Under the pieces are notes generated by a model. The model saw only the letters and a program-made list of their open reading frames with translations, was not told the DNA's origin and did no database searches. A stretch of DNA of 64,000 nt, taken from the IMG/VR virus record IMGVR_UViG_2848385391_000003. The stretch is one strand, 5' to 3'. Within the stretch, counting starts at the first letter, position 1. Every line of letters starts with the position of its first letter. Below, piece by piece: positions 1 to 64,000 of the stretch. A program made the translations under genes and the position numbers. The stretch is from a virus (lineage: Duplodnaviria > Caudoviricetes).

Positions 1-8
1 ATGAAAAA

Positions 9-37
9 ATGGTAGTTTATAAACTACTTTCTGTCAA
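9..37 (-). promoter_or_regulatory. Leftward sigma70-type promoter overlapped by a 16-bp palindrome
   Basis: Minus strand TTGACA (37-32), 17 bp, TACCAT (14-9); perfect palindrome GTAGTTTATAAACTAC at 12-27. Confidence 0.55.
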
Positions 38-92
38 GATAAATCACGTGCCAGCATCCCCTTATTACATTTCACACTTAGGCACACCGCTA

Positions 93-170
93 AAAGTGAT
101 AAATTAACTTCTGTAAAGTGATAGCCAAAGTGATAATATTTGTGCGGGTCAATTCGTCCTAAAGATTCAG
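93..170 (+). promoter_or_regulatory. Putative late promoter with triple direct repeat AAAGTGATA
   Basis: Repeats start at 93, 115, 127; AAGATTCAG at 162; same geometry at 43348-43425. Confidence 0.55.
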
Positions 171-222
171 CAGCTCTTTTGAGCGCTTTTTACTGAATGT
201 TTTCCCACTCATTTTCAGCCTC

Positions 223-248
223 AGGCAGCCTACAAGCTGCCTTTTTTT
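223..248 (+). terminator. Intrinsic terminator upstream of terS (tR'-like)
   Basis: AGGCAGC-CTACAA-GCTGCCT followed by T run; conserved at 43478-43503. Confidence 0.7.
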
Positions 249-274
249 ATGCCTGTTTGCTTTTACCTCTGACG

Positions 275-745
275 ATGGCTCGACCCAGCAAATACACGAT
301 TGCTCTAGCAACAAAAATCTGTGAACGCTTGATGGTCGGTCAAAGTTTGCGCTCCATATGCGCGCAAAAGGAGATGCCCTATCAAGCGACTGTGTATCGA
401 TGGCTCACGCAATCTGAGTCATTTCGAGATCAATACGCCCGCGCGCGCGAAGTACAGGCCGACACGCTCGCTGATGAGATTTTGGATATTGCTGATGATT
501 CAACGCGAGATATTAAGATTGACGAACAGGGTAACGAGCGAACTCAGCACGAAGCCGTACAACGTTCTAAACTCCGCGTCGATGCTCGTAAATGGCTCGC
601 TGGGCAATTAGCGCCCAAGAAGTACGGCGACCGCATCCAGCAAAATATCAGCGGTGCAAATGATGGCCCAATTGAACAAAAAATTACCGTCGTCGATGAA
701 GCCCAAGTCAAAGCCACCGTCGCCCACCTTGAGGAAAGCTATTGA
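275..745 (+). CDS. Terminase small subunit
   Basis: MARPSKYT start, HTH-like SLRSIC..MP...[25 protein letters not shown] motif; overlaps terL; ATG 275 preferred to 197. Confidence 0.9.
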
Positions 746-2231
746 TCCCGAGGTGCTTCGGGCGGTGGCCAAGGCCAAATGTGAGCACAGTCACCTCTTT
801 TTTACTCGGTATTTCTTTAAACACCGCCAGGGCATTCCGTTTCATCTGAACTGGCACCATGCTTTGATTGCCGATACGGTGCAAAAGGTGATTGATGGCG
901 AGCTTAAAAATGTCGTCATCAATGTACCGCCAGGCTCTTCCAAGACTGAGCTGGTGGCGATTAACTTGATCGCACGGGGCTTAGCGCTGAATCCCAGAGC
1001 GCGCTTTTTGCATATTTCGTATTCTGATGATCTGGCCTTACTCAATTCTGAAATGGCGCGAGAGATCATCCGTAGTGAGGAATATCAAGCGCTGTGGCCG
1101 CTCGCGATTGCTCAGGATGCTAAGAGTAAAAAACGCTGGAATGTGCTGCTCGACGGTAAGAAGGCCGGTGGCGTCTACGCGGTCTCATTGGGCGGTCAGA
1201 TTACCGGTTTTAGAGCCGGCCACATGGCGCCAGGCTGGCAAGGCGCACTCATCATCGATGATCCGCTTAAAGTCGAAGATGCCTATAGCAAAGCTGCCCG
1301 TGACAAAGCAAATCGTAAACTGGTCTCGACTGTTAAAAGCCGTAAAGCCCAGCCAGATACACCAATTGTTGTGATTATGCAGCGCTTAGCCCAGGAAGAC
1401 CCCACCGGCTTTATCCAAATGGGCAAAGTGCCTGGCGATTGGACCTTCGTTTCGATTCCCGCCCTGTTGGATGATACGTATGTGGCTGCCCTCCCCTCTA
1501 ACTATCGAGACAAGATAGACACCTCGCGACGAGATGAACACGGGCGCTTTAGCTACTGGCCGTACAAAGAGCCGCTTAACGATTTATGCGCGCTTGAACA
1601 GGCGGATCGCTATGTGTTCACGAGCCAGTACCAGCAGCAGCCTAGAGCACTCGGGGGCGATCTCATCAAAAGTGAATGGTTTTCATATTACGAAACGCCG
1701 CCCCGCATTCGCCTGCGCAAAATGTATGCCGATACCGCACAAAAGACCGCTGAGCACAACGATTACAGCGTATTTCAGCTATGGGGCTTAGGCGAAGACA
1801 ATCGCTTGTACTTGCTCGATCTCATCCGCGGCAAATGGCCTGCGCCTGAACTTAAGCGCCGTGCGATTGCCTTTTGGAATAATCATAAACCCTATGACCA
1901 TAAGACCAGCGCACCCTTAGCGCAACTGCTGGTCGAGGATAAATCCTCAGGCACCGGGCTGATTCAAGACATTCAAGAAGACGGCCATATCCCCGTTAAA
2001 GGCATTCCTCGCGGTACCGATAAGCTCACCCGCATCATGGGCGTGCTGGCTTACATTGAGTCAGGGCGGATTGCGCTACCTAAAAACGCGCCTTGGGTAA
2101 AAGATTTTATTGCCGAATGCGAGGCCTTCACGGCCAATAACACCCACGCACACGATGATCAGATTGATCCTATGATTGATGCGATTACCGATTGTTTAGC
2201 GAAAAGCTCGGATTGGTCTGGATGGACTTAA
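696..2231 (+). CDS. Terminase large subunit
   Basis: Walker [10 protein letters not shown], Walker B LIIDDP, C-terminal nuclease YADTA...HDDQID; start 696 inferred (ORF open from 654). Confidence 0.93.
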
Positions 2232-2247
2232 GTTGAAAGTTTAGAGG

Positions 2248-2314
2248 GGTGGGCACTCAGCATTCCAAGAAGATATGAGGAAAACTTCCAGTGAGGTAGG
2301 AACACCAAGCTCCC
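2248..2314 (-). ncRNA. Candidate antisense small structured RNA (copy A)
   Basis: Minus-strand TATAAT (2327-2322) 7 nt before GGGAGCUUGGUGUUCC, which pairs with GGAAUGCUGAGUGCCC; covarying copy at 45501-45566. Confidence 0.5.
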
Positions 2315-2376
2315 GCCCGTCATTATACATAATTCACTGCTTAGGTTAAATTTTATTAAATCAATGTAAATTTAAG

Positions 2377-3774
2377 ATGCGCTCTTCTAAAAAAGCCAAA
2401 CGAGCTAAACCTACATTGACCGGCCAAGCCACGCCCACTCAAGATAGCCTCACCAATCTCGTCGCAGGCCTGATGAATAGCCGCGACAAGATGGCGTATA
2501 ACCATTATGCGTTTCGCAAAACGATTAGCCGCAGCGAACTCGCCACGATGTATCGTTCTAACTGGCTGGCTCGCAAAATTGTGGATGCCCCCGCTGAGGA
2601 TATGACGCGGGAATGGCTGAGCCTCGAAACCAAAGATGAAAGCAGTAAAGACACTCTAGAAGCCGCTGAAAAGCGCTTTAAGCTGGTGACGCTGTTAACA
2701 AACAACCTCAAATGGGGCCGGCTCTTTGGCGGCTCAGCACTCTACATTAGCTTAGCCGGCGAAGACCCTGAGACACCGTTAGAGATTGAACGCATCCGCC
2801 GTAGAGCGCTACAAGGTTTTCTCGTTCTGGATCAACACCAACTCACAGTAGATAAGCAACCTTGCCTGATTGACTTAAACCGCCCCGAATATTGGCGACC
2901 TGAGTATTATCGCGTTGCCGATACCCAGCAAATCATTCATGCCAGCCGCCTCATCTTCTCCGATGGCGCACTGGTACCTGTCAGTGATTTAAAGCAGCAA
3001 GGCTTTTGGCACGATAGCGTACTGCAAGCTCTTTACGACGAGCTGCAACGCGGTGATACGGTCGCCAGCGGCACCGCCAGCATGTTCTTTGAAATGTGCG
3101 TCGATATTTTAAAAATTGAGGGACTCACGACCAAGCTGAATAGCGATGAAGGCACACGCGAAGTCCAGAAGCGTTTTGAAGTCACCAATACGGCCAAATC
3201 CTTTAATCGGATGATGCTCCTCGATAGCGCCGATGACTATCAGCAAAAAACCATCAACTTTGGCGGAGTCAGCGAAGTCGCTACGATGTTTTTACAGCGT
3301 ATTTCAGGCGCTGCGGACATTCCTGCGACGCGTTTGCTTGGGCAATCTCCCTCTGGCCTGAGCGCCACGGGGGAAAGCGATATTCGTAACTACTACGATG
3401 CGCTTAAAGCCAAGCAAGAAAACATCTTACGTCCTCAAGTCGAAAAGATTTATGACGTGATGGCGATGTCTGAGCTGGGCCATCCGCTCAAAGACCTCGT
3501 GATCGAATTTAATCCGCTCTGGCAATTGTCTGAAGCGGAACGCGCCAACGCTGAAAAAATCCGCGCTGAGACCGATCAAATTTATCTGATGCAAGGGGTG
3601 ATTCACGAAGCGCATAGCCTCAAACGCCTCAAAGCGAATGATACCTATGCGATTACCGACGAAGATTTAGACGAAGCGCAGGCCCTCGCGCAAGAATTAG
3701 ATACACCGGATGAACCTGACGCTACCCGCCCTGATCAAGGCACACCTCAAGCACACGACAAAACGCCAGCCTAA
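2377..3774 (+). CDS. Portal protein (DUF1073-like)
   Basis: [22 protein letters not shown] and [28 protein letters not shown] motifs; follows terL. Confidence 0.9.
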
Positions 3775-4543
3775 GCGCGCTCGCGTACTACGGTCAACAA
3801 AACTCAACCGTCGAGCCGAAGTCGCTTACCGCAATCAGTTGTTGAGCCTGGTGAAACAGATGCATCAGCGCGTTAAAGAAGAGATTTTGCCGATCTTGAA
3901 AGAACCAGAGGACGGCTATACGCAGGATGCGTTATCAGAATCGCTCGTTCAACGGATTCAAGCGGCATTAGAGCGTATCTCTCGAGCCTTTCTAGCGTTG
4001 ATTGCCCGCGCACACCGTTGGGCGCACCGCATGGTCGAGCAGGTCGATGAAGACAACCGCACGGCGCTGATTGGCAGTATTCGCTATGCCTTTGGCATCG
4101 ATATCGCCCCATTACTGAATGTTCCGACACTCAATGCGCCTTTGCAGTTGGCGATGGCAACGAACGTCCACTTGATCCAGTCGATTCCACAGCGTTACTT
4201 TGAATCACTCCGCACCGCCGTTTTAACCAGCACTCTGGAAGGACGCCGCTACACCGAGCTGGCTAAGGATATTCAGAAACTCACGCATACAACCGAAAAA
4301 CGGGCGCGCCTGATTGCTCGAGACCAAACCGCTAAAACCCACGCAGCCATTGCCCAAGCTAGACAAACCGCACTGGGGATCACCGAATACGAATGGCAAA
4401 CCAGTGGCGATGAACGCGTGCGAGACAGTCACGCAGATAACGATGGCAAACGATTTAAATGGGAGAACCCACCTGAGTCCGGCCACCCTGGTCACGAGAT
4501 TGCTTGCCGCTGTGTCGCCTTACCCATTATTGACTTAACATGA
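3710..4543 (+). CDS. Minor head / head morphogenesis protein (Mu gpF/SPP1 gp7 family), no toxin extension
   Basis: [34 protein letters not shown] motifs. Confidence 0.9.
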
Positions 4544-5640
4544 TCGAAATTTTAGATAGCCGGCCCTCTGAGCGAACCTACACGCCAGAGGGTTTTTTAA
4601 TTGCGCCCGCCAAGCTTGCACGCAGTGGTATTCAATCGTATCGCGCCGTCGAGTTTTCCGACGGATCCGGCGATCCGATGCGCATTCTGAATATCTATCG
4701 CCCGCCCGAAGAAGTCTTTGCGCCCGAATCTCTGGCTTCTTATGAAGGCGCGCCGCTCACGAACGACCATCCACCCTCTTTCTTTGTCACCGCCGATAAC
4801 TGGCGGCATCTCGCGCTGGGCTTTGTGCGCAATATCCGGCAGCAAGAGGGTTATGTCGTCGGAGACTTGATCGTACAAGACAAAAGTGCCATTGCCCTGA
4901 TTGAAAGCGGCAAGGTGGGGCTCTCCGCAGGCTATCAATCTCAAAAGGATATGACGCCTGGCATCACGCCCGATGGACAGCCCTATGACGGCATTCAAAG
5001 AAATATTCGCGTCAACCATATCGCACTCACGCGCACCCCTCGTTGCGGTCCCACCTGCCGCATTGAAGATTCTAACTCTCATGGAGAACCTCTTATGTCT
5101 GACACACCCGATCAAACCACGACTCAAAGCACCGATACAACAACCGCTGTTCAGACAGCCCCTACGCCTTGCCATGACTGCGGCGAGATACAAAATCAAA
5201 TGGATGCGCTGACTGAAACGATTAAAAAGCTCGAAACCGAAAACCATATCCTACGCCAGAAAGAAGCTACCCCCGCGGTGCGCGATGCCTGGATTGCCGA
5301 CTGGGCTGAAACCGTGACCGATGCTAAGCAGTTAATGCCCGCGATCACGACGACCGATAAAAGTTGTCATGCGATCCGGCACGAAGTGGTTAAGCAGCTT
5401 TATCCGAAGCACAAACCCGTAGTCGATGCGCTGCTCGCCGGACACACGCTCGATAACGCCGACGAGGTCATGATTCAACGCGCTTTTAAAGTGTTAAGCG
5501 CGATACCTCAAGGCACCCCACGCCGTGATCCGGTTCTAGATGCACTGAACACCCAACTGAACACCGATAGCCGCCCGTTAGACCCACAGACTGCCCGCAC
5601 GCAATACATTCAGCAGCTACAAGCAACCTATACCGCTTAA
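4540..5640 (+). CDS. DUF2213 prohead protease/scaffold protein
   Basis: TPEGFL, LTNDHP, LSAGY, NHIAL...RCG motifs; coiled-coil C-terminal half. Confidence 0.85.
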
Positions 5641-5666
5641 CTTTTTTATTCAATCAGGAGTTTTTT

Positions 5667-6176
5667 ATGTCAATTCAACTCGCCGACTATGGTGATGCAC
5701 AGCTCGAGCGGGGTATCCCTGGACTCGAGGCCGATAATGGCCCCAACAGTATTGTGAACCGCCGTAATGCCAGTACTGCTGAGATTGACTTTGGTTTAGC
5801 AGTTGCCGCAGGTGCTGACGCAGATACTGCGGTGTTGCCTTCTACAGGCTGCCGCATCATCGGTTTAAGCGTGCGCCACGCTACGATGCAAGCGAATCAA
5901 ACCGGCAACGTCAGCTATGCGCCCAAAGCTACCGTACCCGTCATGGAAATTGGACGGCTATGGGCCATCGCTAAAAACCCTGTCAGCCCAGGTGACGCAG
6001 TGACGACCGACGCGACGGGCGCACTCTCCACCGGCACGGCAATAGCCGTCCCTGGCGCTCTATGGGAAACCCAAGCCGCGGCCGGAGCGATTGCGCGCGT
6101 GCGGATTAACCTCCTCCCCCCTATGCCCGCCGCCTCCAGCTCGTCTAAAAAGACTACCTCAACCCAAGTTGAATAA
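5667..6176 (+). CDS. Capsid cement/decoration protein
   Basis: Ala/Gly/Thr-rich 169 aa between protease and capsid; AGGAG RBS. Confidence 0.7.
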   Translation: MSIQLADYGDAQLERGIPGLEADNGPNSIVNRRNASTAEIDFGLAVAAGADADTAVLPSTGCRIIGLSVRHATMQANQTGNVSYAPKATVPVMEIGRLWAIAKNPVSPGDAVTTDATGALSTGTAIAVPGALWETQAAAGAIARVRINLLPPMPAASSSSKKTTSTQVE

Positions 6177-6206
6177 CCCCCCCTTCTTCTTTTATTCTAT
6201 TGAATT

Positions 6207-7175
6207 ATGCCGAACAAAATTCTTGCTGATGCGCTCAGCCGCACGTCTATTTTCCAAGACGCCAGCCTTATCCAAGATTCCTCTCAAGCCCTGGCTTTCT
6301 TAACCGGACAACTCGAATCTGTTGAAACACAGATTTACCAAAAAAAGCGTGCTCTTCTGGATTATGAAGCGCTGCTACCGATCTCAACCTCTGCCGGCCA
6401 ATGGGCCACTTCGATTACCTATCGCATGAAGGATTTTGCCGGCCAAGGCCAGCGCCATAGCGGCAAAGGCGACGATATTCCTCGGGTCGATGTTCATTAT
6501 GATACAAAATCCATACCGGTCATCTCAGGCTCAATTGGCTATGCGTATACTTTTAACGAATTGCGCATGTCCGCTAAATTAAACTTAGCCATTGACCAAG
6601 ATCGGGCTGAGGCCGCTTTTTATGCCTATCGCGCTCATCTCAACCAGGTAGGATTGTTTGGCGAAAAAGAACTCACCGGTTTATTCAACTCTCCCTTTGT
6701 CCCTCAAGTCCAAGCCGGTGTCGGTAGCTGGACAACAGCGACGCCTGAACAGGTTTTAAAAGAACTCAACGAAGTGATTACGCAAGTCTGGACACAGACC
6801 AAGCGCAATAGCACACCCAATACGATCATTTTGCCTGGGGCGCACTACGCGCATCTTGCCAGCACACCGCGCAGCAAAGGATCGGATAAAACCATTTTGC
6901 AATACGTGCGCGAGAACAATATCGCCAAAGCCGAGAAGAATATCGATATTGACTTTCGAGGCGGCATTGACCTCGATCGCGCAGGTCAAAATCAAAGCAC
7001 ACGGATGATGGTTTACGAGAAAGATCCCGTCAATCTCGCTTTTCATATCCCCATGCCGCTGATGTTCCATGCGCCAGAGCAACGCGGATTGGAATTACTC
7101 ATCAACGGCGAATACAAATACTCCGGTGTTGAATTCCGTTATCCGAAGTCCGCTTTGTATATCGATGGGATTTAA
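6207..7175 (+). CDS. Major capsid protein (DUF2184 family)
   Basis: 322 aa; TGLFNSP, C-terminal GVEFRYP...YIDGI typical of DUF2184. Confidence 0.88.
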   Translation: MPNKILADALSRTSIFQDASLIQDSSQALAFLTGQLESVETQIYQKKRALLDYEALLPISTSAGQWATSITYRMKDFAGQGQRHSGKGDDIPRVDVHYDTKSIPVISGSIGYAYTFNELRMSAKLNLAIDQDRAEAAFYAYRAHLNQVGLFGEKELTGLFNSPFVPQVQAGVGSWTTATPEQVLKELNEVITQVWTQTKRNSTPNTIILPGAHYAHLASTPRSKGSDKTILQYVRENNIAKAEKNIDIDFRGGIDLDRAGQNQSTRMMVYEKDPVNLAFHIPMPLMFHAPEQRGLELLINGEYKYSGVEFRYPKSALYIDGI

Positions 7176-7538
7176 ATGGCCATTACACCGGCTGACGTTA
7201 AAGCGCGCTTTCCTGTGCTCGATGCGGTGGAAGAGGCACAGCTTCAACTGCTGATTGATGATACGCGCCCCTTCTTTAATATCGAACGTTGGGGCGCGTT
7301 TTATCCGCGGGGGGCCTGTCTATTGGTCGCACACTTCTGGAGCATGCAGCAGAAAGTCGACAAGGGCGAAACCGCTCCAGTTCATGCCATTACATCTCGT
7401 AAAGCCGGCGAGGTTCAGCTTAACTATGCGTCCCCGAGCCCGCTAGAGATGCAAGATGCTTGGCTCGCAGCCACCAGCTACGGTCAACAATATCTTAGCT
7501 TGCGCAAACAGGTGGGCTTTGGCGCGCTCGTGGTGTGA
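7176..7538 (+). CDS. Head-tail adaptor (DUF4054)
   Basis: FP..., LLVAH, TSYGQQYL motifs; follows capsid. Confidence 0.8.
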   Translation: MAITPADVKARFPVLDAVEEAQLQLLIDDTRPFFNIERWGAFYPRGACLLVAHFWSMQQKVDKGETAPVHAITSRKAGEVQLNYASPSPLEMQDAWLAATSYGQQYLSLRKQVGFGALVV

Positions 7539-8002
7539 CGATGAACTTTTCTAAATTGGATGGGCTGCTCAATCGAATCAAAGCGTTGGGCCAGAAAGAA
7601 ATTTGTGTCGGCGTCATTGCTAAAACCGCACCACGCAAGGATCAAAAAGCCCGCTTCAGTAACGCTCAAATCGCTGCTGTGCATGAATTTGGCGCACCCA
7701 ACAAAGGCATTCCCGCACGGCCCTTTCTGCGAACAACGCTGATTAACAACAAGCAGGCCTATACCGATGCACTCGCCACACAGATGCGTAAAACGGTGAG
7801 GCAGCGGCAATCGGCTGAACAGGCCTATCAGGCGGTTGGCCTTAAGGCAACAAGCGATGTCCAGCATGAAATCCGCCATGGCGCGCATACACCTTTAAAG
7901 ACTACGACGATTCAGCGTAAAAAATCCAGCCAGCCGCTCATTGATATTGGTCAACTGCACCAGTCGATCACCTCTATCGTGCGAGAGGTCAATGAATCTT
8001 AA
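7535..8002 (+). CDS. Neck/tail-completion protein
   Basis: IAAVHEFG..IPARPFLR, PLIDIGQL motifs. Confidence 0.8.
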   Translation: MTMNFSKLDGLLNRIKALGQKEICVGVIAKTAPRKDQKARFSNAQIAAVHEFGAPNKGIPARPFLRTTLINNKQAYTDALATQMRKTVRQRQSAEQAYQAVGLKATSDVQHEIRHGAHTPLKTTTIQRKKSSQPLIDIGQLHQSITSIVREVNES

Positions 8003-8360
8003 GGCACTCTTTGATGAAAGTGAACTGACGCGGCGCATCACCCTTTCTCGCCGATATGGTCAGCATCATCCCGATCATGGCGAGTGGTTAGAACGGTATT
8101 ACATGCTCGAGATCACCGCGATTGTCTATCCCGCTGGGCAAGATGATTTGCTCAAACTGCCCGAAGGCGAGCGCTATTTGCCTGCGATTCGAATTCTAAG
8201 CCAAGAACCCCTGATCGAAGGCGATATTGCACTGCATCAAAATCACCGCTGGCGCTTAACTCAGTTGTCTAACTTCTCTCACTATGGCTACTACGACGCA
8301 ACAGCAGTTCGACATGAAGGCACTGCGCAGCCTACTGCGCGAGGTTTTGTCGTTACCTAG
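7992..8360 (+). CDS. Putative head-closure protein
   Basis: LLKLPEGER motif, neck-region synteny, conserved in copy B. Confidence 0.65.
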   Translation: MNLKALFDESELTRRITLSRRYGQHHPDHGEWLERYYMLEITAIVYPAGQDDLLKLPEGERYLPAIRILSQEPLIEGDIALHQNHRWRLTQLSNFSHYGYYDATAVRHEGTAQPTARGFVVT

Positions 8361-8784
8361 TGGCGCTGTACGACCAAGCTATCAGGCTGGACCGACTGGC
8401 GCTGAACCCTGTGTGATCGTTTCTGTGCTGACTTCCGTTGAAATCGGCACCACCCGACAAGCGTTTGATGGCGCACGTGAAATAGAGCGCTTAAGCACTG
8501 CACGACTGACCACCGTATCGATCGAAGCCTTCGGAGAAAACGCCTACGCACTGATGCAAACGCTCACGACACTGTTACAAGCCAGCTCGACTCAGTCCAT
8601 GCTGCGCACCCGCTTAAACGCCGGTTTAGTCACCCTCTCGCCGTTACGCGAATTAACGACAATCGTTGGCGCCGGCTCCGAAGAACGCGCTCAGTTTGAT
8701 GCCACTTTCTCGCACTCTGATTGCGTTGAGATCGATTTAAAACGAATTGAGCATGCCTCCGTTCTGACGCGCTCAGATATTTAA
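8284..8784 (+). CDS. Putative tail terminator/neck protein
   Basis: Immediately before the sheath; EERAQFD motif; conserved in copy B; start uncertain. Confidence 0.65.
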   Translation: MATTTQQQFDMKALRSLLREVLSLPSGAVRPSYQAGPTGAEPCVIVSVLTSVEIGTTRQAFDGAREIERLSTARLTTVSIEAFGENAYALMQTLTTLLQASSTQSMLRTRLNAGLVTLSPLRELTTIVGAGSEERAQFDATFSHSDCVEIDLKRIEHASVLTRSDI

Positions 8785-8801
8785 TTTTTTGGAGAATTTA
8801 T

Positions 8802-10325
8802 ATGGCGACTTCGCTGCCTCTTAGCGAAATTATCAATGTTCAACTCAACGTCCAACCCCTCGCCCCAAGCCGACGGGATTTTGGCGTGTTGAATCTAATG
8901 ACCCCTGAAGCCGGTCAGGTGTTTAATGATGCCCATACGCTGTATGCTGAATACGCGAATGCCAACAGCGTTGAGCAAGCGTTTGGCAGCCATAGTGTCA
9001 CCGCTCAGGCCGCTCGCCTATTCTTTGCTCAAACCCCACGCCCTAAACGCCTGGTGGTTTCGCGCTGGGTGCGCATCAAACGCACGTTAGCTGCAACTCA
9101 CTCTAAACTCTATGGCGGACCGATGACCGCCCCGTTAGAACAACTCAAAGCGATCTCTGTCGGCTATTTCTCGATTAAGGTCGGTTCCTCCCTTAAAAAC
9201 TACTCCAAAATCAATCTTTCTAGCGCCAATACGCATGAAGAAATAGCAACCCTGATCACTGCTAAAACCTCCGCCGATAAACTCACCGTGCATTGGGACA
9301 GTACGGGCCGGCGCTTTATCGTCGAAGTGGATCAAGCCGGCGCAAGTCGTACATTAAGTTTAATGAACAGCGATGGGCAGCCGCTGACGGTAAGTAGCTC
9401 GCCCTCTTATTTAGGCACCCTTCTTAAGCTCGATAGCGCGGATGCTTATTCAGTCGCCGGCACCGATGCGGTCACCCTTGAAGCGCAATCCCTCACCGAA
9501 GCGCTCTCACAGCTTGAGGCCCGCTTTAATCACTGGTATGCCCTTAACATTCTTCACCCCTTAACTGATGTCCAAATCAAAGAGGTGGCGAATTGGGTGC
9601 TCGCTGCCGATAAAAAGATTTTGGGGATCACGACTTCGAACCCTCAGCACCTGGAACCCAGCTTTTTAAATGTATTTAAGCAGTTGGCGGATCAGAAGAA
9701 TGAACGCGTCGTCGCTTTGTATGACAAAGATAATCCCCATGCAGTGTTGAGCTGGCTCGCACGCGCTTTATCCGTGAACTTCGCGGGCAATAACACGACG
9801 ATCACAATGAAGTTTAAACAACTGCCTGGTGTCACCCCGCATCCGCTCACGCTGACCGAAGCCAGTCAATGCAAAGCCTTAGGGATCAACTATTACACCT
9901 ATTTCGATGAAACCGCGATGGTTGCCGAAGGGACGGTATTAGGCGGGCGCTTCTTTGATGAGGTGCACAGCCTCGATTGGTTTGTTGATGCCGTACAGAA
10001 AGAAGTCGTCGCCACATTACACCGCAGTCCTACCAAGATTCCGCTGACGGATGCAGGCACCCATCAGCTCTTAGTGGCCGTTGAAAGCGTCTGCCGCGAA
10101 GGCGTGCGCAATGGCGCGTTTGCCGCAGGGGTGTGGCGGGGTGATCCGTTTGGGCATTTACACACCGGCGAGCGGCTTGAAGAAGGCTTTTATGTCTGGG
10201 TCGATACTGTTGATCGCCTCTCCAGCAGTGACCGTGAAGCCCGCAAAGCGCCCCCGATTCAAGTGGCGCTGAAACTCGCTGGCGCGATTCATGCCGCTGA
10301 CATTCTTGTGAACTTTGATCGTTAA
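8802..10325 (+). CDS. Contractile tail sheath (DUF3383)
   Basis: FFAQTPRP, KFKQLPGV, FFDEVHSLDW, KLAGAIH motifs. Confidence 0.9.
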   Translation: MATSLPLSEIINVQLNVQPLAPSRRDFGVLNLMTPEAGQVFNDAHTLYAEYANANSVEQAFGSHSVTAQAARLFFAQTPRPKRLVVSRWVRIKRTLAATHSKLYGGPMTAPLEQLKAISVGYFSIKVGSSLKNYSKINLSSANTHEEIATLITAKTSADKLTVHWDSTGRRFIVEVDQAGASRTLSLMNSDGQPLTVSSSPSYLGTLLKLDSADAYSVAGTDAVTLEAQSLTEALSQLEARFNHWYALNILHPLTDVQIKEVANWVLAADKKILGITTSNPQHLEPSFLNVFKQLADQKNERVVALYDKDNPHAVLSWLARALSVNFAGNNTTITMKFKQLPGVTPHPLTLTEASQCKALGINYYTYFDETAMVAEGTVLGGRFFDEVHSLDWFVDAVQKEVVATLHRSPTKIPLTDAGTHQLLVAVESVCREGVRNGAFAAGVWRGDPFGHLHTGERLEEGFYVWVDTVDRLSSSDREARKAPPIQVALKLAGAIHAADILVNFDR

Positions 10326-10330
10326 TTCCT

Positions 10331-10771
10331 ATGAGTACTACTTTTAGTCCCCGCGAAGTCTCTGTTTTAATCAATGGCGTGCGCCTTACCGATTGGAGTG
10401 ACGGCAACGATGTGATTCAGGCTAAATTGAATGCTGATGCCGGTAGCTACACGATGGGCGCCAATGGCACTGGTGTTTTTATTGCGAATCCCGACCAGTC
10501 CGGCACGCTGACCCTAAAAATTAAACAGCAGAGCCCCGATAACCATTATTTAGATCGTTTATTTAAGCAGCAGCGATCAACCATCAAAACATTTATTCCC
10601 TTGACGCTCTCCATTGTCGATTTACTCAATGATGACAAAGTCAGCGGCTTAAACGGCTATTTCACCACCTCACCCGACTATACGCGAGGCATGGGCCATA
10701 ACGCGGTCACCTGGACGCTGGTGTTTGAACAACTCACGATTACTTTAGAAAAAGGATTGGCTCACTCATGA
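10331..10771 (+). CDS. Tail tube protein (DUF3277-like)
   Basis: 146 aa after sheath; GANG, SGTLTL..QQSP.N..L motif. Confidence 0.8.
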   Translation: MSTTFSPREVSVLINGVRLTDWSDGNDVIQAKLNADAGSYTMGANGTGVFIANPDQSGTLTLKIKQQSPDNHYLDRLFKQQRSTIKTFIPLTLSIVDLLNDDKVSGLNGYFTTSPDYTRGMGHNAVTWTLVFEQLTITLEKGLAHS

Positions 10772-11169
10772 AAACCCATCAATTCGAACTGGATGGCATC
10801 ACCTATCGCATGACGCCCGCGAACGCGATGGCTGGCTGGACCGCTTTAAAGCAAGCTGGCAAATTACTTGAGGGGATTAAGGTTTCGCCTCAGAGTCAGG
10901 GCGAGATCGAAATCGGCACGCTTTTAGCTCATTTAGGCAGCCCGCAAGTCGCTGAGATCGAACGTCTGATTTATGAACATACGACTGTTCAAGCCAATCA
11001 AGATAAACCTTTTAGGCTCGCCCATCAGCTTGAGACCCATTTTAATCAGCACCGCTCGCACCTCATCCGCATTTTGCTGGAAGGCTGTAAGGTGCAATTC
11101 GCCGATTTTTTCAAAGGGGGCGCTTGGAACAGTCTAAGCGCCCTCATGCCCACTCCGGTTCAGACCTAA
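10768..11169 (+). CDS. Tail assembly chaperone (gpG-like)
   Basis: Between tube and tape measure; ends ..FADFF.. at slippery T TTT TTC. Confidence 0.8.
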   Translation: MKTHQFELDGITYRMTPANAMAGWTALKQAGKLLEGIKVSPQSQGEIEIGTLLAHLGSPQVAEIERLIYEHTTVQANQDKPFRLAHQLETHFNQHRSHLIRILLEGCKVQFADFFKGGAWNSLSALMPTPVQT

Positions 11170-11327
11170 TCGACTGGTTTATTTGGCTACCCATTATGCG
11201 CCAATTCTGCACCCTGAATGAACTGCGTTCTGTTTATACGCTGTCTGACTTAGTCGAGTTTCATCAGACCATAGCGCAGTGGGACACCATTCAAACCAAA
11301 CTGACTCAAAACACCCATGGTCGTTGA
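11106..11327 (+). CDS. Tail chaperone -1 frameshift extension (gpGT-like)
   Basis: Heptamer TTTTTTC at 11106-11112 in X-XXY-YYZ register; -1 frame open into ...TLNELRSVYTLSDL... Confidence 0.7.
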   Translation, partial: FFQRGRLEQSKRPHAHSGSDLIDWFIWLPIMRQFCTLNELRSVYTLSDLVEFHQTIAQWDTIQTKLTQNTHGR

Positions 11328-12981
11328 TGAATTTCTCTTTAAGCTCGGCGTCGTCGCGGATCTTAAGCAAGCCCGGCACTTTCGCCAAACGCTCTCCGAT
11401 GTCGCCCGCACCGCTTCGATTGCTACAACCGCCGTGGGCGCATTGGCAGGCGGCCTCACCGCTTTCTTTGCCAAAGCGTTGAACGGCCTCAATACGCTGA
11501 ATCAAGCGGCACGCGAAACCGGCGTCAGCGCCGAATATTTACAGCAACTCGGCTTTGCTGCGGCGCAAAATGGCGCTTCTCTTGAAGCGGCCACCGCTTC
11601 CGTACGCGGACTCTCTAAAGTCATTGGCGAGGCAGCGGATGGGATAGGACGCGGTGCACGCGCCTTTGAGCATTACGGCTTAAGCGCCAAAAACGCCAAT
11701 GGCTCGATTAAATCCGTCACGCAGATGATGGGCGAATTGCAGGAAAAAATGCAGCGCCTCTCTGATCCTCAGCGCAGCGCCTTCTTACAAAAGATGGGCA
11801 TCGATGCGGCGATGCTGCAAACGCTGCGCTTATCCAAAGCTGAGCTGCACGAGTTGATGCAAGAGGCACAGGATTTAGGCATCGCGACACAAGAGCAGGC
11901 GGATAGGGCTTCTGCCTGGGGCGATGCAATGATGCGCATAAGCTGGGTATTCAAGTCTTTACGTACACAAATCGCGTTGGGCCTAGCGCCTCAGTTACTT
12001 CTACTCGCGGATCGCTTCAAAGCCTTTTTGTTACGTCATAAAGAACTCATTCGGGATGGACTGCGTCGATTCATTGACATCCTGTTTGCTGCCGTACAAG
12101 CGCTGGTTCATACAGGGTCTGCGATGGATCGCGTGATCCGCCATACGATCGGCTGGAAAGCGGCTCTATGGGCATTGGTCGGTGTCTTAGCCTGGGTCAA
12201 GCGCGCAACGATGGCCGCATTTGTCGTCAATCCCGTTGCGTGGCTCGCTGCGGCTATCGCAGGGCTAATTGTCTTGATCGATGACTTGATGACCCATCTC
12301 CGAGGCGGTGAAGCCTCTTTGGCCAGATTTTGGGATTGGCTTGGAAACGGGATCAACTATGCCCAAGAAGCTTTTGCTCAATGCTGCAACTATTTAACTC
12401 GGTTTCAAAAGACGCTGGCGCAGGTATCCAGCAAAATTAAAGCTCTTATCAATTCAACCTGGGCACAGCTCGTTCAATTGATTCGTCAAACTTGGAAAAG
12501 CCTTTTAGCCAAAAGTACCGCACTTGTTGCCCGCCTTAAAACACTCTTTCTCTCGCTCTTGGAATCCGCTCGCACGCTATGGACGAATATCACGGATGGG
12601 ATTGCTCAGGCTTTTGAAACGGCCTTTAACCGCATACAGTGCGCCTGGGACAACGTGTTTGGATGGATCTCGAAAGGGTGGGCCAAACTTCAATCCAGCT
12701 TCCGTTGGATGGGCGAAAAACTGAATCTGACACAAGCCATTGATATTTCTCAAGCCGTCAACCTGGCTTCGGCTTCCGCTCATCCAGCTGCGCATCAAAG
12801 TAACACTGTGACCCACCATACGACACATCATGCGCAGCGCACTCAGCAACAGACAGTCAATCAAGACATTAAAATTCATATCGCCTCTTCTGATCCCGTC
12901 GCCGCAGGCCGCGCCACTGTGGAGGCACTGCGTCAACAACGCATTGCTACACATAATAGCCACAGTGCGGCCAAACTATGA
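11317..12981 (+). CDS. Tape measure protein
   Basis: Ala/Gly-rich helical 554 aa with hydrophobic segments and W-periodic region. Confidence 0.88.
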   Translation: MVVDEFLFKLGVVADLKQARHFRQTLSDVARTASIATTAVGALAGGLTAFFAKALNGLNTLNQAARETGVSAEYLQQLGFAAAQNGASLEAATASVRGLSKVIGEAADGIGRGARAFEHYGLSAKNANGSIKSVTQMMGELQEKMQRLSDPQRSAFLQKMGIDAAMLQTLRLSKAELHELMQEAQDLGIATQEQADRASAWGDAMMRISWVFKSLRTQIALGLAPQLLLLADRFKAFLLRHKELIRDGLRRFIDILFAAVQALVHTGSAMDRVIRHTIGWKAALWALVGVLAWVKRATMAAFVVNPVAWLAAAIAGLIVLIDDLMTHLRGGEASLARFWDWLGNGINYAQEAFAQCCNYLTRFQKTLAQVSSKIKALINSTWAQLVQLIRQTWKSLLAKSTALVARLKTLFLSLLESARTLWTNITDGIAQAFETAFNRIQCAWDNVFGWISKGWAKLQSSFRWMGEKLNLTQAIDISQAVNLASASAHPAAHQSNTVTHHTTHHAQRTQQQTVNQDIKIHIASSDPVAAGRATVEALRQQRIATHNSHSAAKL

Positions 12982-13718
12982 CGATCTCAGTGATGCACCG
13001 CCGCATCGGCACCGTCACACTCGATGCAACGCTCGCTGAGCAACATCAGTCGGTGTTACGCATTTCTGAAAACCCGATTGAATCCGGTGCGTTGATTGCC
13101 GATCATGCAGCGCTTGAACCCAAACAGATTACGATCACTGGGATTGTGACCGATTACCAGCCACCGCCTGCAATCCCAACCGGTATGACGGGGGCGCTGC
13201 TACGCCAAAGTCCAGACTTTTTTAATCAGCTCCCTTTACCGACCGAAGTCAAATCAGTCACGATGCAGGCGGCTTCTCGGATTCAGCGAGAGTTAGGTTC
13301 TGCGCGCACCCTTCAGCAGTCAATCGCTAACAGCCTAGAGCAGGCGCGCCCCCTCGTTCCCTGGTTGCCAGCCTGGAGCGGAGTCGATTCCAGCTCGACT
13401 CAGGAGCGTGTACAGCAGGTGTATGAAGCACTGCTGGAATTACAACGGTCCATTGAACCCATTGAGATTATGACGGGCGCCAGGCTCTACAGCAATATGC
13501 TGCTACAGGCGATTAGCCTAAATCAGATGCAAGAGGGCGTGGCGGAATTCACTTTGACGTGCCGAGAAATCATGATCGTCAATACGCACGCCATCGCAGG
13601 CGTCAAACAGGCTTCTGGCAGAGCCGGCAAGCAAGCCGCCGCTAAAACGCAAAAAGGCAAAGTGCAACTCCAGCCCGCCGATAAAAAGAAGTCTTTGCTG
13701 AAGCATCTATTGGGCTAA
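12978..13718 (+). CDS. Baseplate/tube initiator (Dit-like) protein
   Basis: E.H.S.L.ISENPIESGA.IADHA..EP motif. Confidence 0.75.
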   Translation: MTISVMHRRIGTVTLDATLAEQHQSVLRISENPIESGALIADHAALEPKQITITGIVTDYQPPPAIPTGMTGALLRQSPDFFNQLPLPTEVKSVTMQAASRIQRELGSARTLQQSIANSLEQARPLVPWLPAWSGVDSSSTQERVQQVYEALLELQRSIEPIEIMTGARLYSNMLLQAISLNQMQEGVAEFTLTCREIMIVNTHAIAGVKQASGRAGKQAAAKTQKGKVQLQPADKKKSLLKHLLG

Positions 13719-13721
13719 GCC

Positions 13722-14039
13722 ATGCATTTGATCCCCGTTGATTCCGCCCCGTATCAAGAAATGACGATTGCGTTTAAAGGGCATGCGTTGCGCTTAACCC
13801 TACGCTACAACAGTCTTGCCGATTATTGGGCGCTAGATGTTTTTGATTTAAAGCGGGATCGCTATACCGCCCAAGGGCTGCCGCTGGTTGTTGGTGTCCC
13901 TCTTTTATGGCGCAGACCTGTTGAGTATTGCTTCATTCTCAGCGATGAAAGCGGTATTGGCCTCGATCCAGTCGGTGGGGACGATTTAGGCCAGCGCTGT
14001 TTCCTGTATATCGTTGATAAAGCGCAGATTCATTTATGA
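13722..14039 (+). CDS. Small baseplate protein
   Basis: LRLTLRYN....W..D, PLVVGV.LL motif; synteny. Confidence 0.7.
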   Translation: MHLIPVDSAPYQEMTIAFKGHALRLTLRYNSLADYWALDVFDLKRDRYTAQGLPLVVGVPLLWRRPVEYCFILSDESGIGLDPVGGDDLGQRCFLYIVDKAQIHL

Positions 14040-14866
14040 AACAATTTGGCCGACGCTATCAGTTGGCGCTGGGCAATCCACACGATGGCGTACTGATCGA
14101 TGCGCTGCGCGTCTCCTTTGACCTCTGTAAAACCATTGACGCTAAGCCCAATCCGGCTCAAATCTGCATTTGGAATCTGAATCGCACACATCTCAATCAG
14201 CTCTTGAGCGGCAGGTTTAAACGGATCGCCTTATCTGTGGGCTATGCAGAGCTGCGCTTACTCTATACCGGCGACATCCTCAAAGCTACGCTACAGCGCG
14301 ATGGACTCGATTCGATTCTGGTGCTGGAGTGCGCTGATGGTGACACCGATTATCGGACTGCGCGTGTCTCGCTCACCCTCAAAGCAGGCACCTCGGATGG
14401 GCAAGCCATTCAGCAGCTTGCACAATCATTGGATCAAACCCAACTTGGTACCGTGGCTCACGGTCGGCTGAATAGCCTGCCTCGTGGGCGCGTCTTTTGC
14501 GGCAATACCCGCGATGCACTGCATCAAATCGCTCAGGCCAATCAGGCCGACTGGTCAATTCAGGATGGCGAATTAATGATGCTGCCGGCCCAGCAGGTAT
14601 TAGCGGATGAAGCTGTTTTGATTTCTCAAGACACCGGCATGATCGGCGCACCTGAAGCCAGCGAAGACGGGCTGATCGTCACCGCTTTACTGAATCCCGC
14701 CATCCGTATCGGCAGCTTAGTGCGCGTGCACTCCGTCACTGAATCATTCAATGGCAATTATAAAGTCGTCAGCGTCTCGCATTGCGGTGATACCTATGGC
14801 GATGAATGGCTCACCACAATAACGGCTGTAGGCGGAGCCTTTACGCCCATTAAGGATAAATCATGA
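14036..14866 (+). CDS. Baseplate hub protein
   Basis: PNPA.I.IWNL, WSIQDG, TGMIGAP, LLNPAIRIG motifs. Confidence 0.78.
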   Translation: MKQFGRRYQLALGNPHDGVLIDALRVSFDLCKTIDAKPNPAQICIWNLNRTHLNQLLSGRFKRIALSVGYAELRLLYTGDILKATLQRDGLDSILVLECADGDTDYRTARVSLTLKAGTSDGQAIQQLAQSLDQTQLGTVAHGRLNSLPRGRVFCGNTRDALHQIAQANQADWSIQDGELMMLPAQQVLADEAVLISQDTGMIGAPEASEDGLIVTALLNPAIRIGSLVRVHSVTESFNGNYKVVSVSHCGDTYGDEWLTTITAVGGAFTPIKDKS

Positions 14867-15564
14867 AATGGCATACCCCTTCCTTGGATGCTGCGATTGA
14901 AGCCAGCATCACCGCTGCCCTCAAAAAGCTGCATGTCGCCTTGCCGGGTCGAATTGTGAGTTTTGATCCCAGCACGCAAACCGCTTCCGTGCAGCCCTTG
15001 ATCGAGCAGATTTTACAGAACGAGCAAGCCGCGCCTCTGCCTATGCTCACCGATGTGCCGGTGCACTTTCCCCGTGGCGGAGCCTTTGTACTCACCTTTC
15101 CCGTGGCGCCAGGCGACGAATGCTTAATACTCTTTGCTGAACGCTGTATTGATGGCTGGTTTGCCAGTGGGCAATCGAGCATTCCGCTGGATTATCGCCT
15201 GCATGATCTATCCGATGGCTTTGCTTTAGTCGGATTTTCTTCTTTACCTCGCGCCATTCCAGAGTATGCAACGGATGCGGTAATGATGCGCACGCTCGAT
15301 GGCAGCGCTTACTTTAAATTGGATCAGGCGGGGCATATGACGATCAAAGGCACCCAATTGACGATCCAATGCCCCGTCGTCGTTGAACAGCTTTTAACCT
15401 ACCAAGCCGGCTTAAGCGGTACCGGCAGCGCAGAAACTGGCACGACCATTACAGGCAATATCTCGCATAGCGGCGGTGAATTGAGTTCCAATGGCGTGAC
15501 GCTGCATGCTCACCGGCATAGCGGAGTTAAAGCCGGCGGAGATTGCTCAGGTGGCCCACAATGA
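14863..15564 (+). CDS. Baseplate spike (Gp138-like/gpV)
   Basis: DVPVHFPRGG, GDECL, HDLSD and C-terminal HxH (HAHRH). Confidence 0.85.
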   Translation: MKWHTPSLDAAIEASITAALKKLHVALPGRIVSFDPSTQTASVQPLIEQILQNEQAAPLPMLTDVPVHFPRGGAFVLTFPVAPGDECLILFAERCIDGWFASGQSSIPLDYRLHDLSDGFALVGFSSLPRAIPEYATDAVMMRTLDGSAYFKLDQAGHMTIKGTQLTIQCPVVVEQLLTYQAGLSGTGSAETGTTITGNISHSGGELSSNGVTLHAHRHSGVKAGGDCSGGPQ

Positions 15565-15908
15565 AAGTGCGGCGGCTCGATGCGAACCATGACTGGACCT
15601 TTGGACAAGGACGCGCCAATTATGCAACCCTCGCTGAATCGGTCGCCCAGCGCGTCAAATCTCGCTTATTGTCGTTTCAGGGTGATTGGTTTTTGGATCT
15701 AGAGCACGGCTTACCTTGGCTGCCCACCTTTGAGCGGCCTGCGGATTTGCGGAAGATTGAACACCTTGTGAAACGCACGATTTTACACACGCACGGGGTG
15801 CGCGAGCTTCTGAATTTAGAGTTGGCATGGGACGCCAGCACTCGCCGTCTAACGATGACTGCCCAGCTTAAAGATCACGATGATCAATTGATCGACATCA
15901 CGAATTAG
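15561..15908 (+). CDS. Baseplate wedge/sheath initiator (gp25-like)
   Basis: D..FG.G, GDWFLD...GLPW motifs. Confidence 0.78.
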   Translation: MKVRRLDANHDWTFGQGRANYATLAESVAQRVKSRLLSFQGDWFLDLEHGLPWLPTFERPADLRKIEHLVKRTILHTHGVRELLNLELAWDASTRRLTMTAQLKDHDDQLIDITN

Positions 15909-15924
15909 ATTTCCCCAAAAAAGG

Positions 15925-15962
15925 AAAAAACCTCGAACTGTTAGCTGCAGTCGGTTTTTTTT
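15925..15962 (+). terminator. Imperfect hairpin with flanking A/T runs inside the baseplate cluster
   Basis: AAAAAACCTCGAACTG-TTAGCTG-CAGTCGGTTTTTTTT; stronger version at 59151-59195. Confidence 0.45.
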
Positions 15963-15996
15963 GTTTCTACCCCTCGCACTTATTTATAGGATATGC

Positions 15997-16155
15997 ATGG
16001 AAACTGTCACTGTCACATTTACCCCTACCGAGTTCCATAAAACCCTATGGCATATCGCCGCAAAGATATGGATTTGCATGATTATCTGGCGTTTGCCTGA
16101 GCTGATTAAGGCGGTGTGCTCCGTCGCGTGTACATACATTCACGCAACACACTAG
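15997..16155 (+). CDS. Small hydrophobic protein (52 aa), unknown function
   Basis: TAGGA RBS, METV...IWRLPELI; divergent homologue at 59271-59411; stop abuts the baseplate J ATG. Confidence 0.6.
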   Translation: METVTVTFTPTEFHKTLWHIAAKIWICMIIWRLPELIKAVCSVACTYIHATH

Positions 16156-17301
16156 ATGGCTCAACTGACTGAACAAGGCTTCATCATTGAGCGATTGGAT
16201 GCCAACCTCGCTCAGCTCGATGCAGGCTTTAGAGCTATTTACGGCGCGGACATCAATACCGAGCCAGATAGTCCTGATGGACAACTCATTGGCCTCATCG
16301 CCCAAATTAAAACCGATCTGGAAGAACTCGCTGAATCCATTTATAAAGCACTCGATCCTGAAGCTGCCAGTGGTGTTTGGCTTGAACAGCGCGTCGCCTA
16401 TGCCGGACTCACGCGCAGACAAGCGCGCTATAGCTATCTACGCCATACGGTTTTGACCGGCACGCCCAGCACGTTGATTCCGGCTGGCGCAGTCCTCACC
16501 GATCCGCATCATCGACGGTGGGTTGTCGTAGCCAATACCACGCTGAATGAAAATGGCTCGGCGCACGCTGATTTAAGAAGTGAAACGCTCGGTGCCTTTC
16601 CTCTGCCGGCCCACACCGAACTCACCCTAGAAACGCTCTTTTTAGGCTGGCGCTCCGCTCAAAGCAGCCAAGCCGCAGAAGTCGGAGAAGAGGAAGAAAC
16701 CGATGCCGAGCTGCGACGCCGGTTCTTTATTAGCCGTGCAAAAGCGGCTCAAAACTCCGTCGATGGGATGATCGTTAAGCTCTTACAGCTCGCCGATGTC
16801 CGGCAAGCCGTCTGTTTAGAAAATGACAGCAATCGAACCGATGCAAACGATGTTCCTGCGCACAGCCTTAATATTATTGTAGAAGGCGGCTCAGATGCCG
16901 AGATTGCTCAGGTGATCTTTGAGAATAAAACCGCTGGCACAGGGCTACGCGGCGCAGTGCAAACGCACATTCTCGACAACACAGGTATGACGCGCTCAAT
17001 CCGCTTTGATCGACCCGCGGTCGTCGACTGCGCTGCTTACCTCGAAGTGCGCCGTAATGCCCATTTTACGGCGGTCGACGTTGAAGCGATTAAAGCCACA
17101 CTAACCAGAACCGCGTTCAGCATGGGCGAAACGGTACTGCTCTCGCGCTTATACAGCCCTATCAATACCGTACAAGGGTTTTGGGTGGAAACACTCAACA
17201 TTGGTCGACGCGGCACACCCCTCGCCGCCAGTAATATTGAAATCGGCGTGCGCGAAATGGCCCGCTTTGCGGCTAACGATATTGAAGTCGTCGTGCTCTA
17301 A
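16156..17301 (+). CDS. Baseplate J/gp47 family protein
   Basis: SPDGQLIG, EETDAELRRR, IVEGG.D.EIA motifs. Confidence 0.88.
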   Translation: MAQLTEQGFIIERLDANLAQLDAGFRAIYGADINTEPDSPDGQLIGLIAQIKTDLEELAESIYKALDPEAASGVWLEQRVAYAGLTRRQARYSYLRHTVLTGTPSTLIPAGAVLTDPHHRRWVVVANTTLNENGSAHADLRSETLGAFPLPAHTELTLETLFLGWRSAQSSQAAEVGEEEETDAELRRRFFISRAKAAQNSVDGMIVKLLQLADVRQAVCLENDSNRTDANDVPAHSLNIIVEGGSDAEIAQVIFENKTAGTGLRGAVQTHILDNTGMTRSIRFDRPAVVDCAAYLEVRRNAHFTAVDVEAIKATLTRTAFSMGETVLLSRLYSPINTVQGFWVETLNIGRRGTPLAASNIEIGVREMARFAANDIEVVVL

Positions 17302-17313
17302 AAATCACACACC

Positions 17314-17967
17314 ATGTCTTATGAATCACTGCTTATCTGGCAGTATAAGGGCAAGCCCAAAGCACGCGCCACCGCACAACTGATTGATCACTATTTTAGT
17401 GACACATGGCAGGGTCTCGCCGATCTACCCAATGCCCTCCATATTGAGATCGCTTCAGGCAAAAACCTAGACCTAGTGGGCCAACATGTCGGGCAATCCC
17501 GTGTCTTGTCAGGTCTGGCCCCTCGCAGTTTGTTCGGTTTTGAGCGCGCACCAGGCGCTCAAGGTTTGAGTCGAACCGGTTTAGGCGGCGGCAAATGGTA
17601 TCGTAAGGGCGATGTCATTACCGATTCCGTCGTGCTCGATGACGATGATTTTCGCTTTCTCATCAAATGCCGCATCGCCAAAAACCATATGACGGGCACC
17701 CTCCCTGACATTACACACGCGCTGGATTTTATCTTTGGCGGGCAAGCCAGTGTCTATGATCAGTTCGACATGAGTTTCACCGTCACCATTCGCAGCGATC
17801 AAATCACCGCCTTTAAACGCTATGCAATTCAGACGCTCGATATTCTGCCCCGACCCGCAGGCGTCAACGTCAACTATGTCGTTTTAGCCAACATTACCGC
17901 TTTCGGATTCGCCAACTCACCTGGCGCATTCGCTTTTAACCATGGAAAATTTGCGAGGTATTTATGA
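17314..17967 (+). CDS. Baseplate wedge protein (DUF2612)
   Basis: LLIWQY..KPKA, G..LDLVG..VGQSR, LPRPAGV. Confidence 0.85.
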   Translation: MSYESLLIWQYKGKPKARATAQLIDHYFSDTWQGLADLPNALHIEIASGKNLDLVGQHVGQSRVLSGLAPRSLFGFERAPGAQGLSRTGLGGGKWYRKGDVITDSVVLDDDDFRFLIKCRIAKNHMTGTLPDITHALDFIFGGQASVYDQFDMSFTVTIRSDQITAFKRYAIQTLDILPRPAGVNVNYVVLANITAFGFANSPGAFAFNHGKFARYL

Positions 17968-18953
17968 CTCTTTATGCACGTCCTGATGAACACGTCTTTG
18001 CTCAGGGTGCGCGCCCTGGAGAAGTTCAACCCTTTCCCGATCTTTCCAGAGGGTGGGGCGTTGCCTTTGACCAGACTGGCGGCATCCCACCGATGGAATG
18101 GTTTAATTTTATTGGCAAACGCGCTGATGAAGCCATTCGCTATCTGATGCAACGCGGCTTGCCCGAATGGTCTGAGACAGAAGACTATCCTGAAGGCAGT
18201 TATATTCAATATTCTGGTAAAACCTATCGCGCCAAAGTAGCGAATAAGGGTAAAACGCCTTCAACTCATTTAGCCGAATGGGAAGAATGGGGTCTTACGC
18301 GTGAAGCGCTCAATGCGCACTTTCACCCCAAAGATGGGGAGTTGGCTTGGTCCAAAATCACCAAAACGCCAACAACATTAGACGGTTACGGTATTACCAA
18401 TGCCGCTACGGCTCAAGATGTGGAACACCGCTTCTCCGAAATCCATCAGCGCTTTCATCCTAAAAATGGTCCATTGCCTTGGGCAAAAATTTCTGACAAA
18501 CCCACAACGCTCAGCGGATACGGCATTACAGATGCTGCGCCCATTGCGAACCCCGCTTTCTCCGGACAGCCTACCGCACCCACTCCGTCAGCTCAAGACA
18601 GGAGTACCCGTATCGCTACCACCGCTTCCACCTGGGCCACCCTTCTTAGCCTGTTTACTGGACCTGACCGACAATCCTTTCAAGGCAACGGGTTCCAGAA
18701 ACTTCCAGGTGGCCTCATTCTCCAATGGGGTTTCACCTCTACCCACGGCAATGGAATGTCTAATGTGATTTTCCCTGTCAAGTTTTCAACGAAATGTCTG
18801 GCCATTCATGGCACTCATCTCGGCACTGGATGTGCAACCGTCATCGAATATGTCGGGACTCGAACCAATATCGGCGCCACATTGCGCACTCTCGATGAAA
18901 ATGCCATGACCCGCGCAGGATGGGGCCTTCATTGGTTTGCTATTGGACATTAA
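17964..18953 (+). CDS. Tail fibre protein with gp53-like C-terminal domain
   Basis: GW......PPMEWFN anchor, two PTTL.GYGIT repeats, QKLPGGLILQWG...WFAIGH end. Confidence 0.85.
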   Translation: MTLYARPDEHVFAQGARPGEVQPFPDLSRGWGVAFDQTGGIPPMEWFNFIGKRADEAIRYLMQRGLPEWSETEDYPEGSYIQYSGKTYRAKVANKGKTPSTHLAEWEEWGLTREALNAHFHPKDGELAWSKITKTPTTLDGYGITNAATAQDVEHRFSEIHQRFHPKNGPLPWAKISDKPTTLSGYGITDAAPIANPAFSGQPTAPTPSAQDRSTRIATTASTWATLLSLFTGPDRQSFQGNGFQKLPGGLILQWGFTSTHGNGMSNVIFPVKFSTKCLAIHGTHLGTGCATVIEYVGTRTNIGATLRTLDENAMTRAGWGLHWFAIGH

Positions 18954-19005
18954 TTTGCCCTCTCATGTCTATTCTTCTGTTTTCTATTTAAACCCACTTC
19001 ATCGT

Positions 19006-19425
19006 ATGACTTTTTATTATTCAAAATCAGAACCCGGATTTTACTGCGTCGGGATACATGGCGATAACATCCCTAAAGATGCTGTCTCTATTACTCAAGA
19101 AGAGCACACCGCATTGCTCAATGCCCAATCCAAAGGTAAATGGATCCAGTCTAATGAGAACGGCTACCCAGTGGCTGTTGACCCGCCTCCACTTACCCCT
19201 GAGGAGTGGGCCGACATTAATTTACGCTGTCGACAGGCTCGGTTGAGTCAAGCGGCTTTAAAAGTCGCTCCTTTACAAGATGCCGTAGACCTCAACATCG
19301 CCACGGATGACGAAAAACAGCTTCTCAAAGAATGGAAACTTTATCGAGTTGCTCTCAACCGCATTGAGCAGCACTCTAGCCTTTCCGCCGAGATCGAATG
19401 GCCTAAACCGCCTGATGAGAATTGA
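19006..19425 (+). CDS. Tail fibre assembly chaperone (Tfa)
   Basis: PLQDAVDL..AT.EE...L..WKLYRV.LNR...WP.PP. Confidence 0.88.
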   Translation: MTFYYSKSEPGFYCVGIHGDNIPKDAVSITQEEHTALLNAQSKGKWIQSNENGYPVAVDPPPLTPEEWADINLRCRQARLSQAALKVAPLQDAVDLNIATDDEKQLLKEWKLYRVALNRIEQHSSLSAEIEWPKPPDEN

Positions 19426-19443
19426 ACCCATTGATATTGTGTC

Positions 19444-19468
19444 GACCGCCTTAGAGCGGTCTTTTTTT
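19444..19468 (+). terminator. Intrinsic terminator before the lysis cassette
   Basis: GACCGC-CTTAGA-GCGGTC plus T7. Confidence 0.7.
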
Positions 19469-19487
19469 CGTCTACACACCTCTATAT

Positions 19488-19913
19488 ATGACCGACACCT
19501 TTGACAGGGCCACACTCGTTTCAGAGCTTAAACGCGATGAAGGCGAGCGCTTGAAACCCTACTTCGATACCGTCGGCAAAATCACCATCGGCGTCGGGCG
19601 CAATTTGACGGATGGGGGCATCTCTCAAAGCGAATCCGAGATCCTTTTGCATAACGATATTGCACGAACGCTTAGATGGCTGGATCGGAATTTACCCTGG
19701 TGGCGCACGCTAGATACAGTGCGGCAACGTGTGCTCATCCATATGGCCTTTAACCTGGGCGGCAATCTTCTGACCTTTGTTCATACTCTAGATGCCATGC
19801 AACGCAACGACTACGCAGCCGCGGCTAACGGCATGCTCGCATCCAAATGGGCGAATCAGGTCGGCCAACGAGCACGGCGCCTAGCTAATATGATGCGCAC
19901 CGGAAAAATTTAA
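19488..19913 (+). CDS. Endolysin (T4-lysozyme/GH24-like)
   Basis: DEG....Y.DT.G..TIGVG.NL, MAFNLG, SKWA.QV..RA. Confidence 0.9.
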   Translation: MTDTFDRATLVSELKRDEGERLKPYFDTVGKITIGVGRNLTDGGISQSESEILLHNDIARTLRWLDRNLPWWRTLDTVRQRVLIHMAFNLGGNLLTFVHTLDAMQRNDYAAAANGMLASKWANQVGQRARRLANMMRTGKI

Positions 19914-19929
19914 CTCTCAACATCAAAAA

Positions 19930-20220
19930 ATGAATCTTCACGAACATGACCGAATGCTTGCCATATTGGCTGCGATGGGTGCTGTGCTTGGGATTGGTAA
20001 ATTGCTCAATGGCGGCGAGAAAATTACCGCTCGGCTGATTATCGGGCGCATGATTGTGGGTGCGGGCTTAAGCGTCGCCGCCAGCTCCACCCTCATGCTT
20101 CTGCCTGAACTTTCTCCGATCGCTGTCACAGGCCTCGGCGCAGCACTCGGCATTCTCGGCCAGTCCTATTTGGAAATGGCTGTACAACGCTGGTTTGGGA
20201 AACGCTCAAATGCTAACTAA
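19930..20220 (+). CDS. Holin
   Basis: 96 aa, about 3 hydrophobic segments, basic C-terminus, in lysis cassette. Confidence 0.8.
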   Translation: MNLHEHDRMLAILAAMGAVLGIGKLLNGGEKITARLIIGRMIVGAGLSVAASSTLMLLPELSPIAVTGLGAALGILGQSYLEMAVQRWFGKRSNAN

Positions 20221-20734
20221 TTGGCTTGCCGGTCCGTCGCGCCTATTGTGCGTCGCAGCAACCGCTTTCAGTTTTGGCGTAGGGTGCGCGGGTTTTTTGT
20301 ATTACAACCCACGCATTCAGAAAGAACGCTCAGCGCTAGTGCACTATAAAGCTCAACTCACCATGGCCCAAGCTCAATTGATTGAAGCCCAAACCAAAGT
20401 CATCATCCAAACCGAAATTCAATACCGCGACCGCATCAAAATCGTCAAAGAAAAAGGCGACACGATTATTAAGGAAGTGCCCATCTATGTTAATCAAGCT
20501 GATACTGACCATTTCGGCGTTAACGTTGGCTTCGTGCGCCACCACAACGCAGCCTTTGCCAACGAGTCTGCCGGACCTGCCGCCCACTTTGACCGAGAAC
20601 CCGCCGGAATTTCGCTTGCTGAGATTGCCGAAGTCAACGCTTTTAACGCCAACGTCTGCTGGCAATGGCGGGAACAAGCGCTTAGATTAAGAGCATTTTA
20701 CCGGCAGTTACAGCATATACACTCTATGCCATAA
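20210..20734 (+). CDS. Inner-membrane spanin (Rz-like)
   Basis: N-terminal TM, coiled coil, IIKEVP.YV motif; contains an embedded lipoprotein ORF. Confidence 0.75.
   Translation: MLTNWLAGPSRLLCVAATAFSFGVGCAGFLYYNPRIQKERSALVHYKAQLTMAQAQLIEAQTKVIIQTEIQYRDRIKIVKEKGDTIIKEVPIYVNQADTDHFGVNVGFVRHHNAAFANESAGPAAHFDREPAGISLAEIAEVNAFNANVCWQWREQALRLRAFYRQLQHIHSMP
20487..20690 (+). CDS. Embedded outer-membrane spanin lipoprotein (Rz1-like)
   Basis: +1 frame in Rz; MLIKLILTISALTLASC lipobox, Pro-rich mature part; AAGGA upstream. Confidence 0.75.
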   Translation: MLIKLILTISALTLASCATTTQPLPTSLPDLPPTLTENPPEFRLLRLPKSTLLTPTSAGNGGNKRLD

Positions 20735-20930
20735 CGCGCTATACTGAGATCCAGCGATCCGACCTATTTTTCTATCGGCGATTGAAACTCTACCAGCGAG
20801 CCTCACAACGCCTCATACTCGGCAATTAGAACCCTGTAGGCAGATCGCTTAGCTCATTACAGCACGCGCTTACGCTCTTCCTTACCTAAACGCTCCTGCT
20901 CTGTACCAGCATAACTTGCGCTTATCAAAT

Positions 20931-23900
20931 TTACGCTAACACAGCACCTCGCTGCTTTAACAGCTTACCATTCATTTCGCTTAACCCTTCCACTCCTTCT
21001 ATTAACGCTCCTCTCACTGTCAAAAAATTATGACCCGTACTCCACCTGAAATACGCCTTATATTTCCCCTCTTCTTTTCGCAATTCCCATTGCCGAACAG
21101 AGTTATCTAGACTACCTATCCCTAAATAGTGAATACCCGATGCCTCTTTCCAGGCAAGGCTTGCAATCGGTCCACTATCTTCAATCAGTATTTGGCACTC
21201 TCCCGTTTGGGGGTCCCACAGCCGCACCGTAGTGTCAGAACTCCCCGACGCTACCTGATCTCCTCTCGGCGAATACGCTACGCTAAAAACTCTATCTGTA
21301 TGCCCTTCTAACTTCTGCTTCTGCTCTCCGCTTTCTATATCCCACAGCCGCACCGTCTTATCTACACTCCCCGACGCGACCTGATCTCCTCTCGGCGAAT
21401 ACGCTACGCTATAAACTCTATCTGTATGCCCTTCTAACTTCTGCTTCTGCTCTCCGCTTTCTATATCCCACAGCCGTACCGTCTTATCTTCACTCCCCGA
21501 CGCGACCTGATCTCCTCTCGGCGAATACGCTACGCTCAAAACTCTATCTGTATGCCCTTCTAAATTCTGCTTCTGCTCTCCGCTTTCTATATCCCACAGC
21601 CGTACCGTATTGTCTTCACTCCCAGACGCGACCTGATCTCCTCTCGGCGAATACGCTACGCTATAAACTCTATCTGTGTGCCCTTCTAAATTCTGCTTCT
21701 GCTCTCCGCTTTCTATATCCCACAGCCGCACCGTATTGTCCCAACTACCCGACGCTACCTGATCTCCTCTCGGCGAATACGCTACGCTAAAAACTATATC
21801 TGTATGCCCTTCTAACTTCTGCTTCTGCTCTCCGCTTTCTATATCCCACAGCCGTACCGTATTGTCTTCACTCCCAGACGCTACCTGATCTCCTCTCGGC
21901 GAATACACTACGCTCAAAACTCTATCTGTGTGCCCTTCTAAATTCTGCTTCTGCTCTCCGCTTTCTATATCCCACAGCCGCACCGTATTGTCCAAACTCC
22001 CCGACGCTACCTGATCTCCTCTCGGCGAATACACTACGCTCAAAACTATATCTGTATGCCCTTCTAACTTCTGCTTCTGCTCTCCGCTTTCTATATCCCA
22101 CAGCCGCACCGTATTGTCCAAACTCCCCGAAGCGACCTGATCTCCTCTCGGCGAATACGCTACGCTAAAAACTACATCTGTATGCCCTTCTAACTTCTGC
22201 TTCTGCTCTCCGCTTTCTATATCCCACAGCCTTACCGTATTGTCAGAACTCCCCGACGCTACCTGATCTCCTCTCGGCGAATACGCTACGCTCACAACTC
22301 CATTTGTATGCCCTTCTAACTTCTGCTTCTGCTCTCCGCTTTCTATATCCCACAGCCGCACCGTATTATCTTGACTCCCCGACGCTAACTGATCTCCTCT
22401 CGGCGAATACGCTACGCTAAAAACTATATCTGTATGCCCTTCTAATTTCTGCTTCTGCTCTCCGCTTTCTATATCCCACAGCCGCACCGTAGTGTCAGAA
22501 CTCCCAGACGCTACTTGATCTCCTCTCGGCGAATACGCTACGCTCACAACTCCATTTGTATGCCCTTCTAAATTCTGCTTCTGCTCTCCGCTTTCTATAT
22601 CCCACAGCCGCACCGTAGTGTCTAAACTCCCCGACGCTACCTGATCTCCTCTCGGCGAATACGCTACGCTAAAAACTACATTTGTATGCCCTTCTAAAGT
22701 ACGGAGTTTTTCCCAATTCGAGGTCCCGTACACGCTAATCTTACCGTTTTCAAGCCCTATGGCACAGGTTTTCCCATCGGGTGAATACACACAAGAATAT
22801 ACTTTGCTCTCTCCTTGGATATAGGGCCATTCACCAAACTGCGCCCCTTCCATTTTTGCCTCGCTTAAATTCGCCTGGCGTAACCAACTTTTGCGTAAAT
22901 TCACCTTCCTTAAATCTGCCCCTTGCAGTTCAGCAGAATCAAATAACCCATAGCTCAAATCCGCTCCAGGTATCCGGATTCTATTTAAATCCCACCCAGT
23001 AAACGGCACCCCTGCTTTCACCAAGATCGTCATCGCATTCGCCGCACCCCGACTCACAAAATCTGTCTGCGTTGAGCCTTTGAGCCAGACCAGCAGGGGT
23101 TTCACCAGCGCTTTGTTCTGTTGCACACGCTCCACTAAAAACCGCTGAACCCCTGCATCCTCCACCAGATTAAATCGGTTCAATAATCCTTCCGGATTTA
23201 CCTGATCCGAGTCATTCAGCGTTTTCCAGAGCGCCTGGACATTCCTCATTCCGCTCGAGGATTCGCATGCGCCCCCTCCTGCCGCCTCTTCCAGTTCTTG
23301 CCACATCCCACGCGCCACCAGATAATCCTGAATCGATTTATGGATAAACCGATATTGATCTCCTTGGCGAATTAACGGCGCATTAAACCGCAACAGCCGC
23401 GTCTTTTCTTCTGCGTCCCCTAAATACTGCGCTCGCCAACCCCCTTTTTTTCCATCCTTCGCTTCTGAATACGTGACCGACACCAACTGCTCTTCATACA
23501 TCGCTAACGCCAGATTTTGACTATACTCCAAGCCGTGCAGTGTAAATTCATCATCCAGATCCTCAAACGCTTCCTGCTCCTTAGGTTTGAGTGGGATGCG
23601 CGCCAACCTTTCCTGTGATCGGTTGAACCAATTTTCCACGGACCTCTCATATAACCCCATACGCGTCAGCTTCGAGTGCTCTTCCTCCGCTTTTAGGCTC
23701 GGCAACACCTCTAACGTCATTTTCAACATAAACGGCGTGCGCACTAATTCTTTTAACTCTGCGATTTCTTTAAATAACTGTTTGTAATCCTCTGCTTTCC
23801 ACTTCGGTTTCGTATAACTCACATATTGATCAATATAGTGCTCTATCGATGCATCCGAAAACGACGACAACCGATATTCTTCCAATGCGCCAGGTCTGCC

Positions 23901-25994
23901 TATTGGATGAAACTTATTTTGATAATGATCTCCTAAATATTCCGGCCGGCTGCTGATAATCACTTTCGCTTGCCAACGCTCTAGTTTATTATCCGCATAG
24001 AAGGCGCGTGAACGTTGCGCTATTTCGTCATACCCATCCAGAATAAAAATAAACCGACCACCTTTACGTAAATTTTCTATCTCGGGTTTCGATAAACCTT
24101 GTTCTTCCAGATATTGTTCGATCAAATTTCTGCCAGGGTTCTCTAGCGTAGCCAATGATATGAATAACGGGATTGGCCTGTCTTGGGTATTTTCCGCTTG
24201 GATATAGTCTTTCCATAACCGACGTGCCATGTGACGATTAAATGTTGACTTACCGCTCCCCCCTTCACCTAACAGCAATAAGACTTTTTTATCCGAATCC
24301 AAAAACGCATTGACCTTCTCTTCTAAATCAAAATGTTCTGTCGCCTCCGCTGTGAGCTTACCTTGCGGTGCAACATACATCGCCAAACCATCCTGGATTT
24401 CTCCAAGCTCTTCCCAGTCCTTGAAATATTCTGCCTGGATACTTTCACCTAAAATCGCAAGTGGCTCTTTCTTCGATTTCAGTTCTTTTTCTTGCTGATG
24501 CTTCAATTGTTGATGGAGTTGCTGCACGGTAAGGGCAAGCTCGTTGTGTAACGCTTTCCGTATATCATCGAAAATACTGTCTACGAGTTGGGTAAACTCA
24601 AGCCCATCAAACTTTGAATCGGTCTTCAAATGCGAAATACAATCACTGTACCCCTGCCAAAACTTATTCAGAAACGTTTGGGCTTCGTCACTACCCGCTA
24701 ACAGCCGCTCGATCAGCTTAAAGAGCACCCCATGCCGACTTTGATTCGCATACACTTCTCGCCCTGCTTGCACTTGTTCTTCAAAGCGCGGTATGTCTTC
24801 CATCCGAACCGCTGTCGCTGAAACAAAATCTGACAAGCACGCATCGTAGCTATTCAAGGTTAACGCAACCGGAATAATCCCATGCTTATCTTTAAGCTCT
24901 TCTGCTCGGATTTGCAAAAATGCCATTTCTGTCAATACATGATGGAACCCGGCCTTATAGCTTTCCTCTTGCGAGAATTCTCTGACCACCTCACGTATCG
25001 CCATCGCGCTATCTTGCTCACTATCTTTCAGATACGCTTCTCGATCTTTGCGATACGCCTCTCGCAGTTTCTGATAAAAGTGGCCATAATCCGACCACTT
25101 TAGATAACTTCCCAATACCTCAGAACAACACACCGTGACCTTATCGACCGGGGTCACATCGCCTCGCAACCGCCCCGGTAATAGACACAGCTGATTGGTT
25201 AAAATATCTTCTAGCTTGCCGTCCTTTTTCAGATCTCTCGAAACACTTGAATACGGTTGCCCCATCGGCGTTTGATCCGAATACAAAATCACTTGAATTT
25301 GAGAGAGCTTTTCAATTAAATATTTAGAGGTAGAGGCCTCAGCCTTTCCGTGGGCTGGATTGTCATGCGCATATACTAAAAACAGGCTGGGTTTATTCGC
25401 GACCTTTAAGGCTCCCAGCGTCGACAGCGCCTTTTCAAACAGGTAATCCATCTGCTTGCTTTTTTCTTCGATAGACACATCAACCTCTCGTTGCGGAGGC
25501 GTTAGACTCAGTTTTGAAGGCCGCGCATTTGCAACCCACTCTTTTGTTGGATCCAGTTGTTTTCTATTCCCCTCGCTCACACTCTCATTTTTAATTAAAA
25601 ATGAGCTGTACCGTGCGCTTATTTGTTGATGCAACATTCGCGCGCCAGTTTGCTTCATATCCATATAAGGCGCGTACTCTAACGCCTTTTTATAATTCTC
25701 CTCAGCGCCGAATTTATCGTCTTTGCGTAGAAAAGTGCCATAGTAAAAATGGCTTGCGGCAAGTTGCTCTCTTATTTTTCTTAAGTCAGACTCATTTTGA
25801 GTGCTTTGCAGCACGTCTTCTGCTTTGCGAATGCCTCCTTCAAAGCAGTCCTTTGCTTTCTCTAGATCTCCTTGCTTCTCATAGCGCGTTGCTTCCTCTC
25901 GAAGCTTATTAGCTGCTGACAAGCCAGAAACTGAAATGGGTGTCGTATTAACCTCTCTACTCCCAATCCCCCTCAATGCATTCAAATTAAACAT
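20931..25994 (-). CDS. NLR-like STAND protein: TPR-like N-terminus, possible TIR/SEFIR-like domain, NACHT, pentapeptide repeats, ~14 WD40 repeats
   Basis: Walker A GEGGSGKS, Walker B FIFILDGYDE, RFIHKSIQDY, GADLS/GADLR/QANLS pentapeptides, GH...WD repeats. Confidence 0.9.
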   Translation of the reverse strand: MFNLNALRGIGSREVNTTPISVSGLSAANKLREEATRYEKQGDLEKAKDCFEGGIRKAEDVLQSTQNESDLRKIREQLAASHFYYGTFLRKDDKFGAEENYKKALEYAPYMDMKQTGARMLHQQISARYSSFLIKNESVSEGNRKQLDPTKEWVANARPSKLSLTPPQREVDVSIEEKSKQMDYLFEKALSTLGALKVANKPSLFLVYAHDNPAHGKAEASTSKYLIEKLSQIQVILYSDQTPMGQPYSSVSRDLKKDGKLEDILTNQLCLLPGRLRGDVTPVDKVTVCCSEVLGSYLKWSDYGHFYQKLREAYRKDREAYLKDSEQDSAMAIREVVREFSQEESYKAGFHHVLTEMAFLQIRAEELKDKHGIIPVALTLNSYDACLSDFVSATAVRMEDIPRFEEQVQAGREVYANQSRHGVLFKLIERLLAGSDEAQTFLNKFWQGYSDCISHLKTDSKFDGLEFTQLVDSIFDDIRKALHNELALTVQQLHQQLKHQQEKELKSKKEPLAILGESIQAEYFKDWEELGEIQDGLAMYVAPQGKLTAEATEHFDLEEKVNAFLDSDKKVLLLLGEGGSGKSTFNRHMARRLWKDYIQAENTQDRPIPLFISLATLENPGRNLIEQYLEEQGLSKPEIENLRKGGRFIFILDGYDEIAQRSRAFYADNKLERWQAKVIISSRPEYLGDHYQNKFHPIGRPGALEEYRLSSFSDASIEHYIDQYVSYTKPKWKAEDYKQLFKEIAELKELVRTPFMLKMTLEVLPSLKAEEEHSKLTRMGLYERSVENWFNRSQERLARIPLKPKEQEAFEDLDDEFTLHGLEYSQNLALAMYEEQLVSVTYSEAKDGKKGGWRAQYLGDAEEKTRLLRFNAPLIRQGDQYRFIHKSIQDYLVARGMWQELEEAAGGGACESSSGMRNVQALWKTLNDSDQVNPEGLLNRFNLVEDAGVQRFLVERVQQNKALVKPLLVWLKGSTQTDFVSRGAANAMTILVKAGVPFTGWDLNRIRIPGADLSYGLFDSAELQGADLRKVNLRKSWLRQANLSEAKMEGAQFGEWPYIQGESKVYSCVYSPDGKTCAIGLENGKISVYGTSNWEKLRTLEGHTNVVFSVAYSPRGDQVASGSLDTTVRLWDIESGEQKQNLEGHTNGVVSVAYSPRGDQVASGSSDTTVRLWDIESGEQKQKLEGHTDIVFSVAYSPRGDQLASGSQDNTVRLWDIESGEQKQKLEGHTNGVVSVAYSPRGDQVASGSSDNTVRLWDIESGEQKQKLEGHTDVVFSVAYSPRGDQVASGSLDNTVRLWDIESGEQKQKLEGHTDIVLSVVYSPRGDQVASGSLDNTVRLWDIESGEQKQNLEGHTDRVLSVVYSPRGDQVASGSEDNTVRLWDIESGEQKQKLEGHTDIVFSVAYSPRGDQVASGSWDNTVRLWDIESGEQKQNLEGHTDRVYSVAYSPRGDQVASGSEDNTVRLWDIESGEQKQNLEGHTDRVLSVAYSPRGDQVASGSEDKTVRLWDIESGEQKQKLEGHTDRVYSVAYSPRGDQVASGSVDKTVRLWDIESGEQKQKLEGHTDRVFSVAYSPRGDQVASGSSDTTVRLWDPQTGECQILIEDSGPIASLAWKEASGIHYLGIGSLDNSVRQWELRKEEGKYKAYFRWSTGHNFLTVRGALIEGVEGLSEMNGKLLKQRGAVLA
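21186..22697 (-). repeat. 12 near-identical 126-bp tandem WD40-coding repeats
   Basis: Unit LEGHTxxVxSVAYSPRGDQVASGSxDxTVRLWDIESGEQKQ(K/N) counted 12 times. Confidence 0.95.
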
Positions 25995-26160
25995 CTTCTT
26001 CCCCTCTTATAACTTATTTAGAACTGCGTGGATAAAAAACGCTGCTTACCAGAATAAAAGCAGCGTCTTGTCTTCTCTCCCCCTTATAGGGAATCAGGAT
26101 CATTCATTTAACGCCACCCAAGCGAGCTCCACTTCACCAGGAAACCACCTGAATTCACTA

Positions 26161-26211
26161 AAATTTCGCTGACATCGACGCTATTCCAGCGAAATTTAAC
26201 CAGCGAAATTT
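26161..26211. repeat. Three copies of CAGCGAAATTT (one inverted, two direct)
   Basis: AAATTTCGCTG 26161-26171; CCAGCGAAATTT 26186-26197 and 26200-26211. Confidence 0.7.
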
Positions 26212-26346
26212 TACGTCAAATTTGCTTCGGAAAACTTATACCTAATTCGCCCTAATAAGGCCTAAAAAGCCCTAATTGGGCTATTGCTCCGAAGCAAAAA
26301 AACCGCTATCCTGTTGTTTATATTAACTTTTGTTGATTTACCTCCA

Positions 26347-26408
26347 GGACTCGAAATCCGGTATACTGGTCCCCAGTATCGAGGGTTCAAATCCCTCCCT
26401 TTCCGCCA
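26347..26408 (+). other. att core: duplicated 3' part of tRNA-Ser(CGA), not a complete tRNA
   Basis: GGA-CTCGAAA-TCCGG anticodon arm, long variable arm ATACTGG/CCAGTAT, T arm GAGGG-TTCAAAT-CCCTC, ends GCCA; no 5' acceptor strand (GGAAAGG) or D arm upstream. Confidence 0.88.
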
Positions 26409-26432
26409 AAAGCCTGTGTTTATAAGGCTTTT
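26408..26432 (+). terminator. Phage-supplied terminator-like hairpin after the tRNA 3' end
   Basis: AAAAGCCT-GTGTTTATA-AGGCTTTT. Confidence 0.55.
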
Positions 26433-26947
26433 CAGTTTTAACTCCGCACTTCTGCGCCGGTTTTTGCTTCGCACTCCCTCTTCTGATTCCTTGTTTGGCC
26501 CCATCGCTTAAAGCCCTGCGCCGGTTTTTTGCTTCGGAATGGGTTATTTCGTCCGTTGCGTGGGCGGGCTGATCGCAACGATCAAGACTCAGAAAAACGG
26601 TTGAGTGGGGTCGGAGCTTGGAATAATTTTTTATCGTCTTGCGCCGTGCTGTGAAGAACAGTAGAACAAACCCACGTCAGGAGAATTTCTAGATGTTTTA
26701 GAGGGAGAATAACTGTCAAGCCTGCTGGCTTCTTGTGATACTACAATATTGCTTTTTCCGGTGGGTCTGAACGAAAACCCACCGAAATTTCAATTGCTGA
26801 GATAACCAAAGTCAACTCTGACTTCAACGCTAGCGTCTGCTAGCAGTAATGCGAACAAACGCCAGCGCTTAAAATTTTATCGGCGCTTACAGCAAACGCA
26901 GCGGGATTCTCTACCAACTCAAAGACTCCCGCCTTCCGCCAATAGGC

Positions 26948-29602
26948 CTATATTGCGCCTCGTTGTCTTAACAAAGCAGCATTTTGAGAGCTGAGATTAA
27001 GGGCATTTTGGATGAGGGCACCTGATGCAGTAAGCCCGTCTTGTCGTGAAGTCCAATCTAACAAAATTGGACCTATTTCACCTGAGCGATAAGGGACTTG
27101 CCAAAGACGAATAGTTTTGTCCTCTCCTGCCGTAGCCAATAGGGCCACTTCATCCTGTGTGGGTTTCCACACAATAGTACTAATACCACCCACACAGCCT
27201 TTGAGTACCGCTTGACAATCGCCTGTTAAAACAGACCATAACCTGATTGTTTGATCCCTACTTCCAGACGCGAGCCAATGACCATCTTTTGAGAACGCGA
27301 CACAATTCACACTATCCGTATGCCCAGTATAGGTGTGAGCCAGAGCGCGCTCCCCCCTCATGTGCCACAGCTTCACCGTACCATCATCACAAATAGACGC
27401 GAGCCAATGACCATCGTTTGAGAATGCGACACGATACACACCATCGTCATGCCCGACGTAGGAGTAAGCCATAGCTTGTTCACCAACCACGTGCCACAGC
27501 TTCACTGTATTATCCCCACTTCCAGATGCAAGCCACTGTCCATCGTTTGAGAATGCGACACTGCTGACAATATCGGTATGCCCGATATAAGAGTGAGCCA
27601 AGGTACGCTCGCCCCCTGCGCACCACAGCTTTACCGAATTATCTGAACTTCCAGATGCAAGCCACTGCCCATCTTTTGAGAACGCGACACAATTCACACT
27701 ATCCGTATGCCCAGTATAGGTGTGAGCCAGAGTGCGCTCCCCGTCCATGCGCCATAACTTCACCGTCTTATCCCTGCCTCCAGACGCGAGCCACTGACCA
27801 TCGCTTGAGAACACAGCACTAATCACCATATCCGTATGTCCGGTATAGGTGTGAGCCAGAGTGCGCTCTCGGTCCACGCACCATAACTTTACCGTCTTAT
27901 CCCAACCCACAGACGCGAGCCACTGACCATCGCTTGAGAACGCAGCACTATTCACCATATCATCATGCTCAACATAGGAGAAGGGCATAACCTGTTCACC
28001 GGTCACGCGCCACAGCTTCACCGAATTATCTAAACTTCCAGATGCAAGCCACTGACCATCGCTTGAGAACGTGACACTATTCACCCTATCCGTATGCCCA
28101 GTATAGGTGTGAGCCAGAGTGCGCTCACCTTCCACGTGCCACAACTTTACCGTAGTCCTACCTCCAGATGCCAACCATTGCCCATCGTTTGAGAATGCGA
28201 CACTATTCACTCCATGTGGATGCCCAATATAAGTGTGAGCCAGAGTGCGCTCACCCTCCACGTGCCATAAATTCACTGTATGACCATTTCCATGTGGAGG
28301 CCATTGCCAATCGTTTGTTCCAGATGCGAGCCATTGCCCATCTTTTGAGAATGCAACACTGTATACCTTGTTCTTATGTTCGGTATAGGAGTGGGCCAAG
28401 GCACGTTCGCCTGCTACGTGCCACAGCTTCACCGTCTTATCATCGCTACCAGATGCGAGCCAATGGCTATCATTTGAGAATGCGACACTTGTCACCATAC
28501 TCATATGCCCGGTATAGGTGTGAGCCAGAGTGCGGTCGCCCTCTACACACCACAGCTTCACTGTACAATCCCCACCTCCTCCAGATACTAGCCACTGACC
28601 ATCGTTTGAGAATGCTACACTTGTCACCACACCCGTATGCGTATAGGAGTGGGCTAGCGCGCGTTCGCCCTCCACGCACCACATCTTTACCGTCTTATCC
28701 CCACTTCCAGACGCGAGCCGCTGTCCATCACTTGAGAATGCGACACTATACACATAGCTCGTATGCCCTTCATAAGTATGAATTTTTTGGAAATTCTTTG
28801 TTTCATAAAGATGGATAGCATTGCCTTCTGTCACAGCCAGCCAGCGCCCAACTGGCGAATAACAACACGCATAAACAGCGCTTTCCATTTCTAAAGAGGG
28901 CTTTTCACCAAAATCTACTCCTGCTAAATCAGCACCATCTAAATTAACACCATTCAGCCAAGTATCGGTCCAATTTACGCCTGTTAAATCGGCTCCTTGA
29001 AATTGCGTAGAATCAAACACTCCATAACTTAAATCTGCCCCAGGCACACGTATCCCTTGGAGATCCTTATTATTGAATTGCGCCCCTGCCTTCACTAATA
29101 GCGTCAGCGCGTTAGCTGCTGTAGCCTGCACCTCTTCTGTTTTGGACCGTTCCACCCAGTTCAATAATTTCTCTTTTAGCGAAATGTCTTGCTGGACTTT
29201 TTCTTGCAAAAATTTAAGTATTTCTGGATCATTAACAAGACATATCAGCCCAAAAAGTGCAGATTTCTCAACGACCTGATCGAGTCGCCCTGAGTCAGAT
29301 AACTTTTGCAATTGACTCAATGTGAATTTCTTTAACTCTACATCCGAACTTATTAGAGCTCCTTGATATTGCGCCTGAATCCTTTCTTTGATCAGATGTA
29401 GCTTCAGAGCAGGTGAATCCATGGGTTCACCATTATGAGTCGGTGTTGTCAGTGCTTTAAGCAAAGCCTGACGGCTCGAAAAATCGAGCAGCTTTTCTAT
29501 TTCTTGCCGAATTTCTGCGGGAAGCGAGAGAAAACCGGATTCTGTGGATTTTTGTGTTACTGGATAGTGCAGATTGACAGAGCTTGAAATAGGGTTCAGC
29601 AT
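26948..29602 (-). CDS. F-box-like / pentapeptide / ~14 WD40 repeat protein (putative host-directed effector)
   Basis: FLSLPAEIRQEIEKLL F-box-like motif, GADLS/GADLT/GADLA repeats, 43-aa WD40 units; ATG 29602 (MLNPISSS) preferred to TTG 29620. Confidence 0.82.
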   Translation of the reverse strand: MLNPISSSVNLHYPVTQKSTESGFLSLPAEIRQEIEKLLDFSSRQALLKALTTPTHNGEPMDSPALKLHLIKERIQAQYQGALISSDVELKKFTLSQLQKLSDSGRLDQVVEKSALFGLICLVNDPEILKFLQEKVQQDISLKEKLLNWVERSKTEEVQATAANALTLLVKAGAQFNNKDLQGIRVPGADLSYGVFDSTQFQGADLTGVNWTDTWLNGVNLDGADLAGVDFGEKPSLEMESAVYACCYSPVGRWLAVTEGNAIHLYETKNFQKIHTYEGHTSYVYSVAFSSDGQRLASGSGDKTVKMWCVEGERALAHSYTHTGVVTSVAFSNDGQWLVSGGGGDCTVKLWCVEGDRTLAHTYTGHMSMVTSVAFSNDSHWLASGSDDKTVKLWHVAGERALAHSYTEHKNKVYSVAFSKDGQWLASGTNDWQWPPHGNGHTVNLWHVEGERTLAHTYIGHPHGVNSVAFSNDGQWLASGGRTTVKLWHVEGERTLAHTYTGHTDRVNSVTFSSDGQWLASGSLDNSVKLWRVTGEQVMPFSYVEHDDMVNSAAFSSDGQWLASVGWDKTVKLWCVDRERTLAHTYTGHTDMVISAVFSSDGQWLASGGRDKTVKLWRMDGERTLAHTYTGHTDSVNCVAFSKDGQWLASGSSDNSVKLWCAGGERTLAHSYIGHTDIVSSVAFSNDGQWLASGSGDNTVKLWHVVGEQAMAYSYVGHDDGVYRVAFSNDGHWLASICDDGTVKLWHMRGERALAHTYTGHTDSVNCVAFSKDGHWLASGSRDQTIRLWSVLTGDCQAVLKGCVGGISTIVWKPTQDEVALLATAGEDKTIRLWQVPYRSGEIGPILLDWTSRQDGLTASGALIQNALNLSSQNAALLRQRGAI
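27236..28780 (-). repeat. 12 diverged ~129-bp WD40-coding repeats
   Basis: For example GAGCCAGAGTGCGCTC at 27724 and 27853 (129-bp period). Confidence 0.88.
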
Positions 29603-29742
29603 AAATATTTTATTGTTCAATTAAAGTAAAATCATCTGATGAATTTTCATAAGCCCTGACCCAGGACTTATTCATGACTCACCCATGTGAGTCGCCAGAT
29701 TTTACAGAAAAAATACAAATTAATTAAACCCGCCAGCTTCTA

Positions 29743-30813
29743 TCATTTCGTCGGCTCTACTTTCTCGCCTCGACGATTGCGCACATAGTGTTCCGTCATC
29801 TTGATGCTTGTATGCCCCAACTGCTTTTGCGCTCGACGAATATCCCCCGATAACTCCGCCTTGTCTGTTCCCGCTTTCGCTCGTAAGTCTCGAAATTGAT
29901 ATTCCGCTGCGCATAAGCCTGCCGCTGTGCGCGCTTGCGCAAACATCGCTTGCAGCGTCTTTAACGCAACGCACTCTCCTAACTCATTCACCACCAAATC
30001 AACATGCCCTGTGTTGTACTTGGCTTTTCTCTTTAATATGCGCTCTAACGTCTTCTCCAGATGACCGGTGATCGCTATCCTCAGTTTCGTCTTCGTCTTG
30101 TTTTGCTGCACCAGCAGACACCCTTCTTTGATATCCTGCTCTGTCATCTTTAAAATATCCGATGGGCGCTGACCCGTCAGATACGCTAAATCCATCGCAT
30201 CCCGCAACGGTTGCCGTGCTTTCGCATAAATCGCGCTATATTCACTGTCTTCGATATAGACTTTACGCCCGTCTTCTCGATAGCCCTTGATCCCCAAACA
30301 CGGATTCGGCTGATCCGTATACCCCCATTCTCTTGCCTTATTCCAGATGTGCGAGAATAACGACTTCTCTCGATTCGCTCTGACCTGCCCTTCGCTCCCA
30401 TTGACGGCCTGACCTGCCTCTTTCAGTTTTCTGACAGTCTCTTTCACGCGCCAATCTAAAAACTGACGGATATGGATCGGCTTGATCTCGTCCATTAATG
30501 CCGGCGGATTATCAAAGAATTCCAGCAATTTAACCAGCTCCGCCAAATTGTCTTTCTGCGTGCGAGGCGCTTTTGTTGGGATCACGTCTTGTCTATATCT
30601 TTGTGCTGCATGACGAAACGTTACCCTGACTCGATCCTCCAATTGGTTTTGACTATCCAGCTCTGTCCACTTTTGCAGCGCTTCTAGATAATCTGGCCCC
30701 AGCGCGATCTCCTGTCTCGAGGAATGGCCCGTGTCGTAGTAATAATAGGTTTGCCCGCTACGCTGTACCCTCGCTCGCATCCGAGGCGGTAAATTAAACG
30801 CGGTTTGGCTCAT
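29743..30813 (-). CDS. int: Tyrosine integrase
   Basis: LTGQRPSD, FRDLRAK, LGH...MTEHY catalytic motifs; points toward att. Confidence 0.95.
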   Translation of the reverse strand: MSQTAFNLPPRMRARVQRSGQTYYYYDTGHSSRQEIALGPDYLEALQKWTELDSQNQLEDRVRVTFRHAAQRYRQDVIPTKAPRTQKDNLAELVKLLEFFDNPPALMDEIKPIHIRQFLDWRVKETVRKLKEAGQAVNGSEGQVRANREKSLFSHIWNKAREWGYTDQPNPCLGIKGYREDGRKVYIEDSEYSAIYAKARQPLRDAMDLAYLTGQRPSDILKMTEQDIKEGCLLVQQNKTKTKLRIAITGHLEKTLERILKRKAKYNTGHVDLVVNELGECVALKTLQAMFAQARTAAGLCAAEYQFRDLRAKAGTDKAELSGDIRRAQKQLGHTSIKMTEHYVRNRRGEKVEPTK

Positions 30814-31078
30814 CTTTTACCTGGATCGCTAACTTCGGTTGCCAACTTTTCGCTTTCACTTCTTCTGACCGACCCTCTACCGCGGCACGCGTCACAATCG
30901 GCCGACCTCGCTGGTTCATAAAAAATACGATCTCCTGCTCTTTTAAATAGGCTTCCTGCCTTTCGTATTTACTCGCCTTGCGGGCATATGCGGTTCCCGC
31001 TTCCAGCGTCTTGCCCCGCCTGATCCCTGTCAGCTCATCCACTTGCGCTTCGGTCAAAAAAACTTCACTCATTTCCAC
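30794..31078 (-). CDS. Putative excisionase (DUF4224)
   Basis: FLT..QV.ELTG...GRPIV motif directly upstream of int. Confidence 0.75.
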   Translation of the reverse strand: MEMSEVFLTEAQVDELTGIRRGKTLEAGTAYARKASKYERQEAYLKEQEIVFFMNQRGRPIVTRAAVEGRSEEVKAKSWQPKLAIQVKDEPNRV

Positions 31079-31081
31079 TCC

Positions 31082-31384
31082 TCAGCATAGGCTGGAGCGT
31101 TGAGCGGACTCTTCTTCAGAAACCCAAAATTGAGGTTCCAAATCGTATCCCACCTCAAATACTCCGAGGCTTGTCCCATCCTCTTTGAAGATTTGAATTG
31201 AAATAGATTCATTCCATTCCCAAGTTCCCTCACTTTCTGAGTAATAATTTCCTGCCACCTCTCTGGCTACATACTCGGCATCCTCTTCACCCCAACTTGA
31301 CTCTAAACAATCCGCATCTTCAAATCCCCAACGTTTATCCACAATATATTTATACGTCGTCATCTCTTTTCTCCATTCATTCAT
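31082..31384 (-). CDS. Acidic phage hypothetical protein, paralogue of 31624-31950
   Basis: Shares IFKEDG.SLGVF.V. Confidence 0.65.
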   Translation of the reverse strand: MNEWRKEMTTYKYIVDKRWGFEDADCLESSWGEEDAEYVAREVAGNYYSESEGTWEWNESISIQIFKEDGTSLGVFEVGYDLEPQFWVSEEESAQRSSLC

Positions 31385-31427
31385 GGGGTTTTACTGCTTA
31401 CCGTTGGCATTTGCATGAAGCCAGGTT

Positions 31428-31631
31428 TCATACGTCATTCCATTGTTCGTCCGTCAGCTCGGAGCGTGGATCAACATAGCCGTCCACACGGCAGCGCTGT
31501 TGGGGCAGCAAAATCGATGCGGGGGCGCGGGGCCGCACCTCCGCGCAGCGCGGACAATCAACCCCGTACTTCGCACGCCGCGCATTCCTGTCATCCCTCA
31601 TCGCTCTGAAATCTTCACCCATATCACCCAT
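31428..31631 (-). CDS. Small phage protein with CxxC
   Basis: CPRC...C; GGAGAGG RBS; overlaps upstream gene. Confidence 0.6.
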   Translation of the reverse strand: MGDMGEDFRAMRDDRNARRAKYGVDCPRCAEVRPRAPASILLPQQRCRVDGYVDPRSELTDEQWNDV

Positions 31632-31950
31632 GTGACCTCTCCGTCTGGTTCGTTGAATCTACGCTTTTATTTTTTGGATAAATACTAAAATGGGTTATCC
31701 GTTTTTTATAAACTCCAAAAACACCTAGACTTAAACCATCCTCTTTAAACACTTCAATAACCATTTCACCCTTTCCACTATCCGCCCACCAAAAACTCTC
31801 CGAATCAATATGCTCCGCTGCTGCTCGCACTAAATCTTCAACCTCATCTTCATCTAGCTTCGATTCAAAACCATATCCATCTTCAAATCGTTCGCCATAG
31901 TTCAGCACCGCATATCTATAACGCTTTGCACTTTCTTGGCTCTTCATCAT
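31624..31950 (-). CDS. Acidic phage hypothetical protein, paralogue of 31082-31384
   Basis: Shares VFKEDGLSLGVF. Confidence 0.65.
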   Translation of the reverse strand: MMKSQESAKRYRYAVLNYGERFEDGYGFESKLDEDEVEDLVRAAAEHIDSESFWWADSGKGEMVIEVFKEDGLSLGVFGVYKKRITHFSIYPKNKSVDSTNQTERSHG

Positions 31951-32451
31951 GACTTTTCTTTAAATTAATTTTGGTAAACGCTAAACATCATCAGCGCAAT
32001 CACTATCGTGAGCGCTCCCCCCATACGCGTCGCCAACTGCGCAAACGGCATCAGGTGCATCCGATGCGCTGAGGTCAAAATCGCCATGTCCCCCACGCTA
32101 CCCATCCCGCTATGGCAAACATTGATAAGGGCGCTTTCTATCGGGTTTAATCCCGCCCAACGACCTACAATCAGACCCACCAGCGCCAACGTCAGCACCG
32201 TCACCACAATCGTGATTAAATAAACCGGCGTTAAAACCGAAAGTAAGACCTGCCAAGGCGTTAAGGTCAGTCCGAGCACAAACAGAACCGGATACGCCGC
32301 CGCTTTGGTAAAAAAGTGGTGCATCAGATACGCCCCTTCTTCCAGTCCGGATGAAAGCGTCACCGTGAGTTTGATCAGGACCGCCAAGCCCAGCATCACC
32401 AACGGCGCGGGCCAACCGGTCAATTGATGTACCAAAACCCCCACCATATAG

Positions 32452-33953
32452 CTCAGGATTACCCACAAATTTTAGTCACACTGGTGCATGATTTGAAACA
32501 TTTTGGTGGCCTCATGCAAAGCCATGAACCCACGCCACAATACAGTAGGGCCGGGCGGGAGATCATGCTTGCGCGCTAGGTATCCGCCGAGTTTAGCGAT
32601 CCACAGAATGGCCTGATTCAAAGTAGGAGGATCGCTAGGAGGATGCTTGGTATTGTGAGCACGGCAATATAAAGCTTGCCATTCAATGGGCTGAAGTAAA
32701 ACTTCACAAGAGATTTCAGGATTACTTCGACCTAGTAAGGTGGCATACAAAATACGCCAAGCGATGACCGTAAATAATGCAGTAGAGCGGACAAAGCGAT
32801 CTAAGCTACCCAACTGACGATGTTCAATTTGGCAGCCGCTTTTGAGGATACGATGCCAAGTTTCGATAGTCCAACGGCGCGCATACCACGTGAGTCTTTC
32901 CAATGCTTGTTCTTGGGTATGCGTTGGCACTGAACTTAATAGCATCCACTCGATTGGATGAGTCCCTTCAGGTGGATGGCTTTCCAATGCCCAAATCGCA
33001 AACACCTCGACATTAGGCAGATTAGGATTAGGATGATTGCACGGCCGGCGAAGCGTAACGGGCGCGCATTTTATAGCCAGCTGAGCGATGCGCTGTGCAC
33101 AGTTGCTACGAGCAGGCACGTTAAGTTCTATACAGCCTAATTCGGAAGCAGATGCCATAGCTTCCCACAAGTATTGATCAGGATGATCCACTTTGCGATT
33201 CCAAGAGGCACGAATTAACCAATCGACTCCATCTGGACGCGGTGCAACAAATAAGTCGTAAATATCTGCCTCGCGATCACACACGCTAATCATGTGCGTT
33301 TTAGGGCATCCAGCTTTGAGAGCCGTCAATTGCTTTACGCCCTCGAGCCACTTTACGCTTTCTTTTTCATCAATCGACCTCTTAGCGCGCTGTTTCTTTT
33401 TGCCCAGCTCACTCAGATCGCGTGCCCACGCTTTCATCCCCAGTACGCCTAGCGGCAATCCTTCCGGGGTCACTGCCAACATACTGTGCATCATGAATCC
33501 ACGTACATGTTTGCTGCTGCAATAACCCAGACCTTCCGTGGCCGGTAGATGCGTTAAATTAAATTCTGTCGTGTCTTGCACCGCCAACACAACTGGCACT
33601 TGATTCATTCGGTTTTGTGTCTGAGCTATATGCGAGCCCAACACCCCATCTGTATCGACCTGCTTGTTGTCGAAGAATCGATACGCTGATTTTAACTGCG
33701 CCTTCGTCAGTGTGTGAGGAAATGAACCATGCGGCATCTTCGATAACTGTTCCGCCAATAATATCAGCCGTTTCGTCAGCCGCGCATCTCCTAAGTGGGC
33801 TTCGCTAAATTCAGTATTCGCCCAACTCTCCAAATCACTTTCAGCCACCATTGCTTTGCCTTTTTAGCAGGTAAAACTGCAATGTTTGTACAGGATACAA
33901 TTATTTACAACTTCTCTAGCGATTCTTCCGACAAATTTGTGGGTAATCCTGAG
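32452..33953 (-). mobile_element. IS4-family (IS50/Tn5-like) insertion sequence, 1502 bp
   Basis: Terminal IRs CTCAGGATTACCCACAAATT / AATTTGTGGGTAATCCTGAG; direct repeat CACCATATAG at 32442-32451 and 33954-33963 (8 bp if the IR is extended by one base). Confidence 0.93.
32472..33851 (-). CDS. IS4-family DDE transposase
   Basis: LGDARL..RL, QDTT, DREAD, YARRWTIE..HRILKSG (YREK), PG...LWRG. Confidence 0.95.
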   Translation of the reverse strand: MVAESDLESWANTEFSEAHLGDARLTKRLILLAEQLSKMPHGSFPHTLTKAQLKSAYRFFDNKQVDTDGVLGSHIAQTQNRMNQVPVVLAVQDTTEFNLTHLPATEGLGYCSSKHVRGFMMHSMLAVTPEGLPLGVLGMKAWARDLSELGKKKQRAKRSIDEKESVKWLEGVKQLTALKAGCPKTHMISVCDREADIYDLFVAPRPDGVDWLIRASWNRKVDHPDQYLWEAMASASELGCIELNVPARSNCAQRIAQLAIKCAPVTLRRPCNHPNPNLPNVEVFAIWALESHPPEGTHPIEWMLLSSVPTHTQEQALERLTWYARRWTIETWHRILKSGCQIEHRQLGSLDRFVRSTALFTVIAWRILYATLLGRSNPEISCEVLLQPIEWQALYCRAHNTKHPPSDPPTLNQAILWIAKLGGYLARKHDLPPGPTVLWRGFMALHEATKMFQIMHQCD

Positions 33954-34860
33954 CACCATATAGAGGCTCAAAGCCACCATCCCCACCGAGGCCAACGACT
34001 CCATCAAAGCGGCGGGTGTTGAATCGGTGGGCCGGCTTTTTAAATGCCCTGCGGACAGCTTTTGACCTAGTTGGCTCAGGTCCGAGTTAAGCTGCCCAAG
34101 TCGATGCAGCATCCCAGCACATGCCACCGCCGTCAGATTCCCCAGCACGATTGGCGGCATCACCTGTGCAAATAATTCTGGCTGGGACGTGTGTAAAATC
34201 GCCGCATAGCCCAGAGTCAGCGGAATCGCCCCCTCACCCAGGCCACCCGCCATGATCGGAATCACGATAAAGAAGAAGGTGTGGTGTGCGCTTAGTCCCA
34301 ACGCCATCCCCGTCAGGGTGCCGACGATTGCCGCAGCGATAGAACCCGCAGCAAGCGGCACAAAGAGTCTCACGAAACCTTTAATCAAAAGACTCCGCTC
34401 CATACTCAAAATACCGCCTACCACCACCGTGACCGTAAACAGGTACAAAATATTCGTGCTCTCCCAAAACGCTCTGATCGAGCTTTCCAGCTCTATCGGC
34501 ATGAGTTCGCTATGCACCCAATACGACGGCAGCAGCACGGTCACCATCACGGGACCACCCAAGTACCGCAGAACCGGTATATGTTTGCCGATCTCTGCGC
34601 AGCTAAAACCTAATACCGCCACCACCGCCAACATCACCGAGAGGTCTCCTGGCACCTCACCTAACGCGATAAAACTCAGAATGCATAACCAAATCAGCCC
34701 AAATACCGGCAACGGAATCATCCCGATATGAACCTTCTCCGGTTTTTGCCGACTTACTCGGCTGGGTACTGCACTCAGCCAGCTGCTTAAACGTTTGGCA
34801 TAATGAAATAGGGTTTGCATGATTCAGCCTCCAAGTGCTCATCGAGCCTGTGTGACAGCT

Positions 34861-35478
34861 TTAGAAGGAAATATCGTCGTCTATATCGCTAAACTCAATA
34901 TGGGGCTCAACGTATGGCCCATTGCTTGAAGACGGAGGATTGGATCTTTTGAATGGACGGTGCTTAAGCGTTTCAACGAGTTCGGCCAACCGTTGCGGCT
35001 GCGCTTTACCATCCAGTATTTCCGAAGCAATTAATCGGCTTTCGGGATTAAAAAATCCAACCGGCACAACCTTAATCTTGATTTGACCCTCTTGATTTTC
35101 ATACGCCGACGTGTCCAACAGCACGCCGATTTTTTTATTCATTAAGCCTTTAAATACTTGAGTCGGCTTATCGACGTTGTCCCATGTTTTAATAAAGTCT
35201 GGTGTCAGTTGAATGTGGTCAATACCCAAACACACCATCAGCGCATTGAGTTGCAGGTGACCATAGAGTTCTTTACCCTCCGCACTCCGTATCCAAAGTG
35301 AAAAATACTCTTTCTGTTTGGCTTCTGTCTCAAACGTCAATCTAATGCCATGCGTGCTTTTTAGGGCACTCTTGACCGCTTCAGCACACGTGAATACTCC
35401 AATATATTCTCCAGGCTGGGTAATGCGTGTACTGTTCTGGTCAGCAAGCCGAGCAGCAAGGGTATCTAAGCTATACAT
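34861..35478 (-). CDS. Putative phage ssDNA-binding protein (DUF669-like)
   Basis: Next to exo/recT; acidic tail DIDDDISF. Confidence 0.6.
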   Translation of the reverse strand: MYSLDTLAARLADQNSTRITQPGEYIGVFTCAEAVKSALKSTHGIRLTFETEAKQKEYFSLWIRSAEGKELYGHLQLNALMVCLGIDHIQLTPDFIKTWDNVDKPTQVFKGLMNKKIGVLLDTSAYENQEGQIKIKVVPVGFFNPESRLIASEILDGKAQPQRLAELVETLKHRPFKRSNPPSSSNGPYVEPHIEFSDIDDDISF

Positions 35479-35570
35479 AGCGTTCCTTATTTAATTCAGT
35501 CTTAAAATTGGGGGGTGGGGGTCAAGATTTTGGGCGCGTTGTGTTCTCTTCAAAAAGGTATGAAGAGTGC

Positions 35571-36239
35571 TCACACTGCCTCATTTTGGGTCATGCTCTC
35601 ACCCACTTGCGCTCGCTTTTCTAAACACAGTCGCATCTGTTCGACTTCTGTTTCAAATTGAAGCAAAGCAGGCAATAACTGGGTTTGGATATAGGCGTCA
35701 TCACGCTCAATGCGCTGATAAAAAAGGCGCAAGCGCTCGTTCAAACGCGGATCGTATGAAACAAAGGTCCACCATGAACGCCCTGTCACCCACATACACC
35801 CCTGAATTTGTGGCATGTGCTCGTCAGGCATACCATTGAGCCAAGTGTGAATATGCACCGCCTCATCCATCGGACATTTGCTTTCGTAGCCGCCCTCCTG
35901 TCCTATCAAACCATCGGGTGAGCACCCAATAAATGGATAGTCTGGATGCACAGTAAATTCTGACGGTTCAACCAGATAACCGGTTTCAAGCTCATAAGCC
36001 TCGCGAGCAAAAGCCTCCGCTTCAGTCCCCCATTTGAGAGACGGGCCGTTGATCTCATGCCGCGGCACCCCTGCTAAACGCTCAAATACCATTTCTCTCA
36101 TATATTTATCGCGGGCGGCCGTCGGTTTACCATCGCACTTGACGGCTATCACGTCTTTAAAGCGAGAGGCCGTTAACTTACCTGCACGGGCAAACCGCCA
36201 TGCATCACTACGCTGTTCAATCAAGTCACTCATGACCAT
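35571..36239 (-). CDS. Lambda-exonuclease/YqaJ family nuclease
   Basis: QRS..W...R.G..TAS, SPDGL, E.KCP, Q.QG.MW motifs. Confidence 0.92.
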   Translation of the reverse strand: MVMSDLIEQRSDAWRFARAGKLTASRFKDVIAVKCDGKPTAARDKYMREMVFERLAGVPRHEINGPSLKWGTEAEAFAREAYELETGYLVEPSEFTVHPDYPFIGCSPDGLIGQEGGYESKCPMDEAVHIHTWLNGMPDEHMPQIQGCMWVTGRSWWTFVSYDPRLNERLRLFYQRIERDDAYIQTQLLPALLQFETEVEQMRLCLEKRAQVGESMTQNEAV

Positions 36240-37040
36240 CCCCTTCGGGAAGGGACAGAGGTGCGTTGCTCTTAGCCATTTCTTTGAGCCGTTCTAATTC
36301 TTGGGTACCAATGGCTTTGCGGTCTTCAAGCGTCAGCGTTTCACCGCCCTCCAGTGCACACTTACCCGACCAGCAAGCGGCCAATGCTTCGTAGCCGCCT
36401 GTGCGCGCAACTTCTTCCAATCTTTCAATGAGGTGAATGTGCTGTTCAGTGCGTTGGGGGAGTAAGGCGGTGTTGGAGACAATCTCTGCTGGAGAGACAT
36501 AGCGCGATGCGCCCCCCTTTTCAACAGGACTATCCATCACCTCTTCCGCAATCGGCATTCCTCTTAGTACGTCAGGAAACACATCCCGCAGCGCAAAAGC
36601 ACGGGCTCGCATTTGCATCATGCGCTGCGGGTAATGCGTCCAAGGACCTATCTTGCTCAATAGCCCTGCTTGCTTGGCATCCGCTTCCGAAAAACTCCGC
36701 ATTTGCTCAGCTTCGCCGACCCGCTTAACACGGCAAGTTGCTACCTGATTGGAAAATGACTCATTGACGTATTCGCACAGTGGAGACGCGCGCACGAGTG
36801 CAATCACGGCGTCCCCCATAGCGAGGGCCTGCCGTTAATCACCGCGATATTTTGCATCGCTTGCATCGGCTTTAAGCCAAGCTCCATGCCCCATTGAATC
36901 GCCACCAGAATATTACCGGGCTTGCCGATAAATTCCTTTGGCACAATCGAAGAGCTCGCCATCAACTCAGCAAATTTCATCACCTCATCTAGAGATCTCG
37001 GCGTGAGATCGAAAGTCTGTTTTTCGACTAATGCGCTCAT
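36226..37040 (-). pseudogene. RecT-like single-strand annealing protein split by a 1-nt frameshift
   Basis: GMELGL.PMQA.QNIAVINGRPSLWG | DAVIALV ... PW..YP.RM...RA...ALRDVFPD.L.G; break at a G5 run (36813-36817). Confidence 0.8.
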
Positions 37041-37074
37041 AGCTTTCTCCAATTGAATGTGGGAATCGGCGTGC

Positions 37075-37227
37075 TCATACATAACTCCAATTGATGAAGA
37101 TAACGAGGGTGCCAGTCAAAAAGGCGGCTATAGCCGCAAGGGTTGTGCTGGCTTTGATTAGAACTTCGATGCGATTTGCCCATATCGCCGCGCGTAGTAA
37201 CGCGTTGTCGTTTTCAAAACGTTTCAT
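37075..37227 (-). CDS. Small membrane protein (50 aa), not in the ORF track
   Basis: AAGGAG RBS; MKRFENDNALLRAAIWANRIEVLIKASTTLAAIAAFLTGTLVIFINWSYV; ATGA overlap with upstream gene. Confidence 0.55.
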   Translation of the reverse strand: MKRFENDNALLRAAIWANRIEVLIKASTTLAAIAAFLTGTLVIFINWSYV

Positions 37228-37532
37228 GCGATACTCCTTCTCTGATACGCCCATTCTTCCGCCCTTTGCAGAGCCTTGCTTGTCTGCGCTTGCAAAAGGC
37301 GCTCGTAGGTTTCAGCAAGCAAATTCGTAGGGTGAGCCTGAGCAGCATCACGTAGCGCTTGTTTTTTGACCAAATCTGGCAGGTCCACCATGGCTTCTAG
37401 TAGATCGTCGAAAGTCATGTTTTCTTCTACTTCGTCAGTAAGCGAGCAGTAAGCCTCATCGGCAGCTTCTGACCGAGCCTGCAACCAGTCGTAGTGTGCT
37501 TCGACCTTATGCATCAGTTCGTTCACGTTCAT
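37224..37532 (-). CDS. Phage hypothetical protein
   Basis: Operon context, ATGA overlaps at both ends. Confidence 0.6.
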   Translation of the reverse strand: MNVNELMHKVEAHYDWLQARSEAADEAYCSLTDEVEENMTFDDLLEAMVDLPDLVKKQALRDAAQAHPTNLLAETYERLLQAQTSKALQRAEEWAYQRRSIA

Positions 37533-38305
37533 GCCACGCTCCATGGGTCGTATTCGCCCTCGTTTGCAGCTTTTCTGGTATCACCATCACAAAGAAAATC
37601 TTGTGCTAGAATTTGGAGACAGGAGGTATTTACCATGGGTGCAGTTGCATTCGATACATTGCAGTTTGTTGAAACGCTTAAAGATGCTGGCGTGCCAGAG
37701 GCGCAGGCGAAAGCTTTTTCTATCGCCGTAAGAAACTCACACGAGACAGCAGAATTAGCGACCAAAGCTGATCTGCGAGAATATGAATCTACTGTAAGAA
37801 ATGATTTAGAAAAACTCGAAACAAGTTTTCGCCATGATTTAAGTGATCTACGTAAAGATATAGATACCAAGCACGGAGCATTACGCCATGAGATAAGCGA
37901 TTTGCGAAAAGATATGGAGGCTCGATTTATCGTTATAGGTGCTGAAATGTCTGCGCTGAAATGGATACTGGGCTTTGTCGCTGCCGGTATCTTCGCGCTC
38001 GTTGGCAAAGCCTTCTTTTGATTACCTTCTGAGTCAGCTCTTTCGCTAATGTTCGCCTGAATATCAGCCGCTTTAACTCCAAATATGACTACACCTGCTG
38101 CTCTTGGCCTTGTAATGATGACCATAGGCATGTGGTTTATAGGCCAATATTTGAGCAAAAAAGACTTTAATAAATTTTGCCTGTCTGTTCTTGCCGTATT
38201 GATCGGTAATTGTCTGTTCAACCTTTTTTCAGGTTGAATGAAGGCGAATTTATTTTCCATAGCGCTCTGGCATACAGCAATCACATCGATGGTTTCATCA
38301 TTCAT
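37529..38305 (-). CDS. Hypothetical 258-aa ORF enclosing an antisense DUF1640-like gene
   Basis: AAGGAG RBS; ATGA coupling to the antirepressor stop and to the next gene start. Confidence 0.4.
   Translation of the reverse strand: MNDETIDVIAVCQSAMENKFAFIQPEKRLNRQLPINTARTDRQNLLKSFLLKYWPINHMPMVIITRPRAAGVVIFGVKAADIQANISERADSEGNQKKALPTSAKIPAATKPSIHFSADISAPITINRASISFRKSLISWRNAPCLVSISLRRSLKSWRKLVSSFSKSFLTVDSYSRRSALVANSAVSCEFLTAIEKAFACASGTPASLSVSTNCNVSNATAPMVNTSCLQILAQDFLCDGDTRKAANEGEYDPWSVA
37635..38021 (+). CDS. DUF1640/CCDC90-like coiled-coil membrane-anchored protein
   Basis: FDTL.FVETLK.AG..E.QA.A, LATKADL, heptads, C-terminal TM; AGGAGG RBS. Confidence 0.85.
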   Translation: MGAVAFDTLQFVETLKDAGVPEAQAKAFSIAVRNSHETAELATKADLREYESTVRNDLEKLETSFRHDLSDLRKDIDTKHGALRHEISDLRKDMEARFIVIGAEMSALKWILGFVAAGIFALVGKAFF

Positions 38306-39123
38306 GCTATCGCTCCTTGAGCAAACTGCTTTTGAATCCACGTCAACCCTTTTCCAGTAATCAGGGTGCGCGCATAGATATGGTTTTCGCCTCTCGGGTC
38401 TTCATACTGCCGCTCAATCACGCGAAAGCGCCCTGCCTCAATCTGTTCTTGATACGGTAAATTGTTCTTCATCAATAAACGGCGCTCACGCAACCAGGAA
38501 AAAAGCCTTTTAGGCCCTGTACCAATGACTTTGGCCACTTCTTGCACCGTTTGAGCATTGATCGCTTTTCCAACGTGGTCATAAAAATCCGCTTTAGGTT
38601 TTAATTCTTCCACTTGGCTTCGCAGCGTCCCGACCTCTTCGGTATACGCCAGCAATATCGTTCGCAGATATTTGGGATCATTAAGAAAACTGTGTAAATC
38701 TATTGCAGGTGAATGAGTGCGGCGCTCGCATTCAATAAAATATTCCCTGGCCTGCTTGCCTTTTTCATTGCGCTCGACCATCGATAATTCTTTCGCCATA
38801 TCGAGAGTCAAAGCATATTCTTTAGCGGGGCGACCTCCGGCAAGGTTTTCCCCAAAGTTGGTGAAAAGTACAAAGTCCTGATCCTCAATAAAACCGTATT
38901 GCGCGATACGATCTTTAATCCAAGTCGAAAAGTCTTTTCCGATTCCTAAAAATGCGTGCAGGTCACGTGCATTAACGGTTGGCGCAGAACTGCCCTTCAA
39001 CTTCGTAGGCGTAATAGCTATCAGCCTTTCCGTTGCATCAATTTCTTGCTGAGGAATGGCCACAAAACTATTCGGGTTTCCTGGAGAGATAGAATAAATG
39101 TGGGTGTTGGCTACTTGGCTCAT
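38302..39123 (-). CDS. Antirepressor (AntA/AntB N-terminal plus KilAC C-terminal domains)
   Basis: VNARDLH.FL...DFSTWIK.RI, LDMAKEL.MVERN.KG..AR.YFI, PKADFYD, TGKG..W. Confidence 0.9.
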   Translation of the reverse strand: MSQVANTHIYSISPGNPNSFVAIPQQEIDATERLIAITPTKLKGSSAPTVNARDLHAFLGIGKDFSTWIKDRIAQYGFIEDQDFVLFTNFGENLAGGRPAKEYALTLDMAKELSMVERNEKGKQAREYFIECERRTHSPAIDLHSFLNDPKYLRTILLAYTEEVGTLRSQVEELKPKADFYDHVGKAINAQTVQEVAKVIGTGPKRLFSWLRERRLLMKNNLPYQEQIEAGRFRVIERQYEDPRGENHIYARTLITGKGLTWIQKQFAQGAIA

Positions 39124-39153
39124 CTGTCGTTGTTTATTTATGACGATGACCAT

Positions 39154-39195
39154 ATTTTACCCACAGGTAAATTAATGTCAATACCCGCAGGTAAA
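39154..39195 (-). promoter_or_regulatory. PL-like promoter with two operators
   Basis: TTGACA (39181-39176), 16 bp, TAAAAT (39159-39154); operators TTTACCCACAGGTAAA 39156-39171 and AATACCCGCAGGTAAA 39180-39195. Confidence 0.75.
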
Positions 39196-39360
39196 AATAT
39201 TTATGCGTTAGAAGGTTACCTCTGTGTTATTTTTAGCGCTAAGGTAACGATTACAGGCGTTGTATGTGCCTTTTTATAGGCCGTGTGTATAGCGGAAGGG
39301 CGCGGCTTATGAAGTCCCCCCTCTTTTGTTTTGAGAGCTATTGTTAGCTTGCTATCACAA

Positions 39361-39780
39361 TTACTTATTTTTTTTGCTAGTAGGTATATATTGGAGTAGC
39401 GTAAGTTTAACAGCACCTAACACCATCATTCTACCGTTATTATCTGTGGCTTCCATTAATCGGATCACCTCTTGTATTACCGGATTTGAGTGATGCTCTG
39501 TTTTAGGAGAATTCTCAGCTACTTTCTGGGCTGCTGCCATTGGTTTAGAAGGTTCAGACATAAGATCAAGCCACCCTTGCGGCAGCCCAAAAGCAACCTC
39601 AATGACCTCGATCATTTCATCAGCTATACGTTTTTTCCCTCGTTTACCTTCTGGATAAAGCATCCGCGCCACATAGGATGCGTCTCGCTCGATTCTACGA
39701 GCTAGTTCCGCGGCATTCCCACCGCATTTAGTGTCTCGTAACTCAATCAAGCGTTGACGCCTGCGTTCATATTTATCCAT
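39361..39780 (-). CDS. CI-like repressor (HTH, no S24 peptidase domain)
   Basis: AELARRI....SYV.RML...K.I...IE.AFGLP.GWLD; divergent from cro; 139 aa. Confidence 0.8.
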   Translation of the reverse strand: MDKYERRRQRLIELRDTKCGGNAAELARRIERDASYVARMLYPEGKRGKKRIADEMIEVIEVAFGLPQGWLDLMSEPSKPMAAAQKVAENSPKTEHHSNPVIQEVIRLMEATDNNGRMMVLGAVKLTLLQYIPTSKKNK

Positions 39781-39799
39781 TTCTCTAGTATGTGTAACC

Positions 39800-39858
39800 T
39801 TTACCGCTCGGTAAATACCCTATAGGTATTGACAAATATATTTACCCCGGGGTAAATT
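39800..39858 (+). promoter_or_regulatory. PR-like promoter with operators
   Basis: TTTACCGCTCGGTAAA 39800-39815, AATACCCTATAGGTATT 39814-39830, TTTACCCCGGGGTAAA 39841-39856; TTGACA (39829), 18 bp, TAAATT. Confidence 0.75.
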
Positions 39859-39900
39859 ATTATTACCGATACCCAACATCTACGTATTTCAAAAATTGGC

Positions 39901-40197
39901 ATGAGCAAACTACGCACCTATATAAATAGCCTATCTACTGCCAAGCAAATTGAATTCGCAACAGCTTGCAATACCACAATGGGTTATATACGCAAGGCGA
40001 TCAGCATCCAACAAAAAATGGGGGCTGAGCTTTGTGCATCAATCGAAAGGGCTACTAATGGAAAAATCACGCGCCGCGATTTACGTCCCGATGACTGGAT
40101 GCTTATTTGGCCAGAACTAACAAACCAGCCGTCACAGTCCGGGCAAAGCACGCCTTCTTTTCTCGCGCCAAATCAAGAAATGCCTAAATGTATTTAA
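39901..40197 (+). CDS. Cro/YdaS-like transcriptional regulator
   Basis: IERAT.G.ITRRDLRPDDW..IWPEL motif. Confidence 0.85.
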   Translation: MSKLRTYINSLSTAKQIEFATACNTTMGYIRKAISIQQKMGAELCASIERATNGKITRRDLRPDDWMLIWPELTNQPSQSGQSTPSFLAPNQEMPKCI

Positions 40198-40251
40198 AAA
40201 AAACCATAACCGAATGGGCTTGCGATTTCTGCAACGCGCAGAGAAAAGCCG

Positions 40252-40497
40252 TTATACCGGCCTCCAAAACTTCTGAGGATCATTCGCAAACCAAAACTCT
40301 TCAAGCAGCTTGGATGTATGCCGAAAAAACTGCTCTTGAATGGCTTCCAAGGTTTTGCCGTGAACAGGGAGCAAGACCTCTGCCGAGATTCTTTCTCGGA
40401 TTCCAGAATTCATACGTTCAAAAGCTGCCTTGGCAAGGACCCTATTATTTTGCGGCTCTAAAACTAATGAGCCAAGCTTAATTTCATTTTCAGTCAT
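40252..40497 (-). CDS. Hypothetical protein (competes with + ORF 40188-40481)
   Basis: Plausible composition and RBS only; strand not resolved. Confidence 0.3.
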   Translation of the reverse strand: MTENEIKLGSLVLEPQNNRVLAKAAFERMNSGIRERISAEVLLPVHGKTLEAIQEQFFRHTSKLLEEFWFANDPQKFWRPV

Positions 40498-40523
40498 ATC
40501 TACTCTTATAGTGAGTTAGAGAA

Positions 40524-40727
40524 GTGTTCAATCAAAAACGCGAAAAATGCACAGAAGAAATAAAGCTGCACTTGGGCGAAAAGCTCAAGACAGATCTAAA
40601 AGAGTTAGCTGCACTCAAAGGCCACGATTCGTTAAGCCCGTTCATCCGTCAGATTCTTCGTGAATTCATATACGGCAAGCTTAGTCCGCATCGGGATTTA
40701 TTGGCAGGGACCGTTCGGGACGAATAA
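40524..40727 (+). CDS. CII-position small regulator (ribbon-helix-helix-like)
   Basis: EIKLHL...L..DLKELA......LSPFIR.IL; position after cro. Confidence 0.55.
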   Translation: MFNQKREKCTEEIKLHLGEKLKTDLKELAALKGHDSLSPFIRQILREFIYGKLSPHRDLLAGTVRDE

Positions 40728-40783
40728 GGCCTCAGATCAAGAGATTGAACAGTAATAGATATTAGATAAGGGAAAACTTAAAG

Positions 40784-41641
40784 ATGAAGCGACCTGCCTT
40801 CCAATTCTACCCCGCCGACTGGCGTAAAGACTCTGCCCTACAAAGCTGCTCAGTAGCTGCTCGCGGCTTATGGATTGAGATGCTCTGCATCATGCATGAA
40901 TGCGAGCCATACGGGCAGCTTGCGATTAACGGCAAAGCGATGAGTGCCACTCAGCTTGCCCGATTGATTGGTGAAACTGAGAAAGTAGTTAAAGGGCTGC
41001 TCGCCGAACTCGAGAATGCAGGGGTGTTTTCATGTACAGAACAAGGGGGGATTTACTCACGCAGAATGGTTAACGATGAACGGCTCCGCAATATCCGCGC
41101 TGAAGGCGGCAAGGGGGGTAAAGAATATGGACAATTGGGCGCTGAACATGGATGCAAGGGGGGGAGGCCGAAGAAGGATAAGGGGGGTTATGAAACAAAA
41201 CCTAAAACCCCCCTTACCGATGAAAAATATCCCTCCCCTTCATCTTCTTCTTCATCTTCACCTTCTTCTTCAAAACCTAAAGGGGATAAATCCCCTTCAA
41301 CCCCTGGCGAGCGCGATGCGCCCGCTGTGACCTTGCCGAACTGGCTGGCTTTGGCCGATTGGGAAGCTTTCGTGAAGCATCGAAAGCGCTTGAAAGCGCC
41401 TATGAGCGATGAGGCTCAAGTTCGGGCGATTGCTCAGCTTTCTCGGCTTCGGGACGACGGTCACGACCCCTCCGCTGTGATCGATCAAAGCATCGTGAGC
41501 AGCTGGAAGGGGCTGTTTGGGCTTAATCGCCGTGGCTTACCAAAGCTCAGCAAACAGGCTGAGTTGGAGGCCAGAAATGCCGAAGCGGGGCGTCAAGCCA
41601 AGGCACTCATTTTCGGGGAAGAAGTTTATGAAATCCTGTGA
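40784..41641 (+). CDS. Phage replication initiator protein
   Basis: PAFQFYPADW..D N-terminus, SRRMV.D, Ser linker, W..F..HRK...W.GLF C-terminal domain. Confidence 0.8.
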   Translation: MKRPAFQFYPADWRKDSALQSCSVAARGLWIEMLCIMHECEPYGQLAINGKAMSATQLARLIGETEKVVKGLLAELENAGVFSCTEQGGIYSRRMVNDERLRNIRAEGGKGGKEYGQLGAEHGCKGGRPKKDKGGYETKPKTPLTDEKYPSPSSSSSSSPSSSKPKGDKSPSTPGERDAPAVTLPNWLALADWEAFVKHRKRLKAPMSDEAQVRAIAQLSRLRDDGHDPSAVIDQSIVSSWKGLFGLNRRGLPKLSKQAELEARNAEAGRQAKALIFGEEVYEIL

Positions 41642-42281
41642 CTTCAACGCATTCGATGGATTGCTGCAAGCCGTCGCAGCCATGTACGGACGTGACTTGA
41701 CTTCTGGAGTCATTGCGCTCTACTGGCAAGGCTTGCAAGCCTATGACCTCGCCGCTGTACGCGAAGCGCTCAACCGGCATGTGAACAACCCCGATACGGG
41801 CCAGTTCATGCCCAAGATCGCCGATGTGCACAAAATGCTGCAAGGCTCTACGCAAGATGCTGCGTTGACTGCTTGGAGCAAAGTGGATCGAACCATGCGT
41901 GAAAAAGGTCCTTACCCAAGTATTGTTTTCGACGACCCGCTTATTCATCGCGTGCTTTCCGAAATGGGCGGCTGGGTGCAACTCAGCACAAAGCATGAAG
42001 ATGACTGGCCGTTTATACGCAACGAATTTGTGAACCGTTACCGTGGATACCGGGTGCGCAGCGAAGTGCCTGACTATCCACCCGTGTTGATTGGTATCGC
42101 AGAAATGACAAATCAGCAACTTGGGTTTGAAGTTGTCCCACCGTTGCTCGTCGGCAATGCTGCCATGGCGCAGCGAGTCATGCGCCAAGGAACCGATCAA
42201 CCGCTGCTTGAATTCACACTGCTAAACGTAAAAAATTTACCCGTGCTTTTGCAAAACGAAGCTCAACAAATCGCCGCTTAA
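41628..42281 (+). CDS. Replication accessory protein (DUF6475-like)
   Basis: FMPKIAD, AW.KV, FDDPLIH.V...GGW motifs; follows the initiator. Confidence 0.7.
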   Translation: MKSCDFNAFDGLLQAVAAMYGRDLTSGVIALYWQGLQAYDLAAVREALNRHVNNPDTGQFMPKIADVHKMLQGSTQDAALTAWSKVDRTMREKGPYPSIVFDDPLIHRVLSEMGGWVQLSTKHEDDWPFIRNEFVNRYRGYRVRSEVPDYPPVLIGIAEMTNQQLGFEVVPPLLVGNAAMAQRVMRQGTDQPLLEFTLLNVKNLPVLLQNEAQQIAA

Positions 42282-42304
42282 TCTTTTTCATTTCAAACAA
42301 ACAA

Positions 42305-42727
42305 ATGCTCAACATAATCGCCTTCACGATCCCAGGCCAGCCCATTGCCAAAGGCCGTGCTCGTTCGTGTATCCGTAACGGCCACATCGCGCACTACACT
42401 CCAGAAAAAACGGCACGATATGAAAACCTCGTAAAGCTTGCCGCACAGCAAGCGATGAACGGACAAAGCCCAATCGAATCTGCCATAGCGCTGATTGTGC
42501 GAGCATTCCTACCGATTCCAGCCAGTTGGAGCCTTAAAAAGCAGCGAGCGGCAGCAATCGGCGAATTCATGCCTACCAAACGCCCAGACCTGGATAACAT
42601 CGTCAAAGCGGTTAAGGACGGCGCGAACGGCGTCACTTGGAAAGATGATTCACAAGTCATCGACGTACACGCCAGCAAGCGATACGGTACGCCTCGTGTT
42701 GAAGTCGAGGTGAGGATCAGCGAATGA
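42305..42727 (+). CDS. rusA: RusA-family Holliday junction resolvase
   Basis: G.P..KGR.R, KRPDLDNIVKAVKD, W.DDSQV. Confidence 0.92.
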   Translation: MLNIIAFTIPGQPIAKGRARSCIRNGHIAHYTPEKTARYENLVKLAAQQAMNGQSPIESAIALIVRAFLPIPASWSLKKQRAAAIGEFMPTKRPDLDNIVKAVKDGANGVTWKDDSQVIDVHASKRYGTPRVEVEVRISE

Positions 42728-43125
42728 AGCAAAGTACAGGTTCATGGCGGCTTATTCCCGAGTGGGTGGAGTATGAAATACAAAATTGGGTTCGCTGGTG
42801 CTGGTCTGGACCCTGGCCGCATCCTCTGCCGCCTACGCAGTGCGCTTCGGCTGAACGGTACTATCGTGCGCCCAGTGATCTAGGCGAGGCCGAAACATCT
42901 TTGCCTCCACCCTACATCCCGAATGCCGAGATTGTGCAACGGGCTTATGTTGCGATGATGAAACAAGAGCAACACGTGATAAAAGCAGAATATATTCAGC
43001 CTTGGGAATCCGGCCGTGCTCACTATGGCAGGGTCGGAGCCGCACGACGCCTCCAAATGTCGCTGACTACTTATGAGACTATTTTACGTAGCGGATGCTT
43101 TCGCATCGAAAAGGCTTTTGGATGA
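42724..43125 (+). CDS. Putative late antiterminator (Q-like)
   Basis: NW.RW N-terminus, C-terminal HTH-like AARRL.MS; lies between rusA and the late operon. Confidence 0.55.
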   Translation: MKQSTGSWRLIPEWVEYEIQNWVRWCWSGPWPHPLPPTQCASAERYYRAPSDLGEAETSLPPPYIPNAEIVQRAYVAMMKQEQHVIKAEYIQPWESGRAHYGRVGAARRLQMSLTTYETILRSGCFRIEKAFG

Positions 43126-43361
43126 AATATGCGCGGGAGATTATCGAGCTTATGAGTGCCTATCCTGAACGGAATTTCAAAATGATTGAAATCGTGCGGC
43201 ACGCTAATCCGAATCTGAAAAGTAAGAAAGAGCGCTGCGCTACCCATCGAGGGGTATTACGCGTTTTAGATATGCTCACCGAGATGGGAACAATATTTAA
43301 AATACCTTCGCGGGCAGGCAACGGAGGCTATACGCTTTATCGATGGAAAACCACGACATGA
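43122..43361 (+). CDS. Small basic winged-HTH-like protein
   Basis: MKYAREIIELM.AYP...V.RVL..L...G; ATGA overlap; ends on the first late-promoter repeat. Confidence 0.6.
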   Translation: MKYAREIIELMSAYPERNFKMIEIVRHANPNLKSKKERCATHRGVLRVLDMLTEMGTIFKIPSRAGNGGYTLYRWKTTT

Positions 43362-43425
43362 ACTTTTGCAAACCACGACAAAAACCACGACAATGGCGGT
43401 GGGAAAAACCGCCCTTAAGATTCAG
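43348..43425 (+). promoter_or_regulatory. Putative late promoter with triple direct repeat AAACCACGACA
   Basis: Repeats start at 43348, 43370, 43382; TAAGAT at 43416. Confidence 0.6.
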
Positions 43426-43477
43426 ACGCTCTTTTGAGCATTTTTTACGGGATGTTTTCCCCCTCATTTTCAGCCTC

Positions 43478-43503
43478 AGGCAGCCTAGACGCTGCCTTTT
43501 TTT
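43478..43503 (+). terminator. Intrinsic terminator upstream of terS
   Basis: AGGCAGC-CTAGAC-GCTGCCT plus T run. Confidence 0.7.
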
Positions 43504-43528
43504 ATGCCTGTTCGCTTTTACCTTAACG

Positions 43529-43999
43529 ATGGCTCGGCCCAGCAAATACACGATTGCTCTAGCGACTAAGATTTGTGAGCGCTTGATGGTCGGCCAAAGT
43601 TTGCGCTCTATTTGCGCCGCTAAAGAGATGCCAGATCAAGTCACCATCTATCGGTGGCTGAATCAATCCGAACCATTTCGCAAGCAATACACGCGCGCAC
43701 GCGAAGTTCAAGCGGACACGTTGGCCGATGAGATTTTGGATATTGCCGATGACTCTGCTCAGGATATGCAAGTCGACGAGCAAGGCAATGAACGCGTGCG
43801 CCACGAAGCCGTACAACGTTCTAAACTCCGCGTCGATGCGCGTAAATGGCTCGCTGGGCAATTAGCTCCCAAGAAGTACGGCGACCGCATCCAGCAGAAT
43901 ATCAGCGGCACACATGATGGCCCGATTGAACAAAGAGTTACCATCGTCGATGAAGCCCAAGTCAAAGCCACCGTCGCCCACCTTGAGGAAAGCTATTGA
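43529..43999 (+). CDS. Terminase small subunit
   Basis: Homologue of 275-745. Confidence 0.9.
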
Positions 44000-45485
44000 T
44001 CCTGAGGTACTTCGAGCGGTGGCTAAGGCCAAGTGCGAGCACAGTCACCTATTTTTTACTCGGTATTTCTTTAAACACCGCCAAGGCATCCCGTTTCATC
44101 TAAATTGGCACCATGCATTGATTGCCGATACGGTGCAGAAAGTAATTGATGGTGAGTTGAAGAATGTCGTGATTAATGTGCCGCCAGGCTCGTCCAAGAC
44201 TGAGTTAGTCGCCATTAATTTGATTGCACGGGGCTTAGCCTTAAATCCTCGAGCACGCTTTCTGCATATTTCGTATTCGGACGATCTAGCCTTACTCAAT
44301 TCTGAGATGGCGCGAGAGATCATCCGTAGTGAGGAATATCAAGCGCTGTGGCCGCTCGCGATTGCTCAGGATGCAAAGAGTAAAAAGCGCTGGAATGTGC
44401 TGCTCGATGGTAAGAAAGCTGGGGGCGTCTACGCGGTCTCATTGGGCGGTCAGATTACCGGTTTTAGAGCCGGCCACATGGCGCCAGGCTGGCAAGGCGC
44501 GCTCATCATTGATGACCCGCTTAAAGTCGAAGATGCCTATAGCAAAGCCGCCCGTGACAAAGCAAATCGTAAACTGGTCTCGACTGTTAAAAGCCGTAAA
44601 GCCCAGCCGGATACACCGATTGTTGTCATCATGCAGCGTTTGGCCCAGGAAGATCCCACGGGCTTTATCCAAATAGGCAAAGTGCCTGGCGACTGGACCT
44701 TCGTTTCGATTCCAGCTTTGTTAGATGATGCGTATGTGGCCGCCCTACCCTCTGGCTATCGAGACAAGATAGACGCCTCACAACGGGACAAACACGGGCG
44801 CTTTAGCTACTGGCCCTATAAAGAACCGCTCAACGATTTATGCGCGTTGGAGCAAGCGGACCGCTATGTGTTTACTAGCCAGTACCAGCAGCAGCCTAGA
44901 GCACTGGGCGGGGATTTAATCAAAAGTGAATGGTTTTCATATTACGAAACACCGCCCCGCATTCGCTTACGTAAGGTGTATGCGGATACCGCGCAAAAGA
45001 CCGCTGAGCACAACGATTACAGCGTGTTTCAGCTGTGGGGCTTAGGGGAAGATAACCGGCTGTACTTACTCGATTTAATCCGCGGTAAGTGGCCGGCGCC
45101 CGAACTCAAGCGTCGTGCGATTGCCTTTTGGAATAGTCATAAACCCTATGACCATAAGACCAGCTCACCCTTAGCGCAACTGCTGGTTGAGGATAAATCC
45201 TCAGGCACAGGGCTAATTCAAGATATTCAGGAAGACGGGCGTATCCCCGTTAAAGGCATTCCTCGTGGCACCGATAAGCTTACCCGCATCATGGGCGTGC
45301 TGGCTTACATTGAGTCAGGGCGGATTACGCTACCTAAAAACGCGCCTTGGGTGAAAGATTTTATTGCCGAATGCGAGGCCTTCACGGCCAATAACACCCA
45401 CGCACACGATGACCAGATTGATCCCATGATTGATGCGATTACCGATTGTTTAGCGAAAAGCTCGGATTGGTCGGGATGGACTTAG
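43950..45485 (+). CDS. Terminase large subunit
   Basis: Near-identical to 696-2231. Confidence 0.93.
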
Positions 45486-45500
45486 AGGGAAGTTTAGGAA

Positions 45501-45566
45501 GGTGGGCGCTCAGTATCCCTAGCGGGCCACTGGAGATTAATCCAATGAAGGGAGTACCAAACGCCC
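45501..45566 (-). ncRNA. Candidate antisense small structured RNA (copy B)
   Basis: TAAAAT (45579-45574) 7 nt before GGGCGUUUGGUACUCCCU, which pairs with AGGGAUACUGAGCGCCC; inner hairpin CAUUGGA/UCCAGUG. Confidence 0.55.
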
Positions 45567-45605
45567 GATTCTTATTTTACCCGAATTCACTGTTTAGGTT
45601 AAATT

Positions 45606-47012
45606 TTGTCAAAAAAACATAAAAATAAAGAGGCGCAAGCGATACCCGCCTTGGCAGTCCAGTCAACGGACATCACCCAAGATAGCCTCACCAATCTCGT
45701 CGCAGGCCTGATGAATAGCCGCGACAAGATGGCGTATAACCATTATGCGTTTCGCAAAACGATTAGCCGCAGCGAACTCGCCACGATGTATCGCTCGAAC
45801 TGGCTCGCTCGAAAAATCATCGATGCGCCGGCTGAGGATATGACTCGGGAATGGCTGAGCCTCGAAACAGGAGACGAAAAGAGTAAAGACGCTCTGGAAG
45901 CTGCCGAAAAGCGCTTTAAGCTCGTGACGCTTCTCACGAATAATTTGAAATGGGGCCGACTCTTTGGCGGCTCGGCGCTCTACATGAGCTTAGCGGGTGA
46001 GGACCCCGAGACGCCATTAGAGATTGAACGTATCCGCAAAGGCGCACTACAGGGCTTTCTCGTTCTGGATCAACACCAACTCACAGTAGATAAGCAACCT
46101 TGCCTGGTTGACTTAAACCGCCCTGAATATTGGCGGCCGGAGCATTATCGCGTCGCAGAGACACAGCAAAACATTCATGCCAGCCGTCTCATCTTCTCCG
46201 ATGGCGCGCTGGTGCCGGTCAGTGATTTAAAACAGCAAGGCTTTTGGCACGATAGCGTACTGCAAGCTCTTTACGACGAACTGCAACGCGGTGATACGGT
46301 CGCCAGCGGCACCGCCAGCATGTTCTTTGAAATGTGCGTAGATATCTTAAAAATTGAGGGACTTACTCACATGCTGAGCACCGATACCGGCACTCAAGAA
46401 GTCCTAAAACGCTTTGAAGTCACCAATACGGCCAAATCTTTTAACCGGATGATGCTGCTCGATAGCGCCGATGACTATCAGCAAAAAACTATCAACTTTG
46501 GCGGAGTCAGCGAAGTCGCCACGATGTTTTTACAACGTATTTCAGGTGCGGCAGACATTCCGGCAACCCGTTTGCTTGGGCAATCTCCTACCGGCCTGAG
46601 CGCCACGGGGGAAAGCGATATTCGCAACTACTACGATGCGCTCAAAGCCAAGCAAGAAAACATCTTACGTCCTCAAGTCGAAAAGATTTACGATGTTATG
46701 GCGATGTCTGAGCTGGGTCACCCCCTCAAAGACCTCGTGATCGAATTTAATCCGCTCTGGCAATTGTGTGAAGCGGAACGCGCCAACGCTGAAAAAATCC
46801 GCGCCGAGACCGATCAAATTTATCTGATGCAAGGGGTGATTCACGAAGCGCATAGCCTCAAACGCCTCAAAGCCAATGATACCTATGCGATTACCGATGA
46901 AGATTTAGACGAAGCGCAAGCACTCGCGCAAGAATTAGACACACCGGATGAACCTGACGCTACCCGCCCTGATCAAGGCACACCTCAAACACACGACAAA
47001 ACGCCAGTCTAA
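45606..47012 (+). CDS. Portal protein (DUF1073-like)
   Basis: Homologue of 2377-3774 with a different N-terminus (TTG start). Confidence 0.9.
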
Positions 47013-47781
47013 GCGCCCTCGCGTACTACGATCAGCAAAACTCAACCGTCGAGCCGAAGTCGCTTACCGCAATCAGTTGTTGAGCCTGGTGAAACAGATG
47101 CATCAGCGCGTTAAAGAAGAGATTTTGCCGATCTTGAAAGAACCAGAGGACGGCTATACGCAGGATGCGTTATCAGAATCGCTGGTTCAACGGATTCAAG
47201 CCGCGTTAGAGCGTGTGTCTCGAGCCTTTCTAGCGTTGATTGCCCACGCACACCGTTGGGCGCAACGCATGGTCAAGCAGGTCGATGAAGACAACCGCAC
47301 GGCGCTGATTGGCAGTATTCGCTATGCCTTTGGCATCGATATCGCCCCATTACTGAATGTTCCAACGCTCAATGCACCCTTGCAGTTAGCTATGGCAACG
47401 AATGTGCACTTGATCCGGTCGATTTCACAGCGCTATTTTGAGCAACTGCGCACTTCCGTTTTAACCGGAGTCTTGGAAGGACGGCGCTATACCGAACTCG
47501 CTAAAGACATTAAGAAATTGACCGGTGCCACCGAAAAGCGTGCGCGCCTGATTGCCCGTGATCAAACCGCTAAAACCCATGCGGCGATTGCCCAAGCCCG
47601 TCAAACCGCATTGGGCATTACCGAATACGAATGGCAAACCAGTGGCGATGAACGCGTACGAGACAGTCACGCGGATAACGATGGCAAACGGTTTAAGTGG
47701 GAGACCCCACCCGAGTCCGGCCACCCAGGCCACGAGATTGCTTGCCGCTGTGTCGCCTTACCCATTATTGACTTAACATGA
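46948..47781 (+). CDS. Minor head protein (gpF family)
   Basis: Homologue of 3710-4543. Confidence 0.9.
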
Positions 47782-48875
47782 TCGAAATTCTAGATAGCCA
47801 GCCCTCTGAGCGAACCTACACGCCAGAGGGTTTTTTAATTGCGCCCGCCAAACTCGCACGCAGCGGGATTCAATCGTATCGCGCCATCGAGTTTGCTGAC
47901 GGATCCGGCGATCCGATGCGCATTCTCAATATCTATCGCCCGCCTGAAGAAGTCTTTGCGCCCGACTCTCTGGCTTCTTATGAAGGCGCGCCGCTCACCA
48001 ACGACCATCCACCCTCTTTCTTTGTCACAGCCGATAACTGGCGGCATCTCGCGCTGGGCTTTGTGCGCAATATCCGGCAACAAGAGGGCTACGTGGTCGG
48101 TGATTTAGTGGTGCAGGACAAAAGCACCATTGCCCTCATTGAAAGCGGCAAGGTGGGCCTTTCCGCCGGTTATCAATCCAACAAAGAGATGATCTCTGGC
48201 GTGACCCCAGATGGGCAGCCCTATGACGGCATCCAGAAAAGTATTCGCGTCAACCATATCGCACTCACGCGCACCCCTCGTTGCGGGCCCACCTGCCGCA
48301 TTGAAGATTCTAACCCTAACGGAGAAATGATGACCTCTGATTCTGATCAAACCACGACGCAAAGCACCGACACAACAGTGACCGCTCAAACAACTGATGT
48401 GCCTTGCCATGATTGCGGCGAAATACAAAACCAAATGGATGCGCTAACCCAAACCATCCAAAAGCTCGAAACCGAAAACCAAAGCCTACGCCAGAAAGAA
48501 GCTACTCCTGCCGTACGCGATGCCTGGATTGCCGATTGGGCTGAAACCGTGACCGATGCTAAGCAGTTAATGCCCACTCTTCAGACAGCAGATAAAAGTT
48601 GTCATGCGATTCGGCACGAAGTGGTTAAGCAGCTTTATCCGAAGCACAAACCCGTAGTCGATGCGCTGCTCGCCGGACACACGCTCGATAACGCCGACGA
48701 GGTCATGATTCAACGCGCTTTTAAAGTGTTAAGCGCGATACCTCAAGGCACCCCACGCCGTGATCCGGTTCTAGATGCACTGAACACCCAACTGAACACC
48801 GATAGCCGCCCGTTAGACCCACAGACTGCCCGCACGCAATACATTCAGCAGCTACAAGCGACCTATACCGCTTAA
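47778..48875 (+). CDS. DUF2213 prohead protease/scaffold
   Basis: Homologue of 4540-5640. Confidence 0.85.
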
Positions 48876-48901
48876 CTTTTTTATTCAATCAGGAGTTTTT
48901 T

Positions 48902-49411
48902 ATGTCAATTCAACTCGCCGACTATGGTGATGCACAGCTCGAGCGGGGTATCCCTGGACTCGAGGCCGATAATGGCCCCAACAGTATTGTGAACCGCCGT
49001 AATGCCAGTACCGCTGAGATTGACTTTGGTTTAGCAGTTGCCGCAGGTGCTGACGCAGATACTGCGGTGTTGCCTTCTACAGGCTGCCGCATCATCGGTT
49101 TAAGCGTGCGCCACGCTACGATGCAAGCGAATCAAACCGGCAACGTCAGCTATGCGCCCAAAGCTACCGTACCCGTCATGGAAATTGGACGGCTATGGGC
49201 CATCGCTAAAAACCCTGTCAGCCCAGGTGACGCAGTGACGACCGACGCGACGGGCGCACTCTCCACCGGCACGGCAATAGCCGTCCCTGGCGCTCTATGG
49301 GAAACCCAAGCCGCGGCCGGAGCGATTGCGCGCGTGCGGATTAACCTCCTCCCCCCTATGCCCGCCGCCTCCAGCTCGTCTAAAAAGACTACCTCAACCC
49401 AAGTTGAATAA
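48902..49411 (+). CDS. Capsid cement/decoration protein
   Basis: Protein identical to 5667-6176. Confidence 0.7.
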   Translation: MSIQLADYGDAQLERGIPGLEADNGPNSIVNRRNASTAEIDFGLAVAAGADADTAVLPSTGCRIIGLSVRHATMQANQTGNVSYAPKATVPVMEIGRLWAIAKNPVSPGDAVTTDATGALSTGTAIAVPGALWETQAAAGAIARVRINLLPPMPAASSSSKKTTSTQVE

Positions 49412-49441
49412 CCCCCCCTTCTTCTTTTATTCTATTGAATT

Positions 49442-50410
49442 ATGCCGAACAAAATTCTTGCTGATGCGCTCAGCCGCACGTCTATTTTCCAAGACGCCAG
49501 CCTTATCCAAGATTCCTCTCAAGCCCTGGCTTTCTTAACCGGACAACTCGAATCTGTTGAAACACAGATTTACCAAAAAAAGCGTGCTCTTCTGGATTAT
49601 GAAGCGCTGCTACCGATCTCAACCTCTGCCGGCCAATGGGCCACTTCGATTACCTATCGCATGAAGGATTTTGCCGGCCAAGGCCAGCGCCATAGCGGCA
49701 AAGGCGACGATATTCCTCGGGTCGATGTTCATTATGATACAAAATCCATACCGGTCATCTCAGGCTCAATTGGCTATGCGTATACTTTTAACGAATTGCG
49801 CATGTCCGCTAAATTAAACTTAGCCATTGACCAAGATCGGGCTGAGGCCGCTTTTTATGCCTATCGCGCTCATCTCAACCAGGTAGGATTGTTTGGCGAA
49901 AAAGAACTCACCGGTTTATTCAACTCTCCCTTTGTCCCTCAAGTCCAAGCCGGTGTCGGTAGCTGGACAACAGCGACGCCTGAACAGGTTTTAAAAGAAC
50001 TCAACGAAGTGATTACGCAAGTCTGGACACAGACCAAGCGCAATAGCACACCCAATACGATCATTTTGCCTGGGGCGCACTACGCGCATCTTGCCAGCAC
50101 ACCGCGCAGCAAAGGATCGGATAAAACCATTTTGCAATACGTGCGCGAGAACAATATCGCCAAAGCCGAAAAAAATATCGATATTGACTTTCGAGGCGGG
50201 ATTGACCTCGATCGCGCAGGTCAAAATCAAAGCACACGGATGATGGTTTACGAGAAAGATCCCGTCAATCTCGCCTTTCATATCCCCATGCCGCTGATGT
50301 TCCATGCGCCAGAGCAACGCGGATTGGAATTACTCATCAACGGCGAATACAAATACTCCGGTGTTGAATTCCGTTATCCGAAGTCCGCTTTGTATATCGA
50401 TGGGATTTAA
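49442..50410 (+). CDS. Major capsid protein (DUF2184)
   Basis: Protein identical to 6207-7175. Confidence 0.88.
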   Translation: MPNKILADALSRTSIFQDASLIQDSSQALAFLTGQLESVETQIYQKKRALLDYEALLPISTSAGQWATSITYRMKDFAGQGQRHSGKGDDIPRVDVHYDTKSIPVISGSIGYAYTFNELRMSAKLNLAIDQDRAEAAFYAYRAHLNQVGLFGEKELTGLFNSPFVPQVQAGVGSWTTATPEQVLKELNEVITQVWTQTKRNSTPNTIILPGAHYAHLASTPRSKGSDKTILQYVRENNIAKAEKNIDIDFRGGIDLDRAGQNQSTRMMVYEKDPVNLAFHIPMPLMFHAPEQRGLELLINGEYKYSGVEFRYPKSALYIDGI

Positions 50411-50773
50411 ATGGCCATTACACCGGCTGACGTTAAAGCGCGCTTTCCTGTGCTCGATGCGGTGGAAGAGGCACAGCTTCAACTGCTGATTGATGATACG
50501 CGCCCCTTCTTTAATATCGAACGTTGGGGCGCGTTTTATCCGCGGGGGGCCTGTCTATTGGTCGCACACTTCTGGAGCATGCAGCAGAAAGTCGACAAGG
50601 GCGAAACCGCTCCAGTTCATGCCATTACATCTCGTAAAGCCGGCGAGGTTCAGCTTAACTATGCGTCCCCGAGCCCGCTAGAGATGCAAGATGCTTGGCT
50701 CGCAGCCACCAGCTACGGTCAACAATATCTTAGCTTGCGCAAACAGGTGGGCTTTGGCGCGCTCGTGGTGTGA
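50411..50773 (+). CDS. Head-tail adaptor (DUF4054)
   Basis: Protein identical to 7176-7538. Confidence 0.8.
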   Translation: MAITPADVKARFPVLDAVEEAQLQLLIDDTRPFFNIERWGAFYPRGACLLVAHFWSMQQKVDKGETAPVHAITSRKAGEVQLNYASPSPLEMQDAWLAATSYGQQYLSLRKQVGFGALVV

Positions 50774-51237
50774 CGATGAACTTTTCTAAATTGGATGGGC
50801 TGCTCAATCGAATCAAAGCGTTGGGCCAGAAAGAAATCTATGTCGGCGTCATTGCCAAAACTGCGCCACGCAAGGATCAAAAGGCCCGTTTCAGTAACGC
50901 TCAAATCGCTGCTGTGCATGAATTTGGCGCACCCAATAAAGGCATTCCCGCACGGCCCTTTTTAAGATCGACGTTGATTCGAAATAAGCAGGTCTATACC
51001 GATGCACTCGCCACACAACTGCGTAAGGCCGTCAGGCAAAAGCAATCGCCTGAACAAGCCTATCAGCAGGTGGGCTTTAAAGCCGCTCAAGACGTCCAAC
51101 ATGAAATCCGCCACGGCTCTCATGCGCCCCTCAAGGCTACGACAATCCAGCGCAAAAAGTCCAGCCAGCCACTGATCGATATTGGCCAACTGCACCAGTC
51201 GATCACTTCTATCGTGCGAGAGGTCAATGAATCTTAA
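50770..51237 (+). CDS. Neck/tail-completion protein
   Basis: Homologue of 7535-8002. Confidence 0.8.
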   Translation: MTMNFSKLDGLLNRIKALGQKEIYVGVIAKTAPRKDQKARFSNAQIAAVHEFGAPNKGIPARPFLRSTLIRNKQVYTDALATQLRKAVRQKQSPEQAYQQVGFKAAQDVQHEIRHGSHAPLKATTIQRKKSSQPLIDIGQLHQSITSIVREVNES

Positions 51238-51595
51238 GGCACTCTTTGATGAAAGTGAACTGACGCAGCGCATCACCCTTTCCCGCCGCTATGGCCAGCA
51301 CCATCCCGACCATGGCGAGTGGTTAGAACAGTATTACATGCTTGAGGTCACCGCGATTGTCTATCCCGCCGGTCAGGACGATCTTTTAAAGCTTCCTGAA
51401 GGCGAGCGCTATTTGCCCGCGATTCGGATTTTGAGCCAAGACCCCCTGATCGAAGGCGATATTGCATTGCATCAAAACCATCGTTGGCGCTTAACTCAGC
51501 TCTCTAATTTTGCTCACTATGGCTACTACGACGCAACAGCAGTTCGACATGAAGGCACTGCGCAGCCTACTGCGCGAGGTTTTGTCGTTACCTAG
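51227..51595 (+). CDS. Putative head-closure protein
   Basis: Homologue of 7992-8360. Confidence 0.65.
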   Translation: MNLKALFDESELTQRITLSRRYGQHHPDHGEWLEQYYMLEVTAIVYPAGQDDLLKLPEGERYLPAIRILSQDPLIEGDIALHQNHRWRLTQLSNFAHYGYYDATAVRHEGTAQPTARGFVVT

Positions 51596-52019
51596 TGGCG
51601 CGGTACGTCCCTGTTATCAGGCTGGACCCTCTGGTACTGAACCCTGTGTGATTGTTTCTGTGCTGACTTCCGTTGAAATCGGCACCACCCGACAAGCGTT
51701 TGATGGCGCACGTGAAATCGAGCGCTTGAGCACCGCGCGGCTCACCACCGTATCGATTGAAGCCTTTGGAAACAACGCCTACGCACTCATGCAAACGCTC
51801 ACGACACTGTTACAAGCCAGCTCGACGCAAGCCATGCTGCGTACCCGCTTAAACGCTGGTTTAGTTACCCTCTCGCCGTTACGCGATTTAACCACGGTGA
51901 TGGGCGCAGGACCTGAAGAACGCGCTCAGTTTGACGCCATTTTCTCGCACTCTGATTGCGTTGAGATCGATTTAAAACGAATTGAGCATGCCTCCGTTCT
52001 GACGCGCTCAGATATTTAA
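51519..52019 (+). CDS. Putative tail terminator protein
   Basis: Homologue of 8284-8784. Confidence 0.65.
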   Translation: MATTTQQQFDMKALRSLLREVLSLPSGAVRPCYQAGPSGTEPCVIVSVLTSVEIGTTRQAFDGAREIERLSTARLTTVSIEAFGNNAYALMQTLTTLLQASSTQAMLRTRLNAGLVTLSPLRDLTTVMGAGPEERAQFDAIFSHSDCVEIDLKRIEHASVLTRSDI

Positions 52020-52036
52020 TTTTTTGGAGAATTTAT

Positions 52037-53560
52037 ATGGCGACTTCGCTGCCTCTTAGCGAAATTATCAATGTTCAACTCAACGTCCAACCCCTCGCCC
52101 CCAGCCGACGGGATTTTGGCGTGTTGAATCTAATGACCCCTGAAGCCGGTCAGGTGTTTAATGATGCCCATACGCTGTATGCTGAATTTGCGAATGCTAA
52201 CAGCGTTGAGCAAGCCTTTGGCAGCCATAGCACCACCGCTCAGGCTGCTCGCCTATTCTTTGCTCAAACCCCGCGCCCTAAACGCCTGGTGGTTTCGCGC
52301 TGGGTTCGTATTAAACGCACGATAGCGGCCACTCACTCTAAACTCTATGGCGGACCGATGACCGCCACGTTAGAGCAGCTCAAAGCGGTCTCTGTCGGCT
52401 ATTTCTCGATTAAGGTCGGCTCCTCCCTTAAAAACTACTCCAAAATCAATCTTTCTAGCGCCAATACGCATGAAGAAATAGCAACCCTGATCACCGCTAA
52501 AACCTCCGCCGATAAACTCACCGTGCATTGGGACAGTACGGGGCACCGCTTTATCGTCGAAGCGGATCAAGCCGGCGCAAGTCGCACATTAAGTTTAATG
52601 AACAGCGATGGGCAGCCGCTGACGGTAAGTAGCTCGCCCTCTTATTTAGGCACCCTTCTTAAGCTCGATAGCGCGGATGCCTATTCAGTCGCCGGCACCG
52701 ATGCCGTCACGCTCGAAGCACACTCTCTCACCGAAGCACTCTCACAGCTTGAGGCCCGCTTTAATCACTGGTATGCCCTTAACATTCTTCACCCCTTAAC
52801 CGATGTCCAAATCAAAGAGGTGGCCAATTGGGTCCTCGCTGCCAATAAAAAGATTTTGGGGTTGACGACTTCTAACCCTCAGCACCTGGAACCCAGTTTT
52901 TTAAATGTATTTAAGCAGTTGGCCGATCAGAAGAATGATCGCGTCGTCGCTTTGTATGACAAAGATAATCCCCATGCGGTCTTAAGCTGGCTCGCGCGTG
53001 CTTTATCGGTGAACTTCGCGGGGAATAACACGACGATCACGATGAAGTTCAAGCAACTGCCTGGCGTCACCCCGCATCCGCTCACGCTGACCGAAGCCAG
53101 TCAATGCAAAGCCTTAGGGATCAACTATTACACCTATTTCGACGAAACCGCGATGGTTGCCGAAGGGACAGTATTAGGCGGGCGCTTCTTTGATGAGGTG
53201 CATAGCCTAGATTGGTTCGTCGATGCCGTGCAAAAAGAAGTCGTCGCCACATTACACCGCAGTCCTACCAAGATTCCGCTGACGGATGCCGGCACGCATC
53301 AGCTCTTAGCGGCCGTTGAAAGCGTCTGCCGCGAAGGCGTGCGCAATGGCGCGTTTGCCGCAGGGGTGTGGCGGGGTGATCCGTTTGGGCATTTACACAC
53401 CGGTGAGCGACTTGAAGAGGGCTTTTATGTGTGGGTCGATACCGTTGATCACCTCTCCAGCAGTGACCGTGAAGCCCGCAAAGCGCCCCCGATTCAAGTG
53501 GCGCTCAAACTCGCTGGCGCAATTCATGCTGCTGACATTCTTGTTAATTTTGATCGTTAA
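52037..53560 (+). CDS. Tail sheath (DUF3383)
   Basis: Homologue of 8802-10325. Confidence 0.9.
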   Translation: MATSLPLSEIINVQLNVQPLAPSRRDFGVLNLMTPEAGQVFNDAHTLYAEFANANSVEQAFGSHSTTAQAARLFFAQTPRPKRLVVSRWVRIKRTIAATHSKLYGGPMTATLEQLKAVSVGYFSIKVGSSLKNYSKINLSSANTHEEIATLITAKTSADKLTVHWDSTGHRFIVEADQAGASRTLSLMNSDGQPLTVSSSPSYLGTLLKLDSADAYSVAGTDAVTLEAHSLTEALSQLEARFNHWYALNILHPLTDVQIKEVANWVLAANKKILGLTTSNPQHLEPSFLNVFKQLADQKNDRVVALYDKDNPHAVLSWLARALSVNFAGNNTTITMKFKQLPGVTPHPLTLTEASQCKALGINYYTYFDETAMVAEGTVLGGRFFDEVHSLDWFVDAVQKEVVATLHRSPTKIPLTDAGTHQLLAAVESVCREGVRNGAFAAGVWRGDPFGHLHTGERLEEGFYVWVDTVDHLSSSDREARKAPPIQVALKLAGAIHAADILVNFDR

Positions 53561-53565
53561 TTCCT

Positions 53566-54006
53566 ATGAGTACTATTTTTAGTCCCCGTGACGTCTCTGT
53601 TTTAATCAATGGCGTGCGCCTCTCCGATTGGAGCGACGGCAACGATGTGATTCAGGCTAAATTGAATGCCGATGCTGGCAGCTACACGATGGGCGCGAAT
53701 GGCACTGGTGTTTTTATTGCGAATCCCGACCAGTCCGGCACGCTGACCCTTAAAATTAAACAGCAGAGCCCCGATAACCATTATTTAGATCGTTTATTTA
53801 AGCAACAGCGCTCAACCATCAAAACATTTATTCCCTTGACGCTCTCCATTGTCGATTTACTCAATGACGACAAAGTCAGCGGCCTCAATGGCTATTTCAC
53901 CACCTCACCCGACTATACGCGAGGCATGGGCCATAACGCGGTCACCTGGACCCTCGTCTTTGAACAGCTCACCATCACTCTAGAAAAAGGTTTAAAACGC
54001 GCATGA
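53566..54006 (+). CDS. Tail tube protein
   Basis: Homologue of 10331-10771. Confidence 0.8.
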   Translation: MSTIFSPRDVSVLINGVRLSDWSDGNDVIQAKLNADAGSYTMGANGTGVFIANPDQSGTLTLKIKQQSPDNHYLDRLFKQQRSTIKTFIPLTLSIVDLLNDDKVSGLNGYFTTSPDYTRGMGHNAVTWTLVFEQLTITLEKGLKRA

Positions 54007-54398
54007 ACCCCCACCCATTTGAACTCGACGGCATCACATACCGCATGACCCCCGCGAATGCGATGGCCGGCTGGGCCGCCTTAAAACAAGCAGGCAAATT
54101 ACTTGAGGGGATTAAAGTTTCCCAAGAGAGCAACCTTGAAATCGGCACGCTTTTAGCCCATTTGGGCAGCCCTCAAGTCGCTGAAATCGAGCGTCTGATT
54201 TATGAACATACGACCGTTCAAGCGAATCAAGATAAACCCTTTCGGCTCGCCCATCAGCTTGAGACCCATTTTAATCAACATCGCTCGCACCTCATTCGCG
54301 TTCTGCTGGAAGGCTGTAAGGTGCAATTCGCCGATTTTTTCAAAGGGGGCGCTTGGAACAGTCTAAGCGCCCTCATGCCCACTCCGGTTCAGACCTAA
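54003..54398 (+). CDS. Tail assembly chaperone
   Basis: Homologue of 10768-11169. Confidence 0.8.
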   Translation: MNPHPFELDGITYRMTPANAMAGWAALKQAGKLLEGIKVSQESNLEIGTLLAHLGSPQVAEIERLIYEHTTVQANQDKPFRLAHQLETHFNQHRSHLIRVLLEGCKVQFADFFKGGAWNSLSALMPTPVQT

Positions 54399-54556
54399 TC
54401 GATTGGTTTATTTGGCTGCCCATCATGCGCAAGCACTGCACGCTCAATGAACTCAGAACCGTTTATACGTTGTCTGACTTGGTCGAGTTTCATCAGGCCA
54501 TAGCGCAGTGGGACACCATTCAAACCGAACTGACTCAAAGCACCCATGGTCGTTGA
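54335..54556 (+). CDS. Tail chaperone -1 frameshift extension
   Basis: TTTTTTC at 54335-54341; -1 frame conserved with copy A. Confidence 0.7.
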   Translation, partial: FFQRGRLEQSKRPHAHSGSDLIDWFIWLPIMRKHCTLNELRTVYTLSDLVEFHQAIAQWDTIQTELTQSTHGR

Positions 54557-56210
54557 CGAATTTCTCTTTAAGCTCGGCGTCGTCGCGGATCTTAAGCAAG
54601 CCCAGCAGTTTCGCCAAGCGCTCTCCGATGTCGCCCGTACCGCTTCGATTGCTACAATCGCCGTGGGCGCATTGGCGGGTGGCCTCACCGCTTTCTTTGC
54701 CAAGGCATTGAATGGTCTCAATACGCTGAATCAAGCCGCACGCGAAACCGGCGTCAGCGCCGAATATTTACAGCAACTCGGCTTTGCTGCGGCGCAAAAT
54801 GGTGCTTCTCTTGAAGCCGCCACGGCCTCAGTGCGCGGACTCTCTAAAGTCATTGGCGAGGCCGCCGATGGGATAGGACGAGGCGCACGCGCTTTTGAAC
54901 ATTACGGACTCTCAGCCAAAAACGCCAATGGCTCGATTAAATCCGTCACGCAGATGATGGGCGAATTGCAGGACAAAATGCAGCGCCTCTCTGATCCTCA
55001 GCGCAGTGCCTTCTTACAAAAGATGGGCATCGATGCGGCGATGGTGCAAACGCTACGCTTATCTAAAGCTGAACTGCACGAGCTGATGCAAGAGGCACAG
55101 GATTTAGGCATCGCGACACAAGAGCAAGCGGATAGGGCTTCTGCCTGGGGCGATGCAATGGCCCGCATGGGCTGGGTATTCAAGTCTTTACGTACACAAA
55201 TCGCTCTTGGTTTAGCGCCTCAGTTACTTCTACTCGCGGATCGCTTTAAAGCCTTTTTGTTACGCAATAAAGAGCTGATTCGGGATGGGCTGCGCCGGTT
55301 TATTGACATCCTGTTTGCTGCCGTACAAGCGCTGGTTCATACAGGGTCTGCGATGGATCGCGTGATCCGCCATACGATCGGATGGAAAGCGGCTCTATGG
55401 GCATTGGTCGGTGTCTTAGCCTGGGTCAAGCGCGCAACGATGGCCGCATTTGTCGTCAATCCCGTTGCGTGGCTCGCTGCGGCTATCGCAGGGCTAATTG
55501 TCTTGATCGATGACTTGATGACCCATCTCCGAGGCGGTGAAGCCTCTTTGGCCAGATTTTGGGATTGGCTTGGAAACGGGATCAACTATGCCCAAGAAGC
55601 TTTTGCTCAATGCTGCAACTATTTAACTCGGTTTCAAAAGACGCTGGCGCAGGTAGCCAGCAAAATTAAAGCTCTTATCAATTCAACCTGGGCACAGCTC
55701 GATCATTTGATTCGTCAAACTTGGAAAAGCCTTTTAGCCAAAAGTACCGCACTTGTTGCCCGCCTTAAAACGCTATTTCTCTCGCTCTTAGAATCCGCTC
55801 GCACGCTATGGACGAATATCGCGGATGGGATCGCTCAGGCTTTTGAAACGGCCTTTAACCGCATACAGCGCGCCTGGGATAGCGTCTTTGGATGGATATC
55901 TAAAGGCTGGGCTAAACTGCAATCCAGCTTCCGTTGGATGGGCGAAAAACTGAATCTGACCCAGGGAATCGATATTGCTCAAGCCGTCAACCTGGCTTCA
56001 GCTTCCGCTCATCCAGCTGCGCATCAAAGTAACACTGTGACCCACCATACTACGCATCAGGCGCAGAAAACTCAGCAAAACACCGTCCATCAAGACATTA
56101 AAATCCATATCGCCTCTTCCGATCCCGTCGCCGCAGGCCGCGCCACCGTGGATGCACTGCGTCAACAGCGCATTGCCACGCATAACAGCCACAGTGCGGC
56201 CAAGCTATGA
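54546..56210 (+). CDS. Tape measure protein
   Basis: Homologue of 11317-12981, same length. Confidence 0.88.
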   Translation: MVVDEFLFKLGVVADLKQAQQFRQALSDVARTASIATIAVGALAGGLTAFFAKALNGLNTLNQAARETGVSAEYLQQLGFAAAQNGASLEAATASVRGLSKVIGEAADGIGRGARAFEHYGLSAKNANGSIKSVTQMMGELQDKMQRLSDPQRSAFLQKMGIDAAMVQTLRLSKAELHELMQEAQDLGIATQEQADRASAWGDAMARMGWVFKSLRTQIALGLAPQLLLLADRFKAFLLRNKELIRDGLRRFIDILFAAVQALVHTGSAMDRVIRHTIGWKAALWALVGVLAWVKRATMAAFVVNPVAWLAAAIAGLIVLIDDLMTHLRGGEASLARFWDWLGNGINYAQEAFAQCCNYLTRFQKTLAQVASKIKALINSTWAQLDHLIRQTWKSLLAKSTALVARLKTLFLSLLESARTLWTNIADGIAQAFETAFNRIQRAWDSVFGWISKGWAKLQSSFRWMGEKLNLTQGIDIAQAVNLASASAHPAAHQSNTVTHHTTHQAQKTQQNTVHQDIKIHIASSDPVAAGRATVDALRQQRIATHNSHSAAKL

Positions 56211-56947
56211 CGATCTCGGTGTTGCACCGCCGCATCGGCACCGTCACGCTCGATGCAACGCTCGCTGAGCAACATCAGTCGGTTTTACGCATTTCTGAAA
56301 ACCCGATTGAATCCGGTGCGCTGATTGCCGATCATGCGGCGCTGGAGCCAAAACAAATTACGATCACAGGCATTGTCACCGATTACCAGCCACCGATCAC
56401 CTACCCCACAGGAATGAATCGCGCATTTTTGCGCAAAAGTCCCGACTTCTTTAATCAGCTTCCTTTGCCGACCGAAGTTAAAGCGGTCACGATGCAGGCC
56501 GCCTCGCGGATGCAGCGCGAACTCGGTTCTGCACCAACCCTTCAGCAGTCAATCGCTAGCAATCTAGAGCAGGCGCGCCCTCTCGTTCCCTGGCTACCGG
56601 CCTGGAGCGGAATCGATTCCAGCACAACGCAAGAGCGCGTGCAGCAGGTCTATGATGCTCTACTGGAATTACAACGGTCCATTGAGCCGATCGAGATTCT
56701 AACGGGCGCTAAGCTGTATTCCAATATGCTCCTCCAGTCCATCAGCCTGAATCAGATGCAAGATGGCATCGCTGAATTCACGATCACCTGTCGGGAGATT
56801 TTAATCGTATCGACACAATCGATCGCCGGCATTCAGCGCCAATCTGGCCGCGCCCGCAAGCAAGCCGCCGCTAAAACGCAAAAAGGCAAAGTCCAACTCC
56901 AGCCCGCCGACAAAAAGAAGTCGTTGCTGAAGCATCTATTGGGCTAA
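56207..56947 (+). CDS. Baseplate/tube initiator protein
   Basis: Homologue of 12978-13718. Confidence 0.75.
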   Translation: MTISVLHRRIGTVTLDATLAEQHQSVLRISENPIESGALIADHAALEPKQITITGIVTDYQPPITYPTGMNRAFLRKSPDFFNQLPLPTEVKAVTMQAASRMQRELGSAPTLQQSIASNLEQARPLVPWLPAWSGIDSSTTQERVQQVYDALLELQRSIEPIEILTGAKLYSNMLLQSISLNQMQDGIAEFTITCREILIVSTQSIAGIQRQSGRARKQAAAKTQKGKVQLQPADKKKSLLKHLLG

Positions 56948-56950
56948 GCC

Positions 56951-57268
56951 ATGCATTTGATCCCCGTTGATTCCGCCCCGTATCAAGAAATGACGATTGC
57001 GTTTAAAGGGCATGCGTTGCGCCTCACGCTGCGCTACAACAGTCTTGCCGATTATTGGGCGCTAGATATTTTTGATTTAAAGCGTGAACGCTATACCGCT
57101 CAAGGGCAGCCGCTGGTTGTGGGTGTGCCGATTTTATGGCGCAGGCCTATTGATTATTGCTTCATCCTCACCGATGAAAGCGGTATCGGCCTTGATCCCG
57201 TCGGCGGAGAAGATTTAGGCCAGCGCTGTTTACTTTACATTGCGGATAAAACGCAGATTCCTCTATGA
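56951..57268 (+). CDS. Small baseplate protein
   Basis: Homologue of 13722-14039. Confidence 0.7.
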   Translation: MHLIPVDSAPYQEMTIAFKGHALRLTLRYNSLADYWALDIFDLKRERYTAQGQPLVVGVPILWRRPIDYCFILTDESGIGLDPVGGEDLGQRCLLYIADKTQIPL

Positions 57269-58095
57269 AACAATTTGGCCGACGCTATCAGTTGGCGCTG
57301 GGCAATCCAAACGATGGCGTGCTGATCGACGCGCTACGCGTCTCGTTTGACATCACCAAAACCATTGACGCGAAGCCCAATCCTGCTCAAATCTGTATAT
57401 GGAACCTCAATCGCACGCATCTTAATCAGCTCTTAAGCGGCAGGTTTAAACGGATCGCTTTATCTGTGGGCTATGCAGAGCTGCGCTTACTCTATACCGG
57501 CGACATTCTCAAAGCCACGCTACAGCGCGATGGACTCGATTCGATTCTGGTGCTGGAGTGCGCCGATGGTGACACCGATTATCGGCATGCGCGTGTCTCA
57601 CTCACTTTGAAAGCAGGTGCATCCGATCAGCAGGCGCTCCAGCAGCTTGCGCAATCATTGGATCAAACCCAACTCGGTACGGTGGCTCCAGGCCGACCCA
57701 ATAGCCTGCCTCGTGGGCGCATCTTTTGCGGCAATACCCGCGATGCATTGAGTCAGCTCGCTCAAGCCAATCATGCCGACTGGTCGATTCAGGATGGCGA
57801 ATTGCTGATGCTACCTGCCCAGCAGGTGTTAGCGGATGAAGCTGTTTTGATTTCACAAGACACCGGCATGATCGGCGCTCCTGAAGCGAGCGAAGACGGG
57901 CTTATCGTTACCACCTTACTGAATCCCGCCATCCGCATCGGCAGCTTAGTGCGCGTGCACTCTGTCACCGAATCCTTCAATGGCGATTATAAAATCGTCA
58001 GCGTCTCACATTGTGGCGATACCTATGGCGACGAGTGGCTCACAACAATAACGGCTGTAGGCGGTGCCTTTACGCCTATTAAGGATCAATCATGA
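57265..58095 (+). CDS. Baseplate hub protein
   Basis: Homologue of 14036-14866. Confidence 0.78.
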   Translation: MKQFGRRYQLALGNPNDGVLIDALRVSFDITKTIDAKPNPAQICIWNLNRTHLNQLLSGRFKRIALSVGYAELRLLYTGDILKATLQRDGLDSILVLECADGDTDYRHARVSLTLKAGASDQQALQQLAQSLDQTQLGTVAPGRPNSLPRGRIFCGNTRDALSQLAQANHADWSIQDGELLMLPAQQVLADEAVLISQDTGMIGAPEASEDGLIVTTLLNPAIRIGSLVRVHSVTESFNGDYKIVSVSHCGDTYGDEWLTTITAVGGAFTPIKDQS

Positions 58096-58793
58096 AATGG
58101 CATACCCCTTCCTTAGATGCCGCTATTGAAGCCAGCATCACCGCTGCCCTCAAAAAGCTGCATGTCGCCTTGCCGGGTCGGATTGTGAGTTTTGATTCCA
58201 GTACGCAAACCGCTTCCGTGCAGCCATTGATCGAGCAACTTTTACAGAACGATCAAGCGGCTCCTTTGCCTATGCTCACCGATGTGCCGGTGCACTTTCC
58301 ACGTGGCGGGGCGTTTGTCATGACCTTTCCGGTTGCGCCAGGCGATGAATGCCTCATTCTCTTTGCTGAACGCTGTATTGATGGATGGTTTGCCAGTGGG
58401 CAATCGAGCATTCCGCTGGATTATCGTCTGCATGATCTCTCTGATGGCTTTGCGTTAGTCGGGTTTTCTTCTTTACCCAAAGTGATTCCCGATTTATCGA
58501 ATGACGCAATGATGATGCGCATGCTCGATGGCAGCGCTTACTTTAAATTGGATCAAGCGGGGAACATGACGATCAAAGGCACCCAATTGACGATTCAATG
58601 CCCTGTTGTCGTTGAACAGCTTTTAACCTACCAAGCCGGTTTGAGCGGTACCGGCAGCGCAGAAACTGGCACGACCATTACTGGCAATATTTCGCATAGC
58701 GGAGGTGAACTCAGCTCCAACGGCGTGACGCTGCACGCTCACCGGCATGGCGGCGTCGAAGCGGGTGGGGATACCACTGGTGGGCCGCAATGA
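58092..58793 (+). CDS. Baseplate spike
   Basis: Homologue of 14863-15564; HAHRH. Confidence 0.85.
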   Translation: MKWHTPSLDAAIEASITAALKKLHVALPGRIVSFDSSTQTASVQPLIEQLLQNDQAAPLPMLTDVPVHFPRGGAFVMTFPVAPGDECLILFAERCIDGWFASGQSSIPLDYRLHDLSDGFALVGFSSLPKVIPDLSNDAMMMRMLDGSAYFKLDQAGNMTIKGTQLTIQCPVVVEQLLTYQAGLSGTGSAETGTTITGNISHSGGELSSNGVTLHAHRHGGVEAGGDTTGGPQ

Positions 58794-59137
58794 AAGTCAG
58801 AAGACTCGATGTAAACCACGACTGGACCTTTGGGCAAGGACGCGCCAATTATGCAACCCTCGCTGAATCGGTCGCCCAGCGCGTTAAATCTCGCTTACTG
58901 TCATTTCAGGGTGATTGGTTTTTGGATTTAGAACATGGCCTACTTTGGCTACCCACCTTTGAGCGACCGGCGGATTTGCGGCAGATTGAACATCTTGTAA
59001 AACGCACGATTTTACACACGCACGGGGTACGCGAGCTTCTGAATTTAGAGTTGGAATGGGACCCTAGCACGCGTCGTTTAACCATTACTGCCCAGCTTAA
59101 AGATCACGATGATCAATTGATCGACATCACGAATTAG
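58790..59137 (+). CDS. gp25-like baseplate protein
   Basis: Homologue of 15561-15908. Confidence 0.78.
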   Translation: MKVRRLDVNHDWTFGQGRANYATLAESVAQRVKSRLLSFQGDWFLDLEHGLLWLPTFERPADLRQIEHLVKRTILHTHGVRELLNLELEWDPSTRRLTITAQLKDHDDQLIDITN

Positions 59138-59150
59138 AGTTACCCCAAAA

Positions 59151-59195
59151 AACAAAAGCCCCGAACTGTAACCAGCAGTCGGGGCTTTTTTTGTT
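59151..59195 (+). terminator. Strong, potentially bidirectional terminator hairpin inside the baseplate cluster
   Basis: AAAAGCCCCGAACTG-TAACCAG-CAGTCGGGGCTTTTTTT. Confidence 0.7.
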
Positions 59196-59270
59196 CCCGC
59201 TTTTCAAACGAAACAAAAACATATGAGACATAAGGATATACGATTGACTTTCAAAATACTAGGAATATCG

Positions 59271-59411
59271 ATGGAAACTGTCAATATCAAACCCAAAGAG
59301 TTACGCAAAATATTACAGCTCGGGTTAGCGAGTCTCGCTATTTGGCGCTTGCCCGACATCATGACCGTCTTATTTTCGGGCATCTGCTCCCTCATCCAAA
59401 CGATACGATAA
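59271..59411 (+). CDS. Small hydrophobic protein (46 aa; alternative start 59223)
   Basis: TAGGA RBS, METV...IWRLPDI; stop abuts the baseplate J ATG. Confidence 0.6.
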   Translation: METVNIKPKELRKILQLGLASLAIWRLPDIMTVLFSGICSLIQTIR

Positions 59412-60557
59412 ATGGCGCATCTCACTGAACAAGGTTTCATCGTTGGGCGACTGGATGCCAATCTCGCTCAGCTCGATGCAGGGTTTAGAGCCATTTACGG
59501 TGCGGATATTAATACCGATCCGGATAGCCCCGATGGGCAACTCATTGGCCTCATCGCCCAAATCAAAACCGATCTGGAAGAGCTTGCTGAATCCATTTAT
59601 AAAGCACTCGATCCTGAAGCCGCCAGTGGCGTTTGGCTTGAACAGCGCGTCGCCTATGCCGGACTCACGCGCAGGCAAGCGCGCTATAGCTATCTACGCA
59701 ATGCGATCTTGACCGGCACACCTCGTACGTTGATTCCGGCAGGCGCAGTACTGACCGATCCGCATCATCGACGGTGGATTGTCGTGGCCGATACGACGCT
59801 GAATGAAAATGGTTCCGCTCAGGCCGACTTAAGAAGTGGAACGCTCGGCGCATTTCCTCTGCCCGCAGAGACCACTCTATCGATTGAAACTCTCTTTTTA
59901 GGCTGGCGCTCCGCTCAAAGCAGTCAAGCCGCAGAAGTCGGAGAAGAGGAAGAAACCGATGCCGAGCTGCGACGCCGTTTCTTTATTAGCCGTGCAAAAG
60001 CCGCTCAAAACTCCGTCGATGGGATGATCGTTAAGCTCTTACAGCTCGCCGATGTCCGGCAAGCCGTCTGTTTAGAAAATGACAGTGATCGAACCGATGC
60101 GAACGATGTCCCCGCGCATAGCCTCAATATGATTGTAGAGGGCGGCTCGGATGCCGAAATTGCTCAGGTGATCTTTGAGAATAAAACCGCTGGCACAGGA
60201 CTACGCGGCTCGGTGCAAACGCAGATTCTCGACAACACAGGTATGGCGCGCTCAATCCGTTTTGATCGGCCTGCTGTCGTCGCTTGCGCCGCTTATCTCG
60301 AAGTGCGACGCAATGCCCATTTTACGGCGGTCGACGTCGAGGCCATTAAAACCACTCTAACCAGAACCGCGTTCAGCATTGGCGAATCCGTGCTGCTCTC
60401 GCGCTTATACAGTCCCATCAATACCGTACAGGGGTTTTGGGTGGAAACACTCAACATTGGTCGACGCGGCACACCCCTCGCCGCCAACAATATTGAAATC
60501 GGCGTGCGCGAGATGGCCCGCTTTGCCCCTACGGATATTGAAGTCGTCGTGCTCTAA
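59412..60557 (+). CDS. Baseplate J/gp47 protein
   Basis: Homologue of 16156-17301. Confidence 0.88.
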   Translation: MAHLTEQGFIVGRLDANLAQLDAGFRAIYGADINTDPDSPDGQLIGLIAQIKTDLEELAESIYKALDPEAASGVWLEQRVAYAGLTRRQARYSYLRNAILTGTPRTLIPAGAVLTDPHHRRWIVVADTTLNENGSAQADLRSGTLGAFPLPAETTLSIETLFLGWRSAQSSQAAEVGEEEETDAELRRRFFISRAKAAQNSVDGMIVKLLQLADVRQAVCLENDSDRTDANDVPAHSLNMIVEGGSDAEIAQVIFENKTAGTGLRGSVQTQILDNTGMARSIRFDRPAVVACAAYLEVRRNAHFTAVDVEAIKTTLTRTAFSIGESVLLSRLYSPINTVQGFWVETLNIGRRGTPLAANNIEIGVREMARFAPTDIEVVVL

Positions 60558-60569
60558 AAATCACACACC

Positions 60570-61223
60570 ATGTCTTATGAATCACTGCTTATCTGGCAGT
60601 ATAAGGGCAAGCCCAAAGCACTCGCCACCGCACAACTGATCGATCACTATTTTAGTGACACATGGCAGGGTCTCGCCGACCTACCGAATGCGCTCCATAT
60701 TGAGACCGCTTCGGGCAAAAACCTCGATTTAGTCGGTCAACATGTCGGGCAATCTCGAGTTTTAAAAGGGCTGGCTCCACGCCACTTATTCGGCTTTGAA
60801 CGCGCACCAGGCGCTCAAAGCTTGAGTCGAACCGGTTTAGGCGGCGGCAAATGGTACCGCAAGGGCGATGTCATTACCGATTCAGTCGTGCTCGATGACG
60901 ATGACTTTCGCTTTCTCATCAAATGCCGCATCGCTAAAAACCATATGACGGGCACCGTCCCTGACATTACGCGAGCACTCGATTTTATCTTTGGCGGGCA
61001 CGCCACTGTTTATGACCAGTACGACATGGGTTTCACCGTCACCATTCGTAGCGATCAAATCACTGCCTTTAAACGCTATGCGATTCAGACTTTAGATATT
61101 TTGCCGCGCCCAGCAGGCGTCAACGTCAAATATGTCGTCTTAGCCAACATCACCGCTTTCGGATTCGCCGGCTCGCCTGGCGCATCCGCTTTTAACCATG
61201 GAAAATTTGCGAGGTATTTATGA
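60570..61223 (+). CDS. DUF2612 baseplate protein
   Basis: Homologue of 17314-17967. Confidence 0.85.
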   Translation: MSYESLLIWQYKGKPKALATAQLIDHYFSDTWQGLADLPNALHIETASGKNLDLVGQHVGQSRVLKGLAPRHLFGFERAPGAQSLSRTGLGGGKWYRKGDVITDSVVLDDDDFRFLIKCRIAKNHMTGTVPDITRALDFIFGGHATVYDQYDMGFTVTIRSDQITAFKRYAIQTLDILPRPAGVNVKYVVLANITAFGFAGSPGASAFNHGKFARYL

Positions 61224-62185
61224 CCCTTTATCAACGTCCTGATGAACATATCTTTGCTGAGGGCGCGCGCCCTGGCGAAGTTCAACCCTTTCCCGATCTC
61301 TCGCGCGGTTGGGGCGTTGCCTTTGAACAGACCGGCGGCATCCCACCGATGGAGTGGTTCAATTTTATTGGCAAACGCGCTGATGAAGCGATACGCTATC
61401 TGATGCAGCGTGGCTTGCCCGAATGGTCCGAGACCGAAGACTATCCTGAAGGCAGTTATATTCAATATTCTGGTAAAACCTATCGCGCCAAAATAGACAA
61501 TAAGGGTAAAACGCCTTCAATCAGCTTAGCTGAATGGGAGGAATGGGGCCTTACGCGTGAAGCGCTCGATGCGCACTTTCATCCCAAAGACGGTGAATTG
61601 GCCTGGCCCAAAATCACCGAAACGCCCACCACATTAGACGGTTACGGTATTACCGATGCGGCTACGGCTCAAGGTGTGCTCGACCAATTCTCACAACTTC
61701 AATTACATTGGCAAAAAATATCCAATACGCCCTCTACCGTTAGCGGATATGGCATTACTGATGCAGCACCGATCAAAAGCCCAGCGTTTGTCGGCTCGCC
61801 CACCGCGCCCACTCACCATGACCCGCGCAACCACTCGAACCAACTCGCCTCCACCGCTTTTACACAGAATGCGATCTCGGCTGCCTTTACGGGGCATAAC
61901 CAGCAAAAACTAGAAAGAATAGAAGGGTATCAGAAACTGCCGGGCGGATTCATCCTCCAATGGGGGCAACTCGGTGCGGATACGGCGGGCAATATCCATA
62001 TTATCTTCCCAACCCCTTTCTTGCACGCATGTTTTGGCGTTTACGGCATCCATATCGGTGCGGGACCTGTCATTGTGATTGAAGTGAGTGGAACCCGGTC
62101 AAACGCCGGCATCGTCCTGCGCACATTTGATACTGATGGGCGCACCGCTGCATGGCCCACTCAATGGTTTGCCATTGGATGGTAG
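61220..62185 (+). CDS. Tail fibre protein (divergent C-terminal half)
   Basis: First ~150 aa match copy A; YQKLPGGFILQWG...WFAIGW. Confidence 0.85.
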   Translation: MTLYQRPDEHIFAEGARPGEVQPFPDLSRGWGVAFEQTGGIPPMEWFNFIGKRADEAIRYLMQRGLPEWSETEDYPEGSYIQYSGKTYRAKIDNKGKTPSISLAEWEEWGLTREALDAHFHPKDGELAWPKITETPTTLDGYGITDAATAQGVLDQFSQLQLHWQKISNTPSTVSGYGITDAAPIKSPAFVGSPTAPTHHDPRNHSNQLASTAFTQNAISAAFTGHNQQKLERIEGYQKLPGGFILQWGQLGADTAGNIHIIFPTPFLHACFGVYGIHIGAGPVIVIEVSGTRSNAGIVLRTFDTDGRTAAWPTQWFAIGW

Positions 62186-62239
62186 CCGCGAAGTGAGTTC
62201 AGTCTCCCCCTTCACGCTTTTTTATTCTGGAATACCACT

Positions 62240-62677
62240 ATGACTTTTTATTATTCAAAATCGCAACCTGGTTTTTACACTCGTGAAATGCACGGGGATG
62301 CCATGCCTAAAGATGCCGTCCCCATTACCGACGAAGAATATCATGCTCTGTACAAAGAGTTAGCGAAAGGCAAAATGCTTCAATCCGATCACAGGGGATA
62401 CCCGATTGCCATTGATCGCCCTCCTATTACCCCAGAACAGTGGACTGAAATTCATTTGCGCCAACGCCGCGCTTTGATTATTGAAAGCCTGGTCAAGTCA
62501 ACGCCTTTACAAGATGCAGTAGACCTGGAGAGGGCGACAGACGAAGAAAAACAGCGCCTCAAAGCGTGGAAACTCTATCGCATTAAACTCAGCCGCATCG
62601 AGCAGCAGTCCGGCTTTCCTACTAAAATCGATTGGCCCAAGGCCCCCGAGGCCACTTCGTGGGCCACTTATCCGTAG
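62240..62677 (+). CDS. Tail fibre assembly chaperone
   Basis: PLQDAVDL..ATDEE...WKLYR...WP..P. Confidence 0.88.
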   Translation: MTFYYSKSQPGFYTREMHGDAMPKDAVPITDEEYHALYKELAKGKMLQSDHRGYPIAIDRPPITPEQWTEIHLRQRRALIIESLVKSTPLQDAVDLERATDEEKQRLKAWKLYRIKLSRIEQQSGFPTKIDWPKAPEATSWATYP

Positions 62678-62681
62678 CACT

Positions 62682-62710
62682 AAGAGCCGCCTTCATGCGG
62701 TCTTTTTTTT
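62682..62710 (+). terminator. Intrinsic terminator before the lysis cassette
   Basis: GCCGC-CTTCAT-GCGGT plus T8. Confidence 0.6.
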
Positions 62711-62729
62711 CGTCTACGCCCCTCTCAAC

Positions 62730-63155
62730 ATGACCGAAACCTTTGACAGGGCCGCTCTCATTTCAGAGCTTAAACGCGATGAAGGCGAGCGCTTTAAACC
62801 CTACTTCGATACCGTAGGCAAAATCACCATCGGCGTTGGGCGCAATCTGACGGATGGCGGCATCTCTCAGAGCGAATGCGAAATGCTTTTACACAACGAT
62901 ATTGCTCGAACGCTGAGATGGCTGGATCGGAATTTACCCTGGTGGCGGACCTTGGATGCAGTAAGGCAACGCGTACTCATCCATATGGCCTTTAACCTGG
63001 GCGGCAATCTTCTGACCTTCCGCAATACGCTCTCCGCCATGCAACGCAACGACTACGCAGCCGCGGCGAACGAAATGCTCATTTCCAAATGGGCGAATCA
63101 GGTCGGCCAACGAGCACTGCGCCTCGCCAATATGATGCGCACCGGAAAAATTTAA
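62730..63155 (+). CDS. Endolysin (GH24-like)
   Basis: Homologue of 19488-19913. Confidence 0.9.
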   Translation: MTETFDRAALISELKRDEGERFKPYFDTVGKITIGVGRNLTDGGISQSECEMLLHNDIARTLRWLDRNLPWWRTLDAVRQRVLIHMAFNLGGNLLTFRNTLSAMQRNDYAAAANEMLISKWANQVGQRALRLANMMRTGKI

Positions 63156-63171
63156 CTCTCAACATTAAAAA

Positions 63172-63468
63172 ATGAATCTTCACGAACATGATCGAACGCT
63201 GCTTGCGATATTAGCTGCGATGGGCGCTGCGATTGGGATTGGGCAGTTGCTCGCTGGCGGCGAGAAAATCACCGCTCGGTTGATTATTGGGCGCATGATT
63301 GTCGGTGCGGGTTTAAGCGTCGCCGCCAGTTCCATCCTCATGCTTCTGCCTGAACTCTCTCCGATCGCTGTCACAGGCCTCGGCGCAGCACTCGGCATTC
63401 TCGGCCAGTCCTATCTGGAATTGGCTGTACAACGCTGGTTTGGAAAACACTCAAATCATGCTGACTAA
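63172..63468 (+). CDS. Holin
   Basis: Homologue of 19930-20220. Confidence 0.8.
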   Translation: MNLHEHDRTLLAILAAMGAAIGIGQLLAGGEKITARLIIGRMIVGAGLSVAASSILMLLPELSPIAVTGLGAALGILGQSYLELAVQRWFGKHSNHAD

Positions 63469-64000
63469 TTGGCTCGCCGCTCCGTTACGCTTATTGTGCA
63501 TTGCAGCAACCGCATTCAGCTTTGGCGTGGGGTGCGCAGGCCATTTTTACTACGGCCCACGTATTCAAAAAGAACGTTCAGCGCTGGTGCACTATAAAGC
63601 TCAGCTCGCCATGGCCCATGCCCAATTGATTGAAGCCCAAGCCAAAGTCGTTATCCAAACCGAAATTCAATATCGTGATCGCATCAAAATCGTCAAGGAA
63701 AAAGGCGAGACCATTATCAAGGAGGTCCCGATCTATGTTACTCAAACTGACGCCGCCAATTTTGGCGTTAACGTTGGCTTCGTGCGCCACTACAACGCAG
63801 CTTTTTCCAACGAGCCTGCCGGAGCTGCCTCTGAGCTTGATCGAAGACCCGCCAGCGTTTCGCTTACTGAGATCGCCAAAGTCAATGCTTTTAACGCCAA
63901 TATCTGCTGGCAGTGGCGCGAGCAGGCGATTGGACTCAAGACATTTTATCGGCAGTTACAAAATGCTCAAACAGCATCCACACACGTCCTGAGCCAATAA
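63458..64000 (+). CDS. Inner-membrane spanin (Rz-like)
   Basis: Homologue of 20210-20734; TAA at the window end. Confidence 0.75.
   Translation: MLTNWLAAPLRLLCIAATAFSFGVGCAGHFYYGPRIQKERSALVHYKAQLAMAHAQLIEAQAKVVIQTEIQYRDRIKIVKEKGETIIKEVPIYVTQTDAANFGVNVGFVRHYNAAFSNEPAGAASELDRRPASVSLTEIAKVNAFNANICWQWREQAIGLKTFYRQLQNAQTASTHVLSQ
63735..63992 (+). CDS. Embedded Rz1-like lipoprotein
   Basis: MLLKLTPPILALTLASC lipobox; AGGAGG upstream. Confidence 0.7.
   Translation: MLLKLTPPILALTLASCATTTQLFPTSLPELPLSLIEDPPAFRLLRSPKSMLLTPISAGSGASRRLDSRHFIGSYKMLKQHPHTS

What the first reader, a model, noticed from the sequence alone, without database searches (positions are those of the whole stretch)
20931..29602. 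Prophage-borne modular pentapeptide-WD14 chassis with swappable eukaryote-like heads, one copy on each side of the att site
Seen: both cargo proteins share the same C-terminal chassis: AANA(M/L)T(I/L)LVKAG..F...DL..IR.PGADLSYG.FDS...QGADL pentapeptide block, 12 regular plus 2 degenerate WD40 units (two 7-blade propellers), and a terminal LT..GALI.....LS..N..LL.QRGA cap. Their heads differ completely: TPR-like/TIR-like/NACHT in one, F-box in the other. Both start with an unstructured Ser/Asn-rich N-terminus. One is the last gene of prophage A; the other lies between att and int of prophage B. Inference: this phage family uses att-adjacent slots to shuttle a combinatorial repertoire of host-directed (probably fungal-directed) effectors, analogous to the eukaryotic association module of Wolbachia phage WO.
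Basis: partly seen in the sequence, partly recalled or inferred. Interest (0 to 1): 0.82.

Follow-up and report, generated by a model that had tools for sequence, protein, structure and literature searches.

The report
Prophage-carried NLR-like WD40 gene cassettes
Two very large genes on either side of a phage attachment site belong to a huge, reshuffling family of immune-receptor-like proteins that a temperate phage of a fungus-dwelling bacterium carries at its ends, although what these proteins act on is still unknown.

Summary
Window 20931-25994(-) and 26948-29602(-) share a roughly 770-aa chassis at 42% identity: helical linker, pentapeptide repeats, 14 WD40 units and a cap. They flank a 62-nt tRNA-Ser(CGA) att core between two tandem myovirus prophages. 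NACHT is confirmed in the first gene. The F-box in the second found no support in six tests. "TIR-like" remains only a lead.

The family has 89 members, 13.4% of this 2.8-Mb genome. It occurs in 5/5 same-genus (Mycoavidus-like) genomes, and fungal-host NLRs share the chassis, as already published.

What I did not find in print:
- All 5 complete prophages, at three different tRNA sites, carry 1-2 family genes between their last backbone gene and att.
- Sibling prophages and relatives carry different members in these slots.
- Heads and chassis recombine: one mosaic gene runs from 99% identity in the head to 47% in the cap.
- WD40 differences concentrate on five surface positions.

About half the family is not phage-adjacent.

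Function is unresolved. I favour export to the fungal host (about 0.4) over anti-phage sensing (about 0.3). My grounds are a family-wide N-terminal leader, a conserved T3SS, the family's scale and the host homologues. This is a new variant of known kinds.

The parts
197..20734 (+). Late (structural) module of prophage A: large terminase 654-2231, portal 2377-3774, major head 6207-7175, tail sheath 8802-10325, tape measure 11317-12981, baseplate 16156-17301, tail fibre 17964-18953
   Evidence: PHROG hits E 1e-39 to 1e-127. There are five near-identical full copies in the genome.
20195..20734 (+). Last backbone gene of the phage (179 aa, phrog_4952). Conserved phage DNA ends about 20 nt before its stop, so it marks the left edge of the right-hand cargo slot.
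   Evidence: Homology with sibling prophages runs over nt 1-~520 of this gene and then stops.
20931..25994 (-). P0001, 1687 aa: head 1-190 (weak TPR), 'mid' domain 191-520 (SEFIR/TIR lead only), NACHT NTPase (Pfam 571-726), helical linker plus pentapeptide 931-1060, 14 WD40 units 1058-1650, cap 1651-1687. Right-hand cargo of prophage A.
   Evidence: A 95-100% identical orthologue sits in the same slot of prophage C.
21186..22697 (-). Array of 12 x 126-nt WD40 units of P0001. Mean pairwise DNA identity is 90.5%. Variation concentrates on unit positions 6, 7, 9, 25 and 27.
   Evidence: TRF: period 126, 11.8 copies, 92% matches.
26347..26408 (+). att core: a 62-nt copy of the 3' part of tRNA-Ser(CGA), from the anticodon stem to CCA. 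It is the junction of prophage A and prophage B.
   Evidence: The whole tRNA lies at genome 1739458-1739548. There are further copies at genome 1830941, 1877226, 1893946, 1903552, 1911474 and 1527516.
26409..26767 (+). Conserved phage arm next to att. It is found after the other att copies at 73-83% identity.
   Evidence: query att_to_P2stop.
26768..26894 (+). Remnant of the 3' end (nt ~396-521) of the phage's last backbone gene, lying convergent just downstream of P0002.
   Evidence: The same kind of remnant, or the whole gene, lies downstream of 26 of 89 family genes.
26948..29602 (-). P0002, 884 aa from the ATG (a TTG lies at 29620): lineage-specific head of about 110 aa (ML.PIS...LSLP.EI.EEIE..LD), helical linker plus pentapeptide, 14 WD40 units, cap. 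It has no NACHT. Left-hand cargo of prophage B, 122 nt downstream of int and co-oriented with it.
29743..30813 (-). Tyrosine integrase of prophage B.
   Evidence: phrog_1 E 1.8e-43. Copies 93-96% identical occur in units A, C and D.
30794..64000 (.). Remainder of prophage B: early genes on the minus strand, then the late module on the plus strand from about 43343. The window ends inside B's copy of the last backbone gene (63440-64000). B's right-hand cargo (two family genes) lies just beyond the window.

Best explanation
What it is (shown). The two genes are accessory cassettes of a ~45-kb temperate myovirus. Three complete tandem copies of this phage, plus decayed units, sit at tRNA-Ser(CGA) in a Mycoavidus-like endofungal bacterium.

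In the circular phage the order would be: tail fibre, last backbone gene ->, <- right cargo (1-2 genes), attP, <- left cargo, <- integrase.

The cargo belongs to a lineage-specific NLR-like family. Its architecture is variable head, usually a NACHT NTPase, a helical linker, a pentapeptide beta-helix, 14 WD40 units and a short cap. The family has 89 members here.

How it diversifies (shown):
- Cassettes move between sibling phages and chromosomal sites.
- Heads and chassis recombine.
- The near-identical 126-nt WD40 units vary almost only at five positions per unit. From general knowledge of WD40 folds these positions line the top face of the propeller.

How it works (inferred):
- The NACHT forms act as STAND switches. 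A ligand bound by the WD40/pentapeptide sensor releases NTP-dependent oligomerisation and the action of the head.
- The NACHT-less form (P0002 type) is a sensor-only adaptor or decoy.

Where it acts (inferred, my odds about 0.4). Most likely on the fungal host, after export. The phage serves as the vehicle that spreads and reshuffles the repertoire. This parallels the eukaryotic association module of phage WO.
For: Prophage and att:
-.

Cargo inside att-bounded units:
- In 5 of 5 complete prophages, 1-2 family genes lie between the last backbone gene and att. This holds at tRNA-Ser, tRNA-Asn and tRNA-Gly sites, whose integrases are 43-52% identical to the tRNA-Ser-type integrase.
- The left slot is filled in 4 of 4 units that have the tRNA-Ser-type integrase.

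Different cargo on the same backbone:
- Phage proteins are mostly 90-100% identical (fibre 67-93%, last backbone gene 77-82%). Cargo NACHT is about 50% identical.

Relatives:
- 9 of 15 loci holding the last backbone gene in four other genomes have a family gene convergent just downstream.
- G002 and G004 have a P0002-type gene directly after tRNA-Ser or att.
- Two IMG/VR proviral loci have the same layout.

Footprints of spread:
- A remnant of the last backbone gene lies downstream of 26 of 89 family genes.
- 32 of 89 lie within 1 kb of phage-backbone DNA. Random placement gave a mean of 13.3 and a maximum of 22 in 200 trials.
- In the NACHT tree the phage-linked rows are fully interspersed: 19 changes for 23 rows, shuffled mean 20.

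Module swapping:
- The 'mid' head is 62-74% identical across genes whose NACHT is only 37-40% identical.
- P0001's nearest NACHT relatives (69-72%) include a gene with an ARM_5 head; only that one of the two was scanned.
- The mosaic gene in L062 is 90/99/79/69/47% identical from head to cap.

Diversifying sensor surface:
- 42 of 64 WD40 amino-acid differences between the A and C orthologues fall on 60 of 504 sites. The first 400 residues are identical.
- 71 of 89 genes have period-126 arrays.

Host arena:
- The family was found only in the genus (5/5 genomes), one sister genus (37 matches) and one other genome. It was not found in 23 other relatives.
- Fungal Mortierellaceae and Glomus proteins share NACHT, linker and cap. 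The four sampled nest inside a bacterial clade. This agrees with Ciach et al. (passages).
- An N-terminal motif M[LSF]x(1,2)[IV][NSTCG] occurs in 58 of 89 family genes across head classes, against 33 of 955 other long ORFs.
- SctV plus a needle-like gene is present in 5 of 5 genomes searched. T3SS has been reported for the genus (passages).
- 13.4% of a reduced genome is given to this family.
- There are no PADLOC NACHT or Avs hits.
Against: - No expression, secretion or packaging data exist. No RNA run was listed.
- No eukaryote-specific domain was verified. The F-box is unsupported.
- Proteins of 870-2800 aa with 14-blade propellers would be unusual type III substrates.
- The N-terminal motif is partly explained by common descent. 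The upstream non-coding DNA is also conserved within subgroups.
- The export-signal rule I applied is recalled, not taken from any call.
- NACHT with WD40 and a variable head is the canonical layout of bacterial anti-phage STANDs, and prophage-encoded STANDs are established defences (passages).
- 42 of 89 members lie more than 10 kb from phage DNA.
- The family persists in G001, where no terminase was found. The phage is therefore not its only home.
- In G005 the tRNA-Ser site carries a different phage-like region with no family gene within 18 kb.
- Only four fungal sequences were in the tree, and its root is unknown.
Confidence: 0.45

Rival explanations
1. The cassettes are prophage-encoded NLR-like immune sensors that act inside the bacterium. 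The WD40/pentapeptide sensor binds a protein of an incoming phage or other mobile element. The NACHT then oligomerises and the head triggers abortive infection. The phage carries varied sets as superinfection-exclusion cargo in a hotspot beside att.
For: - The tripartite head-NACHT-repeat layout has intact Walker motifs.
- The genes sit in accessory slots at prophage ends and differ between sibling prophages.
- The sensor surface is hypervariable.
- STANDs with WD40 sensors and prophage-encoded STANDs are described as defences (passages; Kibby et al. seen only as a search listing).
- The genome is phage-rich: five full copies plus remnants.
- There is a SEFIR/TIR lead for one head.
Against: - 89 paralogues take 13.4% of a reduced endosymbiont genome. 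From my own knowledge, that is far beyond known bacterial defence repertoires.
- PADLOC matched only the WD40 part, to a HEAT-ARM model. It matched no NACHT or Avs model.
- The heads recognised are TPR and ARM_5 solenoids, not known immune effectors.
- 15 of 89 members lack NACHT by BLAST.
- The family is retained in a genome where no terminase was found.
- The family-wide N-terminal leader has no obvious role in a cytosolic sensor.
Confidence: 0.3
2. The family is a self-propagating, largely neutral expansion. Cassettes multiply through tandem prophage integration, internal deletions and unequal recombination among repeats. They have little current function for either bacterium or phage.
For: - The att-bounded units D, E and F (16.7, 9.6 and 7.9 kb) show that phage bodies are deleted while the cargo stays.
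- A few junction classes of the backbone-gene remnant have been copied many times.
- There are near-identical pairs at distant sites, for example the genes at 1907144 and 2225783.
Against: - The family genes are long open frames of 870-2800 aa, apart from three short ORFs of 364, 736 and 744 aa.
- Relatives also show open frames without internal stops in every listed match.
- The Walker motifs are conserved.
- Amino-acid change is focused on five repeat positions rather than spread evenly.
- The head motif is conserved across 11 paralogues.
Confidence: 0.12
3. The genes are ordinary chromosomal family members. They only appear phage-borne because phages integrated among them or because the region was duplicated. 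They are not packaged.
For: - The family is genome-wide and half of it is not phage-adjacent.
- In a tandem array the junction cargo-att-cargo cannot be told apart from an attP junction.
- Excision and packaging were not observed.
Against: - The same slot is filled in 5 of 5 full prophages at three unrelated tRNA sites with different integrases.
- The layout recurs in other species and in IMG/VR proviral calls.
- Cargo lies strictly between att cores.
Confidence: 0.06

Closest known systems
NACHT-pentapeptide-WD40 'NOD-like receptors' of Mycoavidus and Mortierellomycota (Ciach et al., bioRxiv 10.1101/2021.12.02.471044; passages read)
   Same: Same protein architecture and same organisms. The bacterial and fungal proteins share the chassis at about 35-50% identity. 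The fungal sequences nest within the bacterial ones in my small tree.
   Different: In the passages I read, that work treats the genes as a case of horizontal transfer and does not mention prophages or att sites.
Eukaryotic association module (EAM) of Wolbachia phage WO (Bordenstein & Bordenstein 2016, PMC5062602; passages read)
   Same: It is a block of large, repeat-rich accessory genes next to attP and the recombinase, in a temperate phage of an obligate intracellular symbiont. It includes a NACHT gene with homologues in the eukaryotic host.
   Different: - Packaging of the EAM was shown by particle sequencing there; it was not tested here.
- EAM domains are almost confined to the prophage. 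This family is genome-wide.
- Here a single family with one chassis fills the slots.
- The closest relatives of each gene here are bacterial paralogues, not host genes.
Prophage- and satellite-borne anti-phage STAND NTPases (Avs, bNACHT; Nature 2026 PMC13581612 passages; Kibby et al. search listing only)
   Same: Head-NTPase-repeat sensor layout, carriage on prophages, and WD40 sensors in some clades.
   Different: There was no match to PADLOC NACHT or Avs models. The copy number is two orders higher than usual. The heads are not known immune effectors. Some members lack the NTPase.
Fungal NLRs with highly internally conserved WD40 repeats (HET-E/HET-D type; PMC12222747 seen as search listing and abstract start only; the rest recalled)
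   Same: NACHT plus near-identical 42-aa WD40 units whose few variable positions carry the differences between alleles. Repeat number varies.
   Different: Those are eukaryotic allorecognition and immune genes. These are bacterial, phage-linked, and have a pentapeptide domain and a C-terminal cap.
Burkholderia phage BgManors32 and relatives (closest deposited phage backbone)
   Same: The large terminase is 71-72% identical over 95% of its length.
   Different: None of the 50,697 deposited phage records matched the NACHT-linker part of P0001. Four Ralstonia phages matched only the pentapeptide stretch, at 10-11% coverage.

Membership tests
STAND / NLR-like NACHT NTPases | NACHT NTPase domain with Walker A and B | tested here: met
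   P0001: Pfam NACHT E 1.2e-10, 42 bits against a cut-off of 26.7; GEGGSGKST and FILDGYDE are. P0002 has no NACHT, so this feature is met for P0001 only.
STAND / NLR-like NACHT NTPases | C-terminal repeat sensor domain | tested here: met
   12-13 Pfam WD40 stretches and 14 units by motif count, plus pentapeptide repeats.
STAND / NLR-like NACHT NTPases | N-terminal effector or signalling domain | tested here: inconclusive
   - Weak TPR.
- SEFIR/TIR lead at 0.81 only.
- Pfam 0 of 11.
- Poor AF2 model.
STAND / NLR-like NACHT NTPases | Ligand-triggered NTP-dependent oligomerisation | not testable with these tools
   This needs biochemistry or cryo-EM.
F-box / FBXW substrate receptors | F-box motif (three-helix Skp1-binding domain) ahead of the WD40 propeller | tested here: inconclusive
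   - Pfam gave no F-box at E<=1, and 0 of 11 paralogous heads hit at E<=10.
- Foldseek-PDB, VIA-wide and Atlas list none, but residues 24-60 were barely tested by the fold searches.
- A head profile against 1.84 billion proteins reached 33 representatives; 32 carry the match at or near their N-terminus, one is a 2035-aa protein with nine internal partial matches, and the hits were not scanned for families.
F-box / FBXW substrate receptors | Binding to Skp1 | not testable with these tools
   No fungal Skp1 could be supplied to the complex predictor.
TIR / SEFIR domains | Flavodoxin-like TIR fold with a conserved catalytic or signalling surface | tested here: inconclusive
   - Atlas feature hits 0.78-0.81 to SEFIR/TIR clusters, a lead only.
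- Pfam 0 of 11.
- PDB profile search gave none.
- AF2 pLDDT 57.
- Wojciechowski et al. report a TIR/HET-related domain joined to NACHT-WD40 in this genus (passage).
Pentapeptide repeat proteins | Tandem A(D/N)LXX repeats forming a right-handed quadrilateral beta-helix | tested here: met
   - Pfam PF00805 in 11 of 11 heads.
- PDB profile E 1e-21.
- VIA Z 8-9 to pentapeptide structures.
Phage WO-type eukaryotic association module | Accessory block inside the phage genome next to attP and the recombinase | tested here: met
   The cargo lies between att cores, on both sides of the core and beside int. Packaging itself was not tested.
Phage WO-type eukaryotic association module | Domains closer to host eukaryote genes than to bacterial genes, and almost confined to the prophage | tested here: not met
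   The closest relatives are bacterial paralogues. Fungal homologues are 33-49% identical. 42 of 89 members lie more than 10 kb from phage DNA.
Known anti-phage STAND systems (Avs, bNACHT as modelled in PADLOC) | Match to a curated defence-system model | tested here: not met
   PADLOC returned only PDLC02919 (HEAT-ARM_XIII), over the WD40 part, for both proteins.
Known anti-phage STAND systems (Avs, bNACHT as modelled in PADLOC) | Protection against phage on expression | not testable with these tools
   This is a bench assay.
Type III secreted effectors | A type III secretion system in the same genome | tested here: met
   There are three FHIPEP genes and a needle gene over the cut-off in G000. 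SctV plus a needle-like gene within 3-13 kb occurs in 5 of 5 genomes.
Type III secreted effectors | N-terminal export signal and demonstrated translocation | tested here: inconclusive
   The shared N-terminal motif occurs in 58 of 89 family genes against 33 of 955 other ORFs. The recalled Hrp-type rules are met by 40 of 89 against 88 of 955. Translocation is not testable here.

The most novel reading that the evidence does not exclude
A temperate phage family of endofungal bacteria is the vehicle and diversification engine of an NLR-like repertoire. The repertoire is exported into the fungal cytoplasm through a shared N-terminal leader. The same phage-borne cassettes were the source of the NACHT-pentapeptide-WD40 receptors now found in Mortierellomycota. 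This would be phage-mediated transfer of immune-receptor-type genes between kingdoms.
Probability: 0.15. Interest if true: 0.9.

Novelty: new variant of a known kind. Interest (0 to 1): 0.62.

Why it matters
Three literatures have so far run separately, and this finding ties them together:
- prophage richness in Mycoavidus;
- the NACHT-pentapeptide-WD40 genes shared between these bacteria and their fungal hosts;
- accessory modules at phage ends (WO's EAM and prophage defence hotspots).

If the cargo is packaged, this is a second, independent case of a symbiont phage carrying host-related NLR-type genes next to attP. It comes with an unusually clear record of cassette exchange, domain swapping and surface hypervariation.

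It also makes two open questions testable in a symbiont for which cultivable strains are reported (recalled, not checked in any call):
- what the 11-88 paralogues per genome do (host manipulation or immunity);
- how NLR-type genes cross between bacteria and fungi.

Tried and rejected
- **F-box in P0002.** Tested by Pfam on the single protein, Pfam on 11 paralogous heads at E<=10, an AF2 model (pLDDT 75) searched with Foldseek-PDB and VIA-wide, Atlas features and structure, and a head profile against 1.84 billion proteins. None pointed to an F-box. The short motif region (residues 24-60) was poorly covered by the fold searches.
- **TIR in P0001.** Pfam 0 of 11. The PDB profile search gave one chance-level hit. 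The AF2 model (pLDDT 57) was too poor to search, so no fold search was run on it.
- **PADLOC.** No NACHT or Avs model matched.
- **Promoter and terminator scan of 20600-30900.** 11 and 5 sites, not above the shuffles (13.2 and 7.6).
- **Expression.** No RNA holder was listed for window 22800-29700. Read laying was therefore not used, because contigs cannot show expression or excision.
- **Circular-form junction.** I considered looking for it and dropped the idea. In a tandem array it is indistinguishable from the A/B junction.
- **Complex prediction** was not used, because no Skp1 could be supplied.
- **Supplementary files** of Sharmin et al. 2018 (prophage gene tables and Fig. S1) were not seen. 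They may list these genes inside PHASTER regions.
- **Searches for prior description.**
  - 'Mycoavidus'+'WD40': 5 papers.
  - 'Mycoavidus'+'prophage': 8 papers.
  - 'Mycoavidus'+'NACHT': 8 papers.
  - 'Mycoavidus'+'phage'+'NLR': 0 papers.
  - I read passages in only four of these papers; none of those passages links the family to prophage ends.
  - Sharmin et al. has 0 occurrences of WD40, repeat or pentapeptide.
Full report
**1. The observation**

The window holds two long minus-strand ORFs:
- P0001: window 20931-25994, 1687 aa.
- P0002: window 26948-29620, 890 aa from a TTG. The ATG at 29602 is the start shared with its paralogues.

BLASTP aligns P0001 932-1685 with P0002 117-890 at 42% identity (329/785, E 2e-157). 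The aligned part has four pieces:
- A helical linker ending in AANA(M/L)T(I/L)LVKAG.
- Pentapeptide repeats: Pfam 39.6 bits against a cut-off of 20.2; PDB profile hits E 1e-21.
- 14 WD40 units, 12 regular and 2 degenerate.
- A conserved cap.

P0001 also has a NACHT domain above Pfam's cut-off, with intact Walker motifs.

- TPR is one sub-threshold repeat.
- 'TIR-like' rests on an Atlas lead of 0.81 and on a published remark about this genus (passage). Pfam gave 0 of 11 paralogues and the AF2 model was unusable (pLDDT 57).
- The F-box found no support in any test. Pfam gave nothing for the protein and 0 of 11 paralogous heads. A pLDDT-75 model was searched with Foldseek and VIA-align, and the Atlas was queried. 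A head profile against 1.84 billion proteins reached 33 representatives. In 32 the match is at or near the N-terminus. One, P0107 (2035 aa), shows nine internal partial matches. I did not scan these hits for families.
- Because the motif is short, I call the F-box unsupported rather than excluded.

**2. Setting: tandem prophages**

PHROG matches identify integrase, large terminase, portal, major head, tail sheath, tape measure, baseplate and tail fibre.

ARAGORN finds no tRNA in the window. However, window 26347-26408 is an exact copy of the last 62 nt of the tRNA-Ser(CGA) gene at genome 1739458-1739548. Further copies of this core and its adjoining arm lie at genome 1830941, 1877226, 1893946, 1903552 and 1911474, and one at 1527516.

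These cores bound the following units:

| Unit | Size | Content |
|---|---|---|
| A | 44.7 kb | complete prophage |
| B | 46.7 kb | complete prophage |
| C | 46.2 kb | complete prophage |
| D | 16.7 kb | family genes plus an integrase |
| E | 9.6 kb | one family gene; the remaining ~5 kb was not examined |
| F | 7.9 kb | family genes only |

. Integrase, terminase and portal fragments and eight more family genes continue to about 1.96 Mb.

Two more complete copies of the phage sit elsewhere, and each has its own att repeat:
- One at tRNA-Asn; its integrase is 52% identical to the tRNA-Ser-type integrase.
- One at tRNA-Gly/Arg; its integrase is 43% identical.

**3. The cargo is part of the integrated element**

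All 5 of 5 complete prophages have one or two family genes between the last backbone gene (window 20195-20734) and att. All 4 of 4 units with the tRNA-Ser-type integrase have one family gene between att and int.

Backbone proteins of the sibling phages are mostly 90-100% identical, except the fibre (67-93%) and the last backbone gene (77-82%). The cargo differs much more:
- A and C carry the same right-hand gene, 95-100% identical.
- B carries two other family members whose NACHT is about 50% identical to P0001's.
- The left slots hold a NACHT type in A, P0002 in B, another NACHT type in C, and a P0002 type in D.
- Backbone homology stops about 20 nt before the stop codon of the last backbone gene.

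**4. Relatives**

The linker-pentapeptide query found the family in 8 of 31 genomes, counting this one:
- 5 of 5 other genomes of the genus: 11, 19, 29, 43 and 73 matches.
- One sister genus: 37 matches.
- One further genome: 1 match.
- Not found in the other 23.

Named database hits place the genus as Mycoavidus. A 'Glomeribacter' MAG is the other bacterial holder.

The terminase was found in 4 of the 5 same-genus genomes: two near-full matches that contain stop codons, and two fragments. It was not found in G001.

I fetched 15 loci around copies of the last backbone gene in G001-G005:
- 9 have a family gene convergent just downstream.
- The 6 without are the most divergent copies (57-70% identity). 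Two of these lie within 1.6 kb of a contig end.

What follows tRNA-Ser(CGA) in the relatives:
- G002: P0002-type, P0002-type, integrase fragment, baseplate, fibre, last backbone gene, NACHT cargo, att, P0002-type, integrase fragments, att, another family gene.
- G004: P0002-type, integrase remnant, P0002-type.
- G005: a different phage-like region with no family gene within 18 kb.
- G001: the att pattern was not found at up to 3 mismatches.

Two IMG/VR proviral contigs show baseplate, fibre, last backbone gene, then family genes, then att.

The first, cargo at the same position in prophage-free strains, could not be tested, since no relative showed an empty site. Excision was not tested either.

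**5. The family is not prophage-specific**

The genome has 89 ORFs with the NACHT and/or the linker-pentapeptide segment. They total 374,655 nt, or 13.4% of the genome. Of these, 74 have NACHT by BLAST.

A whole or truncated copy of the phage's last backbone gene lies convergent within 900 bp downstream of 26 of 89. Many remnants share a breakpoint near nt 394, and they fall into a few junction classes that were then copied.

Distance to phage-backbone-derived DNA:
- 32 of 89 lie within 1 kb. Random placement gave a mean of 13.3 and a maximum of 22 in 200 trials.
- 42 of 89 lie more than 10 kb away.

In a FastTree of the NACHT-linker region (72 bacterial rows plus 4 fungal rows), the 23 phage-linked rows are interspersed with the 49 others. 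The tree needs 19 changes, against a shuffled mean of 20. Near-identical pairs link an array unit to a distant site. The phage is therefore a major vehicle for the family but not its only home.

**6. Modularity and diversification**

Head classes seen:
- A short head of about 90 aa with no Pfam match.
- TPR.
- TPR plus ARM_5 (PF23948, E down to 1e-116).
- TPR-like plus the 'mid' domain (the P0001 type, 11 genes).
- The NACHT-less P0002 head (11-12 genes).

Evidence that heads and chassis are reassorted:
- The 'mid' head is 62-74% identical across genes whose NACHT is only 37-40% identical to P0001's.
- P0001's NACHT is 69-72% identical to two genes; the one scanned has an ARM_5 head.
- A gene on IMG/VR locus L062 is 90% identical to P0001 in the head, 99% in the mid domain, 79% in NACHT, 69% in the linker and 47% in the cap.

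Evidence for a diversifying WD40 surface:
- The 12 regular WD40 units of P0001 are 126 nt each and 90.5% identical in DNA on average.
- The orthologues in prophages A and C are identical over the first 400 residues.
- Of their 64 WD40 amino-acid differences, 42 fall on unit positions 6, 7, 9, 25 and 27. That is 60 of 504 sites.
- TRF finds period-126 arrays in 71 of 89 family genes, 21 of them at 85% matches or more.

From recalled knowledge of WD40 structure and of fungal HET-E-type NLRs, these positions face the ligand-binding top of the propeller.

**7. What it does**

The NACHT forms have the layout of STAND/NLR switches. The arena in which they act is open.

Points for action inside the bacterium against phages:
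- The architecture.
- The prophage-end location.
- The hypervariable surface.
- The literature on prophage-borne STANDs (passages).

Points for action on the fungal host:
- The family is restricted to endofungal lineages and their host fungi (Ciach et al., passages).
- Its scale in a reduced genome.
- Its retention in G001, where no terminase was found.
- Heads that are solenoids rather than known immune effectors.
- No PADLOC NACHT or Avs match.
- A conserved type III system: SctV plus a needle-like gene in 5 of 5 genomes, and published reports for the genus.
- An N-terminal motif M[LSF]x(1,2)[IV][NSTCG], followed by a Ser/Pro/Asn/Gln-rich stretch. It occurs in 58 of 89 family genes across head classes, against 33 of 955 other ORFs of 300 aa or more.

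Two cautions apply to that motif. Within subgroups the upstream non-coding DNA is conserved too, so part of the signal is common descent. The export-signal rules I compared it with are recalled, not taken from a call.

My odds are:

| Reading | Odds |
|---|---|
| Host-directed | 0.4 |
| Anti-phage or anti-element sensing | 0.3 |
| Largely neutral expansion | 0.12 |
| Merely adjacent to the phage | 0.06 |
| Something else | the remainder |

**8. Novelty**

Already published:
- The NACHT-pentapeptide-WD40 genes of Mycoavidus and their fungal homologues.
- A TIR/HET-like head in this genus.
- The prophage load of the genus. That paper (Sharmin et al.) has no occurrence of WD40, repeat or pentapeptide in its main text; its supplements were not seen.

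Not found in the searches:
- That these genes fill the att-flanking slots of the phages.
- That they are exchanged as cassettes.
- That heads and chassis recombine.
- That variation is focused on five repeat positions.
- That a NACHT-less subfamily typically sits between att and int.

No deposited phage record carries the NACHT-linker module; 4 of 50,697 records matched the pentapeptide part only.

I rate this a new variant of known kinds, of good but not exceptional interest until packaging and function are tested.

Noticed in passing
genome G000:C1 1739458-~1960000 (window = 1757883-1821882): The tRNA-Ser(CGA) locus carries three complete prophages, then att-bounded units of 16.7, 9.6 and 7.9 kb that hold family genes (one also an integrase). 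After that come integrase, terminase and portal fragments and eight more family genes. In all this is roughly 220 kb of phage-derived array.
   Followed up: partly
window 26768-26894 and 25 other places in G000: A piece of about 130 nt from the 3' end of the phage's last backbone gene lies just downstream of many family genes. Many copies share a breakpoint near nt 394 of that gene, and they fall into a few junction classes that have been copied. Whether the piece has a role (terminator, recombination anchor) is unknown.
   Followed up: partly
first ~20 codons of family genes genome-wide, e.g. window 29602 downward and 25994 downward: An N-terminal motif M[LSF]x(1,2)[IV][NSTCG], followed by a Ser/Pro/Asn/Gln-rich stretch, occurs in 58 of 89 family genes of different head classes, against 33 of 955 other long ORFs.
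   Followed up: partly
L062:1392-6596 (IMG/VR proviral contig): A mosaic relative of P0001: head 90%, mid 99%, NACHT 79%, linker 69% and cap 47% identical. This points to a recent recombination that put the same head on another chassis.
   Followed up: yes
G000:C1:1052882-1061362: A 2826-aa family member with two 'mid'-type segments and a long stretch between its NACHT and its linker. It looks like a fusion of two family genes.
   Followed up: no
G000:C1:1324198-1330176: A family member whose WD40 array has 18.8 copies of the 126-nt unit instead of about 12. Repeat number therefore varies within the family.
   Followed up: no
G000:C1:680261-695179, 231937-236970, 899021-900979: There are three FHIPEP (SctV/FlhA-type) genes. 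One has a type III needle gene over Pfam's cut-off 13 kb away, and one has a sub-threshold needle-like gene 3 kb away.
   Followed up: partly
G000:C1:1523067-1530164: Another fragmentary prophage: an exact copy of the 459-aa early protein of prophage B, a second partial copy, fibre and integrase fragments, and an att copy at 1527516.
   Followed up: no
window 38001-40000: G+C drops to 0.43 in the early region of prophage B, against about 0.50 around it.
   Followed up: no
proteins P0053, P0054, P0056, P0057 (fungal): Fungal NLR-like proteins share not only NACHT and linker but also the C-terminal cap with P0001 (30-37.5% identity). They form one group nested in a bacterial clade of this genome's family. 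Only four sequences were sampled, and the tree is unrooted.
   Followed up: partly

What the first reader, a model, noticed from the sequence alone, without database searches (positions are those of the whole stretch)
21186..22697. Bacterial NLR with fungal HNWD-style hypervariable WD40 array
Seen: 12 repeats of 126 bp are nearly identical even at silent sites, yet vary at a few codons: GHT-[N/D]-[V/G/I/R]-V-[F/V/L/Y] and SGS-[L/S/Q/E/W/V]-D-[T/N/K]. Established: in Podospora HET-E/HET-D (HNWD) NLRs the equivalent positions (about 10-12, 14, 30, 32 of the 42-aa unit) form the ligand-binding face and diversify by concerted evolution and repeat shuffling. Inference: a recombination-driven variable receptor in a prophage, acting either in anti-phage sensing or in binding/mimicking fungal immune proteins.
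Basis: partly seen in the sequence, partly recalled or inferred. Interest (0 to 1): 0.75.

Follow-up and report, generated by a model that had tools for sequence, protein, structure and literature searches.

The report
Bacterial NLR with hypervariable WD40 sensor
This is an intact bacterial immune-receptor-like gene (TIR-like domain, NACHT ATPase, WD40 propeller) whose 12 near-identical repeats differ almost only at the predicted ligand-contact residues, one of about 75 such genes filling 12% of a small fungus-dwelling bacterium's genome and sitting at the end of a prophage.

Summary
Window 21186-22697 holds 12 in-frame 126-bp WD40 units (TRF 92% matches) inside one intact 1687-aa minus-strand ORF (20931-25994). 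Amino-acid variation sits at unit codons 6, 7, 9, 25 and 27. Codons 7/9/25/27 are the four that Paoletti 2007 found under positive selection in Podospora HET-E/NWD, and 7/9/25 fit the published R1-2/R1/D-1 WD40 top-face hotspot rule.

At these codons dN is 0.53, against dS 0.15 and dN 0.008 at the other codons. A 97%-identical paralogue has replaced 42 of its 60 such residues.

The protein reads TPR-like helices, a TIR/SEFIR-fold domain (pLDDT 91; Z up to 10.6), NACHT, pentapeptide repeats, then about 14 WD40 blades. The genome carries 75 NACHT genes (12.0% of its bases). Twenty-nine other arrays vary at the same five positions, and WD similarity between genes is uncorrelated with NACHT similarity, so repeats are exchanged.

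The gene lies convergently 196 bp beyond a myovirus-like prophage's lysis cassette, a linkage that recurs in this genome and in congeners.

The NACHT-pentapeptide-WD40 family in Mycoavidus and repetitive bacterial WD40s with variable hotspots are both in print, so this is a new member of a known kind. Its function (anti-phage sensing versus host interaction) is untested.

The parts
20931..25994 (-). Whole NLR/STAND gene, 1687 aa, intact reading frame
   Evidence: ORF list and translation. Gene-body dN/dS against its 97% paralogue is 0.32.
25584..25931 (-). N-terminal helical, TPR-like bundle (residues 22-137)
   Evidence: AlphaFold2 model m4bb1e35cebcf gives five helices with block pLDDT about 78-95. 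There is a sub-threshold TPR_2 hit at residues 31-53. In the own genome it is shared only with the twin and weakly with one other ORF.
24495..25469 (-). Conserved effector-type domain (residues 176-500). Its core, about residues 200-435 (window 24690-25397), has a TIR/SEFIR-like fold.
   Evidence: No Pfam family at E<=1. 248 representative homologues at E<=0.001, many of them stand-alone proteins of about 300 aa. AF2 model m499c3499200e has pLDDT 91.4 and pTM 0.89. In the VIA-align search of 48,161 chains the top 12 are all TIR or SEFIR domains, Z 8.4-10.6. Foldseek gives no hit at E<=0.001, with SPARTA TIR chains on top. Invariant residues are Y208, D240, S291 and E356.
23817..24284 (-). NACHT NTPase domain (residues 571-726), with Walker A GEGGSGKST (576-584) and Walker B-like FILDGYDE (650-657)
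   Evidence: Pfam PF05729, E 1.2e-10, 41.9 bits against cut-off 26.7. Motifs located.
22836..23009 (-). Pentapeptide-repeat spacer (about residues 996-1053) between the NACHT module and the propellers
   Evidence: Pfam PF00805, E 1.8e-6, 27.8 bits against cut-off 20.2. NCBIfam Alr5209-type pentapeptide hit below its cut-off.
22698..22823 (-). Degenerate first WD40 blade (residues 1058-1099)
   Evidence: Translation. It lies within the WD40 Pfam matches.
21186..22697 (-). Twelve highly conserved 42-aa WD40 units, hypervariable at unit codons 6, 7, 9, 25 and 27
20934..21185 (-). Degenerate last blade and C-terminal tail (residues 1604-1687)
   Evidence: Translation. 77 identical residues with the twin's tail, which is 54 aa longer.
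19488..20734 (+). End of the prophage late operon: endolysin-like ORF 19488-19913, small ORF 19930-20220, and last ORF 20195-20734 (phrog_4952). Homology between phage copies ends near 20715.
   Evidence: PHROGs and blastn of the window against its genome.
26948..29620 (-). Neighbouring 890-aa pentapeptide-WD40 protein without a NACHT domain, upstream on the same strand
   Evidence: Pfam. It is one of 14 such ORFs in the genome.
29743..30813 (-). Tyrosine integrase of the next prophage
   Evidence: Pfam Phage_integrase, E 1.3e-20. About 95% identical copies follow other NLR genes in the genome.

Best explanation
The gene encodes a cytoplasmic STAND/NLR-type receptor of an endofungal betaproteobacterium. 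Sources name its closest homologues Mycoavidus or 'Glomeribacter'. The domain order is a TPR-like helical bundle, a TIR/SEFIR-fold effector-type domain, a NACHT ATPase, a pentapeptide-repeat spacer, and about 14 WD40 blades, enough for two seven-bladed propellers.

Shown here: twelve blades are kept about 90% identical in DNA. Five positions per blade (60 residues in all) are diversified far faster than silent sites. Three of the five match the published sequence rule for WD40 top-face contact hotspots. WD repeats are exchanged within genes and between the roughly 75 paralogues, because repeat similarity does not track NACHT similarity. Together this gives 313 different five-residue blade signatures among 329 units.

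Inferred: the variable faces bind a protein ligand. Binding releases NACHT-driven oligomerisation, which brings the TIR-like domains together. These then signal or consume a nucleotide such as NAD+, stopping the cell.

Inferred from position only: the ligands are most likely proteins of phages or other invading elements. The gene occupies the accessory slot between a prophage's lysis cassette and the next integrase, and that linkage recurs across the genome and the genus. On this reading it would serve superinfection immunity or competition between the sibling prophages.
For: Architecture.

Hypervariable sites within the gene: the five codons have dN 0.53. The other codons 1-33 have dN 0.008 and dS 0.153. 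That is a ratio of 3.4 against neighbouring silent sites.

A test not chosen on this gene: of 31 arrays with at least 8 conserved units, the 29 other than this gene and its twin have their five highest entropies at positions 25, 7, 9, 6 and 27 (1.8-2.4 bits). The next highest is 0.93.

Recent paralogue: residues 1-1099 are 97.1% identical (dS 0.043). In the array, 42 of 60 hypervariable residues differ against 22 of 444 others (Fisher p 8e-31). Hypervariable dN is 0.50 against array dS 0.11. None of the 12 units keeps its signature.

Top-face assignment: PMC3419727 rule and PMC1805685.

Concerted evolution and exchange: within-array identity is 0.857 against 0.745 between arrays, and 248 of 329 units have their nearest unit in the same array. 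Over 465 gene pairs, WD nucleotide identity against NACHT amino-acid identity gives Spearman rho 0.002. One pair has 84.9% WD identity with 34% NACHT identity.

Phage linkage: at least 5 copies of the 20-kb late module, at about 90% identity. The last phage ORF's 3' piece occurs at 27 places. At 18 of them a convergent NLR or WD40 gene lies within 400 bp. In five congeners, 11 of 23 such loci have convergent WD40 units within the held flank of about 0.9-3 kb, and none has co-directional units.
Against: No ligand, activity, expression or phenotype is shown. No RNA run was listed for the gene.

The TIR-like assignment rests on fold alone. No TIR, SEFIR or HET Pfam hit appeared at E<=1. Foldseek found no match at E<=0.001. 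Z values of 8-10 are only moderately above what unrelated models reach, by the tool's own note. The protein-atlas score was 0.83, which is weak. I could not place a catalytic residue.

PADLOC gave no antiviral STAND model, only a WD-region hit and one hit at E 0.0065. None of 50,697 deposited phage records encodes a relative of the NACHT module.

Six of the 27 phage-end fragments have no WD40 gene within 400 bp, and 3 neighbours are co-directional. 12 of 23 loci in congeners have none. Many of these fragments may be copies made by tandem duplication of an NLR cassette, so they are not independent.

No att repeat was found.

A family filling 12% of a reduced genome, restricted to fungal endosymbionts and shared with their hosts, fits a host-directed role as well.

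Part of the excess dN comes from shuffling of pre-existing variants rather than new mutation: array dS is 0.11 against 0.043 in the gene body.
Confidence: 0.6

Rival explanations
1. Host-directed role. The NLR-like proteins act on or within the fungal host, for example as decoys, mimics or regulators of the homologous Mortierellaceae NLRs. Alternatively they sense fungal molecules inside the bacterium to regulate the symbiosis.
For: With this query the family was found only in fungal endosymbiont genomes: 5 of 5 congeners and 2 of 19 other genera of the same family searched, and in none of 16 genomes of other families of the order. Proteins named from Mortierellaceae fungi are homologous at 34-59% identity. 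Two papers report the shared NACHT-pentapeptide-WD40 architecture and shared N-terminal domains, and suggest gene transfer between the partners (bioRxiv 10.1101/2021.12.02.471044 and 10.1101/2022.03.16.484565, passages). The family is very large for a 2.8-Mb genome, at 12.0% of its bases.
Against: There is no hydrophobic signal sequence at the N-terminus; other export routes were not testable. The gene sits in a prophage accessory position. 10 of the 13 fungus-named NACHT modules form their own long-branched clade, not close partners of this gene. The 13 fungus-named homologues checked lack the high internal repeat conservation, at 0.28-0.66 aa identity. STAND proteins normally act in the cell that makes them (established knowledge, not tested here).
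Confidence: 0.2
2. Self/non-self discrimination between co-resident bacterial strains, or defence against injected effectors. This would be a bacterial analogue of fungal heterokaryon incompatibility, not defence against phages.
For: The evolutionary regime matches that of the Podospora allorecognition genes het-d and het-e. The domain order is TIR-related, then NACHT, then WD40.
Against: No polymorphic partner gene was identified, and there are no strain-level data. The prophage linkage points to mobile elements.
Confidence: 0.1
3. A recently amplified propeller without adaptive diversification: the variable sites are simply unconstrained surface positions.
For: Highly repetitive WD40 proteins formed by young duplications are common in bacteria; about half of the 305 'HR' WD40 proteins are bacterial (PMC5587647, passages). 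The best solved match is such a protein, 2YMU, E 8e-181.
Against: Relaxed constraint cannot give dN above dS, yet the hypervariable dN is 3.4 to 4.5 times the array's dS and 11.6 times the gene body's dS. The same five positions vary in 29 other arrays, whose NACHT modules match this gene's at only about 41-72% aa identity. 31 of the 44 arrays with at least 10 copies have about 12 copies, which argues for maintained homogenisation rather than one-off amplifications.
Confidence: 0.04
4. Targeted mutagenesis by a diversity-generating retroelement or a similar enzyme produces the variable codons.
For: The genome has 7 RVT_1 matches, five of them in open frames of 444-600 aa, and some lie within about 10 kb of NLR genes. 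Retroelement-diversified putative sensors exist in other bacteria (PMC10907252, search listing only).
Against: There is no reverse transcriptase in the window. The variable codons show no adenine-specific pattern: codon 7 is GTA, GGA, ATA or AGA, with its third-position A never changed. Sixty variable codons spread over 1.5 kb in 12 units do not fit a single template repeat. I did not classify the reverse transcriptases.
Confidence: 0.02

Closest known systems
Podospora anserina HNWD/NWD genes (het-e, het-d, het-r): HET-NACHT-WD40 NLRs
   Same: NACHT plus a C-terminal array of 42-aa WD40 units that are 80-100% identical within a gene. Strong variation at codons 7, 9, 25 and 27 flanking conserved 8 and 26. 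Exchange of repeats within and between paralogues. About 10-12 conserved units plus cryptic blades, predicted to form a double propeller (PMC1805685; PMC12222747; here). The N-terminal domain is TIR-related in both; for HET that is stated in PMC4986451.
   Different: Bacterial, not fungal. No Pfam HET hit at E<=1. A pentapeptide-repeat spacer sits between NACHT and WD40. A fifth variable position (codon 6). Repeat number looks constrained, at about 12 in 31 of 44 arrays, whereas HNWD alleles vary in length. Repeat-induced point mutation (RIP), proposed as a mutation source in Podospora, is described there as fungus-specific (PMC1805685). Prophage-linked. Ligand and phenotype unknown.
NACHT-pentapeptide-WD40 NLRs reported in Mycoavidus cysteinexigens and Mortierellomycota
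   Same: Same architecture and same organisms, judged by the names sources give to the homologues. Published as shared between endosymbiont and host with 45-50% identity (bioRxiv 10.1101/2021.12.02.471044, passage). [quoted passage not shown] I found both: the TIR-like fold and ARM_5.
   Different: The passages I read do not describe the internal repeat conservation, the hypervariable positions, the repeat exchange, the size of the family or the prophage linkage.
Highly repetitive prokaryotic WD40 proteins (for example PDB 2YMU)
   Same: Bacterial proteins with many near-identical WD40 blades. Predicted hotspot positions are noted as the diverse ones (PMC5587647, passage). 2YMU is the best solved sequence match, E 8e-181, and in the printed alignment its units vary at the position equivalent to codon 9.
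   Different: That work interprets them as young duplications and reports no NLR family, no between-gene exchange and no selection test at those sites in the passages I read.
Bacterial antiviral STAND NTPases (Avs, bNACHT)
   Same: A STAND NTPase with an N-terminal effector and a C-terminal repeat sensor, found in or near mobile elements. I recall their published mechanism as sensing of phage proteins followed by oligomerisation. The papers appeared only in reference lists I saw.
   Different: No PADLOC antiviral STAND model matched. Those sensors are not known to me to carry concerted, hypervariable repeat arrays. No anti-phage phenotype is known for this family.

Membership tests
NACHT-type STAND NTPase / NLR architecture | NACHT domain above the curated threshold | tested here: met
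   PF05729, residues 571-726, E 1.2e-10, 41.9 bits against cut-off 26.7.
NACHT-type STAND NTPase / NLR architecture | Intact Walker A and Walker B motifs | tested here: met
   GEGGSGKST at 576-584 and FILDGYDE at 650-657. The motif definitions are recalled.
NACHT-type STAND NTPase / NLR architecture | Tripartite layout: N-terminal effector-type domain, central NTPase, C-terminal repeats | tested here: met
Podospora HNWD (HET-NACHT-WD40) | N-terminal HET domain (Pfam PF06985) | tested here: not met
   No HET hit among the 17 families listed at E<=1 for residues 1-1055. Only a TIR/SEFIR-like fold was found.
Podospora HNWD (HET-NACHT-WD40) | WD40 units at least 80% identical within the gene | tested here: met
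   90.5% nt and 86.9% aa mean pairwise identity.
Podospora HNWD (HET-NACHT-WD40) | Diversifying selection at codons 7, 9, 25 and 27 of the unit | tested here: met
   against PMC1805685. My test is a counting method without correction for recombination.
Podospora HNWD (HET-NACHT-WD40) | Concerted evolution within and between family members | tested here: met
Podospora HNWD (HET-NACHT-WD40) | Allelic polymorphism in repeat number and order | not testable with these tools
   The contigs of 4 runs break in the array. The only comparison available is the within-genome twin, which also has 12 units but entirely different signatures.
TIR / SEFIR domain | Match to a TIR, TIR_2 or SEFIR sequence profile | tested here: not met
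   None at E<=1 in Pfam. 8 of 10 distant homologues had no Pfam family at all.
TIR / SEFIR domain | TIR-type flavodoxin-like fold | tested here: met
   The top 12 of 48,161 chains are all TIR or SEFIR. ACT1 SEFIR: Z 10.6, 158 aa aligned, rmsd 4.9. SARM1 TIR: Z 9.5, 131 of 140 aa, rmsd 2.7. Prokaryotic SEFIR: Z 8.9, 138 of 144 aa. Foldseek is weak, best E 0.07.
TIR / SEFIR domain | Catalytic glutamate in the position of TIR NADases | tested here: inconclusive
   E356 is invariant in 71 sequences and a Ser-Glu pair follows strand 3. The tools give no residue-level superposition.
Known anti-phage defence systems (PADLOC-DB 2.0) | Match to an antiviral STAND or other defence model | tested here: inconclusive
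   Only HEAT-ARM_XIII over the WD40 region, and PDC-M16A at E 0.0065. The library dates from 2023.
Diversity-generating retroelement target | Nearby reverse transcriptase and template repeat; adenine-specific variation | tested here: not met
   No RVT_1 match inside the window's coordinates and no adenine-specific pattern. I ran no template-repeat search beyond the TRF and repeat analyses.

The most novel reading that the evidence does not exclude
The roughly 75 NLR genes are a phage-delivered library of intracellular receptors, diversified by recombination. Each temperate phage of this lineage carries one or more NLR cassettes at its right end to exclude rival phages. As phages decay, the cassettes accumulate and swap WD40 blades among themselves. 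This gives a bacterium a combinatorial repertoire (313 blade signatures) built like the fungal HET-E system. The same lineage of genes is related to the NLR repertoire of the Mortierellaceae hosts by inter-kingdom transfer; the direction is not resolved here.
Probability: 0.25. Interest if true: 0.8.

Novelty: new member of a known kind. Interest (0 to 1): 0.6.

Why it matters
What fungal NLRs with highly conserved, hypervariable repeats recognise is a long-standing open question, answered for only a handful of het genes.

Here the same evolutionary device operates in a bacterium with a 2.8-Mb genome. It sits next to candidate ligand sources, the sibling prophages. It also comes with a natural experiment: two paralogues that are 97% identical everywhere except at the 60 predicted contact residues.

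That makes ligand specificity, NACHT-dependent activation and the activity of the TIR-like domain testable by ordinary expression assays.

It also bears on two other matters. One is how a vertically inherited endosymbiont can afford to spend 12% of its genome on receptors. The other is the origin of NLR repertoires in early-diverging fungi.

Tried and rejected
1. Diversity-generating retroelement: rejected (see rivals).

2. Attachment sites. I searched for shared words of 11 or more bases between the phage right-end junctions and the integrase-side junctions of three prophage units. Only homology within one kind of junction turned up, and no att core. A consensus scan of 20600-21000 found no terminator and one weak promoter-like site.

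3. Strain polymorphism of the array. I laid four runs (X1, X2, X3, X14), all as contigs, and all break inside the array. No RNA holder was listed. Neither says anything about expression or polymorphism.

4. First fold of residues 1-545 with 29 sequences. Residues 176-500 were poorly predicted, with mean pLDDT 62. I replaced it with a 71-sequence alignment of that domain alone.

5. phmmer of the N-terminus against solved structures found nothing meaningful; the best E was 0.0029, on a coiled stretch.

6. The Foldseek PDB search had no hit at E<=0.001.

7. Phage database: no relative of the NACHT module, only pentapeptide matches in 3 Ralstonia phage records. The portal protein is at most 39% identical to any record.

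8. Direction of fungus-bacterium transfer. The FastTree of 120 NACHT modules is unrooted and has long branches meeting, so no direction can be read. Three fungus-named rows sit inside bacterial clades on short branches and may be endosymbiont DNA in fungal assemblies.

11. One literature search was badly posed and gave mostly irrelevant rows.

12. Searches for prior description of the hypervariability or the prophage linkage in Mycoavidus found none. A Mycoavidus genome paper reports 11 prophage regions covering 11.5% of the chromosome, and does not contain the words WD40, NACHT or repeat in its main text (PMC5877345, passages). Supplements were closed.
Full report
**1. The observation**

Tandem Repeats Finder reports a single array at window 21214-22697: period 126, 11.8 copies, 92% matches, no indels, score 2457. 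It lies in one intact minus-strand ORF, 20931-25994, 1687 aa. In frame it is twelve 42-aa WD40 units at exact 42-residue spacing, residues 1100-1603, window 22697-21186.

In the register L1-E-G-H-T they are:
- codon 6: N/D
- codon 7: V/G/I/R
- codon 9: F/V/L/Y
- codon 25: L/S/Q/E/W/V
- codon 27: T/N/K

Minor variation occurs at codons 12, 20 and 42, and the last unit diverges after codon 33.

The statement that silent sites are nearly identical is too strong. Ten codons carry silent variants. Synonymous divergence among units is 0.15. Mean pairwise identity is 90.5% in DNA and 86.9% in protein.

**2. Selection on the variable codons**

I used Nei-Gojobori counting over all pairs of units.

| Codons | dN | dS | dN/dS |
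|---|---|---|---|
| 6, 7, 9, 25, 27 | 0.53 | - | - |
| Other codons 1-33 | 0.008 | 0.153 | 0.05 |

Replacement change at the five codons therefore runs 3.4 times faster than neighbouring silent change.

Because these codons were picked on this gene, I looked for tests not chosen on it.

(a) Other arrays. In the genome, 31 arrays have at least 8 units that are at least 75% identical. Leaving out this gene and its twin, the five highest within-array entropies fall on positions 25, 7, 9, 6 and 27 (1.8-2.4 bits). The sixth is 0.93.

(b) The twin. A paralogue 93 kb away (genome 1871648-1876873) is 97.1% identical over residues 1-1099, with dS 0.043 and dN 0.014. In its array 42 of the 60 hypervariable residues differ, against 22 of 444 others (Fisher p 8e-31). 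Hypervariable dN is 0.50 against array dS 0.11. None of the 12 positional units keeps its signature, and both genes have 12 units.

The raised array dS (0.11 against 0.043) shows that part of the change is import or shuffling of existing units, not new mutation.

**3. Where the variable residues lie**

I did not fold the propeller.

The published sequence rule of Wu et al. 2012 (PMC3419727, passages) defines the top-face contact hotspots of a WD40 blade as follows:
- R1 is the residue enclosed by the two bulky residues at the start of strand a.
- R1-2 is two residues before R1.

In the unit ...H4-T-x6-x7-V8-x9-S-V11...S-G-S-x25-D26-x27-T... these are codons 9, 7 and 25.

Paoletti et al. 2007 (PMC1805685, passages) report, for the 69 WD units of the Podospora NWD family, strong positive selection at codons 7, 9, 25 and 27. 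These flank conserved codons 8 and 26 and lie in the d-a loop and the b-c turn on top of the propeller. The numbers and the spacing are the same here.

Later work uses a shifted numbering, positions 10, 11, 12, 14, 30, 32 and 39 (PMC12222747, passage). An offset of 5 reconciles the two; this is my inference.

**4. The rest of the protein**

Pfam finds NACHT at residues 571-726 (41.9 bits against cut-off 26.7) and pentapeptide repeats at 1021-1053 (27.8 bits against 20.2). Walker A and B motifs are intact. One degenerate blade precedes the twelve conserved blades and one follows them. That gives about 14 blades, the count of two seven-bladed propellers. The best solved sequence match is the repetitive propeller protein 2YMU, E 8e-181.

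The N-terminal 545 residues have no Pfam or NCBIfam family. A first model gave a confident helical, TPR-like bundle for residues 22-137 and a poor model for the rest.

An exhaustive HMMER search with residues 176-500 found 248 representative homologues at E<=0.001. Many are stand-alone proteins of about 300 aa, and one carries the domain in front of NB-ARC and TPR. With 71 of them aligned, AlphaFold2 gave pLDDT 91.4 and pTM 0.89.

- Foldseek found no PDB match at E<=0.001. Its best rows are TIR chains of SPARTA, E 0.07-0.5.
- The exhaustive VIA-align search put TIR or SEFIR domains in all of the first 12 places, Z 8.4-10.6. Examples are SARM1 TIR with 131 of 140 residues at 2.7 Å, and a prokaryotic SEFIR domain with 138 of 144 at 3.0 Å.
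- The protein-language-model atlas pointed the same way, weakly, at score 0.83.

I conclude that the fold is TIR/SEFIR-like with helical insertions. Membership of the TIR sequence families is not met, and enzymatic competence is open. The invariant residues are Y208, D240, S291 and E356.

The fungal HET domain is regarded as TIR-related (PMC4986451, passage). The architecture therefore parallels HET-NACHT-WD40 without being a member of it.

**5. The family**

In the 2,795,004-bp single-contig genome G000, a blastp census of 1303 ORFs of at least 250 aa found:
- 75 ORFs with the NACHT module, of which 71 also have pentapeptide and WD40 parts
- 14 pentapeptide-WD40 proteins without NACHT, one of them the upstream neighbour at 26948-29620

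The NACHT ORFs sum to 336,765 bp, 12.0% of the genome. Tandem arrays total 111.7 kb. Of 44 arrays with period 126 and at least 10 copies, 31 have about 12 copies, 8 about 13, 3 about 11, one about 14 and one about 19. This gene's array is the most homogeneous.

N-terminal parts fall into classes:
- 33 of 74 have none.
- 11 ORFs carry the TIR-like domain, including one TIR-like-NACHT-HEAT protein.
- 5 of 7 other representatives carry Pfam ARM_5.

Evidence on how the arrays evolve:
- Units are more alike within arrays (0.857) than between arrays (0.745).
- 248 of 329 units have their nearest unit in their own array.
- In 9 of 31 arrays another gene's units are as close as the array's own.
- Over 465 gene pairs, WD nucleotide identity is uncorrelated with NACHT-pentapeptide amino-acid identity (rho 0.002, p 0.97). 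One pair has 84.9% WD identity with 34% NACHT identity.

That is the signature of concerted evolution within genes plus exchange between genes. The 329 units carry 313 different five-residue signatures.

Domains are also reshuffled at a larger scale. The N-terminus of this gene is 96.7% identical to that of a protein from a related genome whose NACHT region is only 61% identical. Contigs of two runs follow the gene at 97% identity from its start only as far as window 24171.

**6. Distribution**

The closest named homologues come from Mycoavidus strains and 'Glomeribacter sp.', and from Mortierellaceae fungi at 34-59% identity.

Among 40 relatives searched with the NACHT-pentapeptide region:
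- Two of 19 other genera of the same family have it.
- None of the 16 genomes of other families of the order has it.

In a quick, unrooted FastTree of 120 modules, 10 of 13 fungus-named rows plus one unnamed row form one long-branched clade. Three sit inside bacterial clades. Paralogues of G000 interleave with those of other strains. No direction of transfer can be read from it.

The 13 fungus-named proteins checked have low internal repeat identity, 0.28-0.66. Short-read assemblies may have collapsed such arrays.

**7. Genomic setting**

Window 155-20711 and window 43410-63960 are two copies of one myovirus-like late module. It carries terminase, portal, major head, sheath, tape measure, baseplate, tail fibre, endolysin and a final ORF of phrog_4952. 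The two copies are about 85-91% identical. At least three further copies lie elsewhere in the genome.

The NLR gene is convergent with this operon. Its stop codon is 196 bp from the operon's last stop. Going on from the NLR come the 890-aa pentapeptide-WD40 gene, the integrase of the next prophage (29743-30813), an IS4/Tn5-type transposase, early genes, and then the second late module. The same order, late module then NLR(s) then integrase, recurs along this part of the chromosome.

The 3' piece of the last phage ORF occurs at 27 places in the genome:
- At 18 a convergent NLR or WD40 ORF lies within 400 bp.
- At 3 a co-directional one does.
- At 6 none does.

In five congeners, 11 of 23 such loci have convergent WD40 units within the held flank of about 0.9-3 kb, and none has co-directional units. 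Many short fragments may have spread by duplication of NLR cassettes, so these counts are not independent events.

I found no att repeats. Phage cargo, integration hot spot and co-duplication therefore remain open.

No deposited phage encodes a related NACHT module.

**8. Mechanism**

Shown:
- the architecture
- intact NTPase motifs
- purifying selection on the body of the gene (dN/dS 0.32)
- diversification at predicted contact residues
- repeat exchange
- the prophage-end position

Inferred from what is established for STAND/NLR proteins: a ligand binds the variable propeller faces, NACHT-driven oligomerisation follows, and the TIR-like domains are activated by proximity, leading to growth arrest or death.

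Inferred from position only: the ligands come from phages or other invaders. The host-directed alternative is not excluded.

**9. What is known already**

These are in print:
- the NACHT-pentapeptide-WD40 architecture shared by Mycoavidus and Mortierellomycota
- the occurrence of fungal NLR N-terminal domains in M. cysteinexigens NACHT-WD40 and NACHT-HEAT proteins
- highly repetitive bacterial WD40 proteins with diverse hotspot positions
- the conjecture that bacterial NLR repeats might diversify as fungal ones do (bioRxiv 10.1101/2020.01.06.895854, passage)

My searches found no description of:
- the HET-E-type site pattern in this family
- the decoupling of WD and NACHT histories
- the size of the family
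- the prophage-end linkage

Supplements were closed and may hold relevant lists.

**Verdict:** a real feature that is well explained in kind, a new member of a known kind, with an unusually testable setting.

Noticed in passing
window 155-20711 and 43410-63960: Two copies of the same roughly 20-kb myovirus-like late module lie in one window, about 85-91% identical in pieces (91.4% over 15.8 kb). At least three more copies lie elsewhere in the genome. They look like a chain of tandem prophages separated by NLR genes and integrases.
   Followed up: partly
window 20195-20734 and 27 places in G000: The last 130-360 bp of the final phage ORF (phrog_4952) recurs next to the 3' ends of NLR or WD40 genes, often as a short remnant with no phage beside it. 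The short remnants share a common flank on the other side, which may be the upstream region of the next NLR gene.
   Followed up: partly
window 32472-33851: An IS4/Tn5-type transposase gene has a 100% identical copy elsewhere in the genome (1523043-1524545). It is inserted in the early region of the second prophage, next to a 318-aa fragment of a 2-hydroxycarboxylate transporter at 33864-34820.
   Followed up: no
window 26948-29620: An 890-aa protein has pentapeptide repeats and about 13 WD40 units but no NACHT domain. It is one of 14 such ORFs, and its repeats have low internal conservation.
   Followed up: partly
window 24171-25994 and protein P0012: Domain mosaic. The N-terminal 540 residues are 96.7% identical to a protein of a related genome whose NACHT region is only 61% identical. 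Contigs of runs X2 and X3 follow the window at 97% only as far as 24171.
   Followed up: partly
G000:C1:31314-36830, 167138-172315, 651708-655718: Three large ORFs carry HEAT-type 33-aa (99-bp) repeat arrays that are also highly conserved internally, with a few variable positions. One of them was scanned and is TIR-like-NACHT-HEAT.
   Followed up: partly
G000:C1:1270334-1276141: A 1935-aa ORF has 23.6 copies of a 108-bp (36-aa) Ala/Thr-rich unit at 93% identity. I did not look at its family.
   Followed up: no
G000:C1:14193, 154272, 1065656, 1336189, 1684475: Five full-length RVT_1 reverse-transcriptase open frames (444-600 aa) are present. Several lie within about 10 kb of NLR or WD40 genes. 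I did not classify them.
   Followed up: no
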